This document shows, in pieces, positions 1 to 64,000 of a DNA stretch of 64,000 bases. The notes under the pieces were generated by a model. It had not been told where the DNA came from and did no database searches. It was given only the letters and a program-made list of their open reading frames with translations. Source of the stretch: an uncultured Coxiellaceae bacterium (GTDB taxonomy: Bacteria > Pseudomonadota > Gammaproteobacteria > DSM-16500); contig CAZBHW010000012.1 in NCBI GenBank assembly GCA_964492045.1, positions 14,431 through 78,430 on the forward strand, written 5' to 3'. The position numbers and the translations under genes were made by a program. The first letter of the stretch is position 1, and each line of letters opens with the position of its first letter.

Positions 1-149
1 AACATTTCATATTCTGGCAATGTAGATGTTCGATAAAGTAAGTGGCTCATTGGCATGCCAGTTATATCAATTCCTGATTGTTTCATGCGAGATAATAAGT
101 CAGAGAAAAATTCCTGATAATTACCGATTAGTCTTTCAAGTTGGTTCAT
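1..149 (-). CDS. partial CDS (N-terminal 49 codons; the gene runs off the window start); weak YecM/VOC-fold resemblance
   Basis: The rc ATG at 147-149 has a GGAGAGG Shine-Dalgarno a few nt upstream. The frame MNQLERLIGNYQEFFSDLLSRMKQSGIDITGMPMSHLLYRTSTLPEYE stays open to position 1. It is absent from the ORF track because it is truncated. Confidence 0.4.
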   Translation of the reverse strand, partial: MNQLERLIGNYQEFFSDLLSRMKQSGIDITGMPMSHLLYRTSTLPEYEM

Positions 150-174
150 GATATTTGACCTCTCCATCTAATAT

Positions 175-702
175 CTATTTGTGTTTGGCGATCATTAACA
201 TCAATACTACCGGTTTACCTAAGGAATCTGTGCTGTTAATAATGGCATGCTCTTTAAAATTTAGCTTTTCATAACACCGTATTGCCGCGGTATTTGAAAT
301 ATCTGGATCAACAAGACAATACTGCTTGTTTGGCCATATATGTTGGTTCAGGAATGATTGTATGAGTTGACTACCGATACCCTTACCAATCATTTCTATA
401 TCGCCAATAAACAAATCCATTCCTGCTGCATTCTTTACTATATCTACTGTCAGATTTTGATTTGGCCAGGGGAAATCAACAATACTGTATTTCTGGACAT
501 AACCGGCAGGCTTAGCATCAATCAGGGCAATATAGCCGCTAACGGGCTGTTTACCTTCTATGTAGGGCTCTAGTTTTTTTAACACTTCCGCTTCTGTCCA
601 TTGTCGCAAAGAATAAAATCTTTGCACGTGAGGAAGATTAAACCAGCTATACATTTGTGCGATATCTGATAATAACAAAGGTCGAAAGGTGATATCTTTC
701 AT
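175..702 (-). CDS. GNAT-family N-acetyltransferase, AAC(6')/Acetyltransf_8-like
   Basis: 175-aa ORF with a GNAT motif A-like IGKGIGSQLI and C-terminal AIRCYEKLNF. Its start ATG overlaps the upstream stop (ATGA at 699-702). Confidence 0.8.
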   Translation of the reverse strand: MKDITFRPLLLSDIAQMYSWFNLPHVQRFYSLRQWTEAEVLKKLEPYIEGKQPVSGYIALIDAKPAGYVQKYSIVDFPWPNQNLTVDIVKNAAGMDLFIGDIEMIGKGIGSQLIQSFLNQHIWPNKQYCLVDPDISNTAAIRCYEKLNFKEHAIINSTDSLGKPVVLMLMIAKHK

Positions 703-1136
703 TGGGAGGAATCTCTAGGCATTAATTCTTTTTTTAAGAATATTCTGTAGTGATTGAATAAAGCTGTGTTAATGGTTCCTATTGGTTGATAACCGTGCTT
801 TTGATAAAATCCTTCAGCTTGAAATGAAAATGTATCTACGAATGAATATGAGCAGCCTCTTTTTATGCCTTCTAATTCTGCTGCTTTAATTAATTCACTT
901 CCGTATCCTTTTCCTCTTAAATTTTCATCAAGCCACATCAGAACTATATGTATCGATTCTGAGAATGAAACAGCAAATAATCCACCTTGAATCACATTTG
1001 AATCATCGCGCAAATAGATGCAAAATTCTTTGGGACTTTCGCCCAGTTGTTTGTTGTTGAATTGATTTATCCCCTTTTGAAGGACATCAATGTCACTGAG
1101 TGTTGGGTTGCAATCTAAATCGAGTTTAATATTCAT
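699..1136 (-). CDS. GNAT-family N-acetyltransferase (paralog of 1610-2035)
   Basis: 145-aa ORF with motif A LRGKGYGSELI and FYQKHGY near the C-terminus. There are ATGA overlaps at both ends (699-702, 1133-1136). Confidence 0.8.
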   Translation of the reverse strand: MNIKLDLDCNPTLSDIDVLQKGINQFNNKQLGESPKEFCIYLRDDSNVIQGGLFAVSFSESIHIVLMWLDENLRGKGYGSELIKAAELEGIKRGCSYSFVDTFSFQAEGFYQKHGYQPIGTINTALFNHYRIFLKKELMPRDSSQ

Positions 1137-1606
1137 ATTAATTTCTTTCGCATTAAGTAATTAATGAAATGCATACCGCCAAATAATTTGTTTTGTTCTT
1201 TACATACAGTAAAACCATTCAATTCAAAAAATGGTTTTGCTGTAATGCTAGCATCAGTCAGTAATTCTGCTATTGAGTGCTCTCTAGCTATCATCTCAAG
1301 ATTATGTAAAAGGTTAGATGCGATGCCTTTACCTTGATAATCTTTATGAACGTATAACCGATCAAGATAGCCTGAATAGGTAGTGTCGATAAAACCCACC
1401 AGTTTAGAGTTAACCTCCGCAACTAAAGAAATATTGTGTAGCAATGATTGCCATCTTTCTCCATGTGCGTCTATATTTTCAGGCGCCCATATCTGCAATT
1501 GATCCAGTGTATAATCTTTTGAATTGATGGCATGAACAGTGTCATGAAACAAACGAACACAAGCCTCAATATCATTGCTGGTTAGCTCTCTGACTTCAAT
1601 TAGCAT
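1133..1606 (-). CDS. GNAT-family N-acetyltransferase
   Basis: 157-aa ORF with motif A YQGKGIASNLL and FFELNGF. Confidence 0.8.
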   Translation of the reverse strand: MLIEVRELTSNDIEACVRLFHDTVHAINSKDYTLDQLQIWAPENIDAHGERWQSLLHNISLVAEVNSKLVGFIDTTYSGYLDRLYVHKDYQGKGIASNLLHNLEMIAREHSIAELLTDASITAKPFFELNGFTVCKEQNKLFGGMHFINYLMRKKLI

Positions 1607-1609
1607 TGA

Positions 1610-2035
1610 TTACGCCTTAATATCTTTTCTTAAAAAATAAAAGGTTGAATTTTTGTCAAATCCATTACGTTCAAACTCAACATAAAATCCTAACTTTTTA
1701 TAGAAATCCAGCGCTTCCCAATCCATTGTGTTTACCGCCATAAAGTTACAATCACTCTCTTTTGCTAACTTTTCTGCTGCCTGCATTAGCTTTGTTCCAT
1801 AACCTTGCCCGCGCAATTCTTCGGTAACCCAAAGCGAACCCACAAAAAGTGACCCGTACATGTTATCACCCGAACATCCGCCAATAATCTTTCCTGTTTC
1901 ATCACGAATAAAAAAAGCAAAGAAATCTAGTTGCTTCATTCCTTTTTTTTGTTTAGCTTGCTCCATGATGCCATCATTAAGAATTTGCACATCATCTGAA
2001 TTCGGATTTTTTTCATATTGAATTATATATTGCAT
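1610..2035 (-). CDS. GNAT-family N-acetyltransferase (paralog of 699-1136)
   Basis: 141-aa ORF with motif A LRGQGYGTKLM and FYKKLGF. It has the same overall layout as the 145-aa protein. TAATG overlap with the upstream gene at 2033-2037. Confidence 0.8.
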   Translation of the reverse strand: MQYIIQYEKNPNSDDVQILNDGIMEQAKQKKGMKQLDFFAFFIRDETGKIIGGCSGDNMYGSLFVGSLWVTEELRGQGYGTKLMQAAEKLAKESDCNFMAVNTMDWEALDFYKKLGFYVEFERNGFDKNSTFYFLRKDIKA

Positions 2036-2562
2036 TAGTCACCTATTGTTTTCGTTAGATAAAGCACCAAGTCATCATCTGCTGTGACGGATTCATTGTA
2101 TTTTACTGAGACATTCTTATAAAAAAGACCCTTTCCGTCTGGGACATAGTTAAGTTTTACATATAAGCGTTGAGCATTTCCATAATCAGCAGTCATCCCC
2201 ACACCAATACCCACCGTGCGATAACCTCGTTCATCAGCAAATTTCTCGCATTCCAAAATCAAACTTGTACCAATACCTTCGTTACGGTAATCAGGCAATA
2301 CATTCAAATCTGAAATTTCCGGTATATTTTGCGCATTAAAGTCTGGATAGTCAGAATGATATTTAAGTGTGACATAACCACAAAACTTGCCATCAACTTT
2401 GGCTACAATCACAGATCGTAGGTTATTTGACTGTTCATCCAGATAAGTCAGATAGGTGCTTTCTGGCTTACTCCAGCCAATTGATTTAAAGGCAGCGACA
2501 ATATCGCTAATATCTTCTTCAGTTAATAGTGCTAATACAGCTTTGCTATCGATGGATTTCAT
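2035..2562 (-). CDS. GNAT-family N-acetyltransferase
   Basis: 175-aa ORF with motif A YRNEGIGTSLI and LYVKLNY. ATGA overlap at 2559-2562. Confidence 0.8.
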   Translation of the reverse strand: MKSIDSKAVLALLTEEDISDIVAAFKSIGWSKPESTYLTYLDEQSNNLRSVIVAKVDGKFCGYVTLKYHSDYPDFNAQNIPEISDLNVLPDYRNEGIGTSLILECEKFADERGYRTVGIGVGMTADYGNAQRLYVKLNYVPDGKGLFYKNVSVKYNESVTADDDLVLYLTKTIGD

Positions 2563-3029
2563 AGCGGTATACTCATTACTGCCACACGGTGCCCTAACAG
2601 CTCATCATCGCCAATCATTTGCCAGCCTAGTCTTGCGTACCAGTTTGGTATAGTTGGGTCGAAGGCAAGAAGATATAAGGTTTCGTATTCCATGATTTTT
2701 GCCTGTGCCTTGATAGCGTCTATCAGTCTTTCACCAACTTTGGATTTACGACTTTTCGGGCAGACAACCAAACTACCTAGCCAAGGAGTCACGCCTGGTC
2801 GAATACCATCAGTTTCTCGGAGACAAGCAAGGCCAATGGGGTTTCCATCATCAATGGCAACAATCGCCATCGGCAACGCGCCAAGTTGAGCATGCTTGAC
2901 TAAAGATGCATGCGCTTTTTCAATGGATGCTTCTTTATTCCAGTGGCGGCTAATTTCTTCGTACCATAGTTTAGCCAGAGACGGTATGTGCTCCTGGCAT
3001 TCCTGTAAATACATTAATTCTATAGCCAT
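2559..3029 (-). CDS. GNAT-family N-acetyltransferase (first gene of the six-gene run)
   Basis: 156-aa ORF with a GNAT-like core VVCPKSRKSKVGERLI and WYARLGW. It is followed upstream by a 175-bp AT-rich divergent intergenic region. Confidence 0.7.
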   Translation of the reverse strand: MAIELMYLQECQEHIPSLAKLWYEEISRHWNKEASIEKAHASLVKHAQLGALPMAIVAIDDGNPIGLACLRETDGIRPGVTPWLGSLVVCPKSRKSKVGERLIDAIKAQAKIMEYETLYLLAFDPTIPNWYARLGWQMIGDDELLGHRVAVMSIPL

Positions 3030-3204
3030 AACGATTCCAAAACAGATTAGATTGGTCTAAACCTGCACACTAAATGGGTAGGGGCGACGTTTTTAGTCAG
3101 TTAAATGTAACATACTCCTGAATGATACACATACCGTATAAGTACAGTATTCGTAGATCTTAATTTAATTATATAATATAAAAATCAATAGCATAATGTG
3201 ATTT

Positions 3205-4005
3205 ATGATCGATTCAATTCAACTTACCACTGCTGGTTTGCGCAGTGGCGATACTATAATGCTTCATGCCTCGGTGCGATCAATTGGCAAAGAGGCTAGT
3301 AGTCCTATACAGGTTATAAAGAGTCTTCTAGATGCCATAGGTCCAACTGGTACATTAATGATGTATGTCGGGTGTGACCCAAAGTTTGAAGCAATAGGGA
3401 GAGGTAAATTAACTAAAACGCAAGAAGAAGCACTGTTATCGAGCTGCCCCATCTTTGATCCGCAAATTACACCGGCGAGGAAAGATTACGGAATTCTTGC
3501 TGAATATTTCCGCCAATTGCCTGGCGTAGTTTGCAGTGTTAACCCAGGTGCCAGAATAGCAGCGATTGGGGCAAAGGCAAAAGAGATAACAACAGACCAT
3601 GCACTGCAATATGGATATGGTACTGAATCACCTCTGGCAAGATTATGTGATTTGCATGGTAAGGTGCTCTTGCTAGGTTCTGACCTCGATCAAGTAACCT
3701 TGCTTCATTATGCCGAACATATTGCACCTATTAGCAACAAAAGAATTGTCAGGTTCAAAGTTCCGCTGAAGGTAGACGGCGTGCGTACCTGGGTTGAAAT
3801 GGAAGAGTATGATACCAGTGTTGGTATAAAATCATGGCCGGAACGTTTCTTTTCCAGAATTGTTGAGAATTATATTTCGGAATGTAATGTCTCTTCACAG
3901 CAAGTAGGTTTAGCAAAATCATATTTGCTAGATGCAGAAAATCTGGTTAATTACGCAGTAAAAATCATGATTCAAGAAGCCGAAAAACTTGATAGGCAAT
4001 TTTGA
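3205..4005 (+). CDS. AAC(3)-family (Antibiotic_NAT) aminoglycoside 3-N-acetyltransferase-like protein
   Basis: 266 aa. Contains IMLHASVRSIG, VLLLGSDLDQVTLLHYAEHIA and the overall length typical of the AAC(3) family. Confidence 0.8.
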   Translation: MIDSIQLTTAGLRSGDTIMLHASVRSIGKEASSPIQVIKSLLDAIGPTGTLMMYVGCDPKFEAIGRGKLTKTQEEALLSSCPIFDPQITPARKDYGILAEYFRQLPGVVCSVNPGARIAAIGAKAKEITTDHALQYGYGTESPLARLCDLHGKVLLLGSDLDQVTLLHYAEHIAPISNKRIVRFKVPLKVDGVRTWVEMEEYDTSVGIKSWPERFFSRIVENYISECNVSSQQVGLAKSYLLDAENLVNYAVKIMIQEAEKLDRQF

Positions 4006-4024
4006 TAAATGAGGAATCCATAAC

Positions 4025-4840
4025 ATGTCATCTGAAAAATACATGATTGAAATAGCCAAAGGCGGTTCAGTTGGGTTAGGTAAGCTGGATTATTTATACA
4101 ATCCCACTACACAAGAATTTCTACTTAAATCTGGCTTGAAGTCTGGCATGAAAGTACTCGATATAGGCTGTGGCTCTGGAGTGATGACGTGCTGGATCGC
4201 AAATCAAATTGGAAATGATGGATTATCAATTGGTATTGAAAATGATGAGAACCAACTTAACGCTGCCATTCATCGTGCGCAAGAGGAGAAATTATCTAAT
4301 ACTAAATTTGTGCTGTGTTCCGCTTATGATCTAGAGCAGCTAGGCGAACAATTCGACTTTGTGTATTGTAGATTTCTGCTTCATCATTTGCACGATGTGA
4401 AAAGAGTCATCGAAAAAATATATCAAATATTGAAGCCAGGTGGAATTTATGCGGCAGAAGAAGGTATCGTGAACTACGCTTTCACCTATCCGCACTCAGA
4501 TGCTTGGGGTAACGAAGAAACACGATTGCCTCCTGTTTGGACTGATTACCCAGTCGGAAATAGGGATCCAAATGTTGGTGTAAAGCTGGTAACTAAAATG
4601 AAACAAGCTGGGTTTACAGTAGATCAGGCAAAAATTATTCATCCAGTAATGATAACGAGAGATGAAAAAAAACTACTATTACTAGGCATTGAAGAGTTTA
4701 AACCCTTCTTCTTGTCTCAAGGCTACACTGAAACAGATTGGCAGAATCATGTTTTGCAAACACAAGCAATTGTTGATAATGATGAGCAGATAGCTGCTTT
4801 CTATGGTAGTTGCCAAGTATCAGGAAAGAAGCATAGATAA
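4025..4840 (+). CDS. class I SAM-dependent methyltransferase
   Basis: 271 aa with SAM motif I VLDIGCGSGV and post-I/II motifs (FDFVYCRFLLHHL, LKPGG). GAGGAA RBS upstream. Confidence 0.8.
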   Translation: MSSEKYMIEIAKGGSVGLGKLDYLYNPTTQEFLLKSGLKSGMKVLDIGCGSGVMTCWIANQIGNDGLSIGIENDENQLNAAIHRAQEEKLSNTKFVLCSAYDLEQLGEQFDFVYCRFLLHHLHDVKRVIEKIYQILKPGGIYAAEEGIVNYAFTYPHSDAWGNEETRLPPVWTDYPVGNRDPNVGVKLVTKMKQAGFTVDQAKIIHPVMITRDEKKLLLLGIEEFKPFFLSQGYTETDWQNHVLQTQAIVDNDEQIAAFYGSCQVSGKKHR

Positions 4841-4854
4841 TTCGGTAATTAATA

Positions 4855-6708
4855 ATGAATGATGAATTGAAATCGCGAATCTCACATTACAACATGCTTG
4901 CTAGAGAATTTAGCAATTTAAGTGATGAGGAAGTGTTATCTCTAATAGAGACAGCTAGTCATTTAGGAACGAGTATAGGAGGATCATCGTCAGTACTAAC
5001 AATAAAACAGGTACCTATATTTATTAAGAAGATTAAGCTAAGTGATATAGAAAAGACTAATAAATATTCTACACGTAATATTTACAATCTACCATTGTGC
5101 TATCAATATGGCGTCGGTTCAACCGGATTCGGTGCCTGGAGAGAATTGGCAGCGCATCAAATGACAACTGAATGGGTAATCAATAATGAATGTATTAATT
5201 TTCCATTATTGTATCACTACAGAATTCTACCTTGTCAGAAGTCTGAAATTTCCGCTAGTGTTTCACAGAAAATTGAGCAAGATGTTGCTTATTGGGAAGG
5301 TTCACAAGCTATACGAGAAAGATTGATTACAAGGTATGAAGCAAGTTCAGAAATCATTTTATTTCTCGAGTATTTTCCGGAAAACTTATATCAATGGTTT
5401 AGTAAGCAAATAAAGCTGGGAAATGATGAAGCGATTTCATCATCCAGAATGATTGAGCGAGAGCTGCAATCAACCATAAAATTTATGGGCGATAATGGCC
5501 TACTTCACATGGATGCGCATTTCCGGAATATTTTAACAGATGGAAGTCATCTATATTTCTCTGATTTTGGTCTCGCGCTGTCAAATAAGTTTGAATTGGC
5601 TGACGAAGAAATAAAATTTTATGAATCTCATCGAGATTATGATTATTGTAGTGCAGCGACTAATTTCCTTTATGCTATTATAACAGGATTATTTGGAAAC
5701 GACGATTGGATTAATAATCTTAAAAAATCTATTGATGCTAAAAATTCATTACCAGTTGAAATAAAAACTGTAATCTCATATTACTCGCCTGTAGCGATTA
5801 AAATGGATGAGTTTTTTCGCCGTCTTCAGTCATCTTCGAAAGATACACCATTCAAGATGGGAACTAGTGCGAAAGTATTATTCGATCGAATTAATCACTG
5901 TGAAATAACTGAAGCACAAATCGATCTATGCACGAGTATGCTTAAAAATATATTTGGATCTGATCTGCTTGGCGTTTTTCTATATGGATCTTCAGTTATA
6001 GGCGGCTTGCAGAAATACAGCGATATTGATTTACTTGTCGTGATAAACCGAGCTACTAATCAAAAAGAAAAATCAGACTTGGTTACTAGTTTACTCAATA
6101 TCTCAGGCATATATATGAAAGATGATAAACCGCCAATAGAGTTAACAATCATCAATCATACTTCTGTAAACCCCTGGAAATATCCACCACACTTTGATTT
6201 TCAATATGGCGAATGGTTACGTAAAGAATTTGAAGCAGGCACCATAGAACCTTGGCCAACAAAAGAGATGCCAGACCTTGCTATTCTTATTACTCAAGTT
6301 TTATTAGCCCATAAAATTTTATATGGTAAGAGTCCTGAACAACTACTTGATAAAATACCATATCGTGATTTTATGAGGGCTACTACGCATTCTTTGCCTG
6401 GCTTGATGGCAGAATTGTATAGTGATACCCGCAATGTGCTTTTAGCCTTAGCCCGTATCTGGAATACCGTTGAAACTGATTTCATTCTGGCAAAACCTGT
6501 TGCTGCGGATTGGGCGATTGAACGCTTACCAGAAAATCATCAAGCAGTGATGCAAAGAGCTAAGGATATTTGCATTGGTGTACATGATGAGTATTGGGGA
6601 GATGTGAGTACATCTATCCAACCATGTGCCGATTATATGTTATGTCAAATTACCAACAAGATTTCGTCCAGTGATTTCGCCACTAAAAATATTGGAATTT
6701 TTAAATGA
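4855..6708 (+). CDS. fusion protein: N-terminal protein-kinase-like fold plus C-terminal ANT(3'')/AadA-like aminoglycoside nucleotidyltransferase
   Basis: aa 1-330 carry kinase-like motifs: GTSIGGSSS, a Lys in FIKKIKL, catalytic-loop-like HMDAHFRNIL and SDFGLA. From about aa 335 to 617 the protein reads like AadA: LYGSSVIGGLQKYSDIDLLVV, FDFQYGEWLR, DLAILITQ, LALARIWNT, AADWAIERLP. Confidence 0.75.
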   Translation: MNDELKSRISHYNMLAREFSNLSDEEVLSLIETASHLGTSIGGSSSVLTIKQVPIFIKKIKLSDIEKTNKYSTRNIYNLPLCYQYGVGSTGFGAWRELAAHQMTTEWVINNECINFPLLYHYRILPCQKSEISASVSQKIEQDVAYWEGSQAIRERLITRYEASSEIILFLEYFPENLYQWFSKQIKLGNDEAISSSRMIERELQSTIKFMGDNGLLHMDAHFRNILTDGSHLYFSDFGLALSNKFELADEEIKFYESHRDYDYCSAATNFLYAIITGLFGNDDWINNLKKSIDAKNSLPVEIKTVISYYSPVAIKMDEFFRRLQSSSKDTPFKMGTSAKVLFDRINHCEITEAQIDLCTSMLKNIFGSDLLGVFLYGSSVIGGLQKYSDIDLLVVINRATNQKEKSDLVTSLLNISGIYMKDDKPPIELTIINHTSVNPWKYPPHFDFQYGEWLRKEFEAGTIEPWPTKEMPDLAILITQVLLAHKILYGKSPEQLLDKIPYRDFMRATTHSLPGLMAELYSDTRNVLLALARIWNTVETDFILAKPVAADWAIERLPENHQAVMQRAKDICIGVHDEYWGDVSTSIQPCADYMLCQITNKISSSDFATKNIGIFK

Positions 6709-6990
6709 AGAAATACTAGCTGGTGGCGATACTATCCATACCAAGAATCAAATCAAATTCCGTGGTCTAGTATAAGAACGATCCATACTCATCTACGAAG
6801 ATGTAGATGAAGCGTCTATCCAAGTATTTTTTTTATTGCGGCATTCAAGATTTTTTTGGGTATTGCTGCTTGATTAAATGTGATGTTACAGAAGGATTAA
6901 ACACCACTATCAAAAACTATCGATACAATTCATAGGTTATAGGGTGTTGTTATAATTACTTCCAGTGGCGTATTAATTTTGGAATCATTG

Positions 6991-7893
6991 TTATTCGATT
7001 AACGAATCTCTAAATGATTTCTTCAGTATCTCCTTAACAAGCCATCGATGTGCCTTATTATTGTTTTCGCTATTCCAGCCAATATAAAAAACACTGTCTG
7101 CTTTTGGTTTTTCAACTTCTTTGATAACAAGTTGGGACATGTGAACTTCATTGGTAATTAGATTGGCCGGAAGAAAACCTACACCAAGCTGCATAATTTG
7201 AGCTTGCTTCTTTAATGCCAAGCTGGAAAAAGTAATGGTTGATTGATCAATGGCTGGGAAAGAGGCTTGCTGTTCAAAACGCTGAGAAGAATCTCTAGCA
7301 TATACGGAATAATATTTCTCTATGAGCGCTGAATCTATCGGCTCAGGAATGGAAGCGAGTGGGTGGTCAGGAGTGACGGCAAAGACGAATTTTACTTTTC
7401 CGATCATTTCAAATGTGTATTCTTGACGTTGTGGTAGTCGGCCGGATGCACCAATCACAATGTCTACATAGTTATTTATTAGTGCATGGGTACAGCCACC
7501 CATTACCTCACTGAATATTTCGAGGTTGACTGCTGGGCATGCAAGTTGAAAACGCTTGATGAGATCAAAAATAGGTTGAGCATTCATCGCTTCATCATAA
7601 GCAATACGTATTACAGTTTCCCAGCCGCTAGCGGCGGATTTAACATTATCTTCTATTTGCTTACTGAGCTTTAAAAGATGTCGACCTTGTTCAAGCAGGA
7701 CTCTACCAGCGATCGTAAATTCAGCGCGATGCTTACTTCGATCGAAGATTTGCGTTCCTGTGACATTTTCATAGGTACGAATATTGTAAGTTAATGCTGA
7801 GCGTACTTTATGAAGCTCTTGTGCAGCAGCTTCAAAACTGCCATTTCTATCGATGGCATCCAGAATTTGTATCAGATCAAGGGTGATTGTCAT
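6991..7893 (-). CDS. LysR-family transcriptional regulator
   Basis: 300 aa with an N-terminal wHTH (FEAAAQELHKVRSALTYNIRTYE) and a LysR substrate-binding domain of typical length. It is divergent from the NAT gene. Confidence 0.85.
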   Translation of the reverse strand: MTITLDLIQILDAIDRNGSFEAAAQELHKVRSALTYNIRTYENVTGTQIFDRSKHRAEFTIAGRVLLEQGRHLLKLSKQIEDNVKSAASGWETVIRIAYDEAMNAQPIFDLIKRFQLACPAVNLEIFSEVMGGCTHALINNYVDIVIGASGRLPQRQEYTFEMIGKVKFVFAVTPDHPLASIPEPIDSALIEKYYSVYARDSSQRFEQQASFPAIDQSTITFSSLALKKQAQIMQLGVGFLPANLITNEVHMSQLVIKEVEKPKADSVFYIGWNSENNNKAHRWLVKEILKKSFRDSLIE

Positions 7894-7965
7894 TGTTTAA
7901 ATTCCTTGAACAACTTGTTAAGAAATCTTCGCTTACAGTCATCATTCTATTTAATTATAGTCTAA

Positions 7966-7984
7966 ATATCAGATAGTTGGATAT
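7966..7984. promoter_or_regulatory. candidate LysR box (ATATC-N9-GATAT, T-N11-A type dyad)
   Basis: The sequence atatcagatagttggatat lies in the 133-bp divergent lysR/NAT intergenic region. Confidence 0.3.
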
Positions 7985-8026
7985 TGAAATTCTAAATAAA
8001 TAATTGAACGAAGCAGGGGTAAAACA

Positions 8027-9010
8027 ATGAAAGATAGAACAAAATTGTTATCAAAAGCGCAATTAGAGCAGTACCTCACACGAATTAATTATACGGCTCC
8101 TAATGCGAAAGAGATGGTTGCTAATTTAAAACTATTACAGGAACTGCATGAATGTCACGTTTTCTCTATCCCATTTGAAAATATCTCTATGCATTTACCT
8201 GAAGCCGTAAAGATAGACATTGAAAGCCTCCACAGCAAGATTATTTCAACTACAGATAACACTAAACGTGGTGGCTATTGTTATGAAATGAATGCACTAT
8301 TTTTCGCATTATTGAACGATCTTGGCTTTGACGTTGAATTGCACCTTGCAGAGTTATCTCAGGATGGAATTTTTAATCACGACGGATCACCAACGCATGC
8401 TATCAATATTGTGACGATAGAAGATAAGAAATACTTGGTAGACGTCGCCTACGGTCGCAATGCTTTGATTCATCCCATCGCACTCGATCTTGAAAGTGAT
8501 TTAATCGTATATTCAACTTCATACTCAATTAAATCCTACTCTAAAAATGAATACGTATATGGTGTTAATTATGGCGGCCTGTTTCATCCTGAATATCGAT
8601 TTGATCTAACCATGCGACCTTTAAATATAGGCGATTTACAAGCCTATAGTGATCGGCTGTCTATCGATGAATCGTCACCGCTATATAAGACTGTCTTGAT
8701 ATCGAAACCAACGAAATATGGTCGTATTACCTTGAATAATGCATATCTAAAGGTAATTGATTCAGTAAACGGAAATTTCACGCAATGCTTATCAGATAGC
8801 ACAACCTACTGCGATACTTTAAATAGCTTGGATGTGACCCTCTCTCGATCAGACATAGCGATATTATTCGAAAAAGTAATCGCTAACACGACATCTTCTT
8901 CACTTCCTTTAAGTAAAAGCATGTCCAGCCTCCGAAGCAATAGTCTCTTCGGATTGATGACGACTGAGAAGGAGAGTAGTGAAATGATATATAAAAATGG
9001 TCTTCTATAA
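8027..9010 (+). CDS. arylamine N-acetyltransferase (NAT family) with a Ser-rich C-terminal extension
   Basis: 327 aa with NAT Cys-His-Asp triad context: RGGYCYEMNALF (Cys), PTHAINIV (His), LVDVAYG (Asp). Confidence 0.8.
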   Translation: MKDRTKLLSKAQLEQYLTRINYTAPNAKEMVANLKLLQELHECHVFSIPFENISMHLPEAVKIDIESLHSKIISTTDNTKRGGYCYEMNALFFALLNDLGFDVELHLAELSQDGIFNHDGSPTHAINIVTIEDKKYLVDVAYGRNALIHPIALDLESDLIVYSTSYSIKSYSKNEYVYGVNYGGLFHPEYRFDLTMRPLNIGDLQAYSDRLSIDESSPLYKTVLISKPTKYGRITLNNAYLKVIDSVNGNFTQCLSDSTTYCDTLNSLDVTLSRSDIAILFEKVIANTTSSSLPLSKSMSSLRSNSLFGLMTTEKESSEMIYKNGLL

Positions 9011-9098
9011 ATCGCAAATAGGGTAAAAACAACTCTATTTATGATTTTATGAATATGAAAGAATTTGATCAGAAACCGATAATTATAATAGGCATACC

Positions 9099-10295
9099 AT
9101 GAGCCAATCACGATCGTCATTCGCTGACTTTGCAGCGCAAAATAGTCCTTTTAGCCAGTTTGCAGTTGAAAATATTCTTAATGCCAATTCAAATAATGCA
9201 TATCATTCATTTTTATCCGCAAGTTCACAAGGCTTGCGTACCACAGCAACAACCACAGCCTACAGACAACCTTTTGCAGTGGCTAACGCGTTTCCATTGC
9301 AGTTACCCATTATTACTCCAAGCGCAGACGTCATATCATTCAAATTAAATCCGCCCGAACTAAGTTTACCGATATTTACTTCTGATCTACAGATAAATAA
9401 TAACTCATCGAATGCGTGTAACAACTTCATGGCAAAATCGCAAAACGAAAGCACGCTAAAGCAGCCGTCTTCTCTCTTGCAGGCAGCATCAAATACGGCT
9501 ATCAGGCAATTTGGATTACGAGCGCTTGATAGTGTCATCGAAGGTAGTCGAGGTTATCTCGGGACAAAAATTCGCTTAGCGGGTCTTGTAACCGATGTTT
9601 ATGATCGAACGCAGAGCGATGACTTATCAGATCTAGATCCAGCATCATTATTTGTAATCGCGTCATTAGCCGGCATCTCTAAATCAGTCACTGCAACGGT
9701 TGGTTACGGAACAGTTGTCACGGAAGGTGTTTTAATGGCTGGTGCCTCAGGCGGTGCAGGTCTAATACCGGCCACTATATTCGTCTCGGCAGCACTACCA
9801 GCGGTTGATACGCTAAGCAATATTGTGGGTGATTCAGTTGAATTAGCATGCTTGCAAATTGTTAAAATGTTGAAAAACTATGTTGATGCCACACATACAG
9901 TGCAGAGTCCTTCATCTATTCAGTCTTCAAATACAGAAGAACAAGAGAAACTATTCCGCATCACCTTAGACATCATCAAAAAATCCGATCCACGTGACCT
10001 ATCAGTTCGTGATTGCATAACGGTGACAAAGCGAGTAGAGGCCGTTAACTCTTTGAAAGCTACGGTTCAGAGTATGCAGCGCAATGGACTGAAAACAAGT
10101 GACGCAGAAGCTGGCGATCTTATGCACGAGATATCTGTCATTGAGAGCAAAATGAATAGTGTCGTACGTGAGTGCGTACTCAATCGCGACCACCGCAGTG
10201 GCGTTTCGAACAATCCATCAGCATTATTTTCGACAGCTAACACTCCACCAATGGCGGCAACAAATATCATCCCAAGTAACGTAATATTAAACTAA
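9099..10295 (+). CDS. hypothetical protein with a central Ala/Gly-rich hydrophobic hairpin; candidate secreted effector
   Basis: 398-aa ORF with no recognisable domain. It has a hydrophobic block FVIASLAGISKSV...LMAGASGGAGLIPATIFVSAALPAV and a polar Ser/Asn/Pro-rich C-terminus. Confidence 0.6.
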   Translation: MSQSRSSFADFAAQNSPFSQFAVENILNANSNNAYHSFLSASSQGLRTTATTTAYRQPFAVANAFPLQLPIITPSADVISFKLNPPELSLPIFTSDLQINNNSSNACNNFMAKSQNESTLKQPSSLLQAASNTAIRQFGLRALDSVIEGSRGYLGTKIRLAGLVTDVYDRTQSDDLSDLDPASLFVIASLAGISKSVTATVGYGTVVTEGVLMAGASGGAGLIPATIFVSAALPAVDTLSNIVGDSVELACLQIVKMLKNYVDATHTVQSPSSIQSSNTEEQEKLFRITLDIIKKSDPRDLSVRDCITVTKRVEAVNSLKATVQSMQRNGLKTSDAEAGDLMHEISVIESKMNSVVRECVLNRDHRSGVSNNPSALFSTANTPPMAATNIIPSNVILN

Positions 10296-10310
10296 TTAGA
10301 GATTCCTATC

Positions 10311-12965
10311 ATGCAAAGACAAGGCTTACAAAGTCCAGAAGAAGTATTCGCTTCACTCCCAACCACCGATGAATTCATGGCGTTGCGTCGCGATCTTAAT
10401 CAACCAACATCAATGGAGAGTAGACAAGATGCTGCTAGAGCATTCGAGCAGAGAATATCCGCTGCGCAACGTTCGTTCCAGTTGATAGGTATGGTTTCCG
10501 CGAATAGTACCACTATGCAGCGTGTTTCTGAGTTGGGGTTGGCAGCCACGCAAATGTATGCTGGATATGCGGAATTAATGACGCTTAATGCTGGTGTCAC
10601 CACCGCCGCTACGTCAGCAGCTCCACTTGCTGCAGCAAGCCCGTTGGTTGCCTTAGGTCCTGCGGCTTCAATTGCGATGGCGGCAGTTGTGATCTTTAAT
10701 GCTTTTTCGAAGAAAAAGAAAAACGATCAGTTTGGTGAAGCTGTTATGCGAAATCTTAGGGTTATTTCAGAGCAAGTACATTCCCTGCATGTTGATATGC
10801 GTGAACAATTTCAGCAAAACGCGAGAAACCAACAAATCATTTATACGGCGATACTTGAAGGTTTTCAAACAATGACCCAGTTAATTGATGCTCAGCGTCA
10901 TGAGAATCATCAGCTACATATGGGCACGCAAGAGCTTCTTACTAGACTAGAAGCTAGTGTCAATCGAAACTTCACCGTGCTTGCTGAATCGCAACGAGAA
11001 ATTTCACTTCAAAAAATTCGTGAAACATTTACAAAAGTAGATGGTTGGGTTTCAGAAACGCTGACGCAAAATCCACGTGAAAACATCGAAAAACTAGCTG
11101 GAAAATTAACGGCTTTAACCGGTCTTAATGGGGTTTTAGCGTCAAACACTTATACGGGCGCTAGATGGGTTCCAGATCAGATGAACAACGTCGACGCTTA
11201 TCGCGTTGTGAATGAAGTGTTTAAAGAATTAAATTACGAAACAGCAATTGATTATACGGGATTTCTATCAGTATATGCCCGCAAGCATCTTGGCTTACAG
11301 TCTGAGCAGGTTGACTTGACGGCTGTCTTTAGTCCAACGCTGTGGAATGAAGCAGTTGAAAAATATATACAACTTCGTGCAACTTTCTCAAGATATATAT
11401 CGGACACTGACAGTATCAATATCAATAAAATCATTCGAGCTGGTAATAATCAATTAGCTTTCAAACAACTATTGCAAACTACTCCGGCACTCTATCAGAC
11501 TCTATTTGCTCAATATAGAGCGATACTCGGGGCTATTAAAGTAGCCACTGATGCTGCTCTCGATGAAAGAAGTGCAGTGATCAATCAACAAATAGCCGCA
11601 AGATTTCCCGTTGCTCAATATCCAGCGATGGAGCGGATTAATATCGATATCAAAGAGGCTGCTTGGAAAAATGTAGCTGCATTTGAAAATAAAAAGCCTT
11701 CAAAAATTGTAGCTAAAGGAAATATGATTTCATTTCCACCTATGACAGGTTTGTGGGTAAAAGCTTGGTCGTGTGATCATAATGCTGATGTTGTCGCTAA
11801 TTTTAGCGGGTATTCCATACCAGGTATTTTTGTATTACTTGATCGCCTGGGTAAAGAGATCAGTATGAACTATGACGTCAAAATCCTCGCATGGGGCGGC
11901 GATGTTGATGCTTTTGCCGAGATAAATACCAATATCTTCATCAAAGACAAGCAAAGACATCTTAAGAAGTTAGCGGATGTCAAGTATTCATTAAAGCCTA
12001 TCGAACAACAGCTTCGTCTCGGAGGACAATATGGTAGCCATGTATTAGTTGATGGTCCCTCAACCTGGAATTTATATCGACATATGGAATGGCATAATGA
12101 AAATGTTCAATTCAGCATTAACTGGAGTGGATCGTATACCGTAAACAATGTGGTGGTCTGCAATTCAGGTCTTCATACCACTAAACTAATGGAAAACTAT
12201 TGGTCTAGAGATAAAGTTTGTTCTGTCACCGAGGCCGGTGACATTACCGAACTTAAGGGCAATGCTTCTATTGAATTTTCAGAATGGCTATACGAGGAGA
12301 GAAAGAAATCTATCTCTAACGCGATTTCGGGTATACAGCTGAGTCATTTGAAAGAGCAGCTCAATTCCATCAAGAAATTAATTATTGCGATGGCTTTTGT
12401 TGCAGGTTATAGAAATGAAGAAATCCTGCTGTTGCAGAATTCACTCCATGACTCGAATAGTATCAATAAATTATATAACGACTATTTAAATGGGATTGTC
12501 AGTATTCATCATGATCACATGCCACACTTAGAGCTATGTTTGAATGCTGAGGAAATTGAAAGACGTATGATTGAGCGCCAGTCAACAAACGAATATTTTC
12601 AAGATCATCCAGTTGAGCGGGAGATCAGAGTGGCGCTACAACGATTGAACCTATTGAGATTAATGCCACTTTTGTCTGAACCTATCCCTAATCCTGCAGT
12701 AGACAATAACAATGTAATCGCGGCGCAACTTGGAACACTATCTCAGGAAGTGCAAGAGCTAAAACAACTTAATATGGCTTTAATTAATATGTTGATACAG
12801 CTGCACAATCCCCCACAGCATGGCCATGCAAGAGAGAACTCTTCATATGCTCAATTCATCAATTTGTTTGGCGTTAGAAGCAATCATAGTAATGTGAATA
12901 ATTCAGGAAATAGTCATGAGACTAGGCCGTCAGGAAGCAGTCAACCTAATTCAAATAATTTATGA
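10311..12965 (+). CDS. large hypothetical protein, N-proximal hydrophobic hairpin plus predicted helical/coiled regions; candidate secreted effector
   Basis: 884-aa ORF starting 15 bp after the previous gene. It has a hydrophobic block AAPLAAASPLVALGPAASIAMAAVVIFNAF followed by KKKKN, and a Ser/Asn-rich C-terminal tail. No family recognised. Confidence 0.65.
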   Translation: MQRQGLQSPEEVFASLPTTDEFMALRRDLNQPTSMESRQDAARAFEQRISAAQRSFQLIGMVSANSTTMQRVSELGLAATQMYAGYAELMTLNAGVTTAATSAAPLAAASPLVALGPAASIAMAAVVIFNAFSKKKKNDQFGEAVMRNLRVISEQVHSLHVDMREQFQQNARNQQIIYTAILEGFQTMTQLIDAQRHENHQLHMGTQELLTRLEASVNRNFTVLAESQREISLQKIRETFTKVDGWVSETLTQNPRENIEKLAGKLTALTGLNGVLASNTYTGARWVPDQMNNVDAYRVVNEVFKELNYETAIDYTGFLSVYARKHLGLQSEQVDLTAVFSPTLWNEAVEKYIQLRATFSRYISDTDSININKIIRAGNNQLAFKQLLQTTPALYQTLFAQYRAILGAIKVATDAALDERSAVINQQIAARFPVAQYPAMERINIDIKEAAWKNVAAFENKKPSKIVAKGNMISFPPMTGLWVKAWSCDHNADVVANFSGYSIPGIFVLLDRLGKEISMNYDVKILAWGGDVDAFAEINTNIFIKDKQRHLKKLADVKYSLKPIEQQLRLGGQYGSHVLVDGPSTWNLYRHMEWHNENVQFSINWSGSYTVNNVVVCNSGLHTTKLMENYWSRDKVCSVTEAGDITELKGNASIEFSEWLYEERKKSISNAISGIQLSHLKEQLNSIKKLIIAMAFVAGYRNEEILLLQNSLHDSNSINKLYNDYLNGIVSIHHDHMPHLELCLNAEEIERRMIERQSTNEYFQDHPVEREIRVALQRLNLLRLMPLLSEPIPNPAVDNNNVIAAQLGTLSQEVQELKQLNMALINMLIQLHNPPQHGHARENSSYAQFINLFGVRSNHSNVNNSGNSHETRPSGSSQPNSNNL

Positions 12966-13152
12966 ATACAAAAGACTCTACAAAAGAAGACACATGTCTT
13001 GCCTTTGCTCTGTTTCGAGATAAATATAAGTTCGCAATAAAACTCAACCCTACAGACCGAAGAGGATATCGAATTTTGGTAACGTATGTTAATGCAAAAG
13101 TAAATACGACTGATCTAAACCCACAATAAGTAACTGATAGTTGGGAGTTGAT

Positions 13153-13404
13153 ATGATAGGCAGAGATATTCAATCAGAGCATGATGTTAAATTAAAACAG
13201 TTGAAATTATTGCGATCACAAGAACTACATCAAGAGGCTTCAATGTTGCCAGTGAAATATGCACTCAACGGCAGCATATTTGGTGCGCTGTGCGGGTACT
13301 ATCTTTCGCAAGGTTGTGGTCGATTTGCATTACGTGTCAGTGCGTTGGGAATATTTGCAGGTACTGCTATTGGGTTCTACGCAAAGACGAAAATTATCGA
13401 TTAA
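13153..13404 (+). CDS. small membrane protein (about 83 aa)
   Basis: The ATG at 13153 (MIGRD...) sits inside the 13141 TTG ORF. There are two hydrophobic stretches: IFGALCGYYL and VSALGIFAGTAIGFY. Confidence 0.35.
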   Translation: MIGRDIQSEHDVKLKQLKLLRSQELHQEASMLPVKYALNGSIFGALCGYYLSQGCGRFALRVSALGIFAGTAIGFYAKTKIID

Positions 13405-13603
13405 TCACACACAAAGAGATTTTAATTAGCCCCCTAATTGCTATTAGGGTGAAAACACCCCTGTTTGGCTCCGCCAAAAAAATGCTAAGTTCCTGTACTA
13501 TATATTGAACATAACATTACTTGGTGTATAATATATGGACATTAAGAGATTTATAAAAATACATTATAAAACAATTATATAATTGGAATTACGAGGTTTC
13601 ACC

Positions 13604-14332
13604 ATGCTGGGATCGGCAGTAGATCGTTTAATTTCTGACGAACTTTACATCCATCAATATCGAAATGGAGTGAAGTTAGTACGCCCTTATCAGATTGCAC
13701 CCTCTTCTATGCTGCTGCATGAATGGTATACCATCGGTCATGCTGCTACACTTTCTTTCAGCTTTTGTCTGTTGAATACTAACAGTGAAATTATTCGAAT
13801 GAACGCAGCTGGTGCTGAATTAAATGGCTATGTGTCGGAAAAGGATGTCATTGGTAAATCGTTGTTTGATATGTTCGAACGTAGCAATGCTCATGAATTG
13901 AGAAATCATGATATCGCAATACTGAATGCAAAAAAAACCAGCATAAGCGTCAATAAAACAACTCGTAAAGATGGTAAAGATTTTAATAATATTATTATTG
14001 ATGCGCCATGTTATGGCGACGATGATGAACTTATAGGAATATTAGGTTTTTCAGCTGAGATTGGCTCGCAATCGATTGTTCCGGCTTTTAATTATCTCTG
14101 TGATCTTGGTTTAATAAAATCAAGTAAACCGACTTCAATCGAAAATATTCAATTAACAAATCGAGAAAAAGAATGTCTTGATCAATTGATGTGTGGCAAA
14201 TCTTATAAGCAGATTGCTGATGATTTGTGTATATCTCCACGTACTGTTGAACATAGTATTGAACGTGTCAAAGCTAAAGTTGGCGTCAGAACAAAGTTTC
14301 AGTTGATTGATTTTATGCAGGCGTTTTATTAA
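13604..14332 (+). CDS. PAS-domain LuxR-family transcriptional regulator
   Basis: The C-terminal LuxR HTH reads LTNREKECLDQLMCGKSYKQIADDLCISPRTVEHSIERVKAKVG. A PAS-like segment precedes it (IIRMNAAGAELNGY...GKSLFD). The ATG at 13604 has a GAGG RBS, whereas the track start at 13583 is TTG. Confidence 0.8.
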   Translation: MLGSAVDRLISDELYIHQYRNGVKLVRPYQIAPSSMLLHEWYTIGHAATLSFSFCLLNTNSEIIRMNAAGAELNGYVSEKDVIGKSLFDMFERSNAHELRNHDIAILNAKKTSISVNKTTRKDGKDFNNIIIDAPCYGDDDELIGILGFSAEIGSQSIVPAFNYLCDLGLIKSSKPTSIENIQLTNREKECLDQLMCGKSYKQIADDLCISPRTVEHSIERVKAKVGVRTKFQLIDFMQAFY

Positions 14333-14439
14333 ATTCCCATTTAAATTATGTAGTTGAATTTGTGCAAATTGCTATAAATTATCATGGACTTACAAATGAT
14401 ATGTATTTGCTATAATTAATATATCTTTTGGGAGTGGTT

Positions 14440-16854
14440 ATGCATCGCATCGACGAGAGTGAAATCGAAAAGAATATGCAAGCTGCGGAAATTCAGTCTG
14501 TATCTATCGCTTTCGGTGCAAGCAAAGAAAGCATTTCTGTGATGGCGCTAGGTGATAGCCAAAAACAATATGGCGCCGCTTCATTAAGTAAACCCGTATT
14601 CACTTACCTTGTTCTTAAATTAATTAGCGACGGGATTATAAACCTTGATACACAACTAAATGCGGAAACAAAAAGCACCGAACAAGAAAATCCCATTCTA
14701 ACTTTTTCTCAATTTTGTCTGAAAAACGGCATTAATTTTATAGATTCAGAAGAAAATAATGGTCGAGTTAATCAATTTACCCCAGCTATGATTTTATCTC
14801 ATCAAACAGGATTACCTATTGGATATAATGATTCCCCTGACCCGAAATATGAGGGCAAACCCGCACCATTGAAATTTGATTTTGAACCCGGTGAAGGATA
14901 TGGATATTCAGGCTTGCATTTAATGTATCTCCAGCAGTGGATTGAAGAAAAAACAGGCAAAAAACTTGAAGAGCTCGCGCAAGAATATATTTTTGATAAA
15001 ACTAAAGCTGATATGCCTAACAGCACTTTTATTTCCTCTAAGGGGCAAAATGCTGCTAACAGTCTGCATACGACAGCAGAGGATTATGTTCGATTTTGCG
15101 TTTACTGGATGAAGGACCCAGATACGATTGTACAACGAGCTTTTACAATTCAGGTGATGTTAATAGATGATCCATGGGCAGTTCGTGAAAAAGTATCATC
15201 AGATACACTGTCACATCTTGCCTGGGGATATGGCTGGGGATTAGAAACAAATGATAAGGGAGACGTGATCGTTGCGTTTCATACGGGTGATATGAATGAA
15301 TGGAGATCAGGGGTTAAATTAGATTTGGTTGCGAAACAGGCCACGGTCTTATTCACGAAATCAACTCATGAAAACGGACATGTACTGCAAGAGCAGGTTT
15401 TCGGTCAATCTCATGCGCTTAATTACTTTTTTGATAAATTTAAATTCGCAAGAAGTCCTGAGGAACTGAGAAATGACTGGAGAGAAAAACGTAGCTTTGG
15501 CATTCGCAAAGGACCTGCTGCACCATCGCAAGCGAATGAAGGTCCGGGAGCTGTTCAGAAGCATGCTAATTCTGTATCTCATATGCAAGTAGGAAAAACT
15601 GTACCGCCTAAACCTTCACAATCAACGACTGCACTGCTTCATAAATCAATAGCATCAAATGCTTCCATGAATAACATTTCTGAATGGCAAATTAATTTAG
15701 TAAATCAGGTTATTCATGCTTTGAGAAATTATTATTGTTTACCAGATAAGTTTTCAGCCCATGAAAACGATTTTAAAAAGTCTTTGATCGAAGCCTTTGC
15801 TCAAATCAACAAGGGTCATAATAACAGTTCAAAACTACCATCTAGCAAAGAAGAGTATCAACCTTATCTTGATGCATTGAATATAGCTATGCAGAAATTC
15901 GACCCACATTTGGATATTGAATACGGAAAGGAATTTATTTCAGACAGAAAGAGATTAAATCAACTCTCGCAGAGTAGTAATAACAATGCTGCCAGATTTG
16001 ATTTCGGTGATGGACCACCACAGTCAGTTCTTTCTGAAATCAATGAATTTCGTGGTAGACCTACTAATAACTATGGGTTTATTAATACACCACGAGATAA
16101 TGTTGAGATACCTGATAATATTGGTTATATAAAAATTGATGTATTAATTGATCCTCAACTTGGAATTAAGGAGAAAGATAAGAATTTGAGAGTAGGCCCG
16201 AATGCAATGGCTGCTTTAGATAATGCGATGAAAAACCTAGTTGGTAAGGAAGCAATTATAATCGATCTCAGAGATGCACCCGAAGGTGGGTCGCCTGAAA
16301 TGGTTCAAAGTATAGTTAGCTACTTCATCGCTCAAAAGGGAATTGTTATCAATGAAATAGATGATCGTATGACTGGCACACGAACTCCATATACCGTGAA
16401 AGAGATGCCTCATCAACTATATAATGTGCCAGTACGCATCTTAACTGATCACACTACTTTTTCTGCTAGAGAAGAATTAGCTTATGATTTCCAGCAGCTA
16501 AATATTCAGTTGCAGAGAGATGGCCTGCAAATGGGTGATCGCTTTCAGATTATAGGTGGTGTAACTAAAGGAGGAGCTCATCCAGAGTGTGCTTTCCCAT
16601 TAGTAGATAGTCAGGGACAAATAAATAGCGATCTCATTTTACGAATCCCCTACGCATGTTCAATTAACCCAACATCGAAAACAAATTGGGAGGACCAGGA
16701 CAATAAGGGTGTTCAACCAGATACAGTAGTAGATAGTAGGGATGCCTTAAAAGTTGCTATTAGTAGTGTTCAGCTTAATGACAAATTAGAGGTGAAACCT
16801 ACAGAGGGTAAACGCACGCCAACCCCATTTGATATGGAATTGAAGCGAAAATGA
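14440..16854 (+). CDS. fusion protein: N-terminal beta-lactamase/PBP-fold serine hydrolase plus C-terminal S41 (tail-specific protease)-like domain
   Basis: The N-terminal part has SxxK (ASLSKPVF), YSG and HTGD motifs. The C-terminal part has IGYIKIDVL, IIIDLRDAPEGGSPE, TTFSAREELAYD and GGVTKGGAH, laid out like the S41 Ser/Lys dyad region. The ATG at 14440 follows a GGGAG. Confidence 0.7.
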   Translation: MHRIDESEIEKNMQAAEIQSVSIAFGASKESISVMALGDSQKQYGAASLSKPVFTYLVLKLISDGIINLDTQLNAETKSTEQENPILTFSQFCLKNGINFIDSEENNGRVNQFTPAMILSHQTGLPIGYNDSPDPKYEGKPAPLKFDFEPGEGYGYSGLHLMYLQQWIEEKTGKKLEELAQEYIFDKTKADMPNSTFISSKGQNAANSLHTTAEDYVRFCVYWMKDPDTIVQRAFTIQVMLIDDPWAVREKVSSDTLSHLAWGYGWGLETNDKGDVIVAFHTGDMNEWRSGVKLDLVAKQATVLFTKSTHENGHVLQEQVFGQSHALNYFFDKFKFARSPEELRNDWREKRSFGIRKGPAAPSQANEGPGAVQKHANSVSHMQVGKTVPPKPSQSTTALLHKSIASNASMNNISEWQINLVNQVIHALRNYYCLPDKFSAHENDFKKSLIEAFAQINKGHNNSSKLPSSKEEYQPYLDALNIAMQKFDPHLDIEYGKEFISDRKRLNQLSQSSNNNAARFDFGDGPPQSVLSEINEFRGRPTNNYGFINTPRDNVEIPDNIGYIKIDVLIDPQLGIKEKDKNLRVGPNAMAALDNAMKNLVGKEAIIIDLRDAPEGGSPEMVQSIVSYFIAQKGIVINEIDDRMTGTRTPYTVKEMPHQLYNVPVRILTDHTTFSAREELAYDFQQLNIQLQRDGLQMGDRFQIIGGVTKGGAHPECAFPLVDSQGQINSDLILRIPYACSINPTSKTNWEDQDNKGVQPDTVVDSRDALKVAISSVQLNDKLEVKPTEGKRTPTPFDMELKRK

Positions 16855-16897
16855 TTACTCAATTGGCTTGTCTTAATTAAACCTAGGAGCATTCAAT

Positions 16898-18202
16898 ATG
16901 ATCCAGTTATTAGATCGCATGGAGTGTATAATTCAGTTATCGGTAGCTGATGGTCAATTCATGGGTTCAGCTCTGGTTTACAAGAACGGAAATGTGCTCC
17001 TAGATAAAGGTTATGGGTATGCTAACGTCGAATGGCAAATACCAAATTCTTGTGATACGAAATTCAGGCTGGGTTCCATCACCAAACAATTCACAGCAGC
17101 TGCAATATTACTGCTTGAGGAGCGATCTAATTTAAAACTAGATGACTTATTGAGCAAGTATATGTCTGTTCCTACCGCCTGGAATGAAATCACAATATTC
17201 CATTTACTCACGCATACATCAGGTATCCCAAATTATACAGCTTTTCCTGATTTTAATGACTTTGCTGCTACAACAAAAAGTGTGACACCTAAACAGATGA
17301 TAGATTTATTTATCAACATACCCTTACATTTTAAACCTGGAACCAAATACGATTATTGCAATTCCGGCTATGTGATCCTTGGCTATCTGATCGAACAAAT
17401 TTTCGGGAAAAGCTATCAGGATTTTGTAGATGAAAATATATTTAAAAAACACGGTATGAATGATTCCGGCTATGACTCTAATACGCAAATAATACCACAT
17501 CGCGCTTCTGGCTATGAAAACACTCCAGACGGGATGAAAAATGCCGAATATTTAAATTGTTGCATCCCGTATTCTGCTGGTTCACTCTATTCAACCACAC
17601 ATGATCTACTTCAGTGGCAGCAAAAATTGTTCGGCGGTGAAGTTTTATCTGCTCAGTCATTACAAAAAATGATAACACCATTTAAAGACAATTACGGACT
17701 TGGTGTTTTCATAAAAGAGATCGATAGCCATCTGTTAATTGGCCATGGTGGTGGAATTAACGGGTTTCAAACTAATATGGTTTATTCGCCTTCTGAGGAT
17801 TTACTCGTTATCGTGCTTAGTAATTTAATTGCCATTGGATTTCCACCACAGAATATAGCTTTAAAATTAGCTAAGCTATCTCGTGGTGAGGATGTCCTTA
17901 TCCCATCTGAACGCAAGGAAATTACTGTCCCACTACAACTAATTGAAAAGTATGTTGGGGTTTACGAATTATCATCTTCAAAGAAGATTGCTCTTACAGT
18001 CGAGGACGGCCATTTGATTGCGTTGGTGACATATCAACCTAAAGTTCAACTGTTACCAGAGTCAGATACAAAATATTTCTCAAGAATTCCAGATATGCAA
18101 GTTGAGTTCATGCTGAATCCAAATGGTGAATGTGACAATCTCACATTGATCTTGGATGGCGAAAAACTGGAGGGGTGTAGGTCTATCGTCACAAATGCAT
18201 GA
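16898..18202 (+). CDS. class C beta-lactamase-family serine hydrolase
   Basis: 434 aa with SxxK (GSITKQFTAAAILLL), YCNSGY (YxN) and HGGGINGF (KTG-like). AGGAG RBS. Confidence 0.8.
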   Translation: MIQLLDRMECIIQLSVADGQFMGSALVYKNGNVLLDKGYGYANVEWQIPNSCDTKFRLGSITKQFTAAAILLLEERSNLKLDDLLSKYMSVPTAWNEITIFHLLTHTSGIPNYTAFPDFNDFAATTKSVTPKQMIDLFINIPLHFKPGTKYDYCNSGYVILGYLIEQIFGKSYQDFVDENIFKKHGMNDSGYDSNTQIIPHRASGYENTPDGMKNAEYLNCCIPYSAGSLYSTTHDLLQWQQKLFGGEVLSAQSLQKMITPFKDNYGLGVFIKEIDSHLLIGHGGGINGFQTNMVYSPSEDLLVIVLSNLIAIGFPPQNIALKLAKLSRGEDVLIPSERKEITVPLQLIEKYVGVYELSSSKKIALTVEDGHLIALVTYQPKVQLLPESDTKYFSRIPDMQVEFMLNPNGECDNLTLILDGEKLEGCRSIVTNA

Positions 18203-18404
18203 ATACATCCTATCTTTCATGAACCCGTTTACACCAACACTATTTGAGATCGAATTAAAACGGAAACGGATTCTGGGAAGCCTAGAATGATAAATGGCAG
18301 CACCTATTGATAGTAAACCATGAAATGGCTTGATTCGACTTTTAGCGTAGGGTAAATGGGGGCTGGTCGTACGTTCCGTATCTTAAACTAAAATTAGGCG
18401 CGTT

Positions 18405-21071
18405 TCAGCAAGAGTCTTTTATAAATACGCTATCCATATTAAACTGGCCTGAATTTTCCTGCCTTTTCATGTGGCGTGTTGTACTCGCTCTTTTATATCT
18501 GCACATGGGGCAGTTTCTGCCTTGTGTTCTGTGAAGAATCGAATCCCGCCACTCGTGCCCACAATTACCTTTCCACCAAACAACTCTACCAGAACCTGGT
18601 GTGAAGTGCTCAGGGAGTAATTGGTCATTTTTAGATGAATGCCATTCATTTGCTAAAACAGGAAATAAATAATTTAAGGATTTATTATAATCAACATGCT
18701 TTCGTTTTGAATAGTAATCATTGAAATGCGATGTCGCTATCCACTCATCTTTTGCCATGTACATGTTTATCTTTTCTAAAATTATCGGAGGGATACAATC
18801 ATTATTCTTTAAAATTATATTTAGTATTTGCTTGATTGTTGAGATATTCATCTCTCTTTTTTTAACAGAAATATCATTTGCACCTAAAATGGGAAGGCCT
18901 TCTTCTCTTATCCTTATCAGGAATATGCTTGCAGTCAGTGCTAAATACTTTTCTTGATCTTTTTCATGCTTGTCTTGGTGCCAATATACGCCGTCAAATT
19001 CAATACCGATATTAAATTCAGGGATGAAGATATCGACTTCGCGCTTATTGATAATAACCCTGTGTTCTACATTCTCGAATATTGCTTTCAATTCACAAAA
19101 TATTCTTAACTCTGGTATAGAGTATGCTGGATTGCATTTAGGGCATCCGGTGCCTTGCGTTCTGTGATTTATAGCCGCTAACCACTCATGATCATCACCT
19201 TTTGGGCATTTCCACCAAACTTTTTTGGCTGTACCAGGCATAACATCATATGCAGTAAGTGTTCCATTTTTCGCTGAGTGCCATTGTTCAGCGACCAGAG
19301 GATAACGTGTTGCTAGACAGTTAGATTTTGCAAGTTTTTGCCCTGCACAAATAGGGCAACCATTTCCACTTGCTCTATTGTTAAGTGTTGCTTTCCACTC
19401 ATGATCGTCGCCTTTGTGACATTTCCACCATATCATTTTATTTGCGCTAGGTAAGACATCAAATGGTGTAAGCTTTCCATTTTTAGTTGGATGCCATTCC
19501 TTAGCTAGTCTTGGATTAGCTGCTCCTAAGCAATTAGATATAGCCACTTTCTGATTGGAGCATATTGGACAGCCTATTCCTTTATTACGATTTGCAATAA
19601 CTGCATCCCATTCATGGTCATCGCCTTTTGGGCACTTCCACCAAACTTTTTTTCCCGAACTCGGTGTCACTGTGTAGGGAGTTAAAACGCCATTCTTCGT
19701 GGGATGCCATTCATTCGCGAGTTTTGGATTTAACGTCGCTAAACAATTCGAGTTAACCACTACTTGGCTTGCACATACTCCGCAGCCATGACCATTTGAT
19801 CTACTTACTACACTCGCTTGCCAAACATGATCATCCCCTTTTGGGCATACCCACCAAGCTTTTTTTAATGAACCAAGAGTAACTTTATTAGGTGTTAACA
19901 TCCTATTCTTTGTTGGGTGCCATTCACTAGCAAGTTTAGGATTTAGTGTCGCTAGGCAATTTGATTTGACGACTTTCTTATTTGAGCAGATTGGACAACC
20001 TGTCCCGTTGTTTCGATCTTCAACAGTGGCTTGCCAAACATGATCCTCACCTATTGAACATTTCCACCATACTTTTTTACATGATCCAGGAATTATTTCG
20101 AAGGGGGTTAATTCCCCATTTTTGGTAGGATGCCATTCACTGGCAAGGTTCGGATTTAATGTTGCTAAACAATTTGATTGAACGACAACTTTGTTACTGC
20201 AGACACCACAGCCATGACCCTTGCTTCTGGTTTTAACGGCTGCTTGCCATACATGATCAGTGCTTTTCGAGCATTGCCACCATGCAACTTTGTCGGAAAA
20301 GGGGGTTACATCATATGGTGTAAATGCCCCGTTTTTTGTGGGGTGCCACTCCTTTGCTAATTCAGGATGTAACGTTGCAAAACAATTAGACCAAACTGCT
20401 TTCAGGCCAGCGCAAATGGGACAGCCTGTTCCCTGGCTTCTATTTGAAACCATTGTTTGCCACTCGTGATCATCGCCATTTGGACATTTCCACCAAACTC
20501 TCTTGTGTGAGCCAGCTACAACATCTCGTGGGGTTAGCGTTCCATTTTTAGTAGGGTGCCATTCACTAGCTAATACCGGATTCGTAACAGAGAGACAATT
20601 TGAGTCTGAGACTCTCTTGCCTGAGCATATCGGGCAACCATTGCCTCCCGTTCTTTTAGAAATTACCGCGTCCCACTCATGATCATTATTTACCTGACAT
20701 CTCCACCAAGCTTTTCTATGTGACCCAGGTAGAACATCTTGCGGAGTTAGAGTTCCATTTTTAGTCGGGTGCCATTCATCAGCTAATTTAGGGTTAACGG
20801 TTGCCAAGCAGTTAGACATAACAATTTTTTTACCAGAACAGATAGGGCACCCTTTGCCTTGACTTCTGTTAGAAATCATGGCCTGCCATTCATGATCATC
20901 ACCCTTTGAGCACTTCCACCAGGCGATGTCTTTTGAGTATGCGGATACATGAAATGGGCTAAGCGCCCCATTTTTAGTTGGATGCCATTCTTTGACCAGT
21001 TGTGGGTTCTTTGGTACAAAATTAGATTTAATCATGCGCGTATGAATACCAAATGACGCAAAGTTCGGCAA
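18405..21071 (-). CDS. zinc-ribbon (DUF4379-like treble-clef) repeat protein with an embedded PD-(D/E)XK / Vsr-DUF559-like nuclease motif
   Basis: 888-aa ORF. Nine consecutive 71-aa repeats match EWHPTKNGxLTPxxVxxGSxKKVWWKCxKGDDHEWxAxVxxRxxGxGCPICSG. They are followed by REVDIFIPEFNIGIEFDGVYWH and a tenth zinc ribbon (EWHSSKN...CPMC). The track start is TTG at 21069-21071. The first in-frame ATG is at 21035. Confidence 0.8.
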   Translation of the reverse strand: MPNFASFGIHTRMIKSNFVPKNPQLVKEWHPTKNGALSPFHVSAYSKDIAWWKCSKGDDHEWQAMISNRSQGKGCPICSGKKIVMSNCLATVNPKLADEWHPTKNGTLTPQDVLPGSHRKAWWRCQVNNDHEWDAVISKRTGGNGCPICSGKRVSDSNCLSVTNPVLASEWHPTKNGTLTPRDVVAGSHKRVWWKCPNGDDHEWQTMVSNRSQGTGCPICAGLKAVWSNCFATLHPELAKEWHPTKNGAFTPYDVTPFSDKVAWWQCSKSTDHVWQAAVKTRSKGHGCGVCSNKVVVQSNCLATLNPNLASEWHPTKNGELTPFEIIPGSCKKVWWKCSIGEDHVWQATVEDRNNGTGCPICSNKKVVKSNCLATLNPKLASEWHPTKNRMLTPNKVTLGSLKKAWWVCPKGDDHVWQASVVSRSNGHGCGVCASQVVVNSNCLATLNPKLANEWHPTKNGVLTPYTVTPSSGKKVWWKCPKGDDHEWDAVIANRNKGIGCPICSNQKVAISNCLGAANPRLAKEWHPTKNGKLTPFDVLPSANKMIWWKCHKGDDHEWKATLNNRASGNGCPICAGQKLAKSNCLATRYPLVAEQWHSAKNGTLTAYDVMPGTAKKVWWKCPKGDDHEWLAAINHRTQGTGCPKCNPAYSIPELRIFCELKAIFENVEHRVIINKREVDIFIPEFNIGIEFDGVYWHQDKHEKDQEKYLALTASIFLIRIREEGLPILGANDISVKKREMNISTIKQILNIILKNNDCIPPIILEKINMYMAKDEWIATSHFNDYYSKRKHVDYNKSLNYLFPVLANEWHSSKNDQLLPEHFTPGSGRVVWWKGNCGHEWRDSILHRTQGRNCPMCRYKRASTTRHMKRQENSGQFNMDSVFIKDSC
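19107..20999 (-). repeat. coding tandem repeat, 9 units of 213 bp (71 aa), diverged
   Basis: The period was established by counting residues between successive EWHPTKNG motifs. The units are roughly half to two-thirds identical at the protein level by eye. Confidence 0.8.
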
Positions 21072-21112
21072 GCCATAGTGGTTATCGAATTTGTGGGCTC
21101 GGGATTTATTGA

Positions 21113-21117
21113 ATTTC
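21113..21117. repeat. left copy of the 5-bp target-site duplication ATTTC
   Basis: atttc immediately precedes the TGTCATTTG terminus. An identical pentamer lies at 30193-30197. Confidence 0.75.
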
Positions 21118-21246
21118 TGTCATTTGCCAAAGAGGAGTTCAGCAAAATTGTGTAATTATAGGGTATATTTTGTCAAAGACAAGTTCAGCATTGACAGAGA
21201 GGGGTTCCTTAACTAGCATTCCTGCCAAAGAAGAGTTCTGCAAATT
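21118..21246 (+). repeat. left transposon end: three spaced direct copies of an about 22-bp putative transposase-binding site
   Basis: The three copies are tgccaaagaggagttcagcaaa (21125-21146), tgtcaaagacaagttcagcatt (21171-21192) and tgccaaagaagagttctgcaaa (21223-21244). Confidence 0.7.
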
Positions 21247-21258
21247 CAGGGGCAACAA

Positions 21259-23103
21259 ATGGAGTTCGGGATACGGCAAGGTGATATCGTTATGTATGAC
21301 GATATGAAATACAGAATTAAATCCCCATTAAGCCTGGAACGAGTGCTGATGGAGTCAGTAGATACCGGAGAATCAAAATCAGCTAATTTATCAGATCTAC
21401 GTCCTGTTGCCATCGAAGAGCAACGGCCAAACAAAGTTTGTGTTGTATCCGTATCATCTGAAGCCTGGGCAGAGGCAAAAAAACGTGAAGAGGCTATCAA
21501 GGAATTTGTATCTTGTGTTTGTTCTAGGCTGGACGCTGAAAATATAGGTGAAAAGTTAGGTATTACTGGGCGTCAGGTTTACAAACTGATTCAGCGTTAT
21601 CAAAAATCTGGGTGCAAACTGAATGCACTACTACCTGTACAGCCTGATGGAGGAAGCGGTAAGAGCCGCATTAATAATGAAATAGAACAAATTATCCAGG
21701 CGACGATTGATGAGCTTTATCTTACAAGGCAAAAGTATAAAATTAGTATAGTTGTCGAAGAAATTTTACGGCGCTGTCATTATGCTAATTTACAACGCCC
21801 ATCCGAAAGAACCATTCGTAGAAGAATTAACAATATTGCAGCTAAACTAGTCGTTGCTAAGAGAGAAGGTGCTAAAATTGCAAGAAATAAATATTCACCA
21901 ATATTTGGAGAATTCCCAGAAGTAACCAGTCCCCTGAAAGTGGTTCAGATTGATCATACACCAGTTGATGTAATCATCGTTGATGAAATCCTCAGAAAAC
22001 CGATTGGTCGTCCTTATTTAACTATAGCTATCGATGTTTTCAGTCGCTGTATTACAGGATTTTGCTTGTCGCTGGAACCACCATCTGCTGTATCCGTAGG
22101 TCTTTGCCTGACTCACTCAGTCTTCGATAAAGATGCATGGCTTGCTGACAGAAATATTGTGGGTGCTTGGCCAATCTGGGGAAAACCAATGGTGATTTAT
22201 GTCGATAATGCGAAAGAGTTTCATAGTGAAGCATTGCAGAGAGGTTGTGATATTAATGGAATTCGTATTGAGTATCGACCATTAGCACAACCGCAGTATG
22301 GTGGTATTGTTGAGCGCGTTATTGGTACTATGATGCAATTAGTCCATCAATTGCCAGGTACCACTTTTTCCAATACAGCTGAACGTGGTGGTTATCAATC
22401 TGAAAAAAATGCAGCGCTAACATTAACAGAGTTAGAGCATTGGCTAACAATTGCAATTACAGAATATTATCATCAAAAAATTCATGGTGGTCTGTGTGCA
22501 CCACCAATTGCAATGTATACGGCGGGTATTTTAGGAGATGAGAATCGTATAGGTTGTGGTTATCCGCCACGTATTCATAACAAGCGTGGTTTTTTAATTG
22601 ATTTCTTACCCATTGAAAGACGTACGATTCAGCGGCATGGTTTTATGCTGGATCACATTTCATATTATAGCAACGCATTGTCACCGATGATTGCAAATCG
22701 TAAAAAGCATGAACAATATATTATTCGGCGTGATCCACGCAATATAAGTTGTATATATGTCCTTGACAAGCGAAGTAATGAATATCTGGAAATTCCATAC
22801 CGTACGCTATCAAGGCCTACCATTACATTATGGGAGCATCGTCAAGCATTAAAGTATTTACGTGAAAAGGGATTAAAGCAACAAGATGAAAACCTAATAT
22901 TTCAAGCTGTCGAAAAGTTACGAATGATTACTGATAGCGCTGTTGCTAATAGCAAGCAAGCGCGGCGTCAACATGAAAGAGCGAAAAATTTATCTTATGT
23001 GATAAAAAAAGAAGACTCAGTTGAGAAAGATAATGAGCCAATTGTTTCCGAAGCTGACAATTACAAGTCGGCTAAAAGATTTGAGGATATTGAAATATGG
23101 TAG
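21259..23103 (+). CDS. tniA: TniA/TnsB-type DDE (Mu-like, rve) transposase
   Basis: 614 aa with a DDE context: VVQIDHTPVDV, VIYVDNAKEFHS, GGIVERVIGT. It starts 13 bp after the last end repeat. Confidence 0.85.
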   Translation: MEFGIRQGDIVMYDDMKYRIKSPLSLERVLMESVDTGESKSANLSDLRPVAIEEQRPNKVCVVSVSSEAWAEAKKREEAIKEFVSCVCSRLDAENIGEKLGITGRQVYKLIQRYQKSGCKLNALLPVQPDGGSGKSRINNEIEQIIQATIDELYLTRQKYKISIVVEEILRRCHYANLQRPSERTIRRRINNIAAKLVVAKREGAKIARNKYSPIFGEFPEVTSPLKVVQIDHTPVDVIIVDEILRKPIGRPYLTIAIDVFSRCITGFCLSLEPPSAVSVGLCLTHSVFDKDAWLADRNIVGAWPIWGKPMVIYVDNAKEFHSEALQRGCDINGIRIEYRPLAQPQYGGIVERVIGTMMQLVHQLPGTTFSNTAERGGYQSEKNAALTLTELEHWLTIAITEYYHQKIHGGLCAPPIAMYTAGILGDENRIGCGYPPRIHNKRGFLIDFLPIERRTIQRHGFMLDHISYYSNALSPMIANRKKHEQYIIRRDPRNISCIYVLDKRSNEYLEIPYRTLSRPTITLWEHRQALKYLREKGLKQQDENLIFQAVEKLRMITDSAVANSKQARRQHERAKNLSYVIKKEDSVEKDNEPIVSEADNYKSAKRFEDIEIW

Positions 23104-24041
23104 AGGAAAGTCCTGATCATCTCATACCTGAGATTAGAAATTTATTGAAACTGAGTCAGCCTGAACGAATTGAGTATATTCAGAGAGACAATTGGATTGG
23201 ATACACTAGGGCAATTGAAGCATCACTTAAACTCCACGAGTTATATTCTTACCCGCAGCGACAGCGCATGCCAAATATTTTAATCATTGGGCCAACTAAT
23301 AATGGAAAAACAATGATTATCGAAAAATTCTGCCGAGTTCATAAACCGATCGTTAAAAGACAACACATCGAAGTTGATATATATGATTTAGGCGAGCAAA
23401 ACTTGCTTGAAGAAATGCCAGTGGTATCAGTACAAATGCCACCATCACCTGATACGAGACGTTTTTATTTGGCGATACTTGAAAAATTTAAAATGCAGAA
23501 TGTATATATTCGTTATCACACTGGCCCGCTAGAAATCACAATTATTTCTCTATTTAAAAAATTTAAAGTAAAAATGTTATTGATTGATGAAATTCACAAT
23601 ATTCTCGCTGGCCGAAATGATAAACAACGCGAGTTTCTAAATGTATTGCGATTTCTTGGGAATGAATTAAAAATTCCACTAGTGTGTGTTGGCACTAAAG
23701 ATGCGTACTTGGCAATTCGTAGTGATCCGCAATTAGAAAATAGATTTGAACCTTTCCCATTGCCATTATGGAAAGCTGGTCGTGAATACGATTCTTTATT
23801 ATCTAGTATAGTAGCAGTTTTGCCGCTAAAGAAACCTTCTAAATTAAATATGCCATCTATCTCAGAAAATATTTTGGCAAAGAGCGAAGGCATTCTTGGG
23901 GAAATGTTCACTTTACTTCGTCGTGCAGCTATTAGTGCTATTCGTACTGGAAAGGAAGAAATAGATGAGATGGCTTTAAGGTTAGCTGATTATTATTCCC
24001 CATCAGAACGAAGACAGCTATTTGAGCGAAATATTGCCTAA
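23097..24041 (+). CDS. tniB: TniB/TnsC-type AAA+ ATPase transposition protein
   Basis: 314 aa with Walker A GPTNNGKT and Walker B LLIDEIHNIL. It overlaps tniA by 7 nt. Confidence 0.85.
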   Translation: MVEESPDHLIPEIRNLLKLSQPERIEYIQRDNWIGYTRAIEASLKLHELYSYPQRQRMPNILIIGPTNNGKTMIIEKFCRVHKPIVKRQHIEVDIYDLGEQNLLEEMPVVSVQMPPSPDTRRFYLAILEKFKMQNVYIRYHTGPLEITIISLFKKFKVKMLLIDEIHNILAGRNDKQREFLNVLRFLGNELKIPLVCVGTKDAYLAIRSDPQLENRFEPFPLPLWKAGREYDSLLSSIVAVLPLKKPSKLNMPSISENILAKSEGILGEMFTLLRRAAISAIRTGKEEIDEMALRLADYYSPSERRQLFERNIA

Positions 24042-24248
24042 GTGATTTCTTACTATATTTAGCAACATGAGTTATTCGATAAGTTAAAACAACTGCATGA
24101 CTTCTCACTCTTATTGTGAGTATCACAAAGGATATTGTCTCATTATTATGCTGAGTTAAATTTATTGAATATTGTATATGGTGCTTAAAATACAGGCTGT
24201 TCTATTACACGAATTTACTAGCTGAGCATAATATTAATATCAGTATAA

Positions 24249-24482
24249 TTTCTTTTATGCGGATCTCCGCATAACCGAAAGGGCTGGCTTTTTGCTGACA
24301 ACATTGCTGGCGCTGAAGTTGCTGCGACCTTATTTAGCTTACTTGAGACATTCAAATACCATGACATTGAGCCTTATGATTGGCCTCGGTATGCGTTACA
24401 GCAAATGCCGCTGCGCCAGTCCGACGATAAAATCGAAGCTCTGTTGCTATTCAATAACGATCGCGCGTTGATCGCTAGATGA
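24249..24482 (+). pseudogene. IS66-family transposase C-terminal remnant
   Basis: My translation reads ...HNRKGWLFADNIAGAEVAATLFSLLETFKYHDIEPYDWPRYALQQMPLRQSDDKIEALLLFNN...*, which matches the conserved IS66 Tnp tail (KNWLF...YSLIET.K.NG.EPY.YL..VL..LP). No N-terminal portion or start codon is present. Confidence 0.7.
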
Positions 24483-24629
24483 GCTAGTGACGGGTAGTTG
24501 ATTTAGCGGATACATTGCAAGCATTAAATTGGTCATGCCCAAACTGATTCGCAGCTGATTTTTTACTTGACCTGAATAAAGTATTCGCATGACAATGCGA
24601 GCTTAAATAATTCATTGGAGACGATCTCT

Positions 24630-25037
24630 ATGTCCATTAAAAAAACACTATTCATGATCACCGCGACCATACTTGCCGCCATCCCATTTCAAGCGCAAGC
24701 CGGTGATTTAATCGCCAATAACCGCACAAATTATGATTCCACCCTGATCACAAATGGTGCAGTTTGCTCCACCATTTTGGGTGAAATCGGCATTGCACGC
24801 GCACACACCGAAGGCAATGTTATCCCGGATCGCAAAGTCAGATTAGCTTGCGGCGCGCACAAACGTGATTGTGTTGCTGCCGTTAAAATGACAGCAAATT
24901 GCTCCGGCAGAACAATTGCAACAGTAGTATTCGATGTTGACGCTGGCATTATCAGCGTCACACCAGAAGCAGGTGAAACTCAGTTCAAAATTACCGGCAG
25001 TGGCTTTACATCAACAGTTGAACAGTTAACCAAGTAA
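24630..25037 (+). CDS. small secreted protein (signal peptide, 4 Cys), unknown function
   Basis: The ATG at 24630 has a GGAG RBS. The signal peptide is MSIKKTLFMITATILAAIPFQAQA. A strong hairpin follows the gene. Confidence 0.65.
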   Translation: MSIKKTLFMITATILAAIPFQAQAGDLIANNRTNYDSTLITNGAVCSTILGEIGIARAHTEGNVIPDRKVRLACGAHKRDCVAAVKMTANCSGRTIATVVFDVDAGIISVTPEAGETQFKITGSGFTSTVEQLTK

Positions 25038-25048
25038 TCATCAAACTA

Positions 25049-25078
25049 TTTACCCTGCGCAATCTTGCGCAGGGTAAA
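25049..25078 (+). terminator. strong hairpin (about 13-bp stem) downstream of the secreted-protein gene
   Basis: tttaccctgcgcaa tc ttgcgcagggtaaa forms the stem. There is no clear U-tract, so the terminator function is tentative. Confidence 0.45.
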
Positions 25079-25237
25079 TCCATCCTCTAAATATTATCTT
25101 ATTATTAATTTTTATCTTCATTATTCTTTTGCCTGCAATATTTATTGCTAATTCCACTATAGGGCCCACTGTGAAGCTACGTCCTATAGAAACTAATTCA
25201 CAAATTTCAGAAATTAAAAAATGACACGGAGTATAGC

Positions 25238-25658
25238 ATGAAGCTTAAAAGTCTAGCGTTGCTGGGTGCAATGTCATTCAGCATTATTCCACTTGCAGCA
25301 TTTGCTGATCTCACCCTCACAAACAATAGCAACTCACCAGCAACAGCATCAGTAACTGGCAGTCCGTGTTCCAGTGCCGCAGGAAACATGGGAGTTCTAT
25401 AAGCCGCATGCCGGGAAAGTTGTTGTGAAAGATTGGATCTAGAACATGTATTGCAAGAACGGTTGCACTGGTCATGTTTACATGAGCAGAAACTGCAGCG
25501 GCAAGAGTATCGCAGAAGTGAGAGCAAGTACCAAAGAAGGCGTCACTGATGTTCAGGTTGCTGACGGTTCAGCTGATGGATACAAAATTGTTGGCCACGG
25601 TCAGAATGTTTCGATCGAAGGTGGTCCAAGCAGAAAATGGTATAAATTACTTTTCTAA
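25238..25658 (+). pseudogene. disrupted paralog of the 24630-25037 secreted protein
   Basis: The N-terminal piece MKLKSLALLGAMSFSIIPLAAFADLTLTNNSNSPATASVTGSPCSSAAGNMGVL ends at a stop at about 25400. The C-terminal piece (25446-25658) continues in another frame with CKNGCTGHVYMSRNCSGKSIAEV, paralleling CGAHKRDCVAAVKMTANCSGRTIATV. At least one frameshift plus an in-frame TAG lie between the pieces. Confidence 0.6.
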
Positions 25659-25708
25659 GATACTATCGAACAACATCATTCCCGCTAACGCGGGAATGAT
25701 GATTCAAG

Positions 25709-27019
25709 CTAAGCGAGATTCCACACCAACTGCGCGGCAAGAACATCGGCACTGCCATTCACACTACCATTTGTTGCAACAATTTCATCACCTGTTACCT
25801 GCGCTGGTGGTATGACGTGTGCTTTATTGATAAAGATATGCGTCCATCCCAAATCAAATCCGATGGTGGGTGTTGATTGAAAATGCCCACCAACTGCAAA
25901 AGCATAATGATCATTATCCGGCATTTTCACATTGCGATAAGTATTGCTCACCGGTGTTTGATCGTAACCAATACCGCCACGCAAGGTAATTTTATCAGTA
26001 ACAAAATAATCACCGCCCACAGAAACACTAAATGTATTATGAAAATGCTGGGGGATTGTTACCACAATACTTGTGCTCGGATCTGCAAATTCCAGACCCG
26101 CAACATTTTGCAAAATAAGATTTCGTATCGTATTCCATTGCGTGAAAATCACGCTGCCCATCACGGCAACCTGAGGATTTAATTTATGATATCCACTAAG
26201 CGCGGTATACGGCGGTAAAGTGATATTAAGCTTGGCTCTGCTGGATTTAATTGGTCCGTAATCACCTGCTAATGGGCCGCTAAACGCACTATCCCCGATA
26301 AGATGGTGGACCGCCTGAGAATGATAGCTTAAGCCAAAGCGTGAGTTTTCATTGATGTCATACATAATACCTGCATGCATGCCATAACCAGTATCATTAG
26401 CTGTGTTAATACCATCGCTATCCAGCTCTTTGTCGCCAAGTGTTGCCACCTGATCAAACTCGCCTTTCATCACCTGAATATCCGGGCCAATACCAAAGGC
26501 AAGCTTCTCACCAAGCTTAACAGATAATACAGGGCTGATATCGATGACTTGTACTGAAGTCTCAGTGGATGCATAGCGTAAAATGGTTGATGTTCCATAA
26601 CTCGTTTTCTGGCCAAATGGAACGGTGACACTAAAACCGAAAGCGACGACATCACTCAATGGTGCAACATAATGCAACGCTGGTATCAAACCATAACCGC
26701 CGCCTTGTGCCGTAACCGGCTGAGGAGCGCCAACCAGAATTGTATTCATGCCAACCGTGCCTGTGTATTTGAAACTTGTGAATACATTATCTGCAGCTAT
26801 AACTAGTTGTTGATCTTTGAATCGATTTAGGCCTGCTGGATTGTAAAACGCGGTACTGGCGTCGTATGCAGCTGCTGCATAGCCAGCGTGAAAATTAGCG
26901 ACATTGTTTGCATCTTGTTCCCATAATTGGAAAGCTGATGCCATGGCATGAGATGAAAATACTAACAAGCCCGAAACAGTTAGCGCAGCGGCCAATTTGC
27001 TAAGTTTAAAACAGCCCAT
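25709..27019 (-). CDS. FadL/TodX (OMPP1) family outer-membrane hydrophobic-compound transporter
   Basis: 436 aa with a signal peptide ending SSHAMASA and the N-terminal FQLWEQDANNVANFHAGYAA typical of FadL. It has a beta-barrel-like alternating pattern and an aromatic-rich C-terminus. Confidence 0.75.
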   Translation of the reverse strand: MGCFKLSKLAAALTVSGLLVFSSHAMASAFQLWEQDANNVANFHAGYAAAAYDASTAFYNPAGLNRFKDQQLVIAADNVFTSFKYTGTVGMNTILVGAPQPVTAQGGGYGLIPALHYVAPLSDVVAFGFSVTVPFGQKTSYGTSTILRYASTETSVQVIDISPVLSVKLGEKLAFGIGPDIQVMKGEFDQVATLGDKELDSDGINTANDTGYGMHAGIMYDINENSRFGLSYHSQAVHHLIGDSAFSGPLAGDYGPIKSSRAKLNITLPPYTALSGYHKLNPQVAVMGSVIFTQWNTIRNLILQNVAGLEFADPSTSIVVTIPQHFHNTFSVSVGGDYFVTDKITLRGGIGYDQTPVSNTYRNVKMPDNDHYAFAVGGHFQSTPTIGFDLGWTHIFINKAHVIPPAQVTGDEIVATNGSVNGSADVLAAQLVWNLA

Positions 27020-27127
27020 TGTTACCTCCTGACATGGAATATCCCGCCTTGGCGAGCTTGAAATAAATGGCTATAAGGATACCTTATCTGCACACCAAAA
27101 CAACTAATTCACCACACAGGAAATAAA

Positions 27128-27358
27128 ATGGCCGTGACACCGTCTAATATGCTGCCTTTGGGCACAAAATCACCTGATTTTTGTTTATTAGATACGCGAA
27201 CTGGCAAAGAATTATTACTTGATGAATTAAAATCTGAAAGCGCAACTGTGATTATGTTTATTTGTAATCACTGCCCGTATGTCATGCACATACAGAATAA
27301 GCCGGCAGAAGCTGTGCGGGAATATCAGAAAAAAATATCAGCGAACATGCTGATATAA
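27128..27358 (+). pseudogene. truncated thioredoxin-fold (redoxin/AhpC-TSA-like) gene
   Basis: The 76-aa ORF carries the CxxC motif (FICNHCPYV) but ends about 25 aa after it. Proteins of this fold are normally at least twice as long. Confidence 0.5.
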
Positions 27359-27448
27359 ATAGATCACATTGCCAGTGAATTACTTCATGCGGGTCAAGAA
27401 ATATTTAGCTGCATATAGGCGTTGGAATTACGAGCTGGATGCTTGGTA

Positions 27449-28942
27449 TCAATGCCCCATCTCCAGTCCCGCAAGTTTCGCCGGTTTCGGCGCAAATAAC
27501 ACGACAGTCGCAGCACAAACAAGCACGAGAGAAGCGACAACAAACAGCTGGTTTGTTGCCAGCATTACACTTTGGGTATCCACCATTTGATTCAGCGTAA
27601 TGACCGGTATTTCTGAGCTGGGATGCATCATTGAAACTAGTTCATTGCGGTTAATCGCAGCATGATCACTCCAGGCAGAAGTAACAATCGATGCAGCAAA
27701 TGCGCCGGATAATGTGCGCAAAAAATTCATGAGACCAGCAGCGGATGCAATCTCATTCGGCTCTACAGCAGAAAGCGCCAACGCACTAAGCGGAATAAAA
27801 AAGAATGGCATACCAATGCCTTGAAATAATAGCGGCACGGCAACTTGTGCGAATGTCATATCAATACTGCCAAAGGAACGGACGAAGGTCATGCATCCCA
27901 TCCACATGACTCCGCAAAACACCAGTTTGCGCGGGTCCACCTTCGAAGCAAGTTTGGCGGCAATCGGCGCGACAAGAACGGCAAACATGCCGTGAGCTGC
28001 CATCGCCATTCCTGATGTAGTGGCGGTGTAACCCATATTGGTTTGCAGCCAAAGAGGTGTCAGGACAATCGAGCTAAAAAACGCGCCGAAGGTGAGACTG
28101 GTAGCCATCACACTTATACTGAAACTGCGATGCCGGAAAATATATAAATCTACAATCGGATTTTTTTCAGTTAATTCCCAAATCAGAAATGCTGCGAAAC
28201 CTATGATAGCAGTGATGGCCAGAATAATAATTTCAGGTGATGAAAACCAATCAAGTTTTTGTCCTTCATCCAGCATCAATTGCAAGGAACCAACAGACAC
28301 GATTAACAGTACTAACCCTACGACATCAATTTTTGATTTAACTGTCGCTGTTTCAAAGGGCTTCAGCAGCGTCCAGATCATGTAACAACACACGACGGCG
28401 AGCGGTACATTAATGAGAAAGATCCATGACCAGCCCCAGTTATCACAAATATAACCGCCGATAATGGGGCCAAGAATAGGTGCGATCAGCGTCGTCATAC
28501 TCCAGATCGCCATCGCTGCCATGCGTTTTTCTTTGGGGAAAGTTGACATTAAAATGGTTTGTGAAAGCGGCATCAGCGGGCCGCCGGCAAGACCCTGCAA
28601 TATGCGGCCGACGACCAGCATACCAAGTGAATTTGCGAATCCGCAAATCGCTGAACAGAGGCCGAAAAATAACAAACCAGCAGCAAATACTTTTACGGTA
28701 CCAAAACGGTTGGCAAGCCAGCCGGTTAGCGGCACGCTGATCGCCTCGGCAACGGCATATGAAGTGATGACGTAAGTGCCTTCGTTGCTTGATATCGCCA
28801 ACCCGCCCGCAATATGCGGCACAGAAACATTGGCTATCGTCATATCCAGCACCACAATAAAATTTGAAGCGGCGAGCATCACGGCAGCAATAATCAGACC
28901 GCTGCCTGCTAATTGTGGTTTGGTATGCATCTCGTGATTCAT
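27449..28942 (-). CDS. emrB: DHA2 (EmrB/QacA) family MFS multidrug efflux transporter
   Basis: 497 aa with about 14 hydrophobic segments and an N-terminal ANVSVPHIAGGL motif region typical of EmrB. It abuts emrA (1-nt overlap). Confidence 0.85.
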   Translation of the reverse strand: MNHEMHTKPQLAGSGLIIAAVMLAASNFIVVLDMTIANVSVPHIAGGLAISSNEGTYVITSYAVAEAISVPLTGWLANRFGTVKVFAAGLLFFGLCSAICGFANSLGMLVVGRILQGLAGGPLMPLSQTILMSTFPKEKRMAAMAIWSMTTLIAPILGPIIGGYICDNWGWSWIFLINVPLAVVCCYMIWTLLKPFETATVKSKIDVVGLVLLIVSVGSLQLMLDEGQKLDWFSSPEIIILAITAIIGFAAFLIWELTEKNPIVDLYIFRHRSFSISVMATSLTFGAFFSSIVLTPLWLQTNMGYTATTSGMAMAAHGMFAVLVAPIAAKLASKVDPRKLVFCGVMWMGCMTFVRSFGSIDMTFAQVAVPLLFQGIGMPFFFIPLSALALSAVEPNEIASAAGLMNFLRTLSGAFAASIVTSAWSDHAAINRNELVSMMHPSSEIPVITLNQMVDTQSVMLATNQLFVVASLVLVCAATVVLFAPKPAKLAGLEMGH

Positions 28943-29868
28943 TATGCTTTGCTACCAATATTGATATCAACATGCATGGATAAGCCAACGCGCAGTGGAT
29001 ATTGGGCAAGACTGTCTTTGTCGATTGCAATGCGTATGGGTAAACGCTGCACGACCTTAATCCAGTTGCCCGTTGCATTCTGTGCCGGAATAATCGCAAA
29101 TGAAGATCCCGTGCCGCCTGAAACACCAACAACCTTGCCGCGATAAGTGACGTCTGAACCGTAAATATCTGCGCGCAGCTCAACTGGCTGTCCAGGTTTC
29201 ACTTTTACTAACTGCACTTCCTTGAAGTTGGCAGTCACATAGACTTCTGAAACAGGCACAATCGAAAGTAAATAAGTACCGGAGGATACACGCTGACCAA
29301 GCTGCACTTCGCGCTTGGCGATCACGCCGTCAATTGGTGCACGCAGCACCGTTCGCTTCACTTCAAGCCGTGCTGCTTCGAGACCGGCCTTGGCGAGATC
29401 AGCATTGGCCTTGGCAACCTTGAATGTGTTTTCAGAATTATCAAGCTCTTCTTTTGAGACAAAACCTGAAGTCACCAATTTGTTACGGCGGTTTAAATTC
29501 GCTTGCGCACGCCCAAGCTCTGCGTCTGCACGCGCAGCATTTGCATCCGCCTGTTCCAGCGCAATTTTGGCATCCGAATCATCAAGAATGACGAGAATAT
29601 CACCAGCTTTTACATTCTGTGTATCTGTCACCAAAACAGATTTAACTGTACCTGCAGAACTCGAAGAAACCTGCGCAATATCCGCCGCTACATAGGCATT
29701 ATCAGTGGTGACATGCTTGGATCCTATCAGCAGCCAGTAACTGCCGCAAACGAGCACCCCTGCGACAACCACCACTGCCAGCCTGATGAGCCAGCGCTTG
29801 CGTGTCTGCATTGCGCTATTATTCGCCGAAATGAGTGGCGTGATATTTTCTTCTTGTGCTGACTGCAT
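28942..29868 (-). CDS. emrA: HlyD/EmrA-family periplasmic adaptor
   Basis: 308 aa with a single N-terminal TM, TTDNAYVAADIAQVSSSSAGTV and a coiled-coil middle region. Confidence 0.8.
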   Translation of the reverse strand: MQSAQEENITPLISANNSAMQTRKRWLIRLAVVVVAGVLVCGSYWLLIGSKHVTTDNAYVAADIAQVSSSSAGTVKSVLVTDTQNVKAGDILVILDDSDAKIALEQADANAARADAELGRAQANLNRRNKLVTSGFVSKEELDNSENTFKVAKANADLAKAGLEAARLEVKRTVLRAPIDGVIAKREVQLGQRVSSGTYLLSIVPVSEVYVTANFKEVQLVKVKPGQPVELRADIYGSDVTYRGKVVGVSGGTGSSFAIIPAQNATGNWIKVVQRLPIRIAIDKDSLAQYPLRVGLSMHVDINIGSKA

Positions 29869-30027
29869 GGTATATGCCGAACCCAGTTATAATTATTCGG
29901 ACAAATATACCCCAACTTATACCCAATTTCATTTAAATCATGCCATTCCTGACGGCTTGCTCAGCGTAACTATTCAGTGACCCTAATCCTTTAAGCCAAA
30001 ATATCAATGACATAGCTCAAAAAACTG

Positions 30028-30056
30028 GCGTGAAACTAAAATGCCCTGTGAGACTG
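30028..30056. terminator. hairpin with flanking A/T runs just inside the right transposon end (possible bidirectional terminator)
   Basis: aaaatgccc tgtgagact gggcatttttt. Confidence 0.35.
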
Positions 30057-30143
30057 GGCATTTTTTATCTTTTTGCTCTAGCTCGCATCCGTTCGTGCGT
30101 GAGTAGATGGGCAAAAGGTTACGGTGGAGAAATAAATCCTCTC

Positions 30144-30192
30144 GTTGCTGAACTACTCTTTGTCATGCTGAACTCCTCTTCGACAAATGACA
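30144..30192 (-). repeat. right transposon end: two contiguous inverted copies of the end repeat
   Basis: The two copies are gttgctgaactactctttgtca (30144-30165) and tgctgaactcctcttcgacaaatgaca (30166-30192). They are reverse complements of the left-end sites. Confidence 0.75.
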
Positions 30193-30197
30193 ATTTC
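30193..30197. repeat. right copy of the 5-bp target-site duplication ATTTC
   Basis: atttc immediately follows ...CAAATGACA. Confidence 0.75.
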
Positions 30198-30440
30198 TCA
30201 CGCAAATCAGCGTCGTCCAAGTTCTGATAATAGACGTTATCGGTCGTGTATAAATATTGTATATGTGTGTTACATGATGTCACACGATGCGTGACATCGC
30301 GCATAGTTATGTTAAAATGGCTAAAGCGGTGTTAAGACGAGCAGCACCTAATCTGTGCCGGCAGCATTCGCTAAACAAGATTAGGGTCGTGGGTAACCGA
30401 TGAGGCATAAAGTTTAAATTGAATTGAAGAGAGGAATCGT

Positions 30441-31496
30441 ATGCAACGGCTCGGTATTGATTATACGCTGGTCGCTGACGCGGCTGAAAAACTGACTGCA
30501 CAAGGCGAAGTCCCAACGATTGATCGCATACGAGTCTTCCTGGGCGGCACCGGTAGCAACACCACCATTTCAAAATATTTACATCTTTGGCGCCATAATA
30601 CGGGGCAGAGTCATAAATCAGAGCCCGCAAATTCCATCAATACGTCTGATCCAGTGCAGCAGGTGGTGACACGCGTCTGGCAACAACTCCGTGAAGAAAC
30701 AGATGCGGAAATTGAAGCCATCAAAACCAGCACGCAAACACTCATCACGGAATCTGAAGAAAAAGCGGCGCACATGACACAAGAGTATGAAAGGGTAGCC
30801 GCATTGTGTAATGGGTATCAGGAACAACTGCGGTTATCAGAAGCGAAATCTGCCGTGCAGCAATTCGATATAAACCAGCTGCAGCGAGAGCAGGCAATAC
30901 TTGAAGAACGGAACAAAGGTCTCGCGCAGCGTTACGCTGATTTGGAATTAACCATGGCCAAACAGCAAGCGGATCTCACGCAAGCCCATCACAATGAAAT
31001 GAATTTGCTGATTGAAAAATCAAATGCACAAATAGCCGCTCTCGAAAAATTAATCGCTCAACAAAAAAGTCATGCAGAAGATGAGCGTGTTAAACACATG
31101 CAAGAAACGGATCATCTCAAAACCAATCAGCAAAAAATAAAAAAAGATTACGAACTTTTACAGGCAGTATCTGCATCTAAAGATATAGAATTGATGGAAC
31201 TAAAAACCCAGCTAATCGCTCTCAAAAAAGAGAACGAGATGCTTTCTACGCAGGTTCAATCCCAAGAAAAATATTGGGGACTATTTGAGAAAAACAGCCA
31301 AGTCACCAATAATATATGGTCTGAATTAAAGGACATTCCCAAATTTGATTTTAACTTACCTTATATCAGTTTAATAAGTGATATACAGAGTAGTATGAAT
31401 CTTTCCATGGAAAGTCTAGGCAAGGTAACGCAGGATGCAAAACAAACCATAGAATTATTCAAGAATATCAGCATCATTGATATGAAGCATGAATAG
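30441..31496 (+). CDS. KfrA-like DNA-binding protein (KfrA_N domain plus long coiled coil)
   Basis: The N-terminus GIDYTLVADAAEKLTAQGEVPTIDRIRVFLGGTGSNTTISKYLHLWR matches the KfrA N-terminal pattern. The rest is rich in Q/E/K/L heptad-like sequence. Confidence 0.7.
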   Translation: MQRLGIDYTLVADAAEKLTAQGEVPTIDRIRVFLGGTGSNTTISKYLHLWRHNTGQSHKSEPANSINTSDPVQQVVTRVWQQLREETDAEIEAIKTSTQTLITESEEKAAHMTQEYERVAALCNGYQEQLRLSEAKSAVQQFDINQLQREQAILEERNKGLAQRYADLELTMAKQQADLTQAHHNEMNLLIEKSNAQIAALEKLIAQQKSHAEDERVKHMQETDHLKTNQQKIKKDYELLQAVSASKDIELMELKTQLIALKKENEMLSTQVQSQEKYWGLFEKNSQVTNNIWSELKDIPKFDFNLPYISLISDIQSSMNLSMESLGKVTQDAKQTIELFKNISIIDMKHE

Positions 31497-32694
31497 TATG
31501 ACAGTAGACAATGAAATAACGTTTCCCTCTCTACAACAATTGCCACTGACACTGGATGCATTACAGTTAAATGGAGCAACTGGGACAAATCGAGAACGAC
31601 AAGAGCGTTGCCAAATACATGCTAAACACGATTATGAAGCTATTCAATGTTGGCTGAACGAATACCGTCAGAAAGAAACAACATATCGAACCTACCAAAA
31701 AGAAGCTGAACGTTTATTATTGTGGTCAGTCTTTCAATGTAAAAAAGCATTCTCTAGCTTAGATCGCGACGACTTTGAAAAATATTTTGAATTTTTAGAT
31801 AATCCCATGCCCAAAGAAATTTGGTGTGCGCGAGATCATGGTGGAGGTCGCAGAAGAGGTGATGCTGGTTGGAGACCTTTTGTCGGTGCTTTGAGTCTTT
31901 CTGCCAAGCAGACAGCAATTAGATGTATAGATTCTTTATTAAATTACTTAGTCGACGCACGATATCTAAATTTTAATCCTCTCGTGCTCATGAGAAAACG
32001 TAACAACAAAGGGAACGTTAGACCTGCGATGTTGTCACTACAAGAACGGATGCTAAATATTGATGAGTGGCATGCTATGTTAGATACATTAGATAACCTA
32101 CCAGCAAAAGAATTTATAGAAAAACAGGAAAAAGAGCGGCTCATTTTTTTAATTAATATTCTGTATTTTTTAGGGCTGCGTATAAATGAGTTAGCAACTC
32201 ATACATGGAATGCATTTCGTAAGGTTGATAATCACTGGTGGTTTGTTGTTATTGGTAAAGGTGATAAATCTGGTATGGTACCTGTTTGTGATGAGTTACT
32301 AAAATCTGTTATTCATTACCGAACTTTTTTAAAAAAAGTACCCTTTCCACAAACTGAAGAAATTGAACCATTAATTTCATCATTAGCTTCAAATGAAGCA
32401 ATTACACCAAGACAAATTAATAAGATTCTTAAAAAACTCGCTATAGAAACCGCTAAAAAATTCGTTTCCCAGCCAGATAAGATAAATAAATTAAAAAAGT
32501 TCTCTGCTCATTGGTTACGTCATTTATCCGCATCTATGCAAGATAGAGTAGGAATAAAGTTTACTCACATCAAAGCGAATCATCGTCACGAGAGCGGCGA
32601 AACGACGCGCCGTTATGTGCATGCAATTGATGAAGATCGTCATCACGATATGCAAAAACTTTCTCTTCGATTGTACAATAAAGATAGAAAATAA
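31489..32694 (+). CDS. tyrosine recombinase / phage-type integrase
   Basis: 401 aa with catalytic-region motifs LGLRINELA (Arg), HWLRH (HxxR) and TTRRYVH (Tyr). It overlaps the kfrA-like gene by 8 nt. Confidence 0.8.
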   Translation: MNSMTVDNEITFPSLQQLPLTLDALQLNGATGTNRERQERCQIHAKHDYEAIQCWLNEYRQKETTYRTYQKEAERLLLWSVFQCKKAFSSLDRDDFEKYFEFLDNPMPKEIWCARDHGGGRRRGDAGWRPFVGALSLSAKQTAIRCIDSLLNYLVDARYLNFNPLVLMRKRNNKGNVRPAMLSLQERMLNIDEWHAMLDTLDNLPAKEFIEKQEKERLIFLINILYFLGLRINELATHTWNAFRKVDNHWWFVVIGKGDKSGMVPVCDELLKSVIHYRTFLKKVPFPQTEEIEPLISSLASNEAITPRQINKILKKLAIETAKKFVSQPDKINKLKKFSAHWLRHLSASMQDRVGIKFTHIKANHRHESGETTRRYVHAIDEDRHHDMQKLSLRLYNKDRK

Positions 32695-32748
32695 TTAATC
32701 GATATGTTGGTGCACGATTAGTGTTGTTGTATATAGTTTATTTATAAA

Positions 32749-33108
32749 TTAGCTCCTCTCGCAAGGTTTACAAAATGTATCCAGTCGCCGTTTATCTAAT
32801 TTATATGGTGCTAAATGCGCGATAGACTTAATAGTCAGTTTAATTACCTCTCTTATCCAACTAGGTAAATTGGGGTGTAGTCGATAGTATATCCAAAGAC
32901 CATCGCGCCTCCCTGTCACCACGTTATATTTACGCAATAACGCTAGGTGTCGAGAGATCTTTGGCTGGCTGCTATCTAACGCATGAGTAAGCTCACAAAC
33001 ACATAATTCATCGGCAAAGTAAATTCGCGCTAAGCAACGCAGACGCGTGATGTCAGACAACAAGTTATATATTTTTTCTGGTTGAATGACCAACATTTTT
33101 GGCTTCAT
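32749..33108 (-). CDS. ArsR/SmtB-family metalloregulator
   Basis: 119 aa with ELCVCELTHAL and a wHTH (QPKISRHLALLRKYNVV). Confidence 0.8.
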   Translation of the reverse strand: MKPKMLVIQPEKIYNLLSDITRLRCLARIYFADELCVCELTHALDSSQPKISRHLALLRKYNVVTGRRDGLWIYYRLHPNLPSWIREVIKLTIKSIAHLAPYKLDKRRLDTFCKPCERS

Positions 33109-33136
33109 AGCTGTCTCTTAAAGGACAAAAAATTGT

Positions 33137-33451
33137 CTAGCAACATGATAATGAGTTACAAGAATTACTGCATTCAGTGCAAGCAACTGCGCAATTTTTG
33201 CAATCTATGCTGTCATGTTTACCACAGTGGTCAGAGCAATTTTTGCAGGCTTCAGCACAAAGTTTCATGACTAGTGGTAATAAATTAGAATTTCGTGCGC
33301 ACATCCTGATGCAAAGGCTGCAAATATCTGCACAATCCAGGCAATATTTAATGCAATCACTACAGCCACCATTTTCACTACAACTGGCAATGCATTTTTC
33401 GCAGGCTTTCAGACATTTTAAACAACGCTCAATGCAATCTTTAAGTTCCAT
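33137..33451 (-). CDS. Cys-rich four-helix-bundle metal (copper)-binding protein, DUF326/Csp-like
   Basis: 104 aa with 24 Cys by my count, in CxxxC/CxxC heptad-like spacing (CIERCLKCLKACEKCIASC...). It lies immediately downstream of arsR. Confidence 0.7.
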   Translation of the reverse strand: MELKDCIERCLKCLKACEKCIASCSENGGCSDCIKYCLDCADICSLCIRMCARNSNLLPLVMKLCAEACKNCSDHCGKHDSIDCKNCAVACTECSNSCNSLSCC

Positions 33452-33600
33452 AGATTCCTCTTAATAAAAGTAATTGATTATATATAACCGAATTCATATA
33501 TATGGTATAACGTATATATCATATTCTTGCAAACTACAACAAAAATAGTTATCGATCGACTAGGGTATGATGAGCTTACCTTTCAATTTAATGAAGTAGG

Positions 33601-33881
33601 CAAATTAATAAAAGTCTAAAAAAATTAGCATTGGAAACAGCAAATAAATTTACAGGACAGTCAGATAAGTTAAAAAAATAAAAAAGTTTTCCGCTTATTG
33701 GCTGCGACATTTGTCCGCCTCTATGCAGGATAGTGCAGGAATAAAGTTTACTGATTTAAAAGAAAATCATCGTCATGAAAGTGGTGAAACGACGCATCGA
33801 TATATACATGCAATTGATGATGATCGCCATCATGACATGCAAAAACTTTCACTTCGAGTGCCAATAAAAGAAAAGAAATGA
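33601..33881 (+). pseudogene. C-terminal remnant of a second, related tyrosine recombinase
   Basis: It translates to QINKSLKKLALETANKFTGQSDKLKK, a frameshift in an A-run, then IKKFSAYWLRHLSASMQDSAGIKFTDLKENHRHESGETTHRYIHAIDDDRHHDMQKLSLR. This is about three-quarters identical to the tail of 31489-32694. No N-terminal part is present. Confidence 0.75.
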
Positions 33882-34087
33882 GTAATTGTAGTCTTATGAA
33901 ATCCAGATTAATATCGGTGCTGGAGTGTCCTGAGAAACTGTATTATTCATGTATATGTAGAGCATTCCACATAAACGAATCAGACATCTGTATAAAGCAT
34001 GACAAAGAATCTGGTATATCAGCTAGCTAACGACAGTGTTAGACAGTACTGCGAATTGATAAAATTATCTAAATCATATTTATTAAT

Positions 34088-34873
34088 TTAATAACTTATT
34101 TCTGAAATCACGCCAATTGTTACCCATTTCTTCAGCATTGTAGCAGCTGCGATAGCAACGATATCCTCATTCATGAACTGACATAGTCCTTCACAAATAT
34201 CCGCAAAGCTTGAATCCGATATCGCAGCATCTAATGCCCAAGCCTCATCATTTGGCATGGAATTAAAATGACTGATCAATTCATGGCGCCAGAATAGCCA
34301 TGTTATAGGAGAAGAGTGTTGTGTTAGTGCCATTGTACTGTCTTCATTTAACGTAGATTGCCAAAAATCTATCACATTCCAATGAAACTGAAATCGATGC
34401 ATTGATGGATGAAAAATAAAGTGCATCTCTGCCCATGCATCCGGTGGGATGAGTGATATCTGTTCGAGCGTAAAGACTTTTGCATCTTGCGCGTCGAAAA
34501 CGAGCGTCATTATCCAGTCTAGTTGTGCTATTTCGTGAAGATATGGAAATGATTTAGATAAATCACACAATTGTATAAAATCAGGGAATCTATCGCCATA
34601 CCAGCGTATGGATCGGAAACATGAATTGTTTTTATCGATATAAGTCGCGGCAATAGCGTTAAATTCATCATCACCCAAGCAAGTGCGAAGAAATGGAAAA
34701 GTACTGGATAAAGCTTCTAGTAACCGCGTTTTATAGGCATTAGCGTAGATAGCTAATCTTTCAACCGCGTGGAATTTTTCTGTGCTTACTACGTGTGTGA
34801 CAATTATACTCGAATCAGATTGCAATAAATATTGCTGAAATGAATCTTGAATCTGCTTTAAACCTGTCATCAT
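34088..34873 (-). CDS. bufC: DUF2063-family RiPP maturation partner (BufC/HvfC-like)
   Basis: 261 aa with an N-terminal LAIYANAYKTRLLEAL pattern typical of DUF2063. It overlaps the DUF692 gene by 4 nt. Confidence 0.7.
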   Translation of the reverse strand: MMTGLKQIQDSFQQYLLQSDSSIIVTHVVSTEKFHAVERLAIYANAYKTRLLEALSSTFPFLRTCLGDDEFNAIAATYIDKNNSCFRSIRWYGDRFPDFIQLCDLSKSFPYLHEIAQLDWIMTLVFDAQDAKVFTLEQISLIPPDAWAEMHFIFHPSMHRFQFHWNVIDFWQSTLNEDSTMALTQHSSPITWLFWRHELISHFNSMPNDEAWALDAAISDSSFADICEGLCQFMNEDIVAIAAATMLKKWVTIGVISEISY

Positions 34874-35700
34874 GCCACCGCTGTCAATGCGTTTTGCGCA
34901 ATCATTCGAGCATAATTTAGCTCGGTGACCAATGATTCAAGTGGTGGAATATTATCGTCACGTTCTATCATTGTTGATACAAAACCAAAATGTTTAATGG
35001 CATCAGCGTATAATTTCCAGACCGGATCAATAATATCTTGATCATGCGTATCGATAATGTAATTACCCATGTTGGAATGTCCCGCAAGGTGGAATTGGAA
35101 AACTCTATTTTTTGGTATATTAGTTAGAAAGGTAGAAGGATTAAATCCGTGATTTACAGAACTGACATAAATATTGTTGATATCCAATAAAATGTGACAA
35201 TCGGCTTGATTGGTAATTTCACTAATAAATTCCCATTCAGTCATCTGTGATTGTTGATACTCTATATAGCTCGATACATTTTCAATTACTATTTGCCGGC
35301 CGAGAAAATTTTGAATTTCCTGAATACGACCAACAATATGCTGAATAGATTCCTCTGTGTATGGGAGCGGCAGAAGATCATGTGTATTCTTTCCATGAAT
35401 GCCAGTCCAGCATAAATGATCTGAAATCCATTTTGGTTTGATACGTTCGCTGAGTTGTTTAACTTGTCGTAGATAGTCAAAATCGATTGGATCCGTACTG
35501 CCGATAGACATCGAGACACCATGCATCACTACTGGGTATCGTTCACAAATTTGATTAAGGTAATAATGCGGCTTGCCGCCCGGAACAAGATAGTTTTCAG
35601 TAATTACCTCAAACCAATCAACCGGAGGATTGGACGATAATATTTGTTCGTAATGACTTGGTCGTAAGCCCAAACCAAATCCAAGTTTTTGCCTATTCAT
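34870..35700 (-). CDS. bufB: DUF692 / MNIO-family (MbnB-like) multinuclear iron oxidase, RiPP maturase (BufB/HvfB-like)
   Basis: 276 aa with GLGLRPSHY, WFEVITENY, HGVSMSIGS and FHLAGHS motifs typical of DUF692 TIM-barrel enzymes. Confidence 0.8.
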   Translation of the reverse strand: MNRQKLGFGLGLRPSHYEQILSSNPPVDWFEVITENYLVPGGKPHYYLNQICERYPVVMHGVSMSIGSTDPIDFDYLRQVKQLSERIKPKWISDHLCWTGIHGKNTHDLLPLPYTEESIQHIVGRIQEIQNFLGRQIVIENVSSYIEYQQSQMTEWEFISEITNQADCHILLDINNIYVSSVNHGFNPSTFLTNIPKNRVFQFHLAGHSNMGNYIIDTHDQDIIDPVWKLYADAIKHFGFVSTMIERDDNIPPLESLVTELNYARMIAQNALTAVA

Positions 35701-35857
35701 AAACAGGATAGTCTTCTTAATTAATGTGCCTGACAGTCAACTAAGGACTTCGACATCAGAAATAATTTTGCATCAGCATGAATGTGTTTTTAATTATGTA
35801 TTTCACATTAAGAGCACATTCGATAGTAGATGCGCTCATTAATGTGGTTAATAAGAA

Positions 35858-36121
35858 TTAGCTTTGAGAAGTAGAACCACCAGCATCTTTACATGCTTTA
35901 CTGGATGCCATCAACTTCAATCCTTGCCCTTTGCAGGAGTTCATCCCTTTACATGAATTATTCGCTGTTTTGCAATCGCTCATTCCTTTGCATGAATTCG
36001 TTCCGTAGCATCTAACGTTATTTACCTGTCCTTTGGCAATTGCTGAGGTAACAGGTGCAGCTGCAAACCCTAATGCTGCAGCGGTCGCGATTGTTATTCC
36101 AATCAATTTTTTATTGCTCAT
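35858..36121 (-). CDS. bufA: bufferin/HvfA-type RiPP metallophore precursor (Sec signal peptide, 6 Cys)
   Basis: 87 aa with signal peptide MSNKKLIGITIATAAALGFAAAPVTSAIA. The core VRCYGTNSCKGMSDCKTANNSCKGMNSCKGQG...ACKDAGG has repeated SCKG motifs. It lies upstream of the MNIO and DUF2063 genes. Confidence 0.7.
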   Translation of the reverse strand: MSNKKLIGITIATAAALGFAAAPVTSAIAKGQVNNVRCYGTNSCKGMSDCKTANNSCKGMNSCKGQGLKLMASSKACKDAGGSTSQS

Positions 36122-36617
36122 GACTAACTCCTTTTAGTATAAATAAAGCAAATAGCAGTAGGGATGCCTGCTAACCAAGCAACAACGCTGTTTCATTGGC
36201 ATTCAAAATCTGTTCATACATAATATAAGATTCTGATCTATATGTAAAATCATCAAATATTTAGGATATTGATTGGTGCTTATGGACAGCTGCTCTTCCT
36301 GGACGGCGAAGTGTATCATCATGAGGGCATGGAGAGTATATCAGGTTATTCCAATATGCTTTTCATGAAAAGCCATAAATAGCAGAAACTCAGGCGAACC
36401 TTCTGGCACAAGCGCATTAACATTTAGGGTATAGGTTCTTTTTAACAACGAATTAAGAGCAATGCATGATAAATATATAACCATCAGCTAGAGAGCTGTG
36501 CAATTAATGGATGATTCGTCATTGGATTTGAAATTTATGACTTTAACCTCAAACAACCAATAATCTCACAAGCTTTACAGCAGGATTAATGAGGATTGTC
36601 ATGCAGGAGATAACCCG

Positions 36618-36800
36618 ATGAATGCTACAGAAAAAGAAAAATATCGATTTGTCATTATGGGTGCTACTTGCGCAAGCTGTGTCTCAAAAATTGAAAATAA
36701 AATAAGAGAGGTTCCAGGTGTATTAAAAGCTGAAATGAATTTTGCTGATCGAACAGTCACAGTCTCTTTAACGACTGAGGTATTACCATTTATCAGCTAA
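36618..36800 (+). pseudogene. remnant of a second copA: N-terminal heavy-metal-associated domain only
   Basis: The 60 aa MNATEKEKYRFVIMGATCASCVSKIENKIREVPGVLKAEMNFADRTVTV... are about two-thirds identical to the N-terminus of the 757-aa CopA (37985-40258). The frame ends where an opposite-strand toxin remnant begins. A functional CopZ-like chaperone cannot be excluded. Confidence 0.5.
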
Positions 36801-36905
36801 CAGAAGCTTTAATACTTCAGTGAGTAATGTATCCAAATCTTTCCTAAAGCGTGGCGTTGCTTTTATGCGCTTATAATCTCGCTTAAATGCAGATGAGCGC
36901 TCAAT
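36783..36905 (-). pseudogene. N-terminal remnant of a YafQ/RelE-type toxin
   Basis: My translation IERSSAFKRDYKRIKATPRFRKDLDTLLTEVLKLLLADKW* resembles the first about 40 aa of YafQ/RelE toxins (FKKDYKR...). It has no ATG and no catalytic C-terminal half. It lies directly downstream of the dinJ-like gene. Confidence 0.5.
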
Positions 36906-37167
36906 CGTCCTCATTTAAATCTTCGATGAATGAATTAAGGTTACTAAATTTCTTAGCTTTGCCAGCTTCAAGTGCTGCCATCGCTTTTTGCGTATGAGTG
37001 TTAGGAACTCTTACATCAAAAGGTAAACGGCGTTCATCAGCGACTCGGAGCATTAGCAGGCGAATAGTATCAGATATGGATAAACCCATTGCTTCAAGCG
37101 CATGAGCAGCGCGTTCTTTAGTTTTGGTATCAATACGAGCGCGAACATAAGTATCGACTGTACGCAT
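36901..37167 (-). CDS. RelB/DinJ-family antitoxin (orphan)
   Basis: 88 aa with an N-terminal ribbon-helix-helix pattern VRARIDTKTKERAAHALEAMGLSISDTIRLLMLRV. Confidence 0.75.
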   Translation of the reverse strand: MRTVDTYVRARIDTKTKERAAHALEAMGLSISDTIRLLMLRVADERRLPFDVRVPNTHTQKAMAALEAGKAKKFSNLNSFIEDLNEDD

Positions 37168-37194
37168 AAGAAAAGCACCTCTATAAGCGTATAC

Positions 37195-37216
37195 CCCGCA
37201 GACATTTGTCCGCGGG
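37195..37216 (-). terminator. hairpin downstream of the last gene of the copper cluster
   Basis: The minus-strand RNA CCCGCGGAC-AAAU-GUCUGCGGG forms a 9-bp stem including one G-U pair. The U-tract is weak. Confidence 0.35.
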
Positions 37217-37236
37217 ATTACTTCATAGCTAACGAA

Positions 37237-37473
37237 TTACATCGGCATGTCTTTCATGTCCTTCATGTCGCCATTGCTTTTGTCTTTCATTTTGTCGTGA
37301 TCGTTTTTCATTTTTCCGTCATCTTTCATCGTTTTATCATTTTGCTGCATTTTGTCATTATCTGTTGCTGTGGCAGGTGTATTCGCTGTAGCATCATCTG
37401 CAGCATATGTAGCAGAAACAGGTGCTAAAGCCATGATTGTGATCATACAACTTGTAATAAGTATGTTTTTCAT
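37237..37473 (-). CDS. small secreted Met/Lys/Asp-rich protein (putative periplasmic Cu(I)-binding)
   Basis: 78 aa. A signal peptide is followed by reiterated DKM/MKD motifs, with 8 Met in the roughly 54-aa mature part by my count. Confidence 0.6.
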   Translation of the reverse strand: MKNILITSCMITIMALAPVSATYAADDATANTPATATDNDKMQQNDKTMKDDGKMKNDHDKMKDKSNGDMKDMKDMPM

Positions 37474-37623
37474 GGGGTACTAATCCTTGTATAGTTGATG
37501 AATTGTGAATGTAACTATGTATTATAAGTCATATCCAATATTTGAACAATACTGCATGATCTATGCTATGTTTAGCCTTAAACTTAACATTCATATATAC
37601 AAACAGATATCATTTCGCATGCT

Positions 37624-38010
37624 TCATACTTTAGCGATCAACTTACCCCGATACATCCCCATTTGGCAGGTAAATTCGTATTCGCCAGGTTTTTCAATAC
37701 TAATATTGATATCAATCGGGTCATCTAAAGGCAGCTGTCGACTAATATTTAATGAAGAAAAATTAACAATTTCAGCACAAGGACTAGCATCTTTACGAAT
37801 AAATCGCAGAATGAAGGGGTGATTAAGTTCAACCGGAATATACGTCGGTGTATAAACACCATCTTTTACTAATACCTCGATGATATTTCCGGTTTTAATG
37901 TTTGCCAATTTTGAAACATTAAGATTGGGCTTATAGAGCCAAAACCACCAAACAACTAAACCGATTAGTCCTAAACCAATAACGTTAATGACTATGATCA
38001 TGATTATCAC
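37624..38010 (-). CDS. membrane-anchored cupredoxin-like domain protein
   Basis: 128 aa with an N-terminal TM and a C-terminal [18 protein letters not shown] typical of the small cupredoxin-fold proteins encoded next to copper ATPases. It overlaps the copA end by 26 nt. Confidence 0.65.
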
Positions 38011-40258
38011 CTGTCGGTTTAAAAAATCGTAAACGATTGGCGTTTGTCACAACAGTCACTGATGATAATGCCATCGCGAAGCCTGCAAGCATTGGATTTA
38101 ATAGTAAGCCTATCACGGGAAATAAAACACCGGCAGCAATTGGAATTCCTACTACGTTATAAATGAAAGCGCCAAAAAGATTTTGCTTCATATTTCTAAT
38201 AGTTCGTTTCGATAGCTGGATAGCTTGAACAACACTATTTAATGAATTACGCATTAAAGTAATATCAGCGCTTTCCATGGCGACATCGGTACCGCTTCCC
38301 ATGGCAAAACCAACGTCAGCTAGTGCTAAAGCTGGCGCGTCATTGATACCATCTCCTACCATACCAACTATTTCTCCTTTCGATTGCAGTTCAGCCACTT
38401 TTGTAGATTTACTTTCAGGAGAAACTTCAGCAAAGACATTTTTTATGCCGACCTGTTCTGCGATTGCTTGTGCGGTGGTAATGTGATCCCCCGTTATCAT
38501 AATGACATTTATGCCCAACGCTTGCATGGCTGCAATAGCCTCTTTTGAGTCAGATTTAACAGGATCAGCAATAGCAATCATTCCAATAATAATTTGGTTT
38601 TTTGCGATATAAATGGGTGTTTTAGCTTGCGTTGCTAATTTTTCCTCTTTATTTTCCCAATCCTGTAAGGGAATATTATATTTCATCATTAGTTTACGAT
38701 TTCCAAGATAGATCCATTGCTCATTAATCATGCCGCGTACACCAATGCCAGTGATAGCTTCAAAATCTTTGACTTGTAATATGTGCCCACCATTTTTTTT
38801 ATTAGCTTTAATCACTGCATCGGCAAGAGGATGCTCAGAAACCGATTCGATGCTTGCAGCTAATATCAGTAATTCATTAGCATCATTGGTTGTTGCAGGA
38901 AAAATATCAGTAACTTGAGGTTGACCTTGTGTAATAGTACCTGTCTTATCCAGCACAATTGTGGTTAATTGACCTGTTTGCTGTAGTGCATCTGCATGTC
39001 TAATTAAAATGCCATATTCTGCTCCTTTGCCAATACCAACCATAACCGAAATCGGAACAGCAAGGCCTAATGCGCAGGGACAAGCTACAATCAATACAGC
39101 CATTGATGTTACTAACATATATGCGATTGTTGGCTCAACGCCAATATTAAACCAGATAAGTGCAGTTAATATTGAAATAATAATGACAGTTGGTACAAAA
39201 ACCGCAGATATTGTATCTGCAAGTCGAGCTAATTCAGGCTTAGAATTTTGTGCTTGTTGAACTAAAAGGATAATTTTCGCAAGAACCGTTTCACTACCGA
39301 CATGATTTGTTTTGAAGATAAAACTGCCTGACTTATTCAAAGTCCCGCCATATACAGGGTCATCATTTCCTTTTTGACGAGGAAGCGGCTCTCCTGTCAG
39401 CATTGATTCATCAATATAAGAAGTGCCATCAATGATAATACCATCAACTGGAATTTGCTCACCCGGACGTACACGAACATGGTCACCAATTTTTAAATTT
39501 TCAATAGGTTCGTTTATCTCTCTATCATCTTTAATGACACGAGCAGTTTTAGGTTGCAGGCGCATTAATCGCTGAATAGCTTCGGAAGTATGATGCCGTG
39601 CACGTAATTCAAGTACAGCGCCCATGTTCACTAATGCAATAATCACGACACCAGCCTCAAAGTAAACGTGCTGTGCCATCTCGGGTATATATTGAGTGAA
39701 TAAAATAGCGATCATCGAATACAACCATGACATCCCTGTTCCAATCGCTATCAATGTATCCATATTCGCAGAATGAAACAGTAAAGATTTCCATGCACCA
39801 ACGAAAAAATGTCCACCTGAATATATTAAGACTCCTAGTGTAACTAACCCAATCAACAAATTTTGCCAAAACCCAGAGGTTGTTTGTAAAGATGGAAGAT
39901 GGTTGAACATGCTCACAATAAATAAAGGTAATCCAATAGCAATCGCCACTAGCATTTTATACAGCAAGCTTTGATAATATATTTGCTCGGCGATATTCTT
40001 ATCTGTATTTTCGTGTAAATTATTGGTTATCAATTTCCCCTGATAACCAATATGTTTAATCGCATCAATAATCACATCAGGTAATACATCAACTTCTTGT
40101 GTAACAGTTACGGTTCGATCAACGAAATTCATATCAGCATGCAACACGCCTGGAATTTCTTTGATCTTATTTTCAATCTTAGTAACGCAGCTAGTGCATG
40201 TGGCGCCGGTAATAATATATCGATATTTTATATTCTCTTTACTCGTTGAGTTATTCAA
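37985..40258 (-). CDS. copA: copper-translocating P1B-type ATPase
   Basis: 757 aa with an N-terminal HMA domain (GATCTSC), TGEP, CPC ([10 protein letters not shown]), DKTGTIT and GDGINDAP. Confidence 0.9.
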
Positions 40259-40285
40259 AATAATTCCTCACTTTTACATGGCCAT

Positions 40286-40648
40286 CTAAATTGGGCAAAG
40301 ATAGGCTTGTGCAGTTATCGCATATTTTTCGATCATGAAAAACCCAGAACTTCTGACATAGTAGCGCTTCGCTTTTGTTTTTATAAGCGCCGTAATAACA
40401 ACTGCGTTTCCACCAAGTTTTGCACTTTCATTCTTAATATAATTAATGTGGTCTTTTTCTTTATTTTCTCTCAAATCTAAATATTCATGGACATTCGGAT
40501 TTGAGATAGTTCCTAAAAGCTTACATGACTTAGGTGCGTGTTCATACAGTGCAACATTCTTACCACCCGTAGTTAGTTGCCGCACAGAACAACTAAACAT
40601 TAAACAACTAGTTAAAATTAAAAATATAACGAAAGAAAAATACTTCAT
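40286..40648 (-). CDS. DUF4156-family lipoprotein (paralog A)
   Basis: 120 aa with a signal/lipobox-like MFSC, then SCKLLGTISNPNVH, IKNESAKLGGNAVVIT and AQAYLCP. Confidence 0.65.
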   Translation of the reverse strand: MKYFSFVIFLILTSCLMFSCSVRQLTTGGKNVALYEHAPKSCKLLGTISNPNVHEYLDLRENKEKDHINYIKNESAKLGGNAVVITALIKTKAKRYYVRSSGFFMIEKYAITAQAYLCPI

Positions 40649-40669
40649 ATCATGACTCCTTGCTTGATC

Positions 40670-43468
40670 TCAAAACAGCATAGATAAACCAAATGTTAAT
40701 GTATTCTCGCTGGTAGATTCACCACCATTTCGTTGTATACTTCGATACACACCGTAAGTCTGCTCACGTTCAAATTCAGCGACAAGATTGATGCCTGGCA
40801 TTAATCGATAATATGGCCTAACGATAAAGCGCATTTGATTTAATCCACTGCCTATCTCAGCGGCAGTTACAGTTTTTGATGCGGCAATTCCTCGCACGCC
40901 TAAGCGAATAAAAAAATTATTTGTTATTTGCGTATCACGTGATATTTCAACATCTAGTTTCGCGCTACCGCCATATACATAACCTCTAATGTCTGTGTCG
41001 ATAAAATATGGCAGTAACCCTTCAATGCCGATGCCGGGCTGCCAATATGGTGTTGTTGCTGGGCGATAATAATAATTAGCACCACCTTTGACCGCCCAGA
41101 ATTGCGAAATTAAACGCCAATAGAAAATATCGATATCTGCATTCGCAATACTGCCTTTACTTACCTCAGCATCGTTGGCGAATAATTCAATTTTGTTATA
41201 GTCGCGTCCGTATAAACCTTTATAGGTAACTCTCTGTACATTATTGAAAGGATCAGCCCCGACATCCAAGAATGTTGCCAACCATAGTCCCATCTGGTGT
41301 GCCATTGGATGCTTAACCAGAGCAGGATCTATTGGCCTCACTTCATCTACCCTGACAACTGGTCGATTCTTGTAAGGTGTTTTCTTAATAACATCTTGTG
41401 GCTTAGCTTCATCTTTTACGATTTCGAGCAATGTCGAGTACTGAAACGTGCGCGCCATCCCTGACATCATGTGATAGAGCATATGGCAATGAAATATCCA
41501 CTGACCACTCGCATCCGTATCAACATCGGCAGTCATGGTAGCACCTGGCAGCACATCAATCGTATGTAATAACGGGTCATATTCACCATTACCTTTGCGC
41601 AAAATAAACCAATGGCCATGAATATGCATGGGATGATGCATCATAGATGTGTTAGTGAAGATAAAACGATAACGTTTCCCTGGCTCAAGTACGATAGGAT
41701 GCGCTCTGTCTTCAGGAACTCCATTAATAAACCAAATGTAGCGATCCATATAACCGAACAATTCCATATTAATTACGCCTGCTATGGGCTTGTTGGGATC
41801 ATTAGTTTTAACAGCGGCTGTTAACTTTTCATATTTGGTGTCTATCGACGTTTCGTAATTTGAATTTGGGGCTGCAATTCCATCTCCAAATCTGGTTGCT
41901 TCTGTCGGCATACTCATGTCCATGGTAGCTGACATGCTTGACGATGAATGTGAAGAATTTGCTTGCATGGAATTCATGGAACTCATCGACATGGCACCCA
42001 TGTCATGCATACCGTGTTGACTCATATTCATCATCATTCCACCTTGCATCTTTTTATCGGGCACTTTCTTTGGTGGAGTTTGAGCTTTCATAGGCATGTC
42101 TTTTGGCATGGTTGACGCATCGTGTGACGACATGTCCTGCATTGAACTCATATCTATTGCCATTCCATCATGAGATTTTTTACTCGTTGAATTAGCATTA
42201 TTTGGCGTTGTTTTTTCATTGCTCATAGGCATCGAATGGTTCATGGGCATATTGCCATCCATCTTCATACCAGCCATTGAGTCAGAAGTGTTGTCCATCT
42301 TCATCTGGCCGGACATCTCACTCATAGGTTTTGTCTTGTTTGGAGGCGGACTCTTAGCTTTATCTGCAGGTAAAGTGCCTTGATTTTTACTACCCATCAT
42401 TAGCTCCATCATACCCCTAGTGACAGGTAAAGGTTCGGGGAAGGGCATTACTTGTTTGAAGTTAACAACTTGCTTGGGTGAGGTAACCAATGCACCGTAT
42501 GCAGCACCTACAGTATCAATGGATTCGGCGTAAATAATGTAAGGGTCATTTTTCTGTATTTTTACTAATACATCGAATGTTTCGCCCGGTGCAATCGTAA
42601 AATCTTTGACAGGATATGGTTTGATATCATTGCCATCGACATGAACCATTTCCATCGTCGTACCCGGAATTTTGACATGAAAAATAGTACTGCCGCCTGC
42701 TCCTATAAATCGGAGCCGAACAATATCTCCAACCTTCACAGGTGCAGTCCATGGTTTAGCTTTAGTCTGACCATTTAACAGAAATGCATCGTAGGCGACA
42801 TCGCTAAAATCATAAATACTCATGCGCATTTGCTGCATCATTTTATAATCATCAATTAATTGACGACGTTCTGCCGTGGACGATTTTCTATAATCATGAA
42901 TAAATTTCAAAAGAGAAGGTTGTAGTGGAAAATTAGGCGAATAATAATCACCTTCTTTTTTTAAATTGGCAAGAATCTGGTCGGGATGGGTATTACTCCA
43001 ATCAGATAAAACGACAACGTAATCTTTCGTGTACTGATAAGCTGGTGGTTGTAATGGATCGATAATAAATGCGCTGTATAAGCCTTGTTGTTCTTGAAGT
43101 CCAGCATGTGCATGATACCAATAAGTACCCGATTGATGCAGTGTAAATTGATAATGGAAAACCCCACCAGGCGGAATGCCATGTTGTGATATACCCAATA
43201 CACCGTCCATCTGCCAAGGTAAAATAATTCCATGCCAATGTAGGGCGGTTTCTTCTTTTAGCTTGTTATGAACATTAATAGTGACTTGGTCGCCTTCTTT
43301 AAAATGCAGTATAGGCGCAGGAATTTGATTATTAGCAGCTAGTGCCACAACCGGTTTTCCTGCAAAATTAACTGTTTTATAGTCTATGACTAAATCAACC
43401 ACACGTTTTTCTGCCATTGTTGCTGTCATAAAAAATAGACAGAAAATTGCAATTAGAATTCTACTCAC
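40670..43468 (-). CDS. fusion of a CopA/PcoA-type multicopper oxidase with a CopB/PcoB-type outer-membrane domain
   Basis: 932 aa. MCO motifs are HWHGIILPWQMDG, WYHAHAG, HPMHIHGHWF and HCHMLYHMMSGM, with a long Met/His/Ser-rich insert. The C-terminal roughly 250 aa (ISQFWAVKGGANYYYRP...GIEGLLPYFIDTDIRGY...IGSGLNQMRFIVRPYYRL...TFGLSMLF) align in pattern with PcoB. Confidence 0.8.
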   Translation of the reverse strand: MSRILIAIFCLFFMTATMAEKRVVDLVIDYKTVNFAGKPVVALAANNQIPAPILHFKEGDQVTINVHNKLKEETALHWHGIILPWQMDGVLGISQHGIPPGGVFHYQFTLHQSGTYWYHAHAGLQEQQGLYSAFIIDPLQPPAYQYTKDYVVVLSDWSNTHPDQILANLKKEGDYYSPNFPLQPSLLKFIHDYRKSSTAERRQLIDDYKMMQQMRMSIYDFSDVAYDAFLLNGQTKAKPWTAPVKVGDIVRLRFIGAGGSTIFHVKIPGTTMEMVHVDGNDIKPYPVKDFTIAPGETFDVLVKIQKNDPYIIYAESIDTVGAAYGALVTSPKQVVNFKQVMPFPEPLPVTRGMMELMMGSKNQGTLPADKAKSPPPNKTKPMSEMSGQMKMDNTSDSMAGMKMDGNMPMNHSMPMSNEKTTPNNANSTSKKSHDGMAIDMSSMQDMSSHDASTMPKDMPMKAQTPPKKVPDKKMQGGMMMNMSQHGMHDMGAMSMSSMNSMQANSSHSSSSMSATMDMSMPTEATRFGDGIAAPNSNYETSIDTKYEKLTAAVKTNDPNKPIAGVINMELFGYMDRYIWFINGVPEDRAHPIVLEPGKRYRFIFTNTSMMHHPMHIHGHWFILRKGNGEYDPLLHTIDVLPGATMTADVDTDASGQWIFHCHMLYHMMSGMARTFQYSTLLEIVKDEAKPQDVIKKTPYKNRPVVRVDEVRPIDPALVKHPMAHQMGLWLATFLDVGADPFNNVQRVTYKGLYGRDYNKIELFANDAEVSKGSIANADIDIFYWRLISQFWAVKGGANYYYRPATTPYWQPGIGIEGLLPYFIDTDIRGYVYGGSAKLDVEISRDTQITNNFFIRLGVRGIAASKTVTAAEIGSGLNQMRFIVRPYYRLMPGINLVAEFEREQTYGVYRSIQRNGGESTSENTLTFGLSMLF

Positions 43469-43486
43469 TGAGAAAATCTCCTACGC

Positions 43487-44074
43487 TTAGTCAGCATGAT
43501 CATGTGGAGTACTATGTTCATCATTATTCATTGGCGGCATTGTTGAATGATCCATCGTGCTTCCGTTTATGCCCTCATTATGTTGATGCTGATGTCCTTC
43601 ACCTTCAGATTTGGGCATGGACAAGACACCTAATCCATAGCGGTATACCAATTCAGCACCTCGCCATGCAGTAGACAACAGTAGGCACTGTACAAGTAGT
43701 ACAGTGATAGTAAAAACTAAGGTGACTGATCTCTGTTTGTAATGTCGCCATGCTGCCCATAAAGCAACAAGTATGATTGCACTAGCAGTCGGTAAAGCCC
43801 AATTACGATGGTTAGTCATGGCGAGATGAGACGGACCATCATGATTGACAGAATTATAAGCCTGCCATCCAGCGAGAACCGTAATCGCCGTAATGAGGGC
43901 GGCGATCCATAAGCTCCAGCGAGCCACCACCTCAAATTCACTGGAATATATTCTTTTCATACACGATACCTGACTCGTCAGATAGGCTAACGTGTAAAAT
44001 CCAGCGGCGGCAGTATATAAACCTATCGTGAAGTGGACAAAAATCGGGTGCCAGTTAGGGAGAATTTCAATCAT
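43487..44074 (-). CDS. DUF2231-family integral membrane protein with a His-rich C-terminal tail
   Basis: 195 aa with an N-terminal HPIFVHFTIGL motif and 4 TM segments. The tail is GEGHQHQHNEG...DEHSTPHDHAD. Confidence 0.65.
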   Translation of the reverse strand: MIEILPNWHPIFVHFTIGLYTAAAGFYTLAYLTSQVSCMKRIYSSEFEVVARWSLWIAALITAITVLAGWQAYNSVNHDGPSHLAMTNHRNWALPTASAIILVALWAAWRHYKQRSVTLVFTITVLLVQCLLLSTAWRGAELVYRYGLGVLSMPKSEGEGHQHQHNEGINGSTMDHSTMPPMNNDEHSTPHDHAD

Positions 44075-44106
44075 ATAGCCTTCCTTGGTGATAATGATGA
44101 CAGAGA

Positions 44107-44550
44107 TTAAATCAATGGTGTCTCACTTATTTTGACATGAGTATTCAAGCTTTTACCTGATGCGGGCATTAATGCCGATGAGCAACGATAAGCTTTTGCT
44201 ATGACACTGTGTTCATTCACAGTGATGGATCTCGGAGTTTTCCCGTATGCTTTGATCTTTGTTTCATGGGATACATGTGAAGTAAGTATTACTATATTTG
44301 CACCAAGTTTTGCGCCTTCATTTTTAAGAAAATTAATGTCATCTTTCTGTAAATCAGCAATTGAAGACTCTAAATATAAATCACCATGGACATTCGAATT
44401 CATGATATCGCCCATAAATTTACAAGATTTAGGTACCATATAATCAGAGAGGTGAACGTTTTCTGCGCCAGCATTCAATGATCGAGGTGCGCATCCAACA
44501 ATAAATCCTGATATCAGTAAGGCAGATAATGAGAAAAATATATTTTTCAT
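44107..44550 (-). CDS. DUF4156-family lipoprotein (paralog B)
   Basis: The ATG at 44550 gives MKNIFFSLSALLISGFIVGCAP (lipobox). Also present are SCKFMGDIMNSNVHG, LKNEGAKLGANIVILT and AKAYRC. Confidence 0.7.
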   Translation of the reverse strand: MKNIFFSLSALLISGFIVGCAPRSLNAGAENVHLSDYMVPKSCKFMGDIMNSNVHGDLYLESSIADLQKDDINFLKNEGAKLGANIVILTSHVSHETKIKAYGKTPRSITVNEHSVIAKAYRCSSALMPASGKSLNTHVKISETPLI

Positions 44551-44675
44551 GTAGCTAAGTTCCTGATGATAATGAAAATACGTTACTAGATACAATTTTC
44601 AACTACCGCCTGAATCCGGTCAACACTTGTCTAAATAATTTCCAAACAGTTTGCTGTAAATATAAACAACAACTG

Positions 44676-47600
44676 CTATTTTGGTAGTTTCTGTTGCTTC
44701 CACAGAAAATAAACTGCTGGGATAACAACCAAAGTTAAGAGAGTAGCACTGACCATACCACCGATCATGGGCGCCGCTATCCTTCTCATGACTTCAATTC
44801 CTGTCCCACCTAGAAACATTATGGGTAATAATCCGCCGATAATTGCAAGAACTGTCATCAGTTTAGGTCTTAATCGAAGCAACGCTCCCTCTATCACCGC
44901 CAGTCGCACGTCTTCTTTAGTTAAGCTTCGATTTTCTTGACTAGCAAGCAGCTGTCGCTTCTCCAAAGCATGATTCAAGTAAACTAACATAATTACACCG
45001 GTCTCAGCAGCCACACCTGCTAATGCTATAAACCCTATCCCAACCGCTACGGAGAGATTGTAACCCAATAAGTAAATCAACCAGACACCACCAACTAGCG
45101 CAAACGGCAGTGTAGTAAGTATGATAACAACTTCCGAGAACCGCCTAAAATTGAGATACAACAATAAAATAATAATTCCCAATGTGAACGGTGCGACAAT
45201 CATTAATCTTTCTTTAGCACGCTCTAAATATTCATATTGACCAGACCATGCAATTGAATAACCTGCCGGTAACTTAATTTGTTTAGCAACAGCATTCTTG
45301 GCTTCTTTAACATACGATGCTAAATCACGATCCTTAATATCAACATACACCCAGCCATTCAGCCTGGCATTTTCACTGCGAATCATATCCGGACCTTCTG
45401 TGATATTAACACTGGCAACTTCACTTAATGGAATCGTCGCACCAGAGGCAGTCACAATAGGTAGCTGCTGCAGTTTCTCAAGAGAATCTCTAATCTCTCG
45501 CGGATAACGTAAGTTAACTGGATAACGCTCTCTTCCCTCTATCGTTTGCGTGACATTCATTCCGCCAACCGCTGTTTCCACTATTTCCTGTATATCTTCA
45601 ATATTCAATCCATAGCGTGCTGCGTTCAAACGATTTATATCAATTGTCACATAACGACTGCCGGCCACACGCTCAGCAAATGCCGATGTTGTGCCAGGTA
45701 TTTGTCTTAGTACAGTTTCAACTTGTTGACCGATTGATTGAATGACATTCAAATCGGGCCCTGATATTTTCACACCAACAGGTGTTTTAATACCCGTCGC
45801 CAACATATCAATTCGTGTTCGTATAGGCATCACCCACGCATTAGATAGCCCCGGTAATTTGACACGAGATTCAAGTTCAGCACGAATCTTATCCATGGTC
45901 ATTCCAGAGCGCCATTCACTCTTAGGTTTGAATTGAATGGTAGTTTCGACCATAGAGAGAGGTGCAGGGTCAGTCGCTGTTTCTGCTCTACCAATTTTTC
46001 CAAATACCGTTTTAACTTCTGGAACCGTGCGAATTAGCTTATCAGTCTGCTGCAAAATTTCCTGTGCTTTGCCAATTGAAAGCCCCGGGAAGGTGGTAGG
46101 CATGTAAAGCAAATCGCCTTCATCCAGTTCTGGCATAAACTCACCACCTAATCTTGAATATGGCAGCAATCCCAGAATGACAATTACTACTGCGATTAAG
46201 ATGACTTTTTCTGGCACTCTCAGCAAAATATCGATAACCGGACGATACACTGAAAATAATGCTCTGTTGAGAGGATTGTCTTGCTCAGGTCGAATTTTGC
46301 CGCGAATCAAATAACCCATCAACACAGGAACCAGTGTAATTGATAACAATGCAGCGGCGGCCATGGCATATGTTTTTGTATAAGCTAAAGGAGCAAATAA
46401 TCGCCCTTCCTGTGCCTGCAATGTAAATACAGGTAAAAAGCTAATTGTGATTATTAATAATGAGAAAAATAAAGCGGGACCTACCTCAATCGCTGCTTCT
46501 TGGATAATTTCCCAACGGTTTTTTTCAGTAACATTATCTCGCTCAAGATGCTTATGTGCATTTTCAATCATCACAATCGCCGCATCAACCATCGCACCAA
46601 TTGCAATGGCAATGCCGCCAAGTGACATAATATTTGCGTTTATGCCTTGCCAGTGCATAACAACGAATGCAAGCATAATGCCAATGGGAAGGCTAATTAT
46701 AATGATTAATGAAGATCGAAAATGAAATAAAAACGCGACGCAAATTAGTGAGACAATAATAAATTCTTCAATCAATTTATCCTTAAGGGTGTCTATCGCT
46801 CGCATAATTAAACTGGAACGATCATATGTTGTAATGATCTCCACACCTTGCGGTAAGCTAGACTGTAATTGCGCCAATTTTTCTTTTATATTTGCAATTG
46901 TTTGCATGGCATTTTGCCCATAACGCATAACAACTATGCCGCCAACCACTTCTCCTTCGCCATTAAGCTCAGTAATACCACGGCGCATTTGCGGTCCTAA
47001 TTGTACATCTGCAACATCCTGCAGAAGAATGGGAGTTCCATTTTTTCCCAATCCAAGAGGAACTTGCTCTATATCTTTAATGGACTTCATATAACCTTCA
47101 GCGCGAATCATATATTCAGCTTCACCCATCTCAATCGCTGAACCACCGGCCTCGCGATTACCTCGTTTGATAGCTTGCTTTACTTGATCTAATGTTAAGT
47201 TATAGGCACGTAATCGAATCGGGTCTAGCGTAATTTGATACTGTTTAACCATACCACCAGCAGTAGCCACCTCTGCCACACCGGGTACTTTTTGTAATTC
47301 ATACTTAAGAAACCAGTTTTGCAAACTTGTTAATTGCGCAAGGTCATGTTTGCCTGTGCGATCAACTAAAGCATATTCATAAACCCAGCCAACACCTGTT
47401 GCATCTGGACCAAGTGCTGTTTGCGCTCCAGTTGGTAATTTATTTGAAATTTGACTGAGATACTCCAACACTCTCGAACGCGCCCAATAAAGATCTGTAC
47501 CATCTTTGAAGATGATATAGACATATGACACACCAAAACCTGATTCGCCCCGTACAGTTACAGCCCCTGGAACTGCTAACATAGCTGTCGTTAAAGGATA

Positions 47601-47798
47601 GGTAACTTGATCTTCGACTACTTGCGGTGCCTGACCCGGGAAATCTGTTTTAATAATTACTTGCACATCGGATAAATCAGGAATTGCATCAACGGCTGTA
47701 TTTTCTATCGTGTAAACACTTAACAACACAAGAAATGAGGTTGCTAATAGAATTAAAAATCTATTTTGCATTGACCAGCGAATAATACCTGCAACCAT
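44676..47798 (-). CDS. cusA: HME-RND inner-membrane pump, CusA-type (Cu/Ag)
   Basis: 1040 aa with a 12-TM RND architecture. Assignment to Cus rests on the adjacent CusB with a fused CusF domain. Confidence 0.85.
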
Positions 47799-47811
47799 GT
47801 GTTGCTTCCTT

Positions 47812-49257
47812 TCAATTTGATGATTTGGTCATACTGGTAATGTCATAACTATCATCTTTATCTTTTTTTAATGTAAATTTTACTATATCGCCTATCTGGA
47901 ACTGATTAATCTCCACACTTTCATTTACAGAAAATTTCATTGTCATTTCAGGCCAATTTAATGCTGGTATGGCTTCATGTTTAAGTGTCAGAGTGTGATC
48001 ATCAGGATTAATATTTGTGATCACACCTTTACCTACAATCAGTGGCTCAGCAACTGTCGATTGGTTAACGGTCTCACCAGCAGAACTATCTATACGCTCA
48101 AAACCAGCTTGTAAATTCGTTTCAGAATCTATTAGAAATTGCCCCGACACTACAACATTCTCTCCAACTTTTAAGCCAGAAATAATTTCAACTCGCTCGC
48201 CTGATTCAATCCCAATTTTTACGTCACGCGCTTGAAATTGTCCGTCGTTCAATTTTACGATGACTCGATTCCCCTGCGAACTTCGAATTAATGCTTCCAA
48301 CGGAATGCTAAGAGCATTAGGTTTTGGTTCTACGAACAACGAAATATTTGCATACATGTTTGGTTTCAATATACCGTCTGGATTATTAAACCTAAATCGA
48401 ATTTTAAGAGTACGTGTCGTTGGATCAACTTGTGGATAGATATACTCGACCACTCCGCCCCATGTTTTATCTGGAAAAGCTGATAATTTTGCTTCAGCTT
48501 TCTCGCCAACTTTAACCCAATTTGCTTCATCCTCATAAACTTGAGCAATCATCCAGATACTGGATAAGTCGACTATACTCATCATTTCTGTATCAGGCGT
48601 AACATGCATTCCTTCTCGAATATTTAACGTGGTCACCACACCATCTTGATGTGAATACATATCCACCAATTCGCTTGCTTTTCGTGTGCCTTTTAATTGT
48701 TTAATTTGCTCATCAGAAATATGGAATGCTTGTAATCTTTTATATGACGCATCTATTAAAGACTGATTACCACTTCCCAAAGCAATTAAATATTCTTCTT
48801 GCACAGTCACCAACTGCGGTGAATAAAGCTGTAAAACCACTTGATGTTTTTTTACAACTTCGCCAACTGTTTTGACATTAAGCTTTCTTACCCAACCCTC
48901 TGCATAAGTATGAATATGGCTTATTTCATTTTCATTCGGCTCAACATAACCGACTGTTTCAATACGCCTATCGAACATGCCTTGGGTCACAACAGCTGTT
49001 CGCACACCCAAATTATTCACAACGGCAGGTGAAATTCGAACACTCGATTCATCAGTCGAGCTATCAGGGTAGACTGGTATCAACTCCATACCCATTCGAG
49101 ATTTTCCCGGACCCGGATAGTGAATGGTAGGCTCCATTGTATCAACCCAATATAGTGGTTTTTTGCTGGATTGCGGTGTGTGACCAATACTCCATCCGAT
49201 CACGATGCCAGCAATGACAGCAAATGCCACGATATAGAGTAATGTCCGATTCTTCAT
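47812..49257 (-). CDS. cusB: CusB-type RND periplasmic adaptor with an N-terminal HMBD motif and a C-terminal CusF-like domain
   Basis: 481 aa. The N-terminus has [29 protein letters not shown], the core is HlyD-like, and the C-terminal roughly 80 aa carry [18 protein letters not shown] (the CusF MTMxF motif). Confidence 0.85.
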
Positions 49258-49261
49258 TTAC

Positions 49262-49510
49262 TCATTCCTTGGCAGATGACTCAGAATTACTCTGCTTCTC
49301 TTTAGGATAGACAGGCACAAGCTCCATACCCATACGCGATTTTCCTGGAGCATCATAGTGAATATCTGGTTCCATGGTATCAACCCAATACAAAGGTTTT
49401 TTATCGGTGGATTGTGCTTGAGTATTCGTTGTTGAATTTTCTGAGGCATACACAGCCAATGGAAATGCGACTAATATTATTATGAATAAAAATATTTTTT
49501 TTATCTTCAT
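49262..49510 (-). CDS. small secreted protein consisting of a signal peptide plus a copy of the CusB N-terminal heavy-metal-binding motif
   Basis: 82 aa. [33 protein letters not shown] is nearly identical to CusB residues about 33-65. Confidence 0.65.
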   Translation of the reverse strand: MKIKKIFLFIIILVAFPLAVYASENSTTNTQAQSTDKKPLYWVDTMEPDIHYDAPGKSRMGMELVPVYPKEKQSNSESSAKE

Positions 49511-49569
49511 GAAGTCACTCCTTCTAAATAAAGTATGGCGGCTCGCGCTTTTTCACGCTCAACTTCAAT

Positions 49570-50784
49570 TTATGTTCCTTCTAATCGAATGTTTAATTGA
49601 TTACTAAAAGCGCGTAACACTGTTGTTAAATTAGTTGTAGCATTTTGGTATGCTAATAATGCTGCCTTAGTATTCTGAGTTGCCTCAGGAACTAAATGAT
49701 GTCGATATAAGCTCACACGTTTTGAATAACTTTTCCAAACTGCATATTGAACAGTGAGTTCTTTCAATAAATCTTTATAATGAATATCGCGATCTAGTTG
49801 CGTAGAAGTTAATTGATCCGCACTTGCTCTTACTCGTTGATCTTGACGGCTGCCAGTAAAAAGTGGCAGATCAATAGTGACTTGCGCTCCCACAAAATCA
49901 GAGCGAGGTTGCCCATCTTGAAATTTGCCTTGACGTACCGCATAACCAACTTCTGCCGTCCAACCCGGTTTATATTGTTCGTTCGCATAATCCACTTCAT
50001 CACGAGCAGCTTCAATATTTGCGGAATCAACTTTTAATAATGGATGCTGCAGTAAATGCGCTTGCAATGTGGCTGCTGGTACGGGAGCTGGCCAATGCGG
50101 CAATGAATTAGATATAGGACGGTTTGCTGCCTCTGCACCAATCCAACGCCCTAGCTGCGCTCGCAACACATCTATACGCTGTTCAACTTGAGCTTTCTGA
50201 TCATTTAATCGAGTAAGCTCTACTTGAATTTGCAATACATCAGATTGGGTTCCTTTCCCTGAGCTATATTGAGATTCAGTCGCCTTTAATAAGCTTCGAT
50301 ATAATGCGCGATTCTCGCGAACGACTTTAGCTGCTTGATGCCAGTAATAAAGATCAAGCCATGTTTCTCTAACATTCCGCAATATCATTGCAGCTTGTTC
50401 ATGGATTTTTTCTTGTTGAGCGTTTGCCAAGGCCTTCGTTTTTTTTGATTTCATCGCTAATGAGTGACCAGGTGCAAATGTCTGCTGCAGCCCAAATTGC
50501 ACCATGGTCATGTCATCTTGATTAAAACTGAATGAATTCGTAGGAACGTTTGCTGCGCCAACAATGAGTTGGGGATCAGACCATTGACCATCTGCGACTG
50601 CCTGTGCTCTTAAAGAATTAGCATTAGCTTGTAATTGCTTCAACTCAGGGGCAGTAGTGATTGCTAACCGCTCGGCTTCAGACAAACTTAAACTGTTATT
50701 GGAATAAGAGGCATAGCTAAGCAATGGACTTGCGGCCAAAATAATGGAGGGTACAATCCTTTGTAATATGGTCTTCCAGAACAT
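49570..50784 (-). CDS. cusC: CusC-type outer-membrane efflux protein (TolC family)
   Basis: 404 aa with a signal peptide and a two-repeat OEP architecture. It is the first gene of the co-directional cluster. Confidence 0.8.
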   Translation of the reverse strand: MFWKTILQRIVPSIILAASPLLSYASYSNNSLSLSEAERLAITTAPELKQLQANANSLRAQAVADGQWSDPQLIVGAANVPTNSFSFNQDDMTMVQFGLQQTFAPGHSLAMKSKKTKALANAQQEKIHEQAAMILRNVRETWLDLYYWHQAAKVVRENRALYRSLLKATESQYSSGKGTQSDVLQIQVELTRLNDQKAQVEQRIDVLRAQLGRWIGAEAANRPISNSLPHWPAPVPAATLQAHLLQHPLLKVDSANIEAARDEVDYANEQYKPGWTAEVGYAVRQGKFQDGQPRSDFVGAQVTIDLPLFTGSRQDQRVRASADQLTSTQLDRDIHYKDLLKELTVQYAVWKSYSKRVSLYRHHLVPEATQNTKAALLAYQNATTNLTTVLRAFSNQLNIRLEGT

Positions 50785-50969
50785 TTATTCTCATCCTGTA
50801 TAGAATCCAGCCGAACCCCAACTTTAGCTATATATGCTTATATTATAATGTATTTAATAGACTCGATGTTGGGTTAAGGTTTAAGCGATAAAATACAGGG
50901 TTTTTCATCATAAAATGTGTATTTAATGATGTAATCAGCCAGGAATGGTTTACTTTCTTACAGTAAACG

Positions 50970-51413
50970 TTACTCGTCAATTGCACGTACATCAGAAATC
51001 TTTTTAGACCCCGCAGAATTGATATTTCTTAATGCATCAGTGGGACACCGATATGCTAAACCGCTGATCGCATGCGCATCCAATTCCCATTGGAACTTAC
51101 CATCTGCGATAATATATTCTGGATGTTCATAATATTTTGTCTTGTGGCTGGTAATGTTAATAACATTAGCGCCTAATTTCACTGCCTGGCTTCTTAACTG
51201 ATCCAATTGCTTTTCTTGAACCACTCTGTGAGATGGACCATAAATGTTTTCTTCACTAATGCTTACTTTACCTTGCAAATGACAGTTTTTATAAACACCA
51301 CCAGCTATGATTTTAACAGTGTCTCTGCTCGGTTCAGGTTGCTTAGCTGCGACGCATCCTGCAAGTAAAATAAAAATGAAATAAAAGGATCCTCGCAATT
51401 TATTAAGTTTCAT
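50970..51413 (-). CDS. DUF4156-family lipoprotein (paralog C)
   Basis: The ATG at 51413 gives MKLNKLRGSFYFIFILLAGCVAA (lipobox). Also present are NCHLQGKVS, LRSQAVKLGANVINIT and GLAYRCP. Confidence 0.65.
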   Translation of the reverse strand: MKLNKLRGSFYFIFILLAGCVAAKQPEPSRDTVKIIAGGVYKNCHLQGKVSISEENIYGPSHRVVQEKQLDQLRSQAVKLGANVINITSHKTKYYEHPEYIIADGKFQWELDAHAISGLAYRCPTDALRNINSAGSKKISDVRAIDE

Positions 51414-51575
51414 AGAGCCAACTCCGTATGATATACCTAATATCGAGCATAACATTGGTTATCTTCACAAACACGAAATATTATGTGCCTAACAATGTTG
51501 ACAATGGGGGTTATTACATACAGAACATGTTATTATACTAGAGGATAAGTAGAGAAACGAAGACAAGGAAGCGCG

Positions 51576-51752
51576 ATGTCACAAGAGCAAGAGCGTAACA
51601 ATACGAAACATCAAAATCCACCAGCAAACAAAGGCTCATGGTTGCCTATTCTGGGCTTACTGGCATTAATCCTTATCGCAACAATCGGATACCACATCAT
51701 CACTAGACATGGCGATCTATTTGCTAGAGTCTCAGCAACCTCAGCCCGTTGA
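51576..51752 (+). CDS. possible 58-aa single-pass membrane protein
   Basis: The ATG has an AAGGAAG RBS. The sequence is MSQEQERNNTKHQNPPANKGSWLPILGLLALILIATIGYHIITRHG.... It is below the size cut-off of the ORF track and overlaps the ATPase 3' end convergently by 29 nt. Confidence 0.3.
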   Translation: MSQEQERNNTKHQNPPANKGSWLPILGLLALILIATIGYHIITRHGDLFARVSATSAR

Positions 51753-53844
51753 ACACAACAATTAAACTTGCACCCATATCCGCAAAAACAGCCATCCACA
51801 ATGTAGCCATACCTAAAAGGGCCAAGACAAAAAATACTGCTTTAATGCCAATCGATAAAATAATATTTTGCGTGAGATTGCTCCAAGTAGAACGACTTAT
51901 TGTGATGAATAATGGAATTTTTTCAAGATTGTCATCCATAATCACTACATCGGCTGTTTCTAAAGCGATATCGGTTCCCTGATGACCCATAGCAAATCCA
52001 ATCGAAGCTTTTGAAAGAGCAGGCGCATCATTCACACCATCTCCAACCATGCCAACATAATTAAATTCATTAATGAGTTTACTCATAATTTCAGACTTAT
52101 CTGTTGGTAATAAATTAGCATGCACAGTATCAATGCCAAGTTGCTTTGCTATCACATGAGCTGTGATGGGATTATCCCCTGTAATCATCGCGGTTGTTAA
52201 ACCAAGATTATGGATTTGGTTGATAGCAATATTGCTTGTTGGCTTAAGTACATCAGTAACTGCGATTATCGCAAGCACTTTTTCTTTGTCCGCTAAGACA
52301 ATTACTGTTTTGCCTTGTGCCTCCAAACCTGTTAGCTGTGTTTCAACATTAGAATCACATACATTATTCTCTTCGGCAAATCGATGGTTTCCTAATGCGT
52401 AAAGTCGATGGCCAATCTCACCAACTACACCTTTACCAGAGATAGATACAAATTTATTTACACTCGATAAATTCATTTTAGGATTAGACTTATTCCACTC
52501 CTGAATAATAGCCTCTGCAACTGGGTGTTCAGAGTGTGCTTCAAGGCTTGCCGCTATATATAATGATTCGTGAGCAGTCAAGTTACTAAATGAAACCACA
52601 TCCGTGACTTTAGGTTTGCCGATTGTTAATGTGCCAGTTTTGTCAAAAGCAATTGCTTTTAACAAATGTCCTCTCTCTAAGTACGTCCCCCCTTTTACTA
52701 AAATCCCATGTTTAGCTGCTGCAGTTAGTCCACTAACAATCGTAATTGGAGTTGATATAACCAATGCACATGGGCAAGCAATAACTAATAAGACTAAAGC
52801 TTCATAAAGCCATATTTCATAAGGTGCATGAAATAACAGGGTTGGTACAATCACCATGAGTAATGCCGCAATTACCATAATAGGCGTGTAATATTTAGCA
52901 AATTGATCTACAAATCGTTGCGTAGGTGCGCGCTCAGATTGTGCTTGTTGCACTGCTTTAATAATTTTAGCAATTAGTGTTTGGTTTGTATGAGCCGTAA
53001 CACGAAATTCAAATGAGCCTCTTTCATTAATTGATCCCGCATAAACAGTATCGCCTATCTGCTTTTCAACGGGCATTGACTCTCCCGTAATTGGTGCTTG
53101 ATTTACGCTTGAATTACCTTTTGTTACAACTCCATCTATAGGTATTCTTTCGCCTGGTTTCACCCACACAATATCATCTAATTTTAATTTAGAAACGGGT
53201 AGAATTTCCCAAGCATCACTTTTAGACTTCACAGTCGCAGTATCAGGCGTAATCTCAATTAAGCGTCTTATCGCGTGACGTGCTTTTTCTAGTGAATAAC
53301 TCTCAATGGCTTCCGCTAATGTAAACAAAAAAGTTACCATTGCAGCTTCAGGCCACTCACCCAAAAAAGCCGCACCGATAATTGCAATGGTCATTAAGAA
53401 ATTCATATTGAATGTAAAATATCGAACTGCTTTCAATCCTTTCATCACTGTTTGGCGGCCGCCAATAATCATCGATGCAAGTGACATGACGATAATAACA
53501 ACCGACTTTTCATTTTGAATTAATAACGCATAACATTCTGCGGCTACTGCCAATATGCCAGACAGTCCTATGATCAACCAATCACGAAGACTAATACCTG
53601 ACTGTAATAAATCCAAACTTGAAGTTGTGTATGAATCTGGTTTTATCTTTGATTCCATACCTACTTTTGCCAACTCATTTTGAACTTGTAAGACATCAAT
53701 ACCCGCGTGAGCAAAGCTCAACTCCTGTTGAATTAAATTAAATTCAAGATCGTAGATACCTGATATTTGACTAAGCCGGTCTCTTATTATTTTTTCTTCA
53801 GTTGGGCAATCCATTTTTGGAATATAAAAAGTAGTTTTTTGCAT
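51724..53844 (-). CDS. Zn/Cd/Co-type P1B ATPase (ZntA/CadA/CzcP-like)
   Basis: 706 aa with an N-terminal MDCPTEE metal-binding variant, CPC (IACPCALVIS), DKTGTLT and GDGVNDAP. Confidence 0.85.
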   Translation of the reverse strand: MQKTTFYIPKMDCPTEEKIIRDRLSQISGIYDLEFNLIQQELSFAHAGIDVLQVQNELAKVGMESKIKPDSYTTSSLDLLQSGISLRDWLIIGLSGILAVAAECYALLIQNEKSVVIIVMSLASMIIGGRQTVMKGLKAVRYFTFNMNFLMTIAIIGAAFLGEWPEAAMVTFLFTLAEAIESYSLEKARHAIRRLIEITPDTATVKSKSDAWEILPVSKLKLDDIVWVKPGERIPIDGVVTKGNSSVNQAPITGESMPVEKQIGDTVYAGSINERGSFEFRVTAHTNQTLIAKIIKAVQQAQSERAPTQRFVDQFAKYYTPIMVIAALLMVIVPTLLFHAPYEIWLYEALVLLVIACPCALVISTPITIVSGLTAAAKHGILVKGGTYLERGHLLKAIAFDKTGTLTIGKPKVTDVVSFSNLTAHESLYIAASLEAHSEHPVAEAIIQEWNKSNPKMNLSSVNKFVSISGKGVVGEIGHRLYALGNHRFAEENNVCDSNVETQLTGLEAQGKTVIVLADKEKVLAIIAVTDVLKPTSNIAINQIHNLGLTTAMITGDNPITAHVIAKQLGIDTVHANLLPTDKSEIMSKLINEFNYVGMVGDGVNDAPALSKASIGFAMGHQGTDIALETADVVIMDDNLEKIPLFITISRSTWSNLTQNIILSIGIKAVFFVLALLGMATLWMAVFADMGASLIVVFNGLRLLRL

Positions 53845-56800
53845 ATAACTCCATATTTCTCTTTTATATATAAACTGGCGTAGCTTTGGCTATGATTTGC
53901 ATTTGTACCGTTTCTAAAAAAGTGTGCATAAAGAACAGGCAAAACAATTAATGTTAAGGCTGTAGAAGATATGAGGCCCCCTACAACAACAGTAGCTAAC
54001 GGTCTTTGGATTTCAGCTCCAATTCCACGCGCTAATAACATGGGTATCAGACCAAGTGCAGTTATAAATGCTGTCATTAATACAGGCCGTAATCTTGAAA
54101 CTGAACCAGCAAATACCGCTTCATCAACGGGCATACCACCTTGTTTATTTTGATTGATAGCATTCACTAAAACCACACCATTCAAAACAGCGATACCGAA
54201 AAGAGCAATAAATCCTATTGATCCAGGTACAGATAAATATTGCCCGGAAATAAACAAAGCAACTATGCCCCCGATTAAAGCTAATGGAACATTAATCATA
54301 ACAAGCAGCGCTTGTCCTGCAGAATCAAATGCAAAATACAAAAGTAAAAATATTAATGCTAATGAGATCGGAACTACGATCATTAATCGTTGTTGAGCAC
54401 GCTGTTGATTTTTAAATTGACCACCATAGGTCACTGAATATCCGGGTGGTAACTTAACAGATTTTTCTATTTTTTGCTGTATTTCAGAAACAACACTTCC
54501 CATGTCGCGGCCTTCGACATTAGTCTGGATGACGACACGTCGTTGCACATCATCACGGCGTATTTGTGGTGGTGATGATTCTATTTTTACACTGGCAATA
54601 TCACTTAAACGAACCCATGCACCTTTAGGCGAAAGTAAAATTAGATTTCCGATTGATTCAATGCTGTCACGATAGGGTTTTCCTAACCTAACATAAATAT
54701 CGTATCTCTCATTACCATTGATTACTTGGCCTGCAGCTTTCCCACCGATTGAGTCACTAATCAATGACATGACTTGTCCGATTGAGATTCCATATCGCAT
54801 AAGTGCTTCTCTATCGGGTTTAATTACTAACTGCGCTTCACCTGAAATTTGTTCCATTGAAACGTCACGAGTGCCATCTACTGATTTTACAACATCTTCA
54901 ATTTCACGACCTTTCTCAGCCAAAATTGTCAAATCAGAACCAAATAATTTTACAGCTAATTGTGCGCGCACTCCTGAAATCAACTCATCGACACGGCTGG
55001 CGATAGGTTGTGAAAACGACAAGAGTATACCGGGGTAAACCGATAGTTTCTTTTCCATCATTTCTTGTAGCTCAAATCTGTTATTAGCTGATACCCACTC
55101 TTTAACTGGTTTTAATCCAACATATATTTCGATGTTTGAAACCGGTTCTGGATCACCACCTAACTCTGGACGTCCAATGCGACTCGAAGCATAGGTTACT
55201 TCAGGGAAGGACATGATTTGCTGCTCAAGCTCGTTAGAGACTTTGAGTGCCGTATCCACGCTAGCAGAAGGAGAGAGAGTTGCACGTATATTGATTGTAC
55301 CTTCCTCTAGCTCTGGAACAAATTCAGTGCCTAAAAATGGCAACAACATAAGAGAGAATAGAAATAAGCAAATGACGCTAATGATAATTGGTTTGGGGCG
55401 CAAAAGTGCCTTAGTAAGCAGGGATGTATAATGATGCATGATTGGACGCAAAACTGGACTTTCTCTATGCTTAACAGCAGATTGAAAAAAGTAAGTCGAT
55501 AATGCTGGTATTACCATCATTGCCACAACCAGTGAGGCTAACATTGCAAGTACAATACTTATTGCCATTGGTTGAAACAATTTACCTTCAACACCTTGTA
55601 GGCTAAATAAAGGTGTAAATACCACAATAATAATTAATACAGCAAAGAAAACTGGTCTGGCTACTTCGCGTGCAGCCTCGAGAATTCGGATAGGAATAGC
55701 ATGATTACTTTCTTCAATCTCCACTTCACTTTCTTCATCCTCATCTTCTTCAGATGTAGCATGTTGTGTATAAGATCGACTGGAGCCTGGCTGACTTAAA
55801 TGTTTAAAAATATTTTCCATCATAACAACGGATCCATCGACCATCATGCCAATTGCAATAGCTAATCCGCCTAATGACATTAAATTAGCTGATAATCCCC
55901 AATAAGCCATTGCCATGAGCGCAAGACCAACTGAAATAGGCACTGAAATTAGTACGAGGAATGTTGCGCGTAAATTCATTAAGAAGAGAAATAATACTAC
56001 GAGTATTAATACAAATGCTTCAATTAATGCTTTGATGACTGTGTGTACGGCTTGTTGAATTAAGTCAGCTTGATCGTATACAGGTTCAAGTTGCACACCC
56101 TCTGGAAGAGCTTTTTGAATGATGGGTAGCACATCTTTAATACCATCAATGGTTGCTTTAGTATTGGCGCCAATTCTTTTCAGAACGATTCCTGCTACCA
56201 CTTCACCAAGGGCGTTTGGTTTACCATCAACGCCACGTTCGGTCATGCTGACAGCTCCCTGTCGTATTTCACTTCCGTATGCCACTTGAGCAACATTGCG
56301 TACACGAACAACTACACCGTCTTTATCTTTTATGGGAATATTTTTAATATCTAATATTCCGTTGTCGCCGCTTCGTACCCATCCAAAACCACGTATAGTT
56401 AATTGTTCTGAACCACGATCGAGATACCATCCACCTGCATTCCGATTATTAGCATCTATCGCATTTACTAAATCATCAATAGTGAGGTGATACGCTAGTA
56501 ATCGTGCGGGATCGACTTGTACTTGATATTGTCGAACTTCACCACCGAATGACAAAACATCTGTCACTCCATCAACCGGCGCGATTAAGAGTTTCACCAC
56601 CCAATCATTTAACCCTCTCAATGCCATGACATCATATTTTTTTGCATCATTACTGCGTAGAATGTATTGATACACTTGACCTAGACCTGAAGTATTCGGC
56701 CCCATTTCAGGTACACCGACTCCAGATGGAATCTTTTCACGCGCTGCTTGTAATCTCTCAAACACCTGCTGACGCGCGAAATAAATATTTACGTTATCTT

Positions 56801-57092
56801 TAAACACTACAGTGACAACTGACAAACCAACTTTAGAAATAGATCTCACTTCTTCAACATCAGGCAATGAATACATCACTGCTTCAACGGGGTATGAAAT
56901 TAATTGCTCAACTTCTTCTGCAGCTAAACCTGGTGCTTCAGTATTTATCGCAACCTGCACGTTGGTAACATCAGGAAATGCATCTAGGTTAAGATTAGGC
57001 AAAATCATAGCGCCTGCTATTAAGGTCGCTAATAGTGCCAGCACTACCAACAATCGATTATTAACCGAAAAATCAATTATCTTATCTAGCAT
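53787..57092 (-). CDS. czcA: HME-RND pump, CzcA-type
   Basis: 1101 aa with RND architecture and an acidic insert (EEDEDEESEVEIEE). Its 3' end overlaps the ATPase start by 58 nt. Confidence 0.85.
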   Translation of the reverse strand: MLDKIIDFSVNNRLLVVLALLATLIAGAMILPNLNLDAFPDVTNVQVAINTEAPGLAAEEVEQLISYPVEAVMYSLPDVEEVRSISKVGLSVVTVVFKDNVNIYFARQQVFERLQAAREKIPSGVGVPEMGPNTSGLGQVYQYILRSNDAKKYDVMALRGLNDWVVKLLIAPVDGVTDVLSFGGEVRQYQVQVDPARLLAYHLTIDDLVNAIDANNRNAGGWYLDRGSEQLTIRGFGWVRSGDNGILDIKNIPIKDKDGVVVRVRNVAQVAYGSEIRQGAVSMTERGVDGKPNALGEVVAGIVLKRIGANTKATIDGIKDVLPIIQKALPEGVQLEPVYDQADLIQQAVHTVIKALIEAFVLILVVLFLFLMNLRATFLVLISVPISVGLALMAMAYWGLSANLMSLGGLAIAIGMMVDGSVVMMENIFKHLSQPGSSRSYTQHATSEEDEDEESEVEIEESNHAIPIRILEAAREVARPVFFAVLIIIVVFTPLFSLQGVEGKLFQPMAISIVLAMLASLVVAMMVIPALSTYFFQSAVKHRESPVLRPIMHHYTSLLTKALLRPKPIIISVICLFLFSLMLLPFLGTEFVPELEEGTINIRATLSPSASVDTALKVSNELEQQIMSFPEVTYASSRIGRPELGGDPEPVSNIEIYVGLKPVKEWVSANNRFELQEMMEKKLSVYPGILLSFSQPIASRVDELISGVRAQLAVKLFGSDLTILAEKGREIEDVVKSVDGTRDVSMEQISGEAQLVIKPDREALMRYGISIGQVMSLISDSIGGKAAGQVINGNERYDIYVRLGKPYRDSIESIGNLILLSPKGAWVRLSDIASVKIESSPPQIRRDDVQRRVVIQTNVEGRDMGSVVSEIQQKIEKSVKLPPGYSVTYGGQFKNQQRAQQRLMIVVPISLALIFLLLYFAFDSAGQALLVMINVPLALIGGIVALFISGQYLSVPGSIGFIALFGIAVLNGVVLVNAINQNKQGGMPVDEAVFAGSVSRLRPVLMTAFITALGLIPMLLARGIGAEIQRPLATVVVGGLISSTALTLIVLPVLYAHFFRNGTNANHSQSYASLYIKEKYGVICKKLLFIFQKWIAQLKKK

Positions 57093-57116
57093 TTTATGTC
57101 CTTAACTTTGCTAGCC

Positions 57117-58292
57117 TTAATGCGCATCAAAGCCTTGTTTATTCAATTCGGCGTGAATGAAAAATGCGCCTTTCATGACTACTCGTGTACCAGATTTTAG
57201 CCCTTCAATAATGGCTTTGTTATCGATTACATCACCCAGCTTTACCTCAACTTGCTGGAACGTACCTGGTTCTTTTTCTATATAAAGCGCCCAATCTCCA
57301 TCTGTTGTTTTTAAAACTGCATCGACAGGCACAGCCAATACCGGTTTTGTATAACCTGACTCGATCTGGCAATTAACGTATTGTCCGGGATGTAAAAGAT
57401 CATCTGGATTTGGTACCTCTAAACGTACCGATCTCGTTCTTGTCGTCTCATCCAGTTGATGATGAACCTGAATCACTTTGCCATTAAGAGTTTTGCCATT
57501 AACTTGCATACGTGCAGCATCACCAACTTTTACAGGCTGTGCAAGATCTGGTGGTAATTTAGCATCGACCCACACCGTCGATTCCTCAACCACTTGAAGT
57601 AATATTCGTCCCGTTTCGACTAACTCGCCTTCTGCAAAATTAAGATTAAATACAGTACCATCACGCGGAGCTAGTAACTTAAATTCGCCTTTTGCATTTG
57701 ATGGTTTTTGTGCACGTAAAATTGCCGCTATTTCACTCTCGGTCATCCCATAAGCTAAAGCAGTAGAATACGCGTGTTGATATGCTACTTGAGCTTCCGA
57801 ATAACGTTTACCAGAGATAGCATCTTTTCCTAAACTCTTAACTCGCTCCCATTCTTGCGTAGCTAACAGCAAATCACCTTGAGTTTTCGCCATATCAACA
57901 CTCGAGAGATCAACGAGTGGTTGACCTGTTTTAACGTGTTGTCCTTCTTGCACATAGCGCTGAATGACTTGCGCTGGAACACGCGTAGATACTTTTGTTG
58001 TAAGATTCGCGTTAGGGATGACCTCACCTGGAGCAGTGATGAGATATGCCAACACTTGTGGCTGAAGTATCGCCACCTGAATGTCCGCCATTTTTAGTGA
58101 GGCTGCATCTAATCTAATAATATTCTTTTCTGCTACACTGTTTTCTTTCTCGGGGGCTCGACCACTAAAAATTAAAAATATTAACCCTGAAGTAATGATT
58201 AAAAATGCGATTACAAGTGCAACCAAGTATTTTCTTTCCAGTTTTATGAGCACAATGTTTCTCCCGAATTTAATGGCTTTAGCTGTAACCAT
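57117..58292 (-). CDS. czcB: CzcB-type RND periplasmic adaptor
   Basis: 391 aa with an N-terminal TM and a HlyD-family barrel-sandwich pattern. It overlaps the czcC end by 49 nt, so the true start may be internal. Confidence 0.8.
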   Translation of the reverse strand: MVTAKAIKFGRNIVLIKLERKYLVALVIAFLIITSGLIFLIFSGRAPEKENSVAEKNIIRLDAASLKMADIQVAILQPQVLAYLITAPGEVIPNANLTTKVSTRVPAQVIQRYVQEGQHVKTGQPLVDLSSVDMAKTQGDLLLATQEWERVKSLGKDAISGKRYSEAQVAYQHAYSTALAYGMTESEIAAILRAQKPSNAKGEFKLLAPRDGTVFNLNFAEGELVETGRILLQVVEESTVWVDAKLPPDLAQPVKVGDAARMQVNGKTLNGKVIQVHHQLDETTRTRSVRLEVPNPDDLLHPGQYVNCQIESGYTKPVLAVPVDAVLKTTDGDWALYIEKEPGTFQQVEVKLGDVIDNKAIIEGLKSGTRVVMKGAFFIHAELNKQGFDAH

Positions 58293-59518
58293 TTATCTAT
58301 TTGGCCTGATGCTCTTAGCCATTCTGCCCATGCTTGCCATGCTCTGCCTTTCAATTCAACCCCAGATATTTGGCTGTCTATACGCTGTTTTAACTGCACT
58401 ATGTAATCAGTAGAGTTGATTTCACCCGCTTGCCACAAACGTTCGATTAATGTCATGCCATCACTCAGTGGTTTGCCTGCAGCTTGTTGCCATTGCAAGC
58501 TTGCGCGATAAAGTATTCGATATCGCTCGGCACTGCTTTGTATTTCAGCTTTTGCTTGGCGCATGGTGTCTACTCGCTTTGAATCAGCTTCTACCGCGTC
58601 ATAGTTAGCCGCATCAGCTTCTGCTTTATAAGAGTTGAGAGCAAATAAGGGTATGCTAAGAGTCAGTCCGTACAATCGCTTACGCTGTCCTTCACCTGAC
58701 GATTCGCCTCCCTGAATTCCAATAGTAGGGTCAGGATATCTTTGGCGTTCTGCTAATTTGAGTCGAGCACGAGCTGACTGAGATTCATTTTCAAGGATAG
58801 CTAATGAAGGAAGATTATAAACATAATGTGAAGTATCAGATTTACTTGAAACTGGTGCAGGTAATGTTGAAGGTAACTGCGGCCAATGCATTTGGTTAAT
58901 GCCGGATATCGCCCTTAAAGTTTGTAGCGCTTGATTTGCATTCACTTCAGTATCAGCTTGTAGTGCTAGTGCCTCAGAAAGTGCTAGCTGTGCCAAATCC
59001 AAGTCAACTCGCGCAACATCACCGCTATTATACCGTTTTGTAGTAAGTTCAACAAATTGTTTTAATAATGATGTACGTTCCTTTGCTAAACCTAAAGCTT
59101 GTTGTCCTGCGTGGTATTTTGCTAGAGCATCCAATACTTGAGTAGCAAGCTGTTGCCTTAATTGAGCTAACACAGCTTGTGCAACACGTGCATTAGCTGC
59201 ACCTGCTTGCCCTCTAGCACCTCGCTTATTCATCCAGTCAATGGTTTGGGTGATGCCAATGCTACTGGTATTCTCTAAAGCCCTTTGTGTTTCTGCCGTC
59301 AACTCAGGATTATAAAGTGCATTATTAGACGCACGCCCGCGGGCTTTTGCCGCTAGTACATTCGATTTGGCGGCTTGAATAGAGGGGTTGTTTTCTAAAA
59401 CTTCGCCTATAAAGTTGTTCAACGTTGTATTAGCGTAAGAGAATGACGTGCAGCCTAGAAAGCAAGCAATAAAATACGCTAGTAGTCTTAAGTTCTTTAC
59501 TTGCACTATCATCAGCAC
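58244..59518 (-). CDS. czcC: CzcC-type outer-membrane efflux protein (TolC family)
   Basis: 424 aa with a lipoprotein-like signal (FLGC) and two OEP repeats. Confidence 0.8.
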   Translation of the reverse strand: MLMIVQVKNLRLLAYFIACFLGCTSFSYANTTLNNFIGEVLENNPSIQAAKSNVLAAKARGRASNNALYNPELTAETQRALENTSSIGITQTIDWMNKRGARGQAGAANARVAQAVLAQLRQQLATQVLDALAKYHAGQQALGLAKERTSLLKQFVELTTKRYNSGDVARVDLDLAQLALSEALALQADTEVNANQALQTLRAISGINQMHWPQLPSTLPAPVSSKSDTSHYVYNLPSLAILENESQSARARLKLAERQRYPDPTIGIQGGESSGEGQRKRLYGLTLSIPLFALNSYKAEADAANYDAVEADSKRVDTMRQAKAEIQSSAERYRILYRASLQWQQAAGKPLSDGMTLIERLWQAGEINSTDYIVQLKQRIDSQISGVELKGRAWQAWAEWLRASGQIDKWLQLKPLNSGETLCS

Positions 59519-59762
59519 ACTATTCCTTTAATGCTAACCTGATGGTTAATACATTGATTATACACCGAGAACAATCTGGAGGAGACAGATAAGTAGGCGT
59601 GCGTAGAGATAGTGTTAGCAAATGGTGTAAGTATTTACAGTTTCGCAAATAATGTGCAATCGTTAAGCTAGTATACTTGTCATATTAGTTAAATTCTGGT
59701 TTAAGTGATTTTGGTAAGAAATTACAGTAAATTATTTGAATGATTTATTCAATGAGGCTCAT

Positions 59763-60212
59763 ATGCGATTGATCATCTCACTAGCTGTTATCTACACTAC
59801 TTTCACAATTGTAGGGTGCGCTCCTAGAACACTTGAGCCAGGATCAGAGATGGTAAAAATAAGTTATAGTGCGGCCTCGGCTAATAATTGTAAATTTAAG
59901 GGTGATATTTCTTCAGAAAATATTCATGGCGATATGTTAATAACTTCTTCTCCACAAGAAAGAGAATTAGATGACGTAAACTTTCTGAAAAATGAGGGTA
60001 AAAGACTCGGAGCAAATTTAGTTGTTCTCGCGAAACACGAACGAATTGTAACGGAACAAAAAAATTTAACGAGCAAACCTCGTCTCTTGCGTCGCAGCGT
60101 CACCTATGATATCCAAGGAAAGGCGTATTTGTGTCCTGCAAATGTATCGCAATCTCAGCAGTCTTTGAACTCGACTTATTTTCAACACAATTCTGACTCA
60201 ACTAAAAAATAA
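59763..60212 (+). CDS. DUF4156-family lipoprotein (paralog D)
   Basis: The ATG at 59763 (GAGG RBS) gives MRLIISLAVIYTTFTIVGCAP. Also present are NCKFKGDISSENIHG, LKNEGKRLGANLVVL and GKAYLCP. Confidence 0.7.
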   Translation: MRLIISLAVIYTTFTIVGCAPRTLEPGSEMVKISYSAASANNCKFKGDISSENIHGDMLITSSPQERELDDVNFLKNEGKRLGANLVVLAKHERIVTEQKNLTSKPRLLRRSVTYDIQGKAYLCPANVSQSQQSLNSTYFQHNSDSTKK

Positions 60213-60240
60213 ATATAATTAAATTGTTATTGGATATTAA

Positions 60241-60873
60241 ATGGATAACTGTTGCACTATAAAAACCCATAGCACAAAGATGCGTAAAGTTTTATGGATT
60301 GCATTGTGGGTAAACACTTTTGTTTTTGTAGGTCAGCTGACGGCCGCCATCCTTGCAAATTCTTCTGTTTTATTAGCTGATTCTATCAATATGATAGGAG
60401 ATGTTATAGCATATGCGATTAGCTTATACGCGTTTAATAGAGGTGATAGATGGATTGCTAAAGCTGCGTTATTTAAAGGAATTATTATCGCTATATTGGC
60501 TACCTTAGTTTTTATTGATGCTTCAGAAAAGATTTTTGTTGTGGCACAAATACCATCCTCGCATCTGATGTTGATTTTTAGTTTTGTCGGCTTAACCGCA
60601 AATAGCTTCTGCTTGTGGCTGCTTACAAAATATAGAGATGAAAATCTTAACATGAAGTCAGTCTGGATTTGTTCTAGAAATGACATTTTAATTAATGTTT
60701 CAGTTATTATCACTGCAATACTGATTTATTATTTTAACAGTCAGTGGCCTGATGTGATTGTAGGAATAAGCTTAGCTGTAATCTTATTCTATTCAGCTTG
60801 TCATATTATCATGATGTCAGTTAAGCAGATTATAAATTACCCTTTGACCGATAAAGACAGTAATGACAAATAA
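60241..60873 (+). CDS. cation diffusion facilitator-family transporter, short form (membrane domain only)
   Basis: 210 aa with about 6 TM segments. The CDF-like signature region is LLADSINMIGDVIAYAISLYA. There is no room for the usual roughly 80-aa cytoplasmic C-terminal domain. Confidence 0.65.
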   Translation: MDNCCTIKTHSTKMRKVLWIALWVNTFVFVGQLTAAILANSSVLLADSINMIGDVIAYAISLYAFNRGDRWIAKAALFKGIIIAILATLVFIDASEKIFVVAQIPSSHLMLIFSFVGLTANSFCLWLLTKYRDENLNMKSVWICSRNDILINVSVIITAILIYYFNSQWPDVIVGISLAVILFYSACHIIMMSVKQIINYPLTDKDSNDK

Positions 60874-60875
60874 TT

Positions 60876-61664
60876 TTATTTATCGGAGTCGCTACGCGCA
60901 TTCCACGCCGCCCAACCAAGTCTTTGTATTTCAACCATGCCAGTTACAGTATATATCTTCGGTACTGAAACCGTGAGCTCGCTATCTTCCTCAACAAGTG
61001 ACCGTTGAACATTATTAGGTGAAATCCAGAATAAGCCATCAACCTTTGGATCATAGCATTCAAACAATCCCATTGGACTAATTGCGCGAAAATAAAGTTT
61101 ATCACCTATATCAAAATACTGTGCCACAATTCCATCAAGATTTGACACTTCAAGCCATTCTCCAGGAACAGGATAGTTCCATGGTTGATGATTCTTCTGT
61201 CTTATTAATGAGGGGAAAGCTTGATTAGCAATTTTCCATACGACCAATTTAACCGTTCGCCCATCAAGAAATTCGCCATTAATACTTCGTAGAGGCGCAG
61301 GATAATTTCTAGGATTTGTTCCTGTGATGAAAAGCGGCATTATTCTTGAATAACCGGTAATAGGCACTATTTTTTCAAGCACTAAATTTAATTCTCTTTG
61401 TTGTCCATCAGCAGTTGCGCTATCATCAGAAAGCACAAAAATAACCATATCTACTTCCGCAAGCTTATTCGTAATCTCTTTCCACATATGCTCGCCCAAT
61501 GTTGCATCTCGAGAATACACCCAAGCTTTTATTCCAATATCCTCAAATTGATCTCTAAGATTTTCAACGATATGTAGATCATTATTAGCATAGCTAATAA
61601 AAATGTTATGCTTCACATCCTTTTTGAAAAAATCCAGAATCCACTTCCAAATATTTTTAATCAT
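60876..61664 (-). CDS. TIR-domain protein with an uncharacterised roughly 130-aa C-terminal domain
   Basis: 262 aa. The N-terminal half fits the bacterial TIR_2 pattern: NIFISYANNDLHIVENLRDQFEDIGIKAWVYSRDATLGEHMWKEITNKLAEVDMVIFVLSDDS...QQRELNL. I did not recognise the C-terminal half. Confidence 0.6.
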   Translation of the reverse strand: MIKNIWKWILDFFKKDVKHNIFISYANNDLHIVENLRDQFEDIGIKAWVYSRDATLGEHMWKEITNKLAEVDMVIFVLSDDSATADGQQRELNLVLEKIVPITGYSRIMPLFITGTNPRNYPAPLRSINGEFLDGRTVKLVVWKIANQAFPSLIRQKNHQPWNYPVPGEWLEVSNLDGIVAQYFDIGDKLYFRAISPMGLFECYDPKVDGLFWISPNNVQRSLVEEDSELTVSVPKIYTVTGMVEIQRLGWAAWNARSDSDK

Positions 61665-61740
61665 TACTTACCTATCTATATCAATATATTGCAGGCTTCT
61701 GTTTTGCAGCTACACAGGCTTATTGAAATCTAGCTATTGA

Positions 61741-62070
61741 TCATTTCAACGAAATATTTATCCGCATCTTTTTGATCTTCTGAATAGCATGAAAGATTTC
61801 AAAAAGTGATTTGCTAGTGGGGTTGCCATAAGGACCCAGCATTCTCATTAAGCTCTTGGGATTCTTGTCTAGCATGGCAAATAATATTTCAAATGATATT
61901 GTTGCATTAATGTAGTCACGTAGAATCGCCTTACCAACATCAACGTCGCCGGTGAATAATTCATTAATAGCTTCTGCCAGCATCGCATTACAAAAGCTTT
62001 TATCATGACGGGCGCGAGCCATCACAGTTGTTTTAAATTCTTTGGTTAATGGCATAAATATACCTCTCAT
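61741..62070 (-). CDS. addiction-module antidote protein (HTH; HI1420-downstream family-like)
   Basis: 109 aa. ...[49 protein letters not shown] resembles the TIGR02684-type antidote layout. Its ATG overlaps the stop of the killer remnant (ATGA). Confidence 0.6.
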
Positions 62071-62237
62071 CTTTTCCGCTTTTTATACTCTTGCCAATAT
62101 TCTTTAGCTGCCGCTATGTCATTTGATTGACGTTTCTTTGTCCCGCCACAAAGCAAAATTATAATTTCACCGCCATCTTTTCCGAAATAAACACGATAGT
62201 AAGTACAGCGATTCAGAAATGTTAAAATATCGAAATT
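62067..62237 (-). pseudogene. C-terminal remnant of the cognate addiction-module killer (RelE/ParE-superfamily)
   Basis: My translation ...[48 protein letters not shown] matches the conserved tail (YRVYF...ILLLCGGDK..Q..DI..A). The N-terminal half and start codon are missing, and the frame begins directly after the stop of 62238-62585. Confidence 0.6.
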
Positions 62238-62585
62238 TTATTTCTTCTGCGCAATATCTTCAAATCCTCTCAATATTATCGCAGGTCGATTAGGAAACTT
62301 AGCAGTTAAATTTAACTCACCACCCATCGCTTTAATATAAGAAACAAGCGTAGAAAGCAAAATATCAGATCGTCTCTCTAAACGAGAGATAGCTTCTTGC
62401 TTCATATGAAGTTTGGAGCTGACATCGGCTTGTGTTAATTCCAATGCTTTTCGTAAATCCCGTAACGTAAGTTCCTGGGCTATCAATTCTTTAGCACGTT
62501 TGCTGATTTTATTTCTACGTGCTGCAGGTAATTTTTTGATTCTGCTTTTCAGTGAATTAGTCATGTAGTTTCCCCTTCTTTGCAT
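62238..62585 (-). CDS. XRE/HigA-type HTH antitoxin
   Basis: 115 aa with the HTH LRDLRKALELTQADVSSKLHMKQEAISRLERRSD. It overlaps the upstream toxin gene. Confidence 0.75.
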   Translation of the reverse strand: MQRRGNYMTNSLKSRIKKLPAARRNKISKRAKELIAQELTLRDLRKALELTQADVSSKLHMKQEAISRLERRSDILLSTLVSYIKAMGGELNLTAKFPNRPAIILRGFEDIAQKK

Positions 62586-62925
62586 TACTCAAATATTTTG
62601 AAAATCGCTCATCAGCTTTTCTGATTAACTCTTTATAAAAGCGCGCTTCACTTACTCCAGATTTGTTACCAGCAACTAATAAAATCGCTTGTCGTTTAGG
62701 GTCGTAAGCAAAAGCAACTCTCCACACACCACGATCAGCTTTAAAGCGCAATTCTTTCATGTTTGAATGTTTAGAGCCTTTTAATGTATCAACAAATGGT
62801 CTACCCAATTGCGGCCCAAATTTCTCTAGCATAACGGCGTGCGCTAGTAATTCGTCTTGCACTTCCAGGTTAAGTTCATCGAACTCTTCATCAAACTTTG
62901 TGTCAAATCTAACAATCCATTTCAT
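62557..62925 (-). CDS. RelE/ParE-superfamily toxin (HigB / phage Gp49-like)
   Basis: 122 aa. LKGSKHSNMKELRFKADRGVWRVAFAYDPKRQAILLVAGNKSG is the typical Gp49-like pattern. The toxin-first gene order is as in higBA. Confidence 0.75.
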   Translation of the reverse strand: MKWIVRFDTKFDEEFDELNLEVQDELLAHAVMLEKFGPQLGRPFVDTLKGSKHSNMKELRFKADRGVWRVAFAYDPKRQAILLVAGNKSGVSEARFYKELIRKADERFSKYLSNAKKGKLHD

Positions 62926-63067
62926 ATAACCTCATTATGACATACAGATCATATGATCTCAAGATCATATATCATCCTGTTGTTTATATTGTTAATAACA
63001 CCTCATATATCGCACCAAGGGGTGCAATTCAAAAGCAACAGCAATTGTAAATAAAGATATATCGTCT

Positions 63068-63316
63068 CTATTTCCGCTCAAAATAACTTTCCTCAACAGG
63101 CAAATTTGTTACCCCTATAGCCCTCAAGCACTGGATGAATAAAGCCGCGCTAAACGTCCCCCGAGACATCCGTCCTCGCAAATCTTCCACGCTAATATTA
63201 ACGTTTATTTCATGCAGTTTGGCTGTAAGGGTCGGATAATCAATGTCACGTTTTGCTAATTCTGCCTTTAAAATTTTTGTAACAACTTTCGCCCAATAAT
63301 TCTTATCTTCTTGCAT
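63068..63316 (-). CDS. small DNA-binding-like protein (DUF6471-like), plasmid/ICE-associated
   Basis: 82-aa ORF divergent from the DUF932 gene. The family call is tentative. Confidence 0.45.
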   Translation of the reverse strand: MQEDKNYWAKVVTKILKAELAKRDIDYPTLTAKLHEINVNISVEDLRGRMSRGTFSAALFIQCLRAIGVTNLPVEESYFERK

Positions 63317-63386
63317 GAGAACCTCTCCAAGAATTGTTTATTAACAATTAATAGTAAACAAAAACAATTAAAATTGCAAAATTAAG

Positions 63387-63414
63387 TTGACGCTGGCTGT
63401 GTATATGTTATTAT
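63387..63414 (+). promoter_or_regulatory. sigma70-type promoter with an extended -10
   Basis: TTGACG (63387-63392), a 16-nt spacer ending in TGT, then TATTAT (63409-63414). It lies 44 nt upstream of the ATG at 63458. Confidence 0.5.
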
Positions 63415-63457
63415 AGTTGTGTATTAACAATTTATATCTAATTAGGAGCAACTAATA

Positions 63458-64000
63458 ATGTTTCATTCGCTGACTATGGATTACCTAAAGCGCATTACCC
63501 CATCTATCTTTACAACAGAAGGCGCCGCAGGCACTAGCGACAAATACAAACATATCTCAACCATTGAAGTTGTACGGGGTTTGATGAAGGAAGGCTTCAT
63601 GCCAGTGAAGGCGCATCAAAACCGTACCCGCAAAACTGACAAGGCACCTTTTACAAAACATCTGTTGCGCTTCCGCCATATTGACAGCGTGCCGACAGTC
63701 GGCGGCTTATTCCCCGAACTTGTACTGGTTAACTCCCACGATGGCTTGTCCTCCTATCGCTTAATGGCTGGCTTGTACCGCCTGATCTGCTCTAACGGTC
63801 TGGTTGCTGGTGATACCTTCAAGCAAGTGCGCGTTAAGCATCAAGGGGATGTTGTTGGCAATGTTATCGATGGCACATACGAAGTCATGAACGAAGCCAA
63901 GCAACTATTAGAACATGCCGAGCACATGGGCAGTATTGAACTAACCGAGCCAGAAAAAATGATTTTTGCAGAAGCAGCCCACCAACTGCGTTTCGATGGC
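63458..64000 (+). CDS. DUF932/DUF945-family protein (ICE/plasmid-associated), 3'-truncated by the window end
   Basis: The ATG at 63458 follows an AGGAG. MFHSLTMDYLKRITPSIFTTEGAAGTSDKYKHISTIEVV...LVNSHDGLSSYRLMAGLYRLICSNGLV is the typical DUF932 pattern. The frame is open to position 64000. Confidence 0.7.
   Translation, partial: MFHSLTMDYLKRITPSIFTTEGAAGTSDKYKHISTIEVVRGLMKEGFMPVKAHQNRTRKTDKAPFTKHLLRFRHIDSVPTVGGLFPELVLVNSHDGLSSYRLMAGLYRLICSNGLVAGDTFKQVRVKHQGDVVGNVIDGTYEVMNEAKQLLEHAEHMGSIELTEPEKMIFAEAAHQLRFDG

Follow-up and report, generated by a model that had tools for sequence, protein, structure and literature searches.

An open reading frame in the window (the whole stretch of DNA analyzed here, 64,000 nucleotides) encodes a protein in which ten DUF4379 zinc fingers are combined with a predicted Vsr-like nuclease. 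We consider it probable, at roughly 55%, that this protein is a stand-alone, metal-dependent, site-specific DNA endonuclease, most likely a free-standing homing-type selfish element carried on mobile DNA. The finger-nuclease gene is a member of a very large, catalogued family and does not represent a new kind of system. A preliminary description of the locus named no characterized function for the architecture; it is not an unusual one, since thousands of protein clusters share it and it has already been proposed in the literature (PMC12350094).

Gene boundaries and domain architecture

The open reading frame, as listed, begins at a TTG codon. The true start is probably the ATG at codon 13 (window position 21035), which would give a protein of 876 aa: the 'MIKSNF' sequence at this point is kept in the ortholog P0012, and the Legionella pneumophila homolog starts at the same place (N-termini compared: P0012, P0038). 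From the N-terminus to the C-terminus, the protein consists of nine fingers, a nuclease core of about 90 aa and, after a helical linker, one further finger, with the following coordinates and supporting evidence:

18405..21071, minus strand: whole open reading frame, 888 aa from the TTG start (ORF listing)
20376..21014, minus strand: DUF4379 fingers 1-3, aa 20-232 (unit-by-unit identity matrices; blastn)
19098..20375, minus strand: DUF4379 fingers 4-9, aa 233-658, with an exact 71-aa period (Pfam, motif positions, identity matrices, AlphaFold, fold matches)
18852..19115, minus strand: predicted Vsr-like, EDxHD-type nuclease core, aa 653-740 (domain HMM, profile, Foldseek, dN/dS)
18672..18851, minus strand: helical linker from the nuclease to finger 10, aa 741-800 (model of aa 588-888)
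18474..18671, minus strand: DUF4379 finger 10, aa 801-866, of a short form with C-x-H spacing (Pfam, motif, identities)
18408..18473, minus strand: C-terminal tail, aa 867-888, predicted to be disordered (pLDDT <65 over the last ~20 residues)

The order given in the preliminary description, namely, nine 71-aa units followed by a nuclease-like segment and a tenth unit, is confirmed by ten PF14311 matches and by the motif period. The nuclease-like segment is present as well, but the ~150 aa initially assigned to it comprise the ~90-aa core (aa 653-740) and a ~60-aa helical linker. In the model of aa 588-888, this linker (aa 741-800) forms three helices with pLDDT >85, and it is kept in the subfamily aligned as A2. 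Finger 9 joins the nuclease without a gap at GCPKCNPAYSIPEL. In a comparison with a 77%-identical ortholog (dS~1.3), omega is 0.11 for the whole gene, and the whole finger-nuclease protein is under purifying selection.

The finger array

A Pfam search with the whole protein yields ten matches to PF14311 (DUF4379, 'probable treble clef zinc finger'), with a total score of 670.8 bits (gathering score, 24.5 bits) and E=4.9e-207. The lead-in motif is located at aa 28, 99, 170, 241, 312, 383, 454, 525 and 596, that is, with an exact period of 71 aa, and appears again at aa 809. The complete C-H-C-C ligand set described earlier holds for units 1-9, in which the putative zinc ligands C35, H41, C56 and C59 (unit numbering) are invariant, whereas the first Cys of unit 10 is shifted (WWKGNCGHEW...NCPMC).

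The units are 56% identical on average at the amino acid level and 61% at the nucleotide level, with only 43% identity at third codon positions. Because of this divergence, and because the units retain positional orthology, the array cannot have been expanded recently, and slippage expansion, which the preliminary description had also discounted, is ruled out. Fingers 1-3 are found in the window protein and in P0012 and are missing from the Legionella relatives with a 6+1 arrangement; colinear blastn alignment with L002, L007 and L009 starts only near window position 20383. According to the identity matrices, fingers 4-9 are one-to-one orthologs of fingers 1-6 in the 6+1 relatives. Finger 10, with a dN/dS of 0.03, is 66-77% identical to the last finger in the four orthologs compared and about 25% identical to fingers 1-9. 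The individual fingers are thus distinct modules whose order is maintained, one position after another, from ortholog to ortholog.

Across the repeats, the ligands and the scaffold are held constant while a defined set of unit-specific positions, which are polar, varies, as originally noted. No positive selection was seen at these unit-specific positions (omega 0.23). With regard to the analogy to TALE arrays drawn in the preliminary description, no small recognition alphabet of the TALE kind was detected at the variable positions, with 493 signatures among 551 fingers.

The structure prediction proposed in the preliminary description produced confident AlphaFold models of fingers 4-7 (mean pLDDT 94.6, pTM 0.72) and of the finger 9-nuclease-finger 10 portion (aa 588-888; pLDDT 89.7, pTM 0.79), and it is from these pTM and pLDDT values that a continuous array is read. 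In Foldseek searches, the fingers resemble the DUF4379 proteins mt-SAF33, mS66 and 6yxx_E2, with a probability of 1.00 and a target TM of 0.62-0.69 for mt-SAF33 (7pua_Fd, 6sga_Fd, 9hny_Fd). Also listed with the array evidence are a net charge of +31 and a pI of 9.1. We infer that the DUF4379 finger binds DNA.

The nuclease domain

On profile and fold evidence, the nuclease is assigned to the Vsr-like branch of the restriction-endonuclease-like fold, with the full EDxHD-type residue set, which I-Bth0305I, a homing endonuclease, and Vsr also employ. The motif VDIFIPEFNIGIEFDGVYWH occupies aa 679-698, and the key residues are E654, D680, E691, D693, H698, D705, K708, R720 and R722. A domain HMM matches aa 653-789; the key and catalytic columns are 93-99% conserved among 254 homologs, and dN/dS for the nuclease is 0.054 relative to the 77%-identical ortholog. 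The profile match to PDB 3r3p (E=3.9e-4 with A1 and 2.5e-3 with A2) provides a residue mapping, with the residue roles for the EDxHD assignment taken from PMC3239194; the PDB alignment begins after E654, which is assigned from the family alignment only. The preliminary description had made its nuclease call depend on the catalytic residues, and these are intact on alignment (E654, D680, D693, H698 and D705). Foldseek retrieved 3r3p_B with a probability of 0.97, a TM of 0.70 and an E-value of 0.06, followed by 3hrl (probability 0.84) and 1cw0 (probability 0.60).

The window protein is below the Pfam thresholds for every nuclease family. No match to PF03852 was detected at E<=1 with the whole protein or at E<=10 with the segment, and no match to PF04480 was reported for the nuclease segment; the only sub-threshold matches are to PvuRts1I_N (E=0.006) and MTES_1575 (PF18741; E=0.03, 14.7 bits compared to the 38.2-bit cut-off). 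Of the 12 relatives in the alignment, ten give hits to PF04480 as well as PF18741 (E<=1e-5), and the relation to DUF559 (PF04480) and REase_MTES_1575 (PF18741) appears to hold at the superfamily level. To our knowledge, these two families are themselves uncharacterized. By profile and fold, the nuclease groups with the Vsr-like EDxHD homing endonuclease I-Bth0305I and with DUF559/MTES_1575, whereas the HMM searches recommended in the preliminary description recovered the ten PF14311 copies but neither PF04480 nor PF03852. A phmmer search of the nuclease segment against the PDB gave no match, so that a profile was required, and NCBIfam contained nothing relevant for the finger-nuclease protein.

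Genomic context

Two neighboring features provide the context of the locus:

21118..30192, plus strand: TniA/TniB transposon, separate from the finger-nuclease gene (inverted repeats, target duplication, Pfam)
30441-31496 and 31489-32694, plus strand: KfrA_N gene and tyrosine integrase, respectively (Pfam)

The gene indeed lies next to an integrase and a transposon, as first described. The transposon end is 47 bp upstream of the open reading frame and 83 bp from the likely ATG; its terminal inverted repeats are 27 nt long and 93% complementary, and a perfect 5-bp duplication, ATTTC, is present at 21113-21117 and 30193-30197. Because the duplication is perfect and the inverted repeats are nearly so, the insertion appears to be recent. 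Because the transposon ends 47 bp upstream, the finger gene is outside it, and its location beyond both the inverted repeats and the target-site duplication rules it out as transposon cargo. Prior to the insertion, the KfrA_N gene and the integrase were the divergent neighbors of the finger gene. The same KfrA-integrase linkage adjoins P0012 in L001, the integrases being 64.6% identical at the nucleotide level.

The neighbors scanned include serine hydrolases, a LuxR regulator, the transposon, KfrA and the integrase, and no methyltransferase, dcm-type or cognate, is among those annotated in the window. No Rfam intron or any other Rfam family was detected within the 64 kb, which speaks against an intron-encoded endonuclease, and no tRNA attachment site was found. 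When the protein and the neighboring hydrolase were looked up by exact sequence, neither the same locus nor an empty site was on record. No target site was identified, nor any allele with an empty site or polymorphism for the presence of the gene.

Family size, distribution and neighborhoods

In one search, at least about 8,000 protein clusters matched at E<1e-20, and an exhaustive search with profile A1 identified 4,992 representative clusters at E<1e-30; because A1 spans about 1.5 fingers, these A1 counts include finger-only proteins. The nuclease share comes from a separate domain HMM applied to the retrieved proteins, which found the nuclease module in 254 of the 279 relatives and not in the remaining 25. 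The architecture is represented in bacteria, one archaeon, phages, plasmids and giant viruses, with finger-plus-nuclease relatives in 173 phage records. At E<=1e-3, 98 structure matches are viral; among the 50 listed, designations such as homing, VSR and restriction endonuclease occur. Source annotations read 'zinc-ribbon domain-containing protein' or 'very-short-patch-repair endonuclease', and phage relatives are named Hef-like homing endonucleases.

The homologs are scattered patchily over islands, plasmids, phages and giant viruses, in line with the expectation that they are accessory rather than conserved housekeeping genes. A survey of 149 neighbor ORFs from 80 loci, many of them housekeeping genes, found no family in more than four of these ORFs, no conserved operon partner and no recurring methyltransferase family (at most two of the 149). 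Zero families of PADLOC-DB 2.0 matched at E<=1.

Amoeba-associated bacteria and giant viruses are the source of many of the relatives, which brought a role as a Dot/Icm effector into consideration. Such a role is a poor fit to the wider distribution, which extends to gut Clostridia and Prochlorococcus.

Proposed mechanism and alternative explanations

Under the favored scenario of a homing-type endonuclease, the nine N-terminal fingers would pack into one continuous, basic scaffold, and this scaffold would read an asymmetric DNA site of considerable length through variable polar residues located on the strand and on the short helix that precede the CxxC knuckle. From finger 9 the chain would continue without a linker into the nuclease and finger 10 would fold back via the three-helix linker, and because of this arrangement the active site would be clamped between fingers and cut beside the recognized site; for both the clamp geometry and the continuity of the array, the evidence consists solely of pTM and pLDDT values. 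A very long recognition site would account for the dispensability of a methyltransferase or immunity gene. The most likely role is that of a selfish endonuclease of the homing type, encoded by a free-standing gene, which maintains itself and is spread by integrative elements, possibly with an advantage to the carrier against competing DNA. Homing endonucleases of the I-Bth0305I type are encoded within an intron or intein or have been shown to home; the window gene is free-standing, with no Rfam intron in the window.

A defense function is a possible alternative that we hold more tentatively: the protein might be a single-gene nuclease that resides on islands and cuts invading phage or plasmid DNA, perhaps recognizing foreign or modified DNA in a type IV-like manner. 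P0012 is located beside type I restriction-modification genes, an AAA_13 ATPase and an integrase, and the L. pneumophila 6+1 version is in a P4-like integrase/AlpA/primase island, adjoining Fic. These defense-type islands of close relatives fit defense as well as homing, and scattered neighbors elsewhere include DarG, AbiEi, PycC-like, mad2/3 and PDC candidates. The weak similarity to the PvuRts1I nuclease domain and the annotation of giant-virus homologs as restriction endonucleases point in the same direction. However, the defense role, one of those named in the preliminary description, gains no specific support from the PADLOC search or from the 149 neighbor ORFs, with their lack of a conserved partner and many housekeeping genes, and phages and giant viruses are themselves rich in members of the family. 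Furthermore, because the fingers are kept position by position and omega is 0.23 even at the unit-specific columns, there is no sign of arms-race diversification.

Within DNA recognition, it seems unlikely that the 71-aa units constitute a natural modular DNA-reading array, in which each unit reads a fixed number of base pairs via variable columns 44-54 and the 6+1 and 9+1 variants read nested sites of different length. If true, the family would amount to a naturally occurring zinc-finger nuclease whose recognition code could be learned, and it would offer a new scaffold on which to target DNA in a programmable way.

An RNA target is improbable, although all solved DUF4379 structures are kinetoplastid mitoribosomal proteins or assembly factors, with mt-SAF33 being one of the factors that associate with the immature h22/h23 region of 9S rRNA. 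In that case, the fingers would bind structured RNA and the Vsr-like domain would process RNA, in the manner suggested for the Vsr-like RAP/FASTK proteins of eukaryotes; a Vsr-like protein, FASTKD4, is reported to regulate a mitochondrial mRNA (PMC11879112). Nevertheless, the nearest relatives with measured activity (I-Bth0305I and Hef) cut DNA, the closest structural and profile matches of the nuclease are DNA enzymes, and the gene, an accessory one associated with mobile elements, does not belong to a conserved part of RNA metabolism.

Least probable is a domesticated or decaying remnant, either an inactive-nuclease DNA-binding protein or a gene silenced by the upstream transposon: the native promoter may have been separated from the gene by the nearby transposon end, upstream promoter-like matches occur nowhere but inside that end, and 25 of the 279 relatives have no nuclease module, but the open reading frame is intact with all catalytic residues and a nuclease omega of 0.054 at dS~1.3, and any silencing would be too recent to define the function of the gene because the insertion looks recent.

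The window gene belongs to a large family for which we know of no biochemistry on DUF4379-fingered members, and the gene is a clean, intact, long-array example. Together with the 77% ortholog and the natural 6+1 variants, which allow comparison, it makes DNA binding by the fingers, the dependence of site length on finger number, and homing or defense testable questions. Its value is that of a documented entry point to a known family rather than of a new kind of system.

Comparison with known systems

Engineered zinc-finger nucleases and TALENs, which also combine tandem DNA-reading modules with a nuclease, are comparable by analogy only: the window finger is a 71-aa treble clef, not a C2H2 or TALE module, and the nuclease is not FokI. 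We know of no per-module recognition code for DUF4379 fingers. Escherichia coli Vsr, the very short patch repair endonuclease, nicks DNA specifically at mismatches and is made up of one domain, which has a zinc site of its own and tryptophans that intercalate. Its fold and catalytic Asp and His positions (PDB 1VSR, 1CW0) are common to the window nuclease, but the window protein does not match its family, PF03852, and has no dcm-type methyltransferase among its annotated neighbors. Relatives of the nuclease segment match DUF559 and REase_MTES_1575 (NGO0050, PDB 3HRL; fold match probability 0.84), whereas the window protein itself stays under threshold (E=0.03 for MTES_1575; no PF04480).

The putative restriction endonuclease of Lausannevirus and Insectomime virus combines DUF4379 fingers with a restriction-endonuclease-like domain (PMC5513546), and giant viruses, also including Marseille-, Klosneu- and Pithoviruses, provide strong predicted-structure matches to the window protein. 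The Lausannevirus/Insectomime protein has four fingers, compared to ten here, and its function is assigned by annotation only. Tandem CapR/DUF4379/DUF723-like domains joined to an EDxHD/Vsr-like nuclease were described in 2025 in phage group II introns and proposed to be homing endonucleases that form a large unrecognized EDxHD outgroup with thousands of UniProt hits (PMC12350094). Likened by description, those proteins have the same order as the window protein, three to five ~60-aa zinc modules and then a ~100-aa Vsr-like nuclease; unlike it, they are intron-encoded and have fewer modules and none after the nuclease.

Hef-like phage enzymes (phage U5 Hef, Campylobacter phage CP30A gp123 and those of Staphylococcus jumbo phages) have tandem C..GH..CP.C zinc modules fused directly to the same nuclease, share the CP.CNP..S..E junction with the window protein, and are encoded by free-standing genes between conserved phage genes. 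An hhalign comparison with the CP30A 'homing endonuclease' spans the finger-nuclease junction with 97.5% probability (E=6.5e-12). The CP30A fingers are ~50-aa units not called DUF4379 by Pfam, as opposed to 71-aa units in the window protein, and its C-terminus is a different region (Mom-like, weak). Among these enzymes, homing has been demonstrated for U5 Hef only, as cited in PMC2988022.

For I-Bth0305I (PDB 3R3P; PMC3239194), the Vsr-like catalytic fold is common to both proteins, and the signature residues pair as E654/E170 (from the family alignment only), D680/D196, D693/N208, H698/H213 and D705/D222, the middle one being D in the window protein and N in I-Bth0305I. The crystal construct was mutated at two of these positions (D196A and H213A; PMC3239194), which align with D680 and H698. 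The gene for I-Bth0305I lies within a group I intron in the recA gene of a phage, and nothing modular follows the nuclease in that enzyme. The window gene, on the other hand, stands free in a bacterial island, and in its product the nuclease is followed by finger 10. In both proteins, the DNA-binding modules, predicted as such for the window protein, are N-terminal to the nuclease; these are two NUMOD/HTH-like motifs in I-Bth0305I and DUF4379 zinc fingers in the window protein.

Architecture and evolution of the finger array

The protein under study is the product of the following gene:

18405-21071, minus strand: finger gene, an ORF of 888 aa when read from TTG

The ATG at codon 13 (window position 21035) is the likely true start because the MIKSNF sequence is kept in the 77%-identical ortholog P0012 and lies at the same point where the L. 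pneumophila homolog P0038 begins. Ten matches to PF14311 (DUF4379, a probable treble-clef zinc finger; E = 4.9e-207) were found in this protein by Pfam search, and the lead-in motif recurs nine times at an exact 71-aa period, from aa 28 to 596, with one further copy at aa 809, which bears out the nine-plus-one zinc-module architecture reported in the preliminary description. All four ligand columns (C35, H41, C56, and C59) are invariant in units 1-9, as are W10, H11, N15, W32, W33, W43, and R50. Mean identity between units is 56% for amino acids and 61% for nucleotides, falling to 43% at third codon positions, values low enough to indicate, at the sequence level, that the array is ancient. A slippage origin, already dismissed in the preliminary description, is rejected on the same figures.

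Fingers in the same position in the window protein and P0012 share 0.69-0.94 identity, compared to about 0.5-0.65 off the diagonal, and in the ~650-aa Legionella relatives, with six fingers before the nuclease and one after it (6+1), fingers 1-6 match window fingers 4-9 one-to-one. Thus, the array is an ordered set of distinct modules, and its length differs among close relatives by whole N-terminal units. The residues that distinguish the units concentrate at columns 46-49, 51, and 54, that is, the strand end and short helix preceding the CxxC knuckle, and also in the 24-28 loop and at columns 62-63. In a set of 551 canonical fingers from 131 proteins, these columns are again the most variable, and mostly polar or basic; the set carries 493 distinct signatures, so that no small recognition alphabet is visible.

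The array is basic along its whole length (net charge +31, with +1 to +6 per unit; pI 9.1). AlphaFold modelling of four fingers (aa 233-516) gave a mean pLDDT of 94.6 and a pTM of 0.72, and the pLDDT of all five models differed by no more than about one point, which suggests that neighboring units pack in a defined way and are not beads on a string. Compared with P0012, overall dN/dS is 0.11, with 0.054 for the nuclease, 0.03 for finger 10, and 0.23 at the unit-specific columns versus 0.09 at the remaining ones; by these estimates, selection is purifying throughout and merely relaxed at the variable positions.

The nuclease module

Searched alone against Pfam, the nuclease segment matched neither PF04480 nor PF03852 and gave only sub-threshold hits to PvuRts1I_N (E = 0.006) and REase_MTES_1575 (E = 0.03); a phmmer search of the PDB yielded no match. 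Relatives retrieved with the segment bear precomputed PF04480 or PF18741 calls, both families being matched by 10 of 12 aligned sequences, and a profile built from the aligned relatives matched the catalytic domain of the homing endonuclease I-Bth0305I (PDB 3r3p; E = 3.9e-4). With a second profile, D680 and H698 align with D196A and H213A, the two alanine-mutated positions of the 3r3p construct, and D693, D705, and K708 pair with N208, D222, and K225, respectively (residue roles from PMC3239194). The active site is intact: D680, E691, D693, H698, D705, and K708 are 93-99% conserved in 254 homologs. A lack of catalytic residues on alignment, the first of the refuting outcomes named in the preliminary description, was thus not observed.

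The region from finger 9 through the nuclease and linker to finger 10 (aa 588-888) was modelled with AlphaFold at a mean pLDDT of 89.7 and a pTM of 0.79. In Foldseek comparison with the PDB, this model matched the DUF4379 protein mt-SAF33 through its finger (TM 0.62-0.65) and, through its nuclease, I-Bth0305I (probability 0.97, TM 0.70), the DUF559-like NGO0050 (0.84), and Vsr (0.60). The catalytic domain falls among the Vsr-like EDxHD endonucleases (PMC3239194), and the original Vsr/DUF559-type assignment is supported at superfamily level, by profiles and fold, and not by direct Pfam matches.

Distribution of the family

The full-length protein retrieved at least about 8,000 clusters at E < 1e-20; the 120 matches listed reach ~1,400 aa and include proteins named 'zinc-ribbon domain-containing protein' and 'very-short-patch-repair endonuclease'. 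At E <= 1e-3, an exhaustive profile search with about 1.5 fingers plus the nuclease reached 23,460 representative clusters, of which 4,992 remained at E <= 1e-30. The nuclease module is present in 254 of 279 retrieved proteins, which have a median of 8 and a maximum of 16 fingers, commonly flanking the nuclease on both sides; the typical gene in 80 kept loci encodes 6-7.

A scan of one genome per species detected at least 567 relatives, in Legionellales, Berkiella, Chlamydiae, Prochlorococcus, SAR116, Planctomycetes, Omnitrophota, Bacteroidales, many gut Clostridia, and a Methanomethylophilaceae archaeon. A further 36 plasmid and 173 phage records contain relatives, and 98 viral predicted structures match at E <= 1e-3, the 50 listed including ones named homing endonuclease, VSR endonuclease, and restriction endonuclease. 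Many of the relatives (loci L007-L086 and the plasmid and viral matches) belong either to amoeba-associated bacteria (Legionella, Berkiella, Parachlamydia, Simkaniaceae, Paracaedimonas, and Rickettsiales) or to amoeba-infecting giant viruses. This hints at gene exchange within amoebae, although the family is frequent in Clostridia of the gut and in marine picoplankton as well.

Genomic context

A transposon lies just upstream of the finger gene:

21118-30192: TniA/TniB transposon, 9,075 bp
21118-21144 and 30166-30192: its terminal inverted repeats, 27 nt (TGTCATTTGCCAAAGAGGAGTTCAGCA)

It is flanked by a perfect 5-bp target duplication (ATTTC), and the finger gene lies outside it. The cargo comprises an NttC-like protein, FadL, an MFS transporter, and HlyD; no tniQ/tniR-sized ORF follows tniB, each of the three forward frames of 24041-24615 being interrupted by stops. 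Upstream of the finger gene, promoter-like sequences, which are consensus matches only, are confined to 21147-21182 (minus strand), inside the left transposon end and reading outward; expression of the gene may now depend on this end.

With the transposon taken out, the finger gene becomes the divergent neighbor of a KfrA_N gene and a tyrosine integrase, a linkage that also adjoins P0012. The P0012 island additionally holds type I R-M genes, an AAA_13 ATPase, and ParA; at the DNA level, the two loci are homologous only in the ORF (77%) and the integrase (64.6%). In L. pneumophila, the 6+1 version resides in a different, P4-like island (integrase/AlpA/primase), adjoining Fic. The window contains no tRNA and no intron or any other Rfam family. 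A ~230-bp segment (33616-33847), located some 900 bp downstream from the intact integrase (31489-32694), matches the 3' end of the integrase gene at the P0012 locus with 68.7% identity; it may represent what is left of an integrase, or else an old duplication of an attachment site.

Elsewhere in the window, we observed a bufferin-like RiPP cluster:

34088-36121, minus strand: bufferin-like RiPP cluster, comprising
35858-36121: precursor, 87 aa, Cys-rich, with a signal peptide
34870-35700: MbnB/TglH/ChrH-family enzyme
34088-34873: DUF2063 protein

Copper-resistance genes are nearby, a P-type ATPase (37985-40258) and a multicopper oxidase-CopB fusion (40670-43468). Six back-to-back ORFs of 141-175 aa at 175-3029 (minus strand), with overlapping or abutting stops and starts, look by eye like GNAT-type acetyltransferases; two pairs are weakly paralogous (28-30% identity). 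The variable region left of the finger gene encodes proteins of 884 aa (10311-12965, plus strand) and 398 aa (9099-10295, plus strand), neither with a Pfam match at E <= 1e-3.

Possible function

The preliminary description proposed a defense, anti-MGE, or homing role. We favor a selfish endonuclease of homing type that travels on integrative elements, because activity has been measured only for relatives that are homing endonucleases, phages and giant viruses carry the family in abundance, a partner gene is absent, and the fingers are conserved, not diversifying. The fingers would read DNA, the nine-finger array recognizing a long asymmetric site, with the nuclease clamped between fingers 9 and 10; so long a site would make a methyltransferase unneeded.

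A defense or anti-MGE role is a serious rival, given that close relatives reside in defense-type islands, but PADLOC gave no match for the window protein and no partner recurs: 149 flanking ORFs at the 80 genomic loci, a mixture of housekeeping, transposase, and scattered defense-type genes, represent 146 different Pfam families, each in at most 4 ORFs. The gene is, in this respect, a stand-alone one. An RNA-directed role, to which the DUF4379 structures in mitoribosomes point, is a minor rival of the homing reading. Altogether, the initial observation is confirmed and its interpretation partly supported.

Comparison with known systems

In the 'homing endonuclease' gp123 of Campylobacter phage CP30A (locus L006, 2167-3933), the same nuclease is joined to about six C..GH..CP.C modules in tandem. 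In profile-profile comparison with the window family (97.5% probability, E = 6.5e-12), the alignment spans the last finger core, the conserved CP.CNP..S..E junction, and the catalytic core; unlike the window protein, gp123 has zinc modules that Pfam does not call DUF4379, and its C-terminal ~170 aa, after the nuclease, weakly match the Mom family (E = 0.0024). Hef of phage U5 is reported to cleave nrdB (PMC2988022). Phage group II introns are reported to carry genes for homing endonucleases in which three to five CapR/DUF4379/DUF723-like domains lie ahead of an EDxHD/Vsr-like domain, and such proteins have been termed a large unrecognised outgroup (PMC12350094). Four DUF4379 domains are also present in a protein of Lausannevirus and Insectomime virus that is named a 'putative restriction endonuclease' (PMC5513546). 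In the light of these examples, the window protein is a long-array bacterial member of a recognised architecture, of value mainly as a convenient way into a very large family.

Follow-up and report, generated by a model that had tools for sequence, protein, structure and literature searches.

We propose that the transposon lying between positions 21118 and 30192 (9,075 bp) of the DNA analysed here is an active member of a clade of Tn5053/Tn402-family transposons, previously undescribed, that has lost both the TniQ selector and the TniR/res module, and that it is a "resolution-site hunter" which reads a tyrosine-recombinase site without TniQ. We put the probability of this explanation, taken as a whole, at about 70%, and the recognition step within it is inferred rather than demonstrated. 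The landing of the element in fixed orientation, ~31 nt from the recombinase site, points to a targeting mode that is undescribed for this transposon superfamily.

The DNA, referred to below as the window, is a stretch of 64,000 nt from an uncultured Coxiellaceae bacterium (GCA_964492045.1, contig CAZBHW010000012.1, positions 14,431-78,430, forward strand), and its features are collected in Table 1. Related loci carry L numbers; most of them are metagenome or raw-read assemblies whose hosts are unknown.

Table 1. Features of the transposon and of its target replicon, in window coordinates.
Feature	Position	Strand	Details
Left target-site duplication, ATTTC	21113-21117	.	Identical to 30193-30197
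Left terminal inverted repeat (tniA-proximal, IRt-like), TGTCATTTGCCAAAGAGGAGTTCAGCA	21118-21144	+	27 nt, 93% complementary to right end
Array of spaced 19-nt repeats, presumed TniA-binding sites	21125-21241	+	21125-21143, 21171-21189, 21192-21210 (weak), 21223-21241
tniA, DDE transposase, 614 aa	21259-23103	+	Mu-transpos_C PF09299, weak rve, HTH
tniB, AAA+ ATPase regulator, 314 aa	23097-24041	+	PF05621, E = 1.9e-67
IS66-family transposase gene, C-terminal remnant, 72 codons	24264-24482	+	NCBIfam transpos_IS66 NF033517, 3e-08, profile positions 343-386 of 387
NttC-like type II secretion substrate, signal peptide, cargo	24630-25037	+	PF24268, 2.3e-14
Possible frameshifted second NttC-like gene, weak evidence	25238-25658	+	28% identity over 60 aa, E = 0.027; no Pfam match
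FadL/TodX-family outer-membrane transporter, cargo	25709-27019	-	PF03349, 4.1e-74
MFS efflux transporter, EmrB-like, cargo	27449-28942	-	PF07690, 1.7e-58
HlyD/EmrA-like membrane-fusion protein, cargo	28942-29868	-	HlyD_3, CusB_dom_1, HlyD_D23
Two contiguous 19-nt TniA-site repeats, right end	30147-30185	-	30147-30165 and 30167-30185
Right terminal inverted repeat (tni-distal, IRo-like)	30166-30192	-	25/27 complementary to left end
Right target-site duplication, ATTTC	30193-30197	.	Identical to 21113-21117
Core site CTGATAA-TAGACG-TTATCGG, presumed tyrosine-recombinase recombination site	30224-30243	+	Outside the element; 7-nt inverted arms, 6-nt spacer; 31 nt from right end
kfrA-like DNA-binding protein gene, target replicon	30441-31496	+	PF11740, 4.3e-21
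Tyrosine recombinase gene, target replicon, 401 aa, candidate trans-acting marker of target site	31489-32694	+	PF00589; weak XerA/C/D-like matches

An intact and recently mobile transposon

The element is a real Tn5053/Tn402-family transposon and has been recently active. The first-pass annotation of this DNA had described a Tn5053/Tn7-group transposon with intact, near-perfectly inverted TG...CA ends, an ATTTC duplication on both sides, three spaced sites at the left end and two contiguous sites at the distal end, and each part of this description was borne out. Specifically, the left subterminal sites lie at +8, +54 and +106 from the end, with a weaker fourth at +75, a layout also kept in L004, L005 and L014, and the right-end sites lie at +8 and +28, as they do in the window's clade and in classical relatives. 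The terminal match is not a chance one, as the window contains two matches to the terminus (with up to 3 mismatches) where none is expected from 100 dinucleotide shuffles.

The assignment to the family is supported by the ends, by the 5-bp duplication and by TniA, which shares 45-47% identity with the TniA of classical Tn5053/Tn402 elements over residues 62/93-614 and whose D232, D316 and E352 are invariant in an alignment of 40 sequences. An extra N-terminal region of ~60 amino acids distinguishes this TniA from those of classical Tn5053/Tn402 elements and is also found in some relatives that possess TniQ (L010, L015). The tniB gene follows directly, overlapping the tniA stop codon, and encodes Walker A (GPTNNGKT) and Walker B (LLIDE) motifs. 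These two genes had been proposed to be the only transposition genes, and indeed both are intact and no third was detected: Pfam searches of the element's ORFs revealed no TnsA-like ORF, with just 141 bp between the left end and tniA, and no Resolvase-domain (TniR) ORF was found by Pfam among the element's genes or in the gene calls of L001.

It had also been suggested that the insertion is evolutionarily recent and that other copies of the terminus should be sought. The same element was found in L001, with 0 mismatches over 9,075 bp, at a different site and with a duplication of its own (GTTGT, as against ATTTC in the window), and therefore an element without tniQ has moved recently. The L002 contig ends exactly at the element boundaries. 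Among other relatives the 5-bp duplications CCATG, ATAAA and CTTAA (the last a perfect one, in L192B) were identified; that of L004 is displaced by one base, and matching duplications are missing in L013, L014, L192A, L187 and L007/8. An empty-site allele, which the first-pass annotation had hoped to find in related genomes, was searched for and not recovered.

Absence of TniQ throughout the clade

To search for a target selector we built an HMM from Pfam-verified TniQs, which matches the ORF after tniB in ~70 classical relatives. Over six frames of the 64-kb window it found no TniQ (best score 5 bits), and neither did Pfam; within the element there was no signal for a TnsD/TniQ-type selector, which, with the Pfam results above, upholds the original claim that no target-selector or resolvase gene is present. 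Detection of tniQ by a sensitive HMM in 24042-24614 had been named as a result that would refute that claim, and this interval gave no signal for TniQ or an ORF. The flanks of L001 and L004 likewise contain no TniQ that we could find, and the two extra ORFs of L004, when considered as TniQ candidates, were rejected (hhalign probability <1%). With 64 kb to go by, we cannot rule out that another part of the host genome provides TniQ in trans.

In the TniA phylogeny that the first-pass annotation had recommended, the window TniA nests among the TniAs of TniQ-bearing elements and falls in a clade of 16 lineages (bootstrap 90/100, with an 11-member core at 100/100), in none of which the HMM found TniQ. 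The clade includes minimal elements that carry only tniA and tniB, namely L192A (2,986 bp), L192B (3,162 bp) and L013 (3,362 bp). Since TniQ is missing across the whole clade, including these two-gene elements of 3.0-3.4 kb, its absence is a trait of the clade and not the outcome of decay. In sister lineages at 59-66% TniA identity an int gene and a core site of their own occupy the place where tniR/res would be.

The alternative is that the element is a decayed derivative dependent on functions in trans, in which tniQ (and tniR/res) was lost through an IS66-associated deletion and which could move only with TniQ from a related helper element, as for tni-defective class 1 integrons and Tn6606. 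The IS66 transposase remnant that had been reported downstream of tniB is real and lies ~220 bp past it, defective Tn5053/Tn402 elements are documented to be mobilised in trans into res sites (PMC7765201), and just 64 kb of the host is visible. However, tniQ is found in 0 of 16 clade lineages, among them elements that have perfect inverted repeats and duplications or no room for a third gene, and none is seen in the window or in the flanks of L001 and L004. Moreover, a cognate helper is not evident, as the nearest TniQ-bearing relatives share only ~50% TniA identity, and the homology with L004, the nearest relative, ends exactly at the tniB stop codon rather than in a tniQ remnant, on which ground the IS66 fragment was also rejected as the agent that removed tniQ. 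We therefore consider decay improbable. Of the two options that had been offered, a decayed trans-dependent derivative is thus disfavoured, and an unrecognised targeting mode is favoured by the clade-wide loss of TniQ together with the site- and orientation-specific insertions described below.

The homology with L004 that breaks at the tniB stop codon returns 48 bp from the right end, and therefore the whole interior is exchangeable cargo; one tniAB core with its ends is common to three cargo variants (window, L004 and L184). The window cargo, which the first-pass annotation did not report, amounts to ~6 kb and comprises an NttC-like secreted protein, for which L001-L003 have a 135-aa gene call, a porin of the FadL family and an EmrAB-like MFS/HlyD efflux pair. 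With this copy, genes for an efflux pump, a porin and a secreted protein travel between plasmids of an environmental bacterium related to a pathogen group.

Insertion beside a presumed tyrosine-recombinase core site

Also absent from the first-pass annotation were the palindromic core site beyond the right end of the element and the kfrA-like and tyrosine-recombinase genes that follow it. This site is the sole good match in the 64-kb window to the consensus CTGATAA-N6-TTAnCrG, which adjoins a tyrosine-recombinase gene, usually after kfrA. Residues R231, K257, H341, R344, H367 and Y376 of the recombinase are invariant across 7 homologues, leaving the catalytic set intact.

The distance from the right end to CTGATAA is 31 nt in the window, 30 in L001, 32 in L004, 33 in L183, 31 in an Aquicella plasmid relic and 32 in L189, and it is 16 nt in L013 and 15 in L192B. 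Eight independent right ends thus lie 30-33 nt from the core site, or 15-16 nt in a single TniA sublineage whose members are 72% identical, and in the insertions of the window's clade the tni-distal end faces the recombinase gene. Among the eight insertions the arms are conserved (7 nt, up to 14 nt in L189), the 6-nt spacers are variable, and spacers and intervening DNA are unrelated; on every contig that extends far enough, there is an Int gene of the same families. No one fixed distance applies across the clade, since the sublineages at 59-66% identity insert within ~13 bp of the kfrA start codon, and in L005, the one target with both flanks, the insertion is ~100 nt from the core site. The core motif also occurs just upstream of the int genes inside the elements of the 59-66% clade and in their target.

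Judged by its sequence, the core site meets the description of a dif-module-like recombination site, with inverted arms, a 6-nt spacer, a crossover at the site and site-flanked modules, and the recombinase that would catalyse the exchange is inferred solely from co-occurrence with the catalytically intact Int family. L183 and the window share 99.9% identity over 5.8 kb from the palindrome on and are unrelated to its left, with three of the four mismatches in the spacer, and in L189 a toxin-antitoxin module lies between two core sites. It could be argued, then, that the position of the element is inherited and not targeted, the element and its flank moving between plasmids as a dif-module-like unit by core-site recombination after one or a few ancestral insertions. 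Core sites clearly recombine, modules flanked by two sites exist, and the lack of matching duplications in several relatives is expected if recombination at adjacent sites swaps flanks. We nevertheless find this very hard to sustain: the window and L001 copies of the 9,075-bp element, identical as they are, each sit between matching duplications that differ from one site to the other, and their 26-nt spacers are unrelated. Spacer DNA also differs among all of the eight ends, which come from TniA lineages 52-100% identical, and L189 and L192B each show a perfect duplication distinct from the rest.

It is also conceivable that targeting is real but that the selector is something other than the plasmid tyrosine recombinase, be it a host XerC/D-type protein, KfrA at its promoter, or TniA/TniB acting directly through sequence or DNA structure. 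The core site resembles dif in its ATAA-N6-TTAT architecture, most targets have kfrA directly beside it, the insertions of the 59-66% lineages lie right at the kfrA start codon, and it has been reported that TnsC-type ATPases can sense distorted DNA with no selector present (discussed in PMC10293859). Yet in L189 a toxin-antitoxin module follows the occupied site and kfrA-int begins 3.2 kb from the right end, and therefore the site, not the kfrA promoter, is the common denominator. Together with the constant company of Int genes of the same families, and with the lack of similarity, by eye, between the core site and the TniA end repeats beyond the window lineage, this makes another selector unlikely in our view.

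Any of the plasmid Int, the host Xer proteins, KfrA or TniA/TniB themselves could still be the protein that reads the site.

Proposed mechanism

The explanation that we favour, a TniQ-less element reading a tyrosine-recombinase site, would involve six steps: 1) TniA would bind the 19-nt repeats at both ends, where the architecture is observed and the binding is inferred from the family; 2) TniB, as an AAA+ protein, would engage target DNA and activate TniA, again by analogy with the family; 3) insertion would generate the 5-bp duplication, which is seen directly; 4) the target would be the plasmid core site of a tyrosine-recombinase module (usually kfrA-int), as documented by the eight independent insertions, with landing 30-33 nt (15-16 nt in one sublineage) to one side and the tni-distal end towards the site, a geometry that is likewise observed; 5) the tyrosine recombinase of the target replicon, bound to and bending the core site, would most likely position TniB directly, and a short TniB assembly may set the fixed distance, both of which are inferences; and, 6) transposition would probably be replicative, because there is no TnsA, and cointegrates of the window element may be resolved by host homologous recombination, giving matching duplications. 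The geometry and orientation of the window insertion fit the Tn5053-family rule, but the site is that of a tyrosine recombinase, on which dependence is inferred. A more specific proposal, which we offer only tentatively and with somewhat less than even confidence, is that TniA and TniB form a two-gene (~3 kb) machine that needs no TniQ/TnsD adaptor and inserts site- and orientation-specifically by reading the core-bound tyrosine recombinase, with the TniA/TniB lineage setting ~31 versus ~15 nt.

A clade with precise targeting but no TniQ suggests that some unrelated complex of protein and DNA can place the AAA+ regulator, which bears on how target selectors were recruited in evolution. If the two-gene proposal is true, such a machine would be a present-day case of the "DNA-bending selector in trans" from which TniQ-mediated and CRISPR-guided targeting have been proposed to descend. 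On the reading favoured here, the strategy of hunting resolution sites extends from serine-resolvase res sites to tyrosine-recombinase core sites. The findings also reveal that plasmids of Legionellales-type bacteria have a dif-module-like recombination system, and their compactness makes the minimal 3-kb elements candidates for engineered site-directed insertion.

Comparison with known systems

To our knowledge, the characterised targeted pathways use TnsD/TniQ, alone or with partners (TnsF, Cas effectors), or TnsE. Tn7 (TnsABC+TnsD) inserts site- and orientation-specifically at attTn7, a few helical turns from a protein-bound sequence and with a 5-bp duplication, and its ends are asymmetric, with spaced sites on one and contiguous sites on the other, the closely packed end facing the selector site. 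The window element resembles it in fixed distance, in orientation, with the end of closely packed sites likewise turned to the selector site, and in asymmetric ends and duplication, but lacks TnsA (and so is probably replicative) and TnsD/TniQ, and its marked site is on plasmids rather than a chromosomal safe site. The staphylococcal Tn552, found in plasmid resolution sites, encodes a DDE transposase (p480), an AAA+ ATPase (p271) and the BinL resolvase without TniQ; it is thus similar in its gene pair and its choice of target, a likeness for which no sequence comparison with the window TniA was made, and differs in carrying its own serine resolvase and res site and in its 6-7-bp duplications.

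The Tn5053/Tn402 res-site hunters, which include class 1 integron platforms, share with the window element homologous TniA and TniB, the absence of TnsA, 5-bp duplications, inverted TGTC... termini of ~25 bp with arrayed subterminal repeats, and insertion next to a recombination site on a plasmid such that the tni-distal end points to the recombinase gene, the rule reported for that family (PMC7765201). In Tn5053, however, TniQ acts with TniA and TniB in cointegrate formation (PMC7765201), whereas the window element has neither TniQ nor TniR/res, targets a tyrosine-recombinase core site rather than a serine-resolvase res site, and keeps a constant 30-33 nt (or 15-16 nt) between insertion point and core instead of scattering within res.

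Members of the IS1202 family (ISAjo2 group) target dif/pdif sites on plasmids with site-flanked modules (Harmer et al., 2023, PMC10132070) and likewise recur in a single orientation, a short and constant distance from a Xer-type plasmid site, but these are unrelated insertion sequences of 1.5 kb, with a single transposase, 5 bp from the XerC arm, and with no AAA+ regulator or cargo. In Tn6022, the selector TnsF is derived from a tyrosine recombinase, is catalytically inactive, is encoded inside the transposon and acts with TniQ to target comM (Faure et al., 2023, PMC10293859). Tyrosine-recombinase-type DNA binding is thus linked to target choice in the Tn7 superfamily in both cases, although in the window lineage the recombinase is catalytically intact and encoded by the target replicon, and there is no TniQ. 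The same authors speculated that a tyrosine recombinase in trans could attract TnsC, and proposed a DNA-bending protein in trans as the ancestral state (PMC10293859).

Structure and gene content of the element

The 9,075 bp element ends in 27 bp terminal inverted repeats (TGTCATTTGCCAAAGAGGAGTTCAGCA and its inverse), complementary at 25 of 27 positions, and is flanked on either side by ATTTC, the target-site duplication. When up to three mismatches are allowed, the terminus is found at two places in the window, which are the two element ends, with an expectation of 0 from 100 dinucleotide shuffles. The layout of the repeats within the ends is common to relatives whose repeat sequences are very different, which argues that it is functional architecture and not chance. 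No TnsA, TniQ (target selector) or resolvase is found among the element's genes, and the catalytic residues D232, D316 and E352 of TniA are invariant in a 40-sequence alignment. These data establish a two-gene transposon, comprising a DDE transposase and an AAA+ ATPase, with arrayed end repeats and 5-bp duplications.

The limits of the element, its near-perfect inverted ends, the paired ATTTC and the asymmetry between spaced left and contiguous right repeats had all been proposed in the first-pass annotation and are borne out here, as is its description of about 200 bp of non-coding DNA after tniB followed by an IS66 remnant; we measure about 220 bp before a C-terminal fragment of 72 codons. 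Comparison of 24042-24640 with PLSDB by blastn did not delimit this remnant. It is also possible, on weak evidence from sequence, that there is a disrupted paralogue of the NttC-like gene in the cargo.

An antisense ORF of 105 amino acids lies within tniB, and others occur in tniB of L004 (119 amino acids) and L014 (112 amino acids), both related loci. The gene ardD has been reported antisense inside tniA of Tn5053 (PMC3533173), but the ORFs in tniB could equally be a compositional artefact. Within the FadL-family cargo gene there is a relaxed match to the core motif described below (CATAATGATCATTATC), which is probably due to chance.

Features of the element and its surroundings (window positions; repeat positions are offsets within each end)
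Feature	Position	Details
Drug-modifying-type gene cluster	175-12965	
DUF4379 protein	18405-21071 (-)	888 aa; ten treble-clef zinc-finger repeats, E = 4.9e-207
Element	21118-30192	
Left-end 19-nt repeats	+8, +54, +106	weaker copy at +75
Right-end repeats	+8, +28	two, contiguous
tniA	21259-23103	Mu-transpos_C match; weak rve and HTH matches
tniB	23097-24041	PF05621, 1.9e-67
ORF antisense to tniB	23594-23911 (-)	105 aa
IS66 transposase C-terminal fragment	24264-24482	72 codons; NCBIfam 3e-08, profile positions 343-386 of 387
Cargo		NttC-like type II secretion substrate; FadL-family porin; MFS/HlyD efflux pair
Relaxed core-motif match	25902-25917	within FadL-family cargo gene
Core site	30224-30243	outside right end
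Bufferin-type RiPP maturation pair	34088-35700 (-)	MNIO BufB (E = 9.3e-116) and HvfC-like partner

Recent movement of the element

An exact-protein look-up of the window TniA led to three other contigs. The copy in L001 shows 0 differences from the window element over 9,075 positions, and lies in another context, with unrelated genes on its left flank and GTTGT on both sides. Because an identical element is present at a second site with its own duplication, it is the tniQ-less element itself that has moved, and very recently. The first-pass annotation had inferred a recent insertion from the perfect duplication. Two further loci, L003 and L182, hold the same insertion as the window. A fourth, L002, is a contig of 9,076 bp that runs, with 1 mismatch, from the first base of the element to one base past its last, the extra base being a T, identical to the element's first base. 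Contig bounds that coincide with element bounds are what an assembler would produce for a repeat present in several contexts of the sample, or possibly reflect a circular form, and the two cannot be distinguished here.

The empty-site allele that had been suggested as a check (...GGGATTTATTGAATTTCTCACGCAAATCAGCG...) was not recovered: empty-site and terminus scans of viral contigs gave no match, and a look-up of the DUF4379 protein of the left flank returned no record. An exact-terminus scan of a metagenome collection also gave no match. Searched by megablast against PLSDB, the element and the window sequence on either side of it gave no match or only fragments of 73-77% identity, and the TniAs in PLSDB are classical ones only, with at most 47.8% identity to the window TniA. 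Judged by these comparisons, close relatives of the element are absent from curated plasmids.

Absence of TniQ across the clade

A TniQ HMM, seeded with five Pfam-confirmed TniQ ORFs and then iterated, was run on loci fetched from species-representative genomes and matched the ORF directly 3' of tniB in about 70 of them; it gave no match in the window locus, L001-L009, L011-L014, L016 or L069. A tniQ homologue within 24042-24614 would have refuted the first-pass claim that the element has no selector, and this claim stands, as a search of six frames of the entire 64-kb window yielded noise only (best score 5 bits).

We considered whether a selector of another kind is present. In L004, the closest relative (91% identity in TniA), homology covers the left end, both tni genes and the final 48 bp but breaks off at the tniB stop codon, and the interior holds two unrelated 392-aa ORFs. 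These might have been divergent TniQ-like selectors lost by the window element, but they have no Pfam match, score below 1% hhalign probability against the TniQ profile, are mutually dissimilar and are without homologues in the other loci. L184, whose TniA is also 91% identical, has a BlaI-like repressor in its interior instead, and the differing interiors of the three elements indicate exchangeable cargo. We also rejected extensions of the two proteins as substitutes for TniQ: the N-terminal extension of TniA is also found in the TniQ-containing relatives L010 and L015, and the C-terminal difference in TniB amounts to just a few residues. Minimal elements with tniA and tniB only were found in L192A (2,986 bp; inverted repeats matching at 25/25; 39 bp from tniB stop to right end), L192B (3,162 bp; perfect duplication CTTAA) and L013 (3,362 bp).

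In a neighbour-joining tree of 143 TniAs, the TniQ-less elements associated with int (tyrosine recombinase) and kfrA genes cluster together amid TniQ-containing lineages. Bootstrapping of 38 taxa recovered a 16-member TniQ-less clade in 90/100 replicates and an 11-member core including the window in 100/100. TniQ and the resolvase TniR are missing clade-wide.

A separate small group (L012, L016, L069 and L095) is also without TniQ. A serine resolvase is retained in both L012:211-4463 and L069:145-4159, and in L012 a gene for a 183-aa protein with a SEC-C motif separates it from tniB. Elsewhere, a member of the main clade has an IS110-family transposase gene (PF01548/PF02371) between tniA and tniB (L011:2218-3258).

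Insertion beside a recombination core site

In the window, L001 and L004, the right flank contains a common motif at a near-equal distance from the right terminus, while the intervening DNA and the left flanks are unrelated. Further insertions have the same arrangement, and in every tabulated case it is the tni-distal end that faces the motif. L183 contains the right end of another clade member, whose terminus is like that of L014; plasmid 4 of Aquicella lusitana (NZ_LR699117.1) carries a solo right-end relic, and the 35 kb on that side lack both tniA and tniB; the L189 element is 3,620 bp with a perfect ATAAA duplication.

Distance from the right end of the element to the core site
Locus	Distance to CTGATAA (nt)	Core site
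Window	31	CTGATAA TAGACG TTATCGG
L001	30	CTGATAA TAGCCA TTATCAG
L004	32	CTGATAA TGGCTG TTATCGG
L183	33	CTGATAA TCGCCG TTATCGG
Aquicella lusitana plasmid 4	31	CTGATAA TGGTGA TTATCGG
L189	32	CTGATAA CTAATC TTACCAG
L013	16	CTGATAA TGTAGA TTAGCAG
L192B	15	CTGATAA TGTTGA TTAGCAG

The short spacing is confined to L013 and L192B, whose TniAs are 72% identical to each other, so the spacing follows the transposition machinery. A tyrosine-recombinase gene lies on the core-site side, usually after kfrA, wherever the contig is long enough; the L192 contig ends about 0.5 kb past the core site and could not be checked for one. Insertion is site- and orientation-specific beside the core site, at a lineage-specific distance.

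The motif consists of two inverted arms of 7 nt, which in L189 can be extended to 14 nt, separated by a variable spacer of 6 nt. From the palindrome onward the L183 and window sequences agree at 99.914% over 5,843 bp, with three of four mismatches in the core-site spacer, and to the left they are unrelated; identity that starts at the palindrome is the signature of a crossover. The adjacent Int family (seven homologues, 39-89% identity) is invariant at the catalytic residues of tyrosine recombinases (R231, K257, H341, R344, H367 and Y376), and phmmer found no match for Int among PDB sequences at E <= 0.01. On this sequence evidence we conclude that the motif serves a tyrosine recombinase as its core site for recombination, the acting recombinase not being shown. 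In L189:13000-13870, on a plasmid contig that encodes Tra proteins, two core sites, CTGATAACTAATCTTACCAG and CTGATAATTAGTATTATCGG, lie on either side of an MqsA/RelE toxin-antitoxin pair, an arrangement resembling the dif modules of Acinetobacter plasmids.

Sublineages whose TniAs are 59-66% identical (L005/6, L169, L177, L179, L187 and L009) have divergent int and kfrA genes of their own inside, with a GATAA-N6-TTATC site between them wherever that sequence is available. Their left end lies at most about 13 bp from the start codon of the target kfrA in six independent insertions. In L005 (duplication CCATG), the only case with both flanks, the right end is about 100 nt from a GATAA-N6-TTATC just upstream of the target int; it faces the core site as elsewhere, at a different distance.

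In L192:9840-16047 two different minimal tniA-tniB elements (2,986 and 3,162 bp; TniAs 53% identical) follow each other head to tail next to a single core site, with 60 bp between them, which suggests that more than one lineage homes to this place, with no mutual immunity between them. Two different members of the clade have the same 9 nt, CTATATAGC, directly against their left ends (L184:297-305 and L192:9831-9839); the flank similarity goes no further, and we found no explanation for it.

The replicon and neighbouring genes

The window replicon is plasmid-like, although this is not proven, and its host is most likely a Legionellales-type bacterium that has not been cultured. Its GC content is about 38-42%, its backbone matches in PLSDB are only Legionella and Aquicella plasmids (73-77% identity), and relatives lie on contigs that resemble plasmids and have Rep_3, ParAB and Tra genes. 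The DUF4379 protein is encoded immediately left of the insertion. The drug-modifying-type cluster contains six tandem ORFs of 141-175 amino acids, the first a GNAT acetyltransferase, together with an AAC(3)-type aminoglycoside acetyltransferase, a methyltransferase, an arylamine N-acetyltransferase and a LysR regulator. A further protein of the cluster, of 617 aa, joins kinase-like and AadA_C nucleotidyltransferase domains, and two large ORFs, of 398 and 884 aa, are without Pfam match. Beside the bufferin pair lies a copper/heavy-metal resistance region that includes P-type ATPases, a multicopper oxidase/CopB and an RND pump.

Proposed mechanism

We propose that TniB may be positioned, without a TniQ adaptor, beside a core site that is bound and bent by a recombinase, and that a short TniB assembly would set the insertion distance. 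Lacking TnsA, the element would transpose replicatively. In the window lineage, cointegrates may be resolved by homologous recombination of the host, and the 59-66% lineages could use their internal int and site in place of tniR/res. If resolution went through the neighbouring core sites of donor and target, right flanks would be exchanged and the duplications would no longer be identical; this route cannot explain the window and L001 copies, which have kept matching duplications, but might lie behind relatives without them. Overall, the first-pass interpretation of a recent, Tn5053-like insertion lacking selector and resolvase is supported. It had left open two readings, and an unrecognised targeting mode is much better supported than a decayed, trans-dependent derivative. 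The chief uncertainty concerns which factor reads the core site.

Comparison with known systems

Surveys find tnsD/tniQ in 73-97% of elements per clade, and note that some transposons of the Tn5053 clade have a serine resolvase and others a tyrosine one (PMC8649781); the window clade and its target are not described there. Full-text literature on tniA/tniB in Legionella, TniB with KfrA, and res-site hunters with tyrosine recombinases also yielded no description of the clade. The selector TnsF, encoded within Tn6022, is an inactivated tyrosine-recombinase-like protein that has been studied with TniQ, and trans-acting DNA-bending selectors, tyrosine recombinases included, have been speculated upon (PMC10293859). 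Insertion sequences of the IS1202 family home to dif/pdif sites (PMC10132070). The sequence and end structure of the window element place it in the Tn5053/Tn402 family, but two defining features of that family, TniQ and TniR/res, are missing from it. In Tn5053-family res-site hunters IRo is reported to lie nearest the target resolvase gene (PMC7765201), and the orientation of the tabulated insertions matches this rule.
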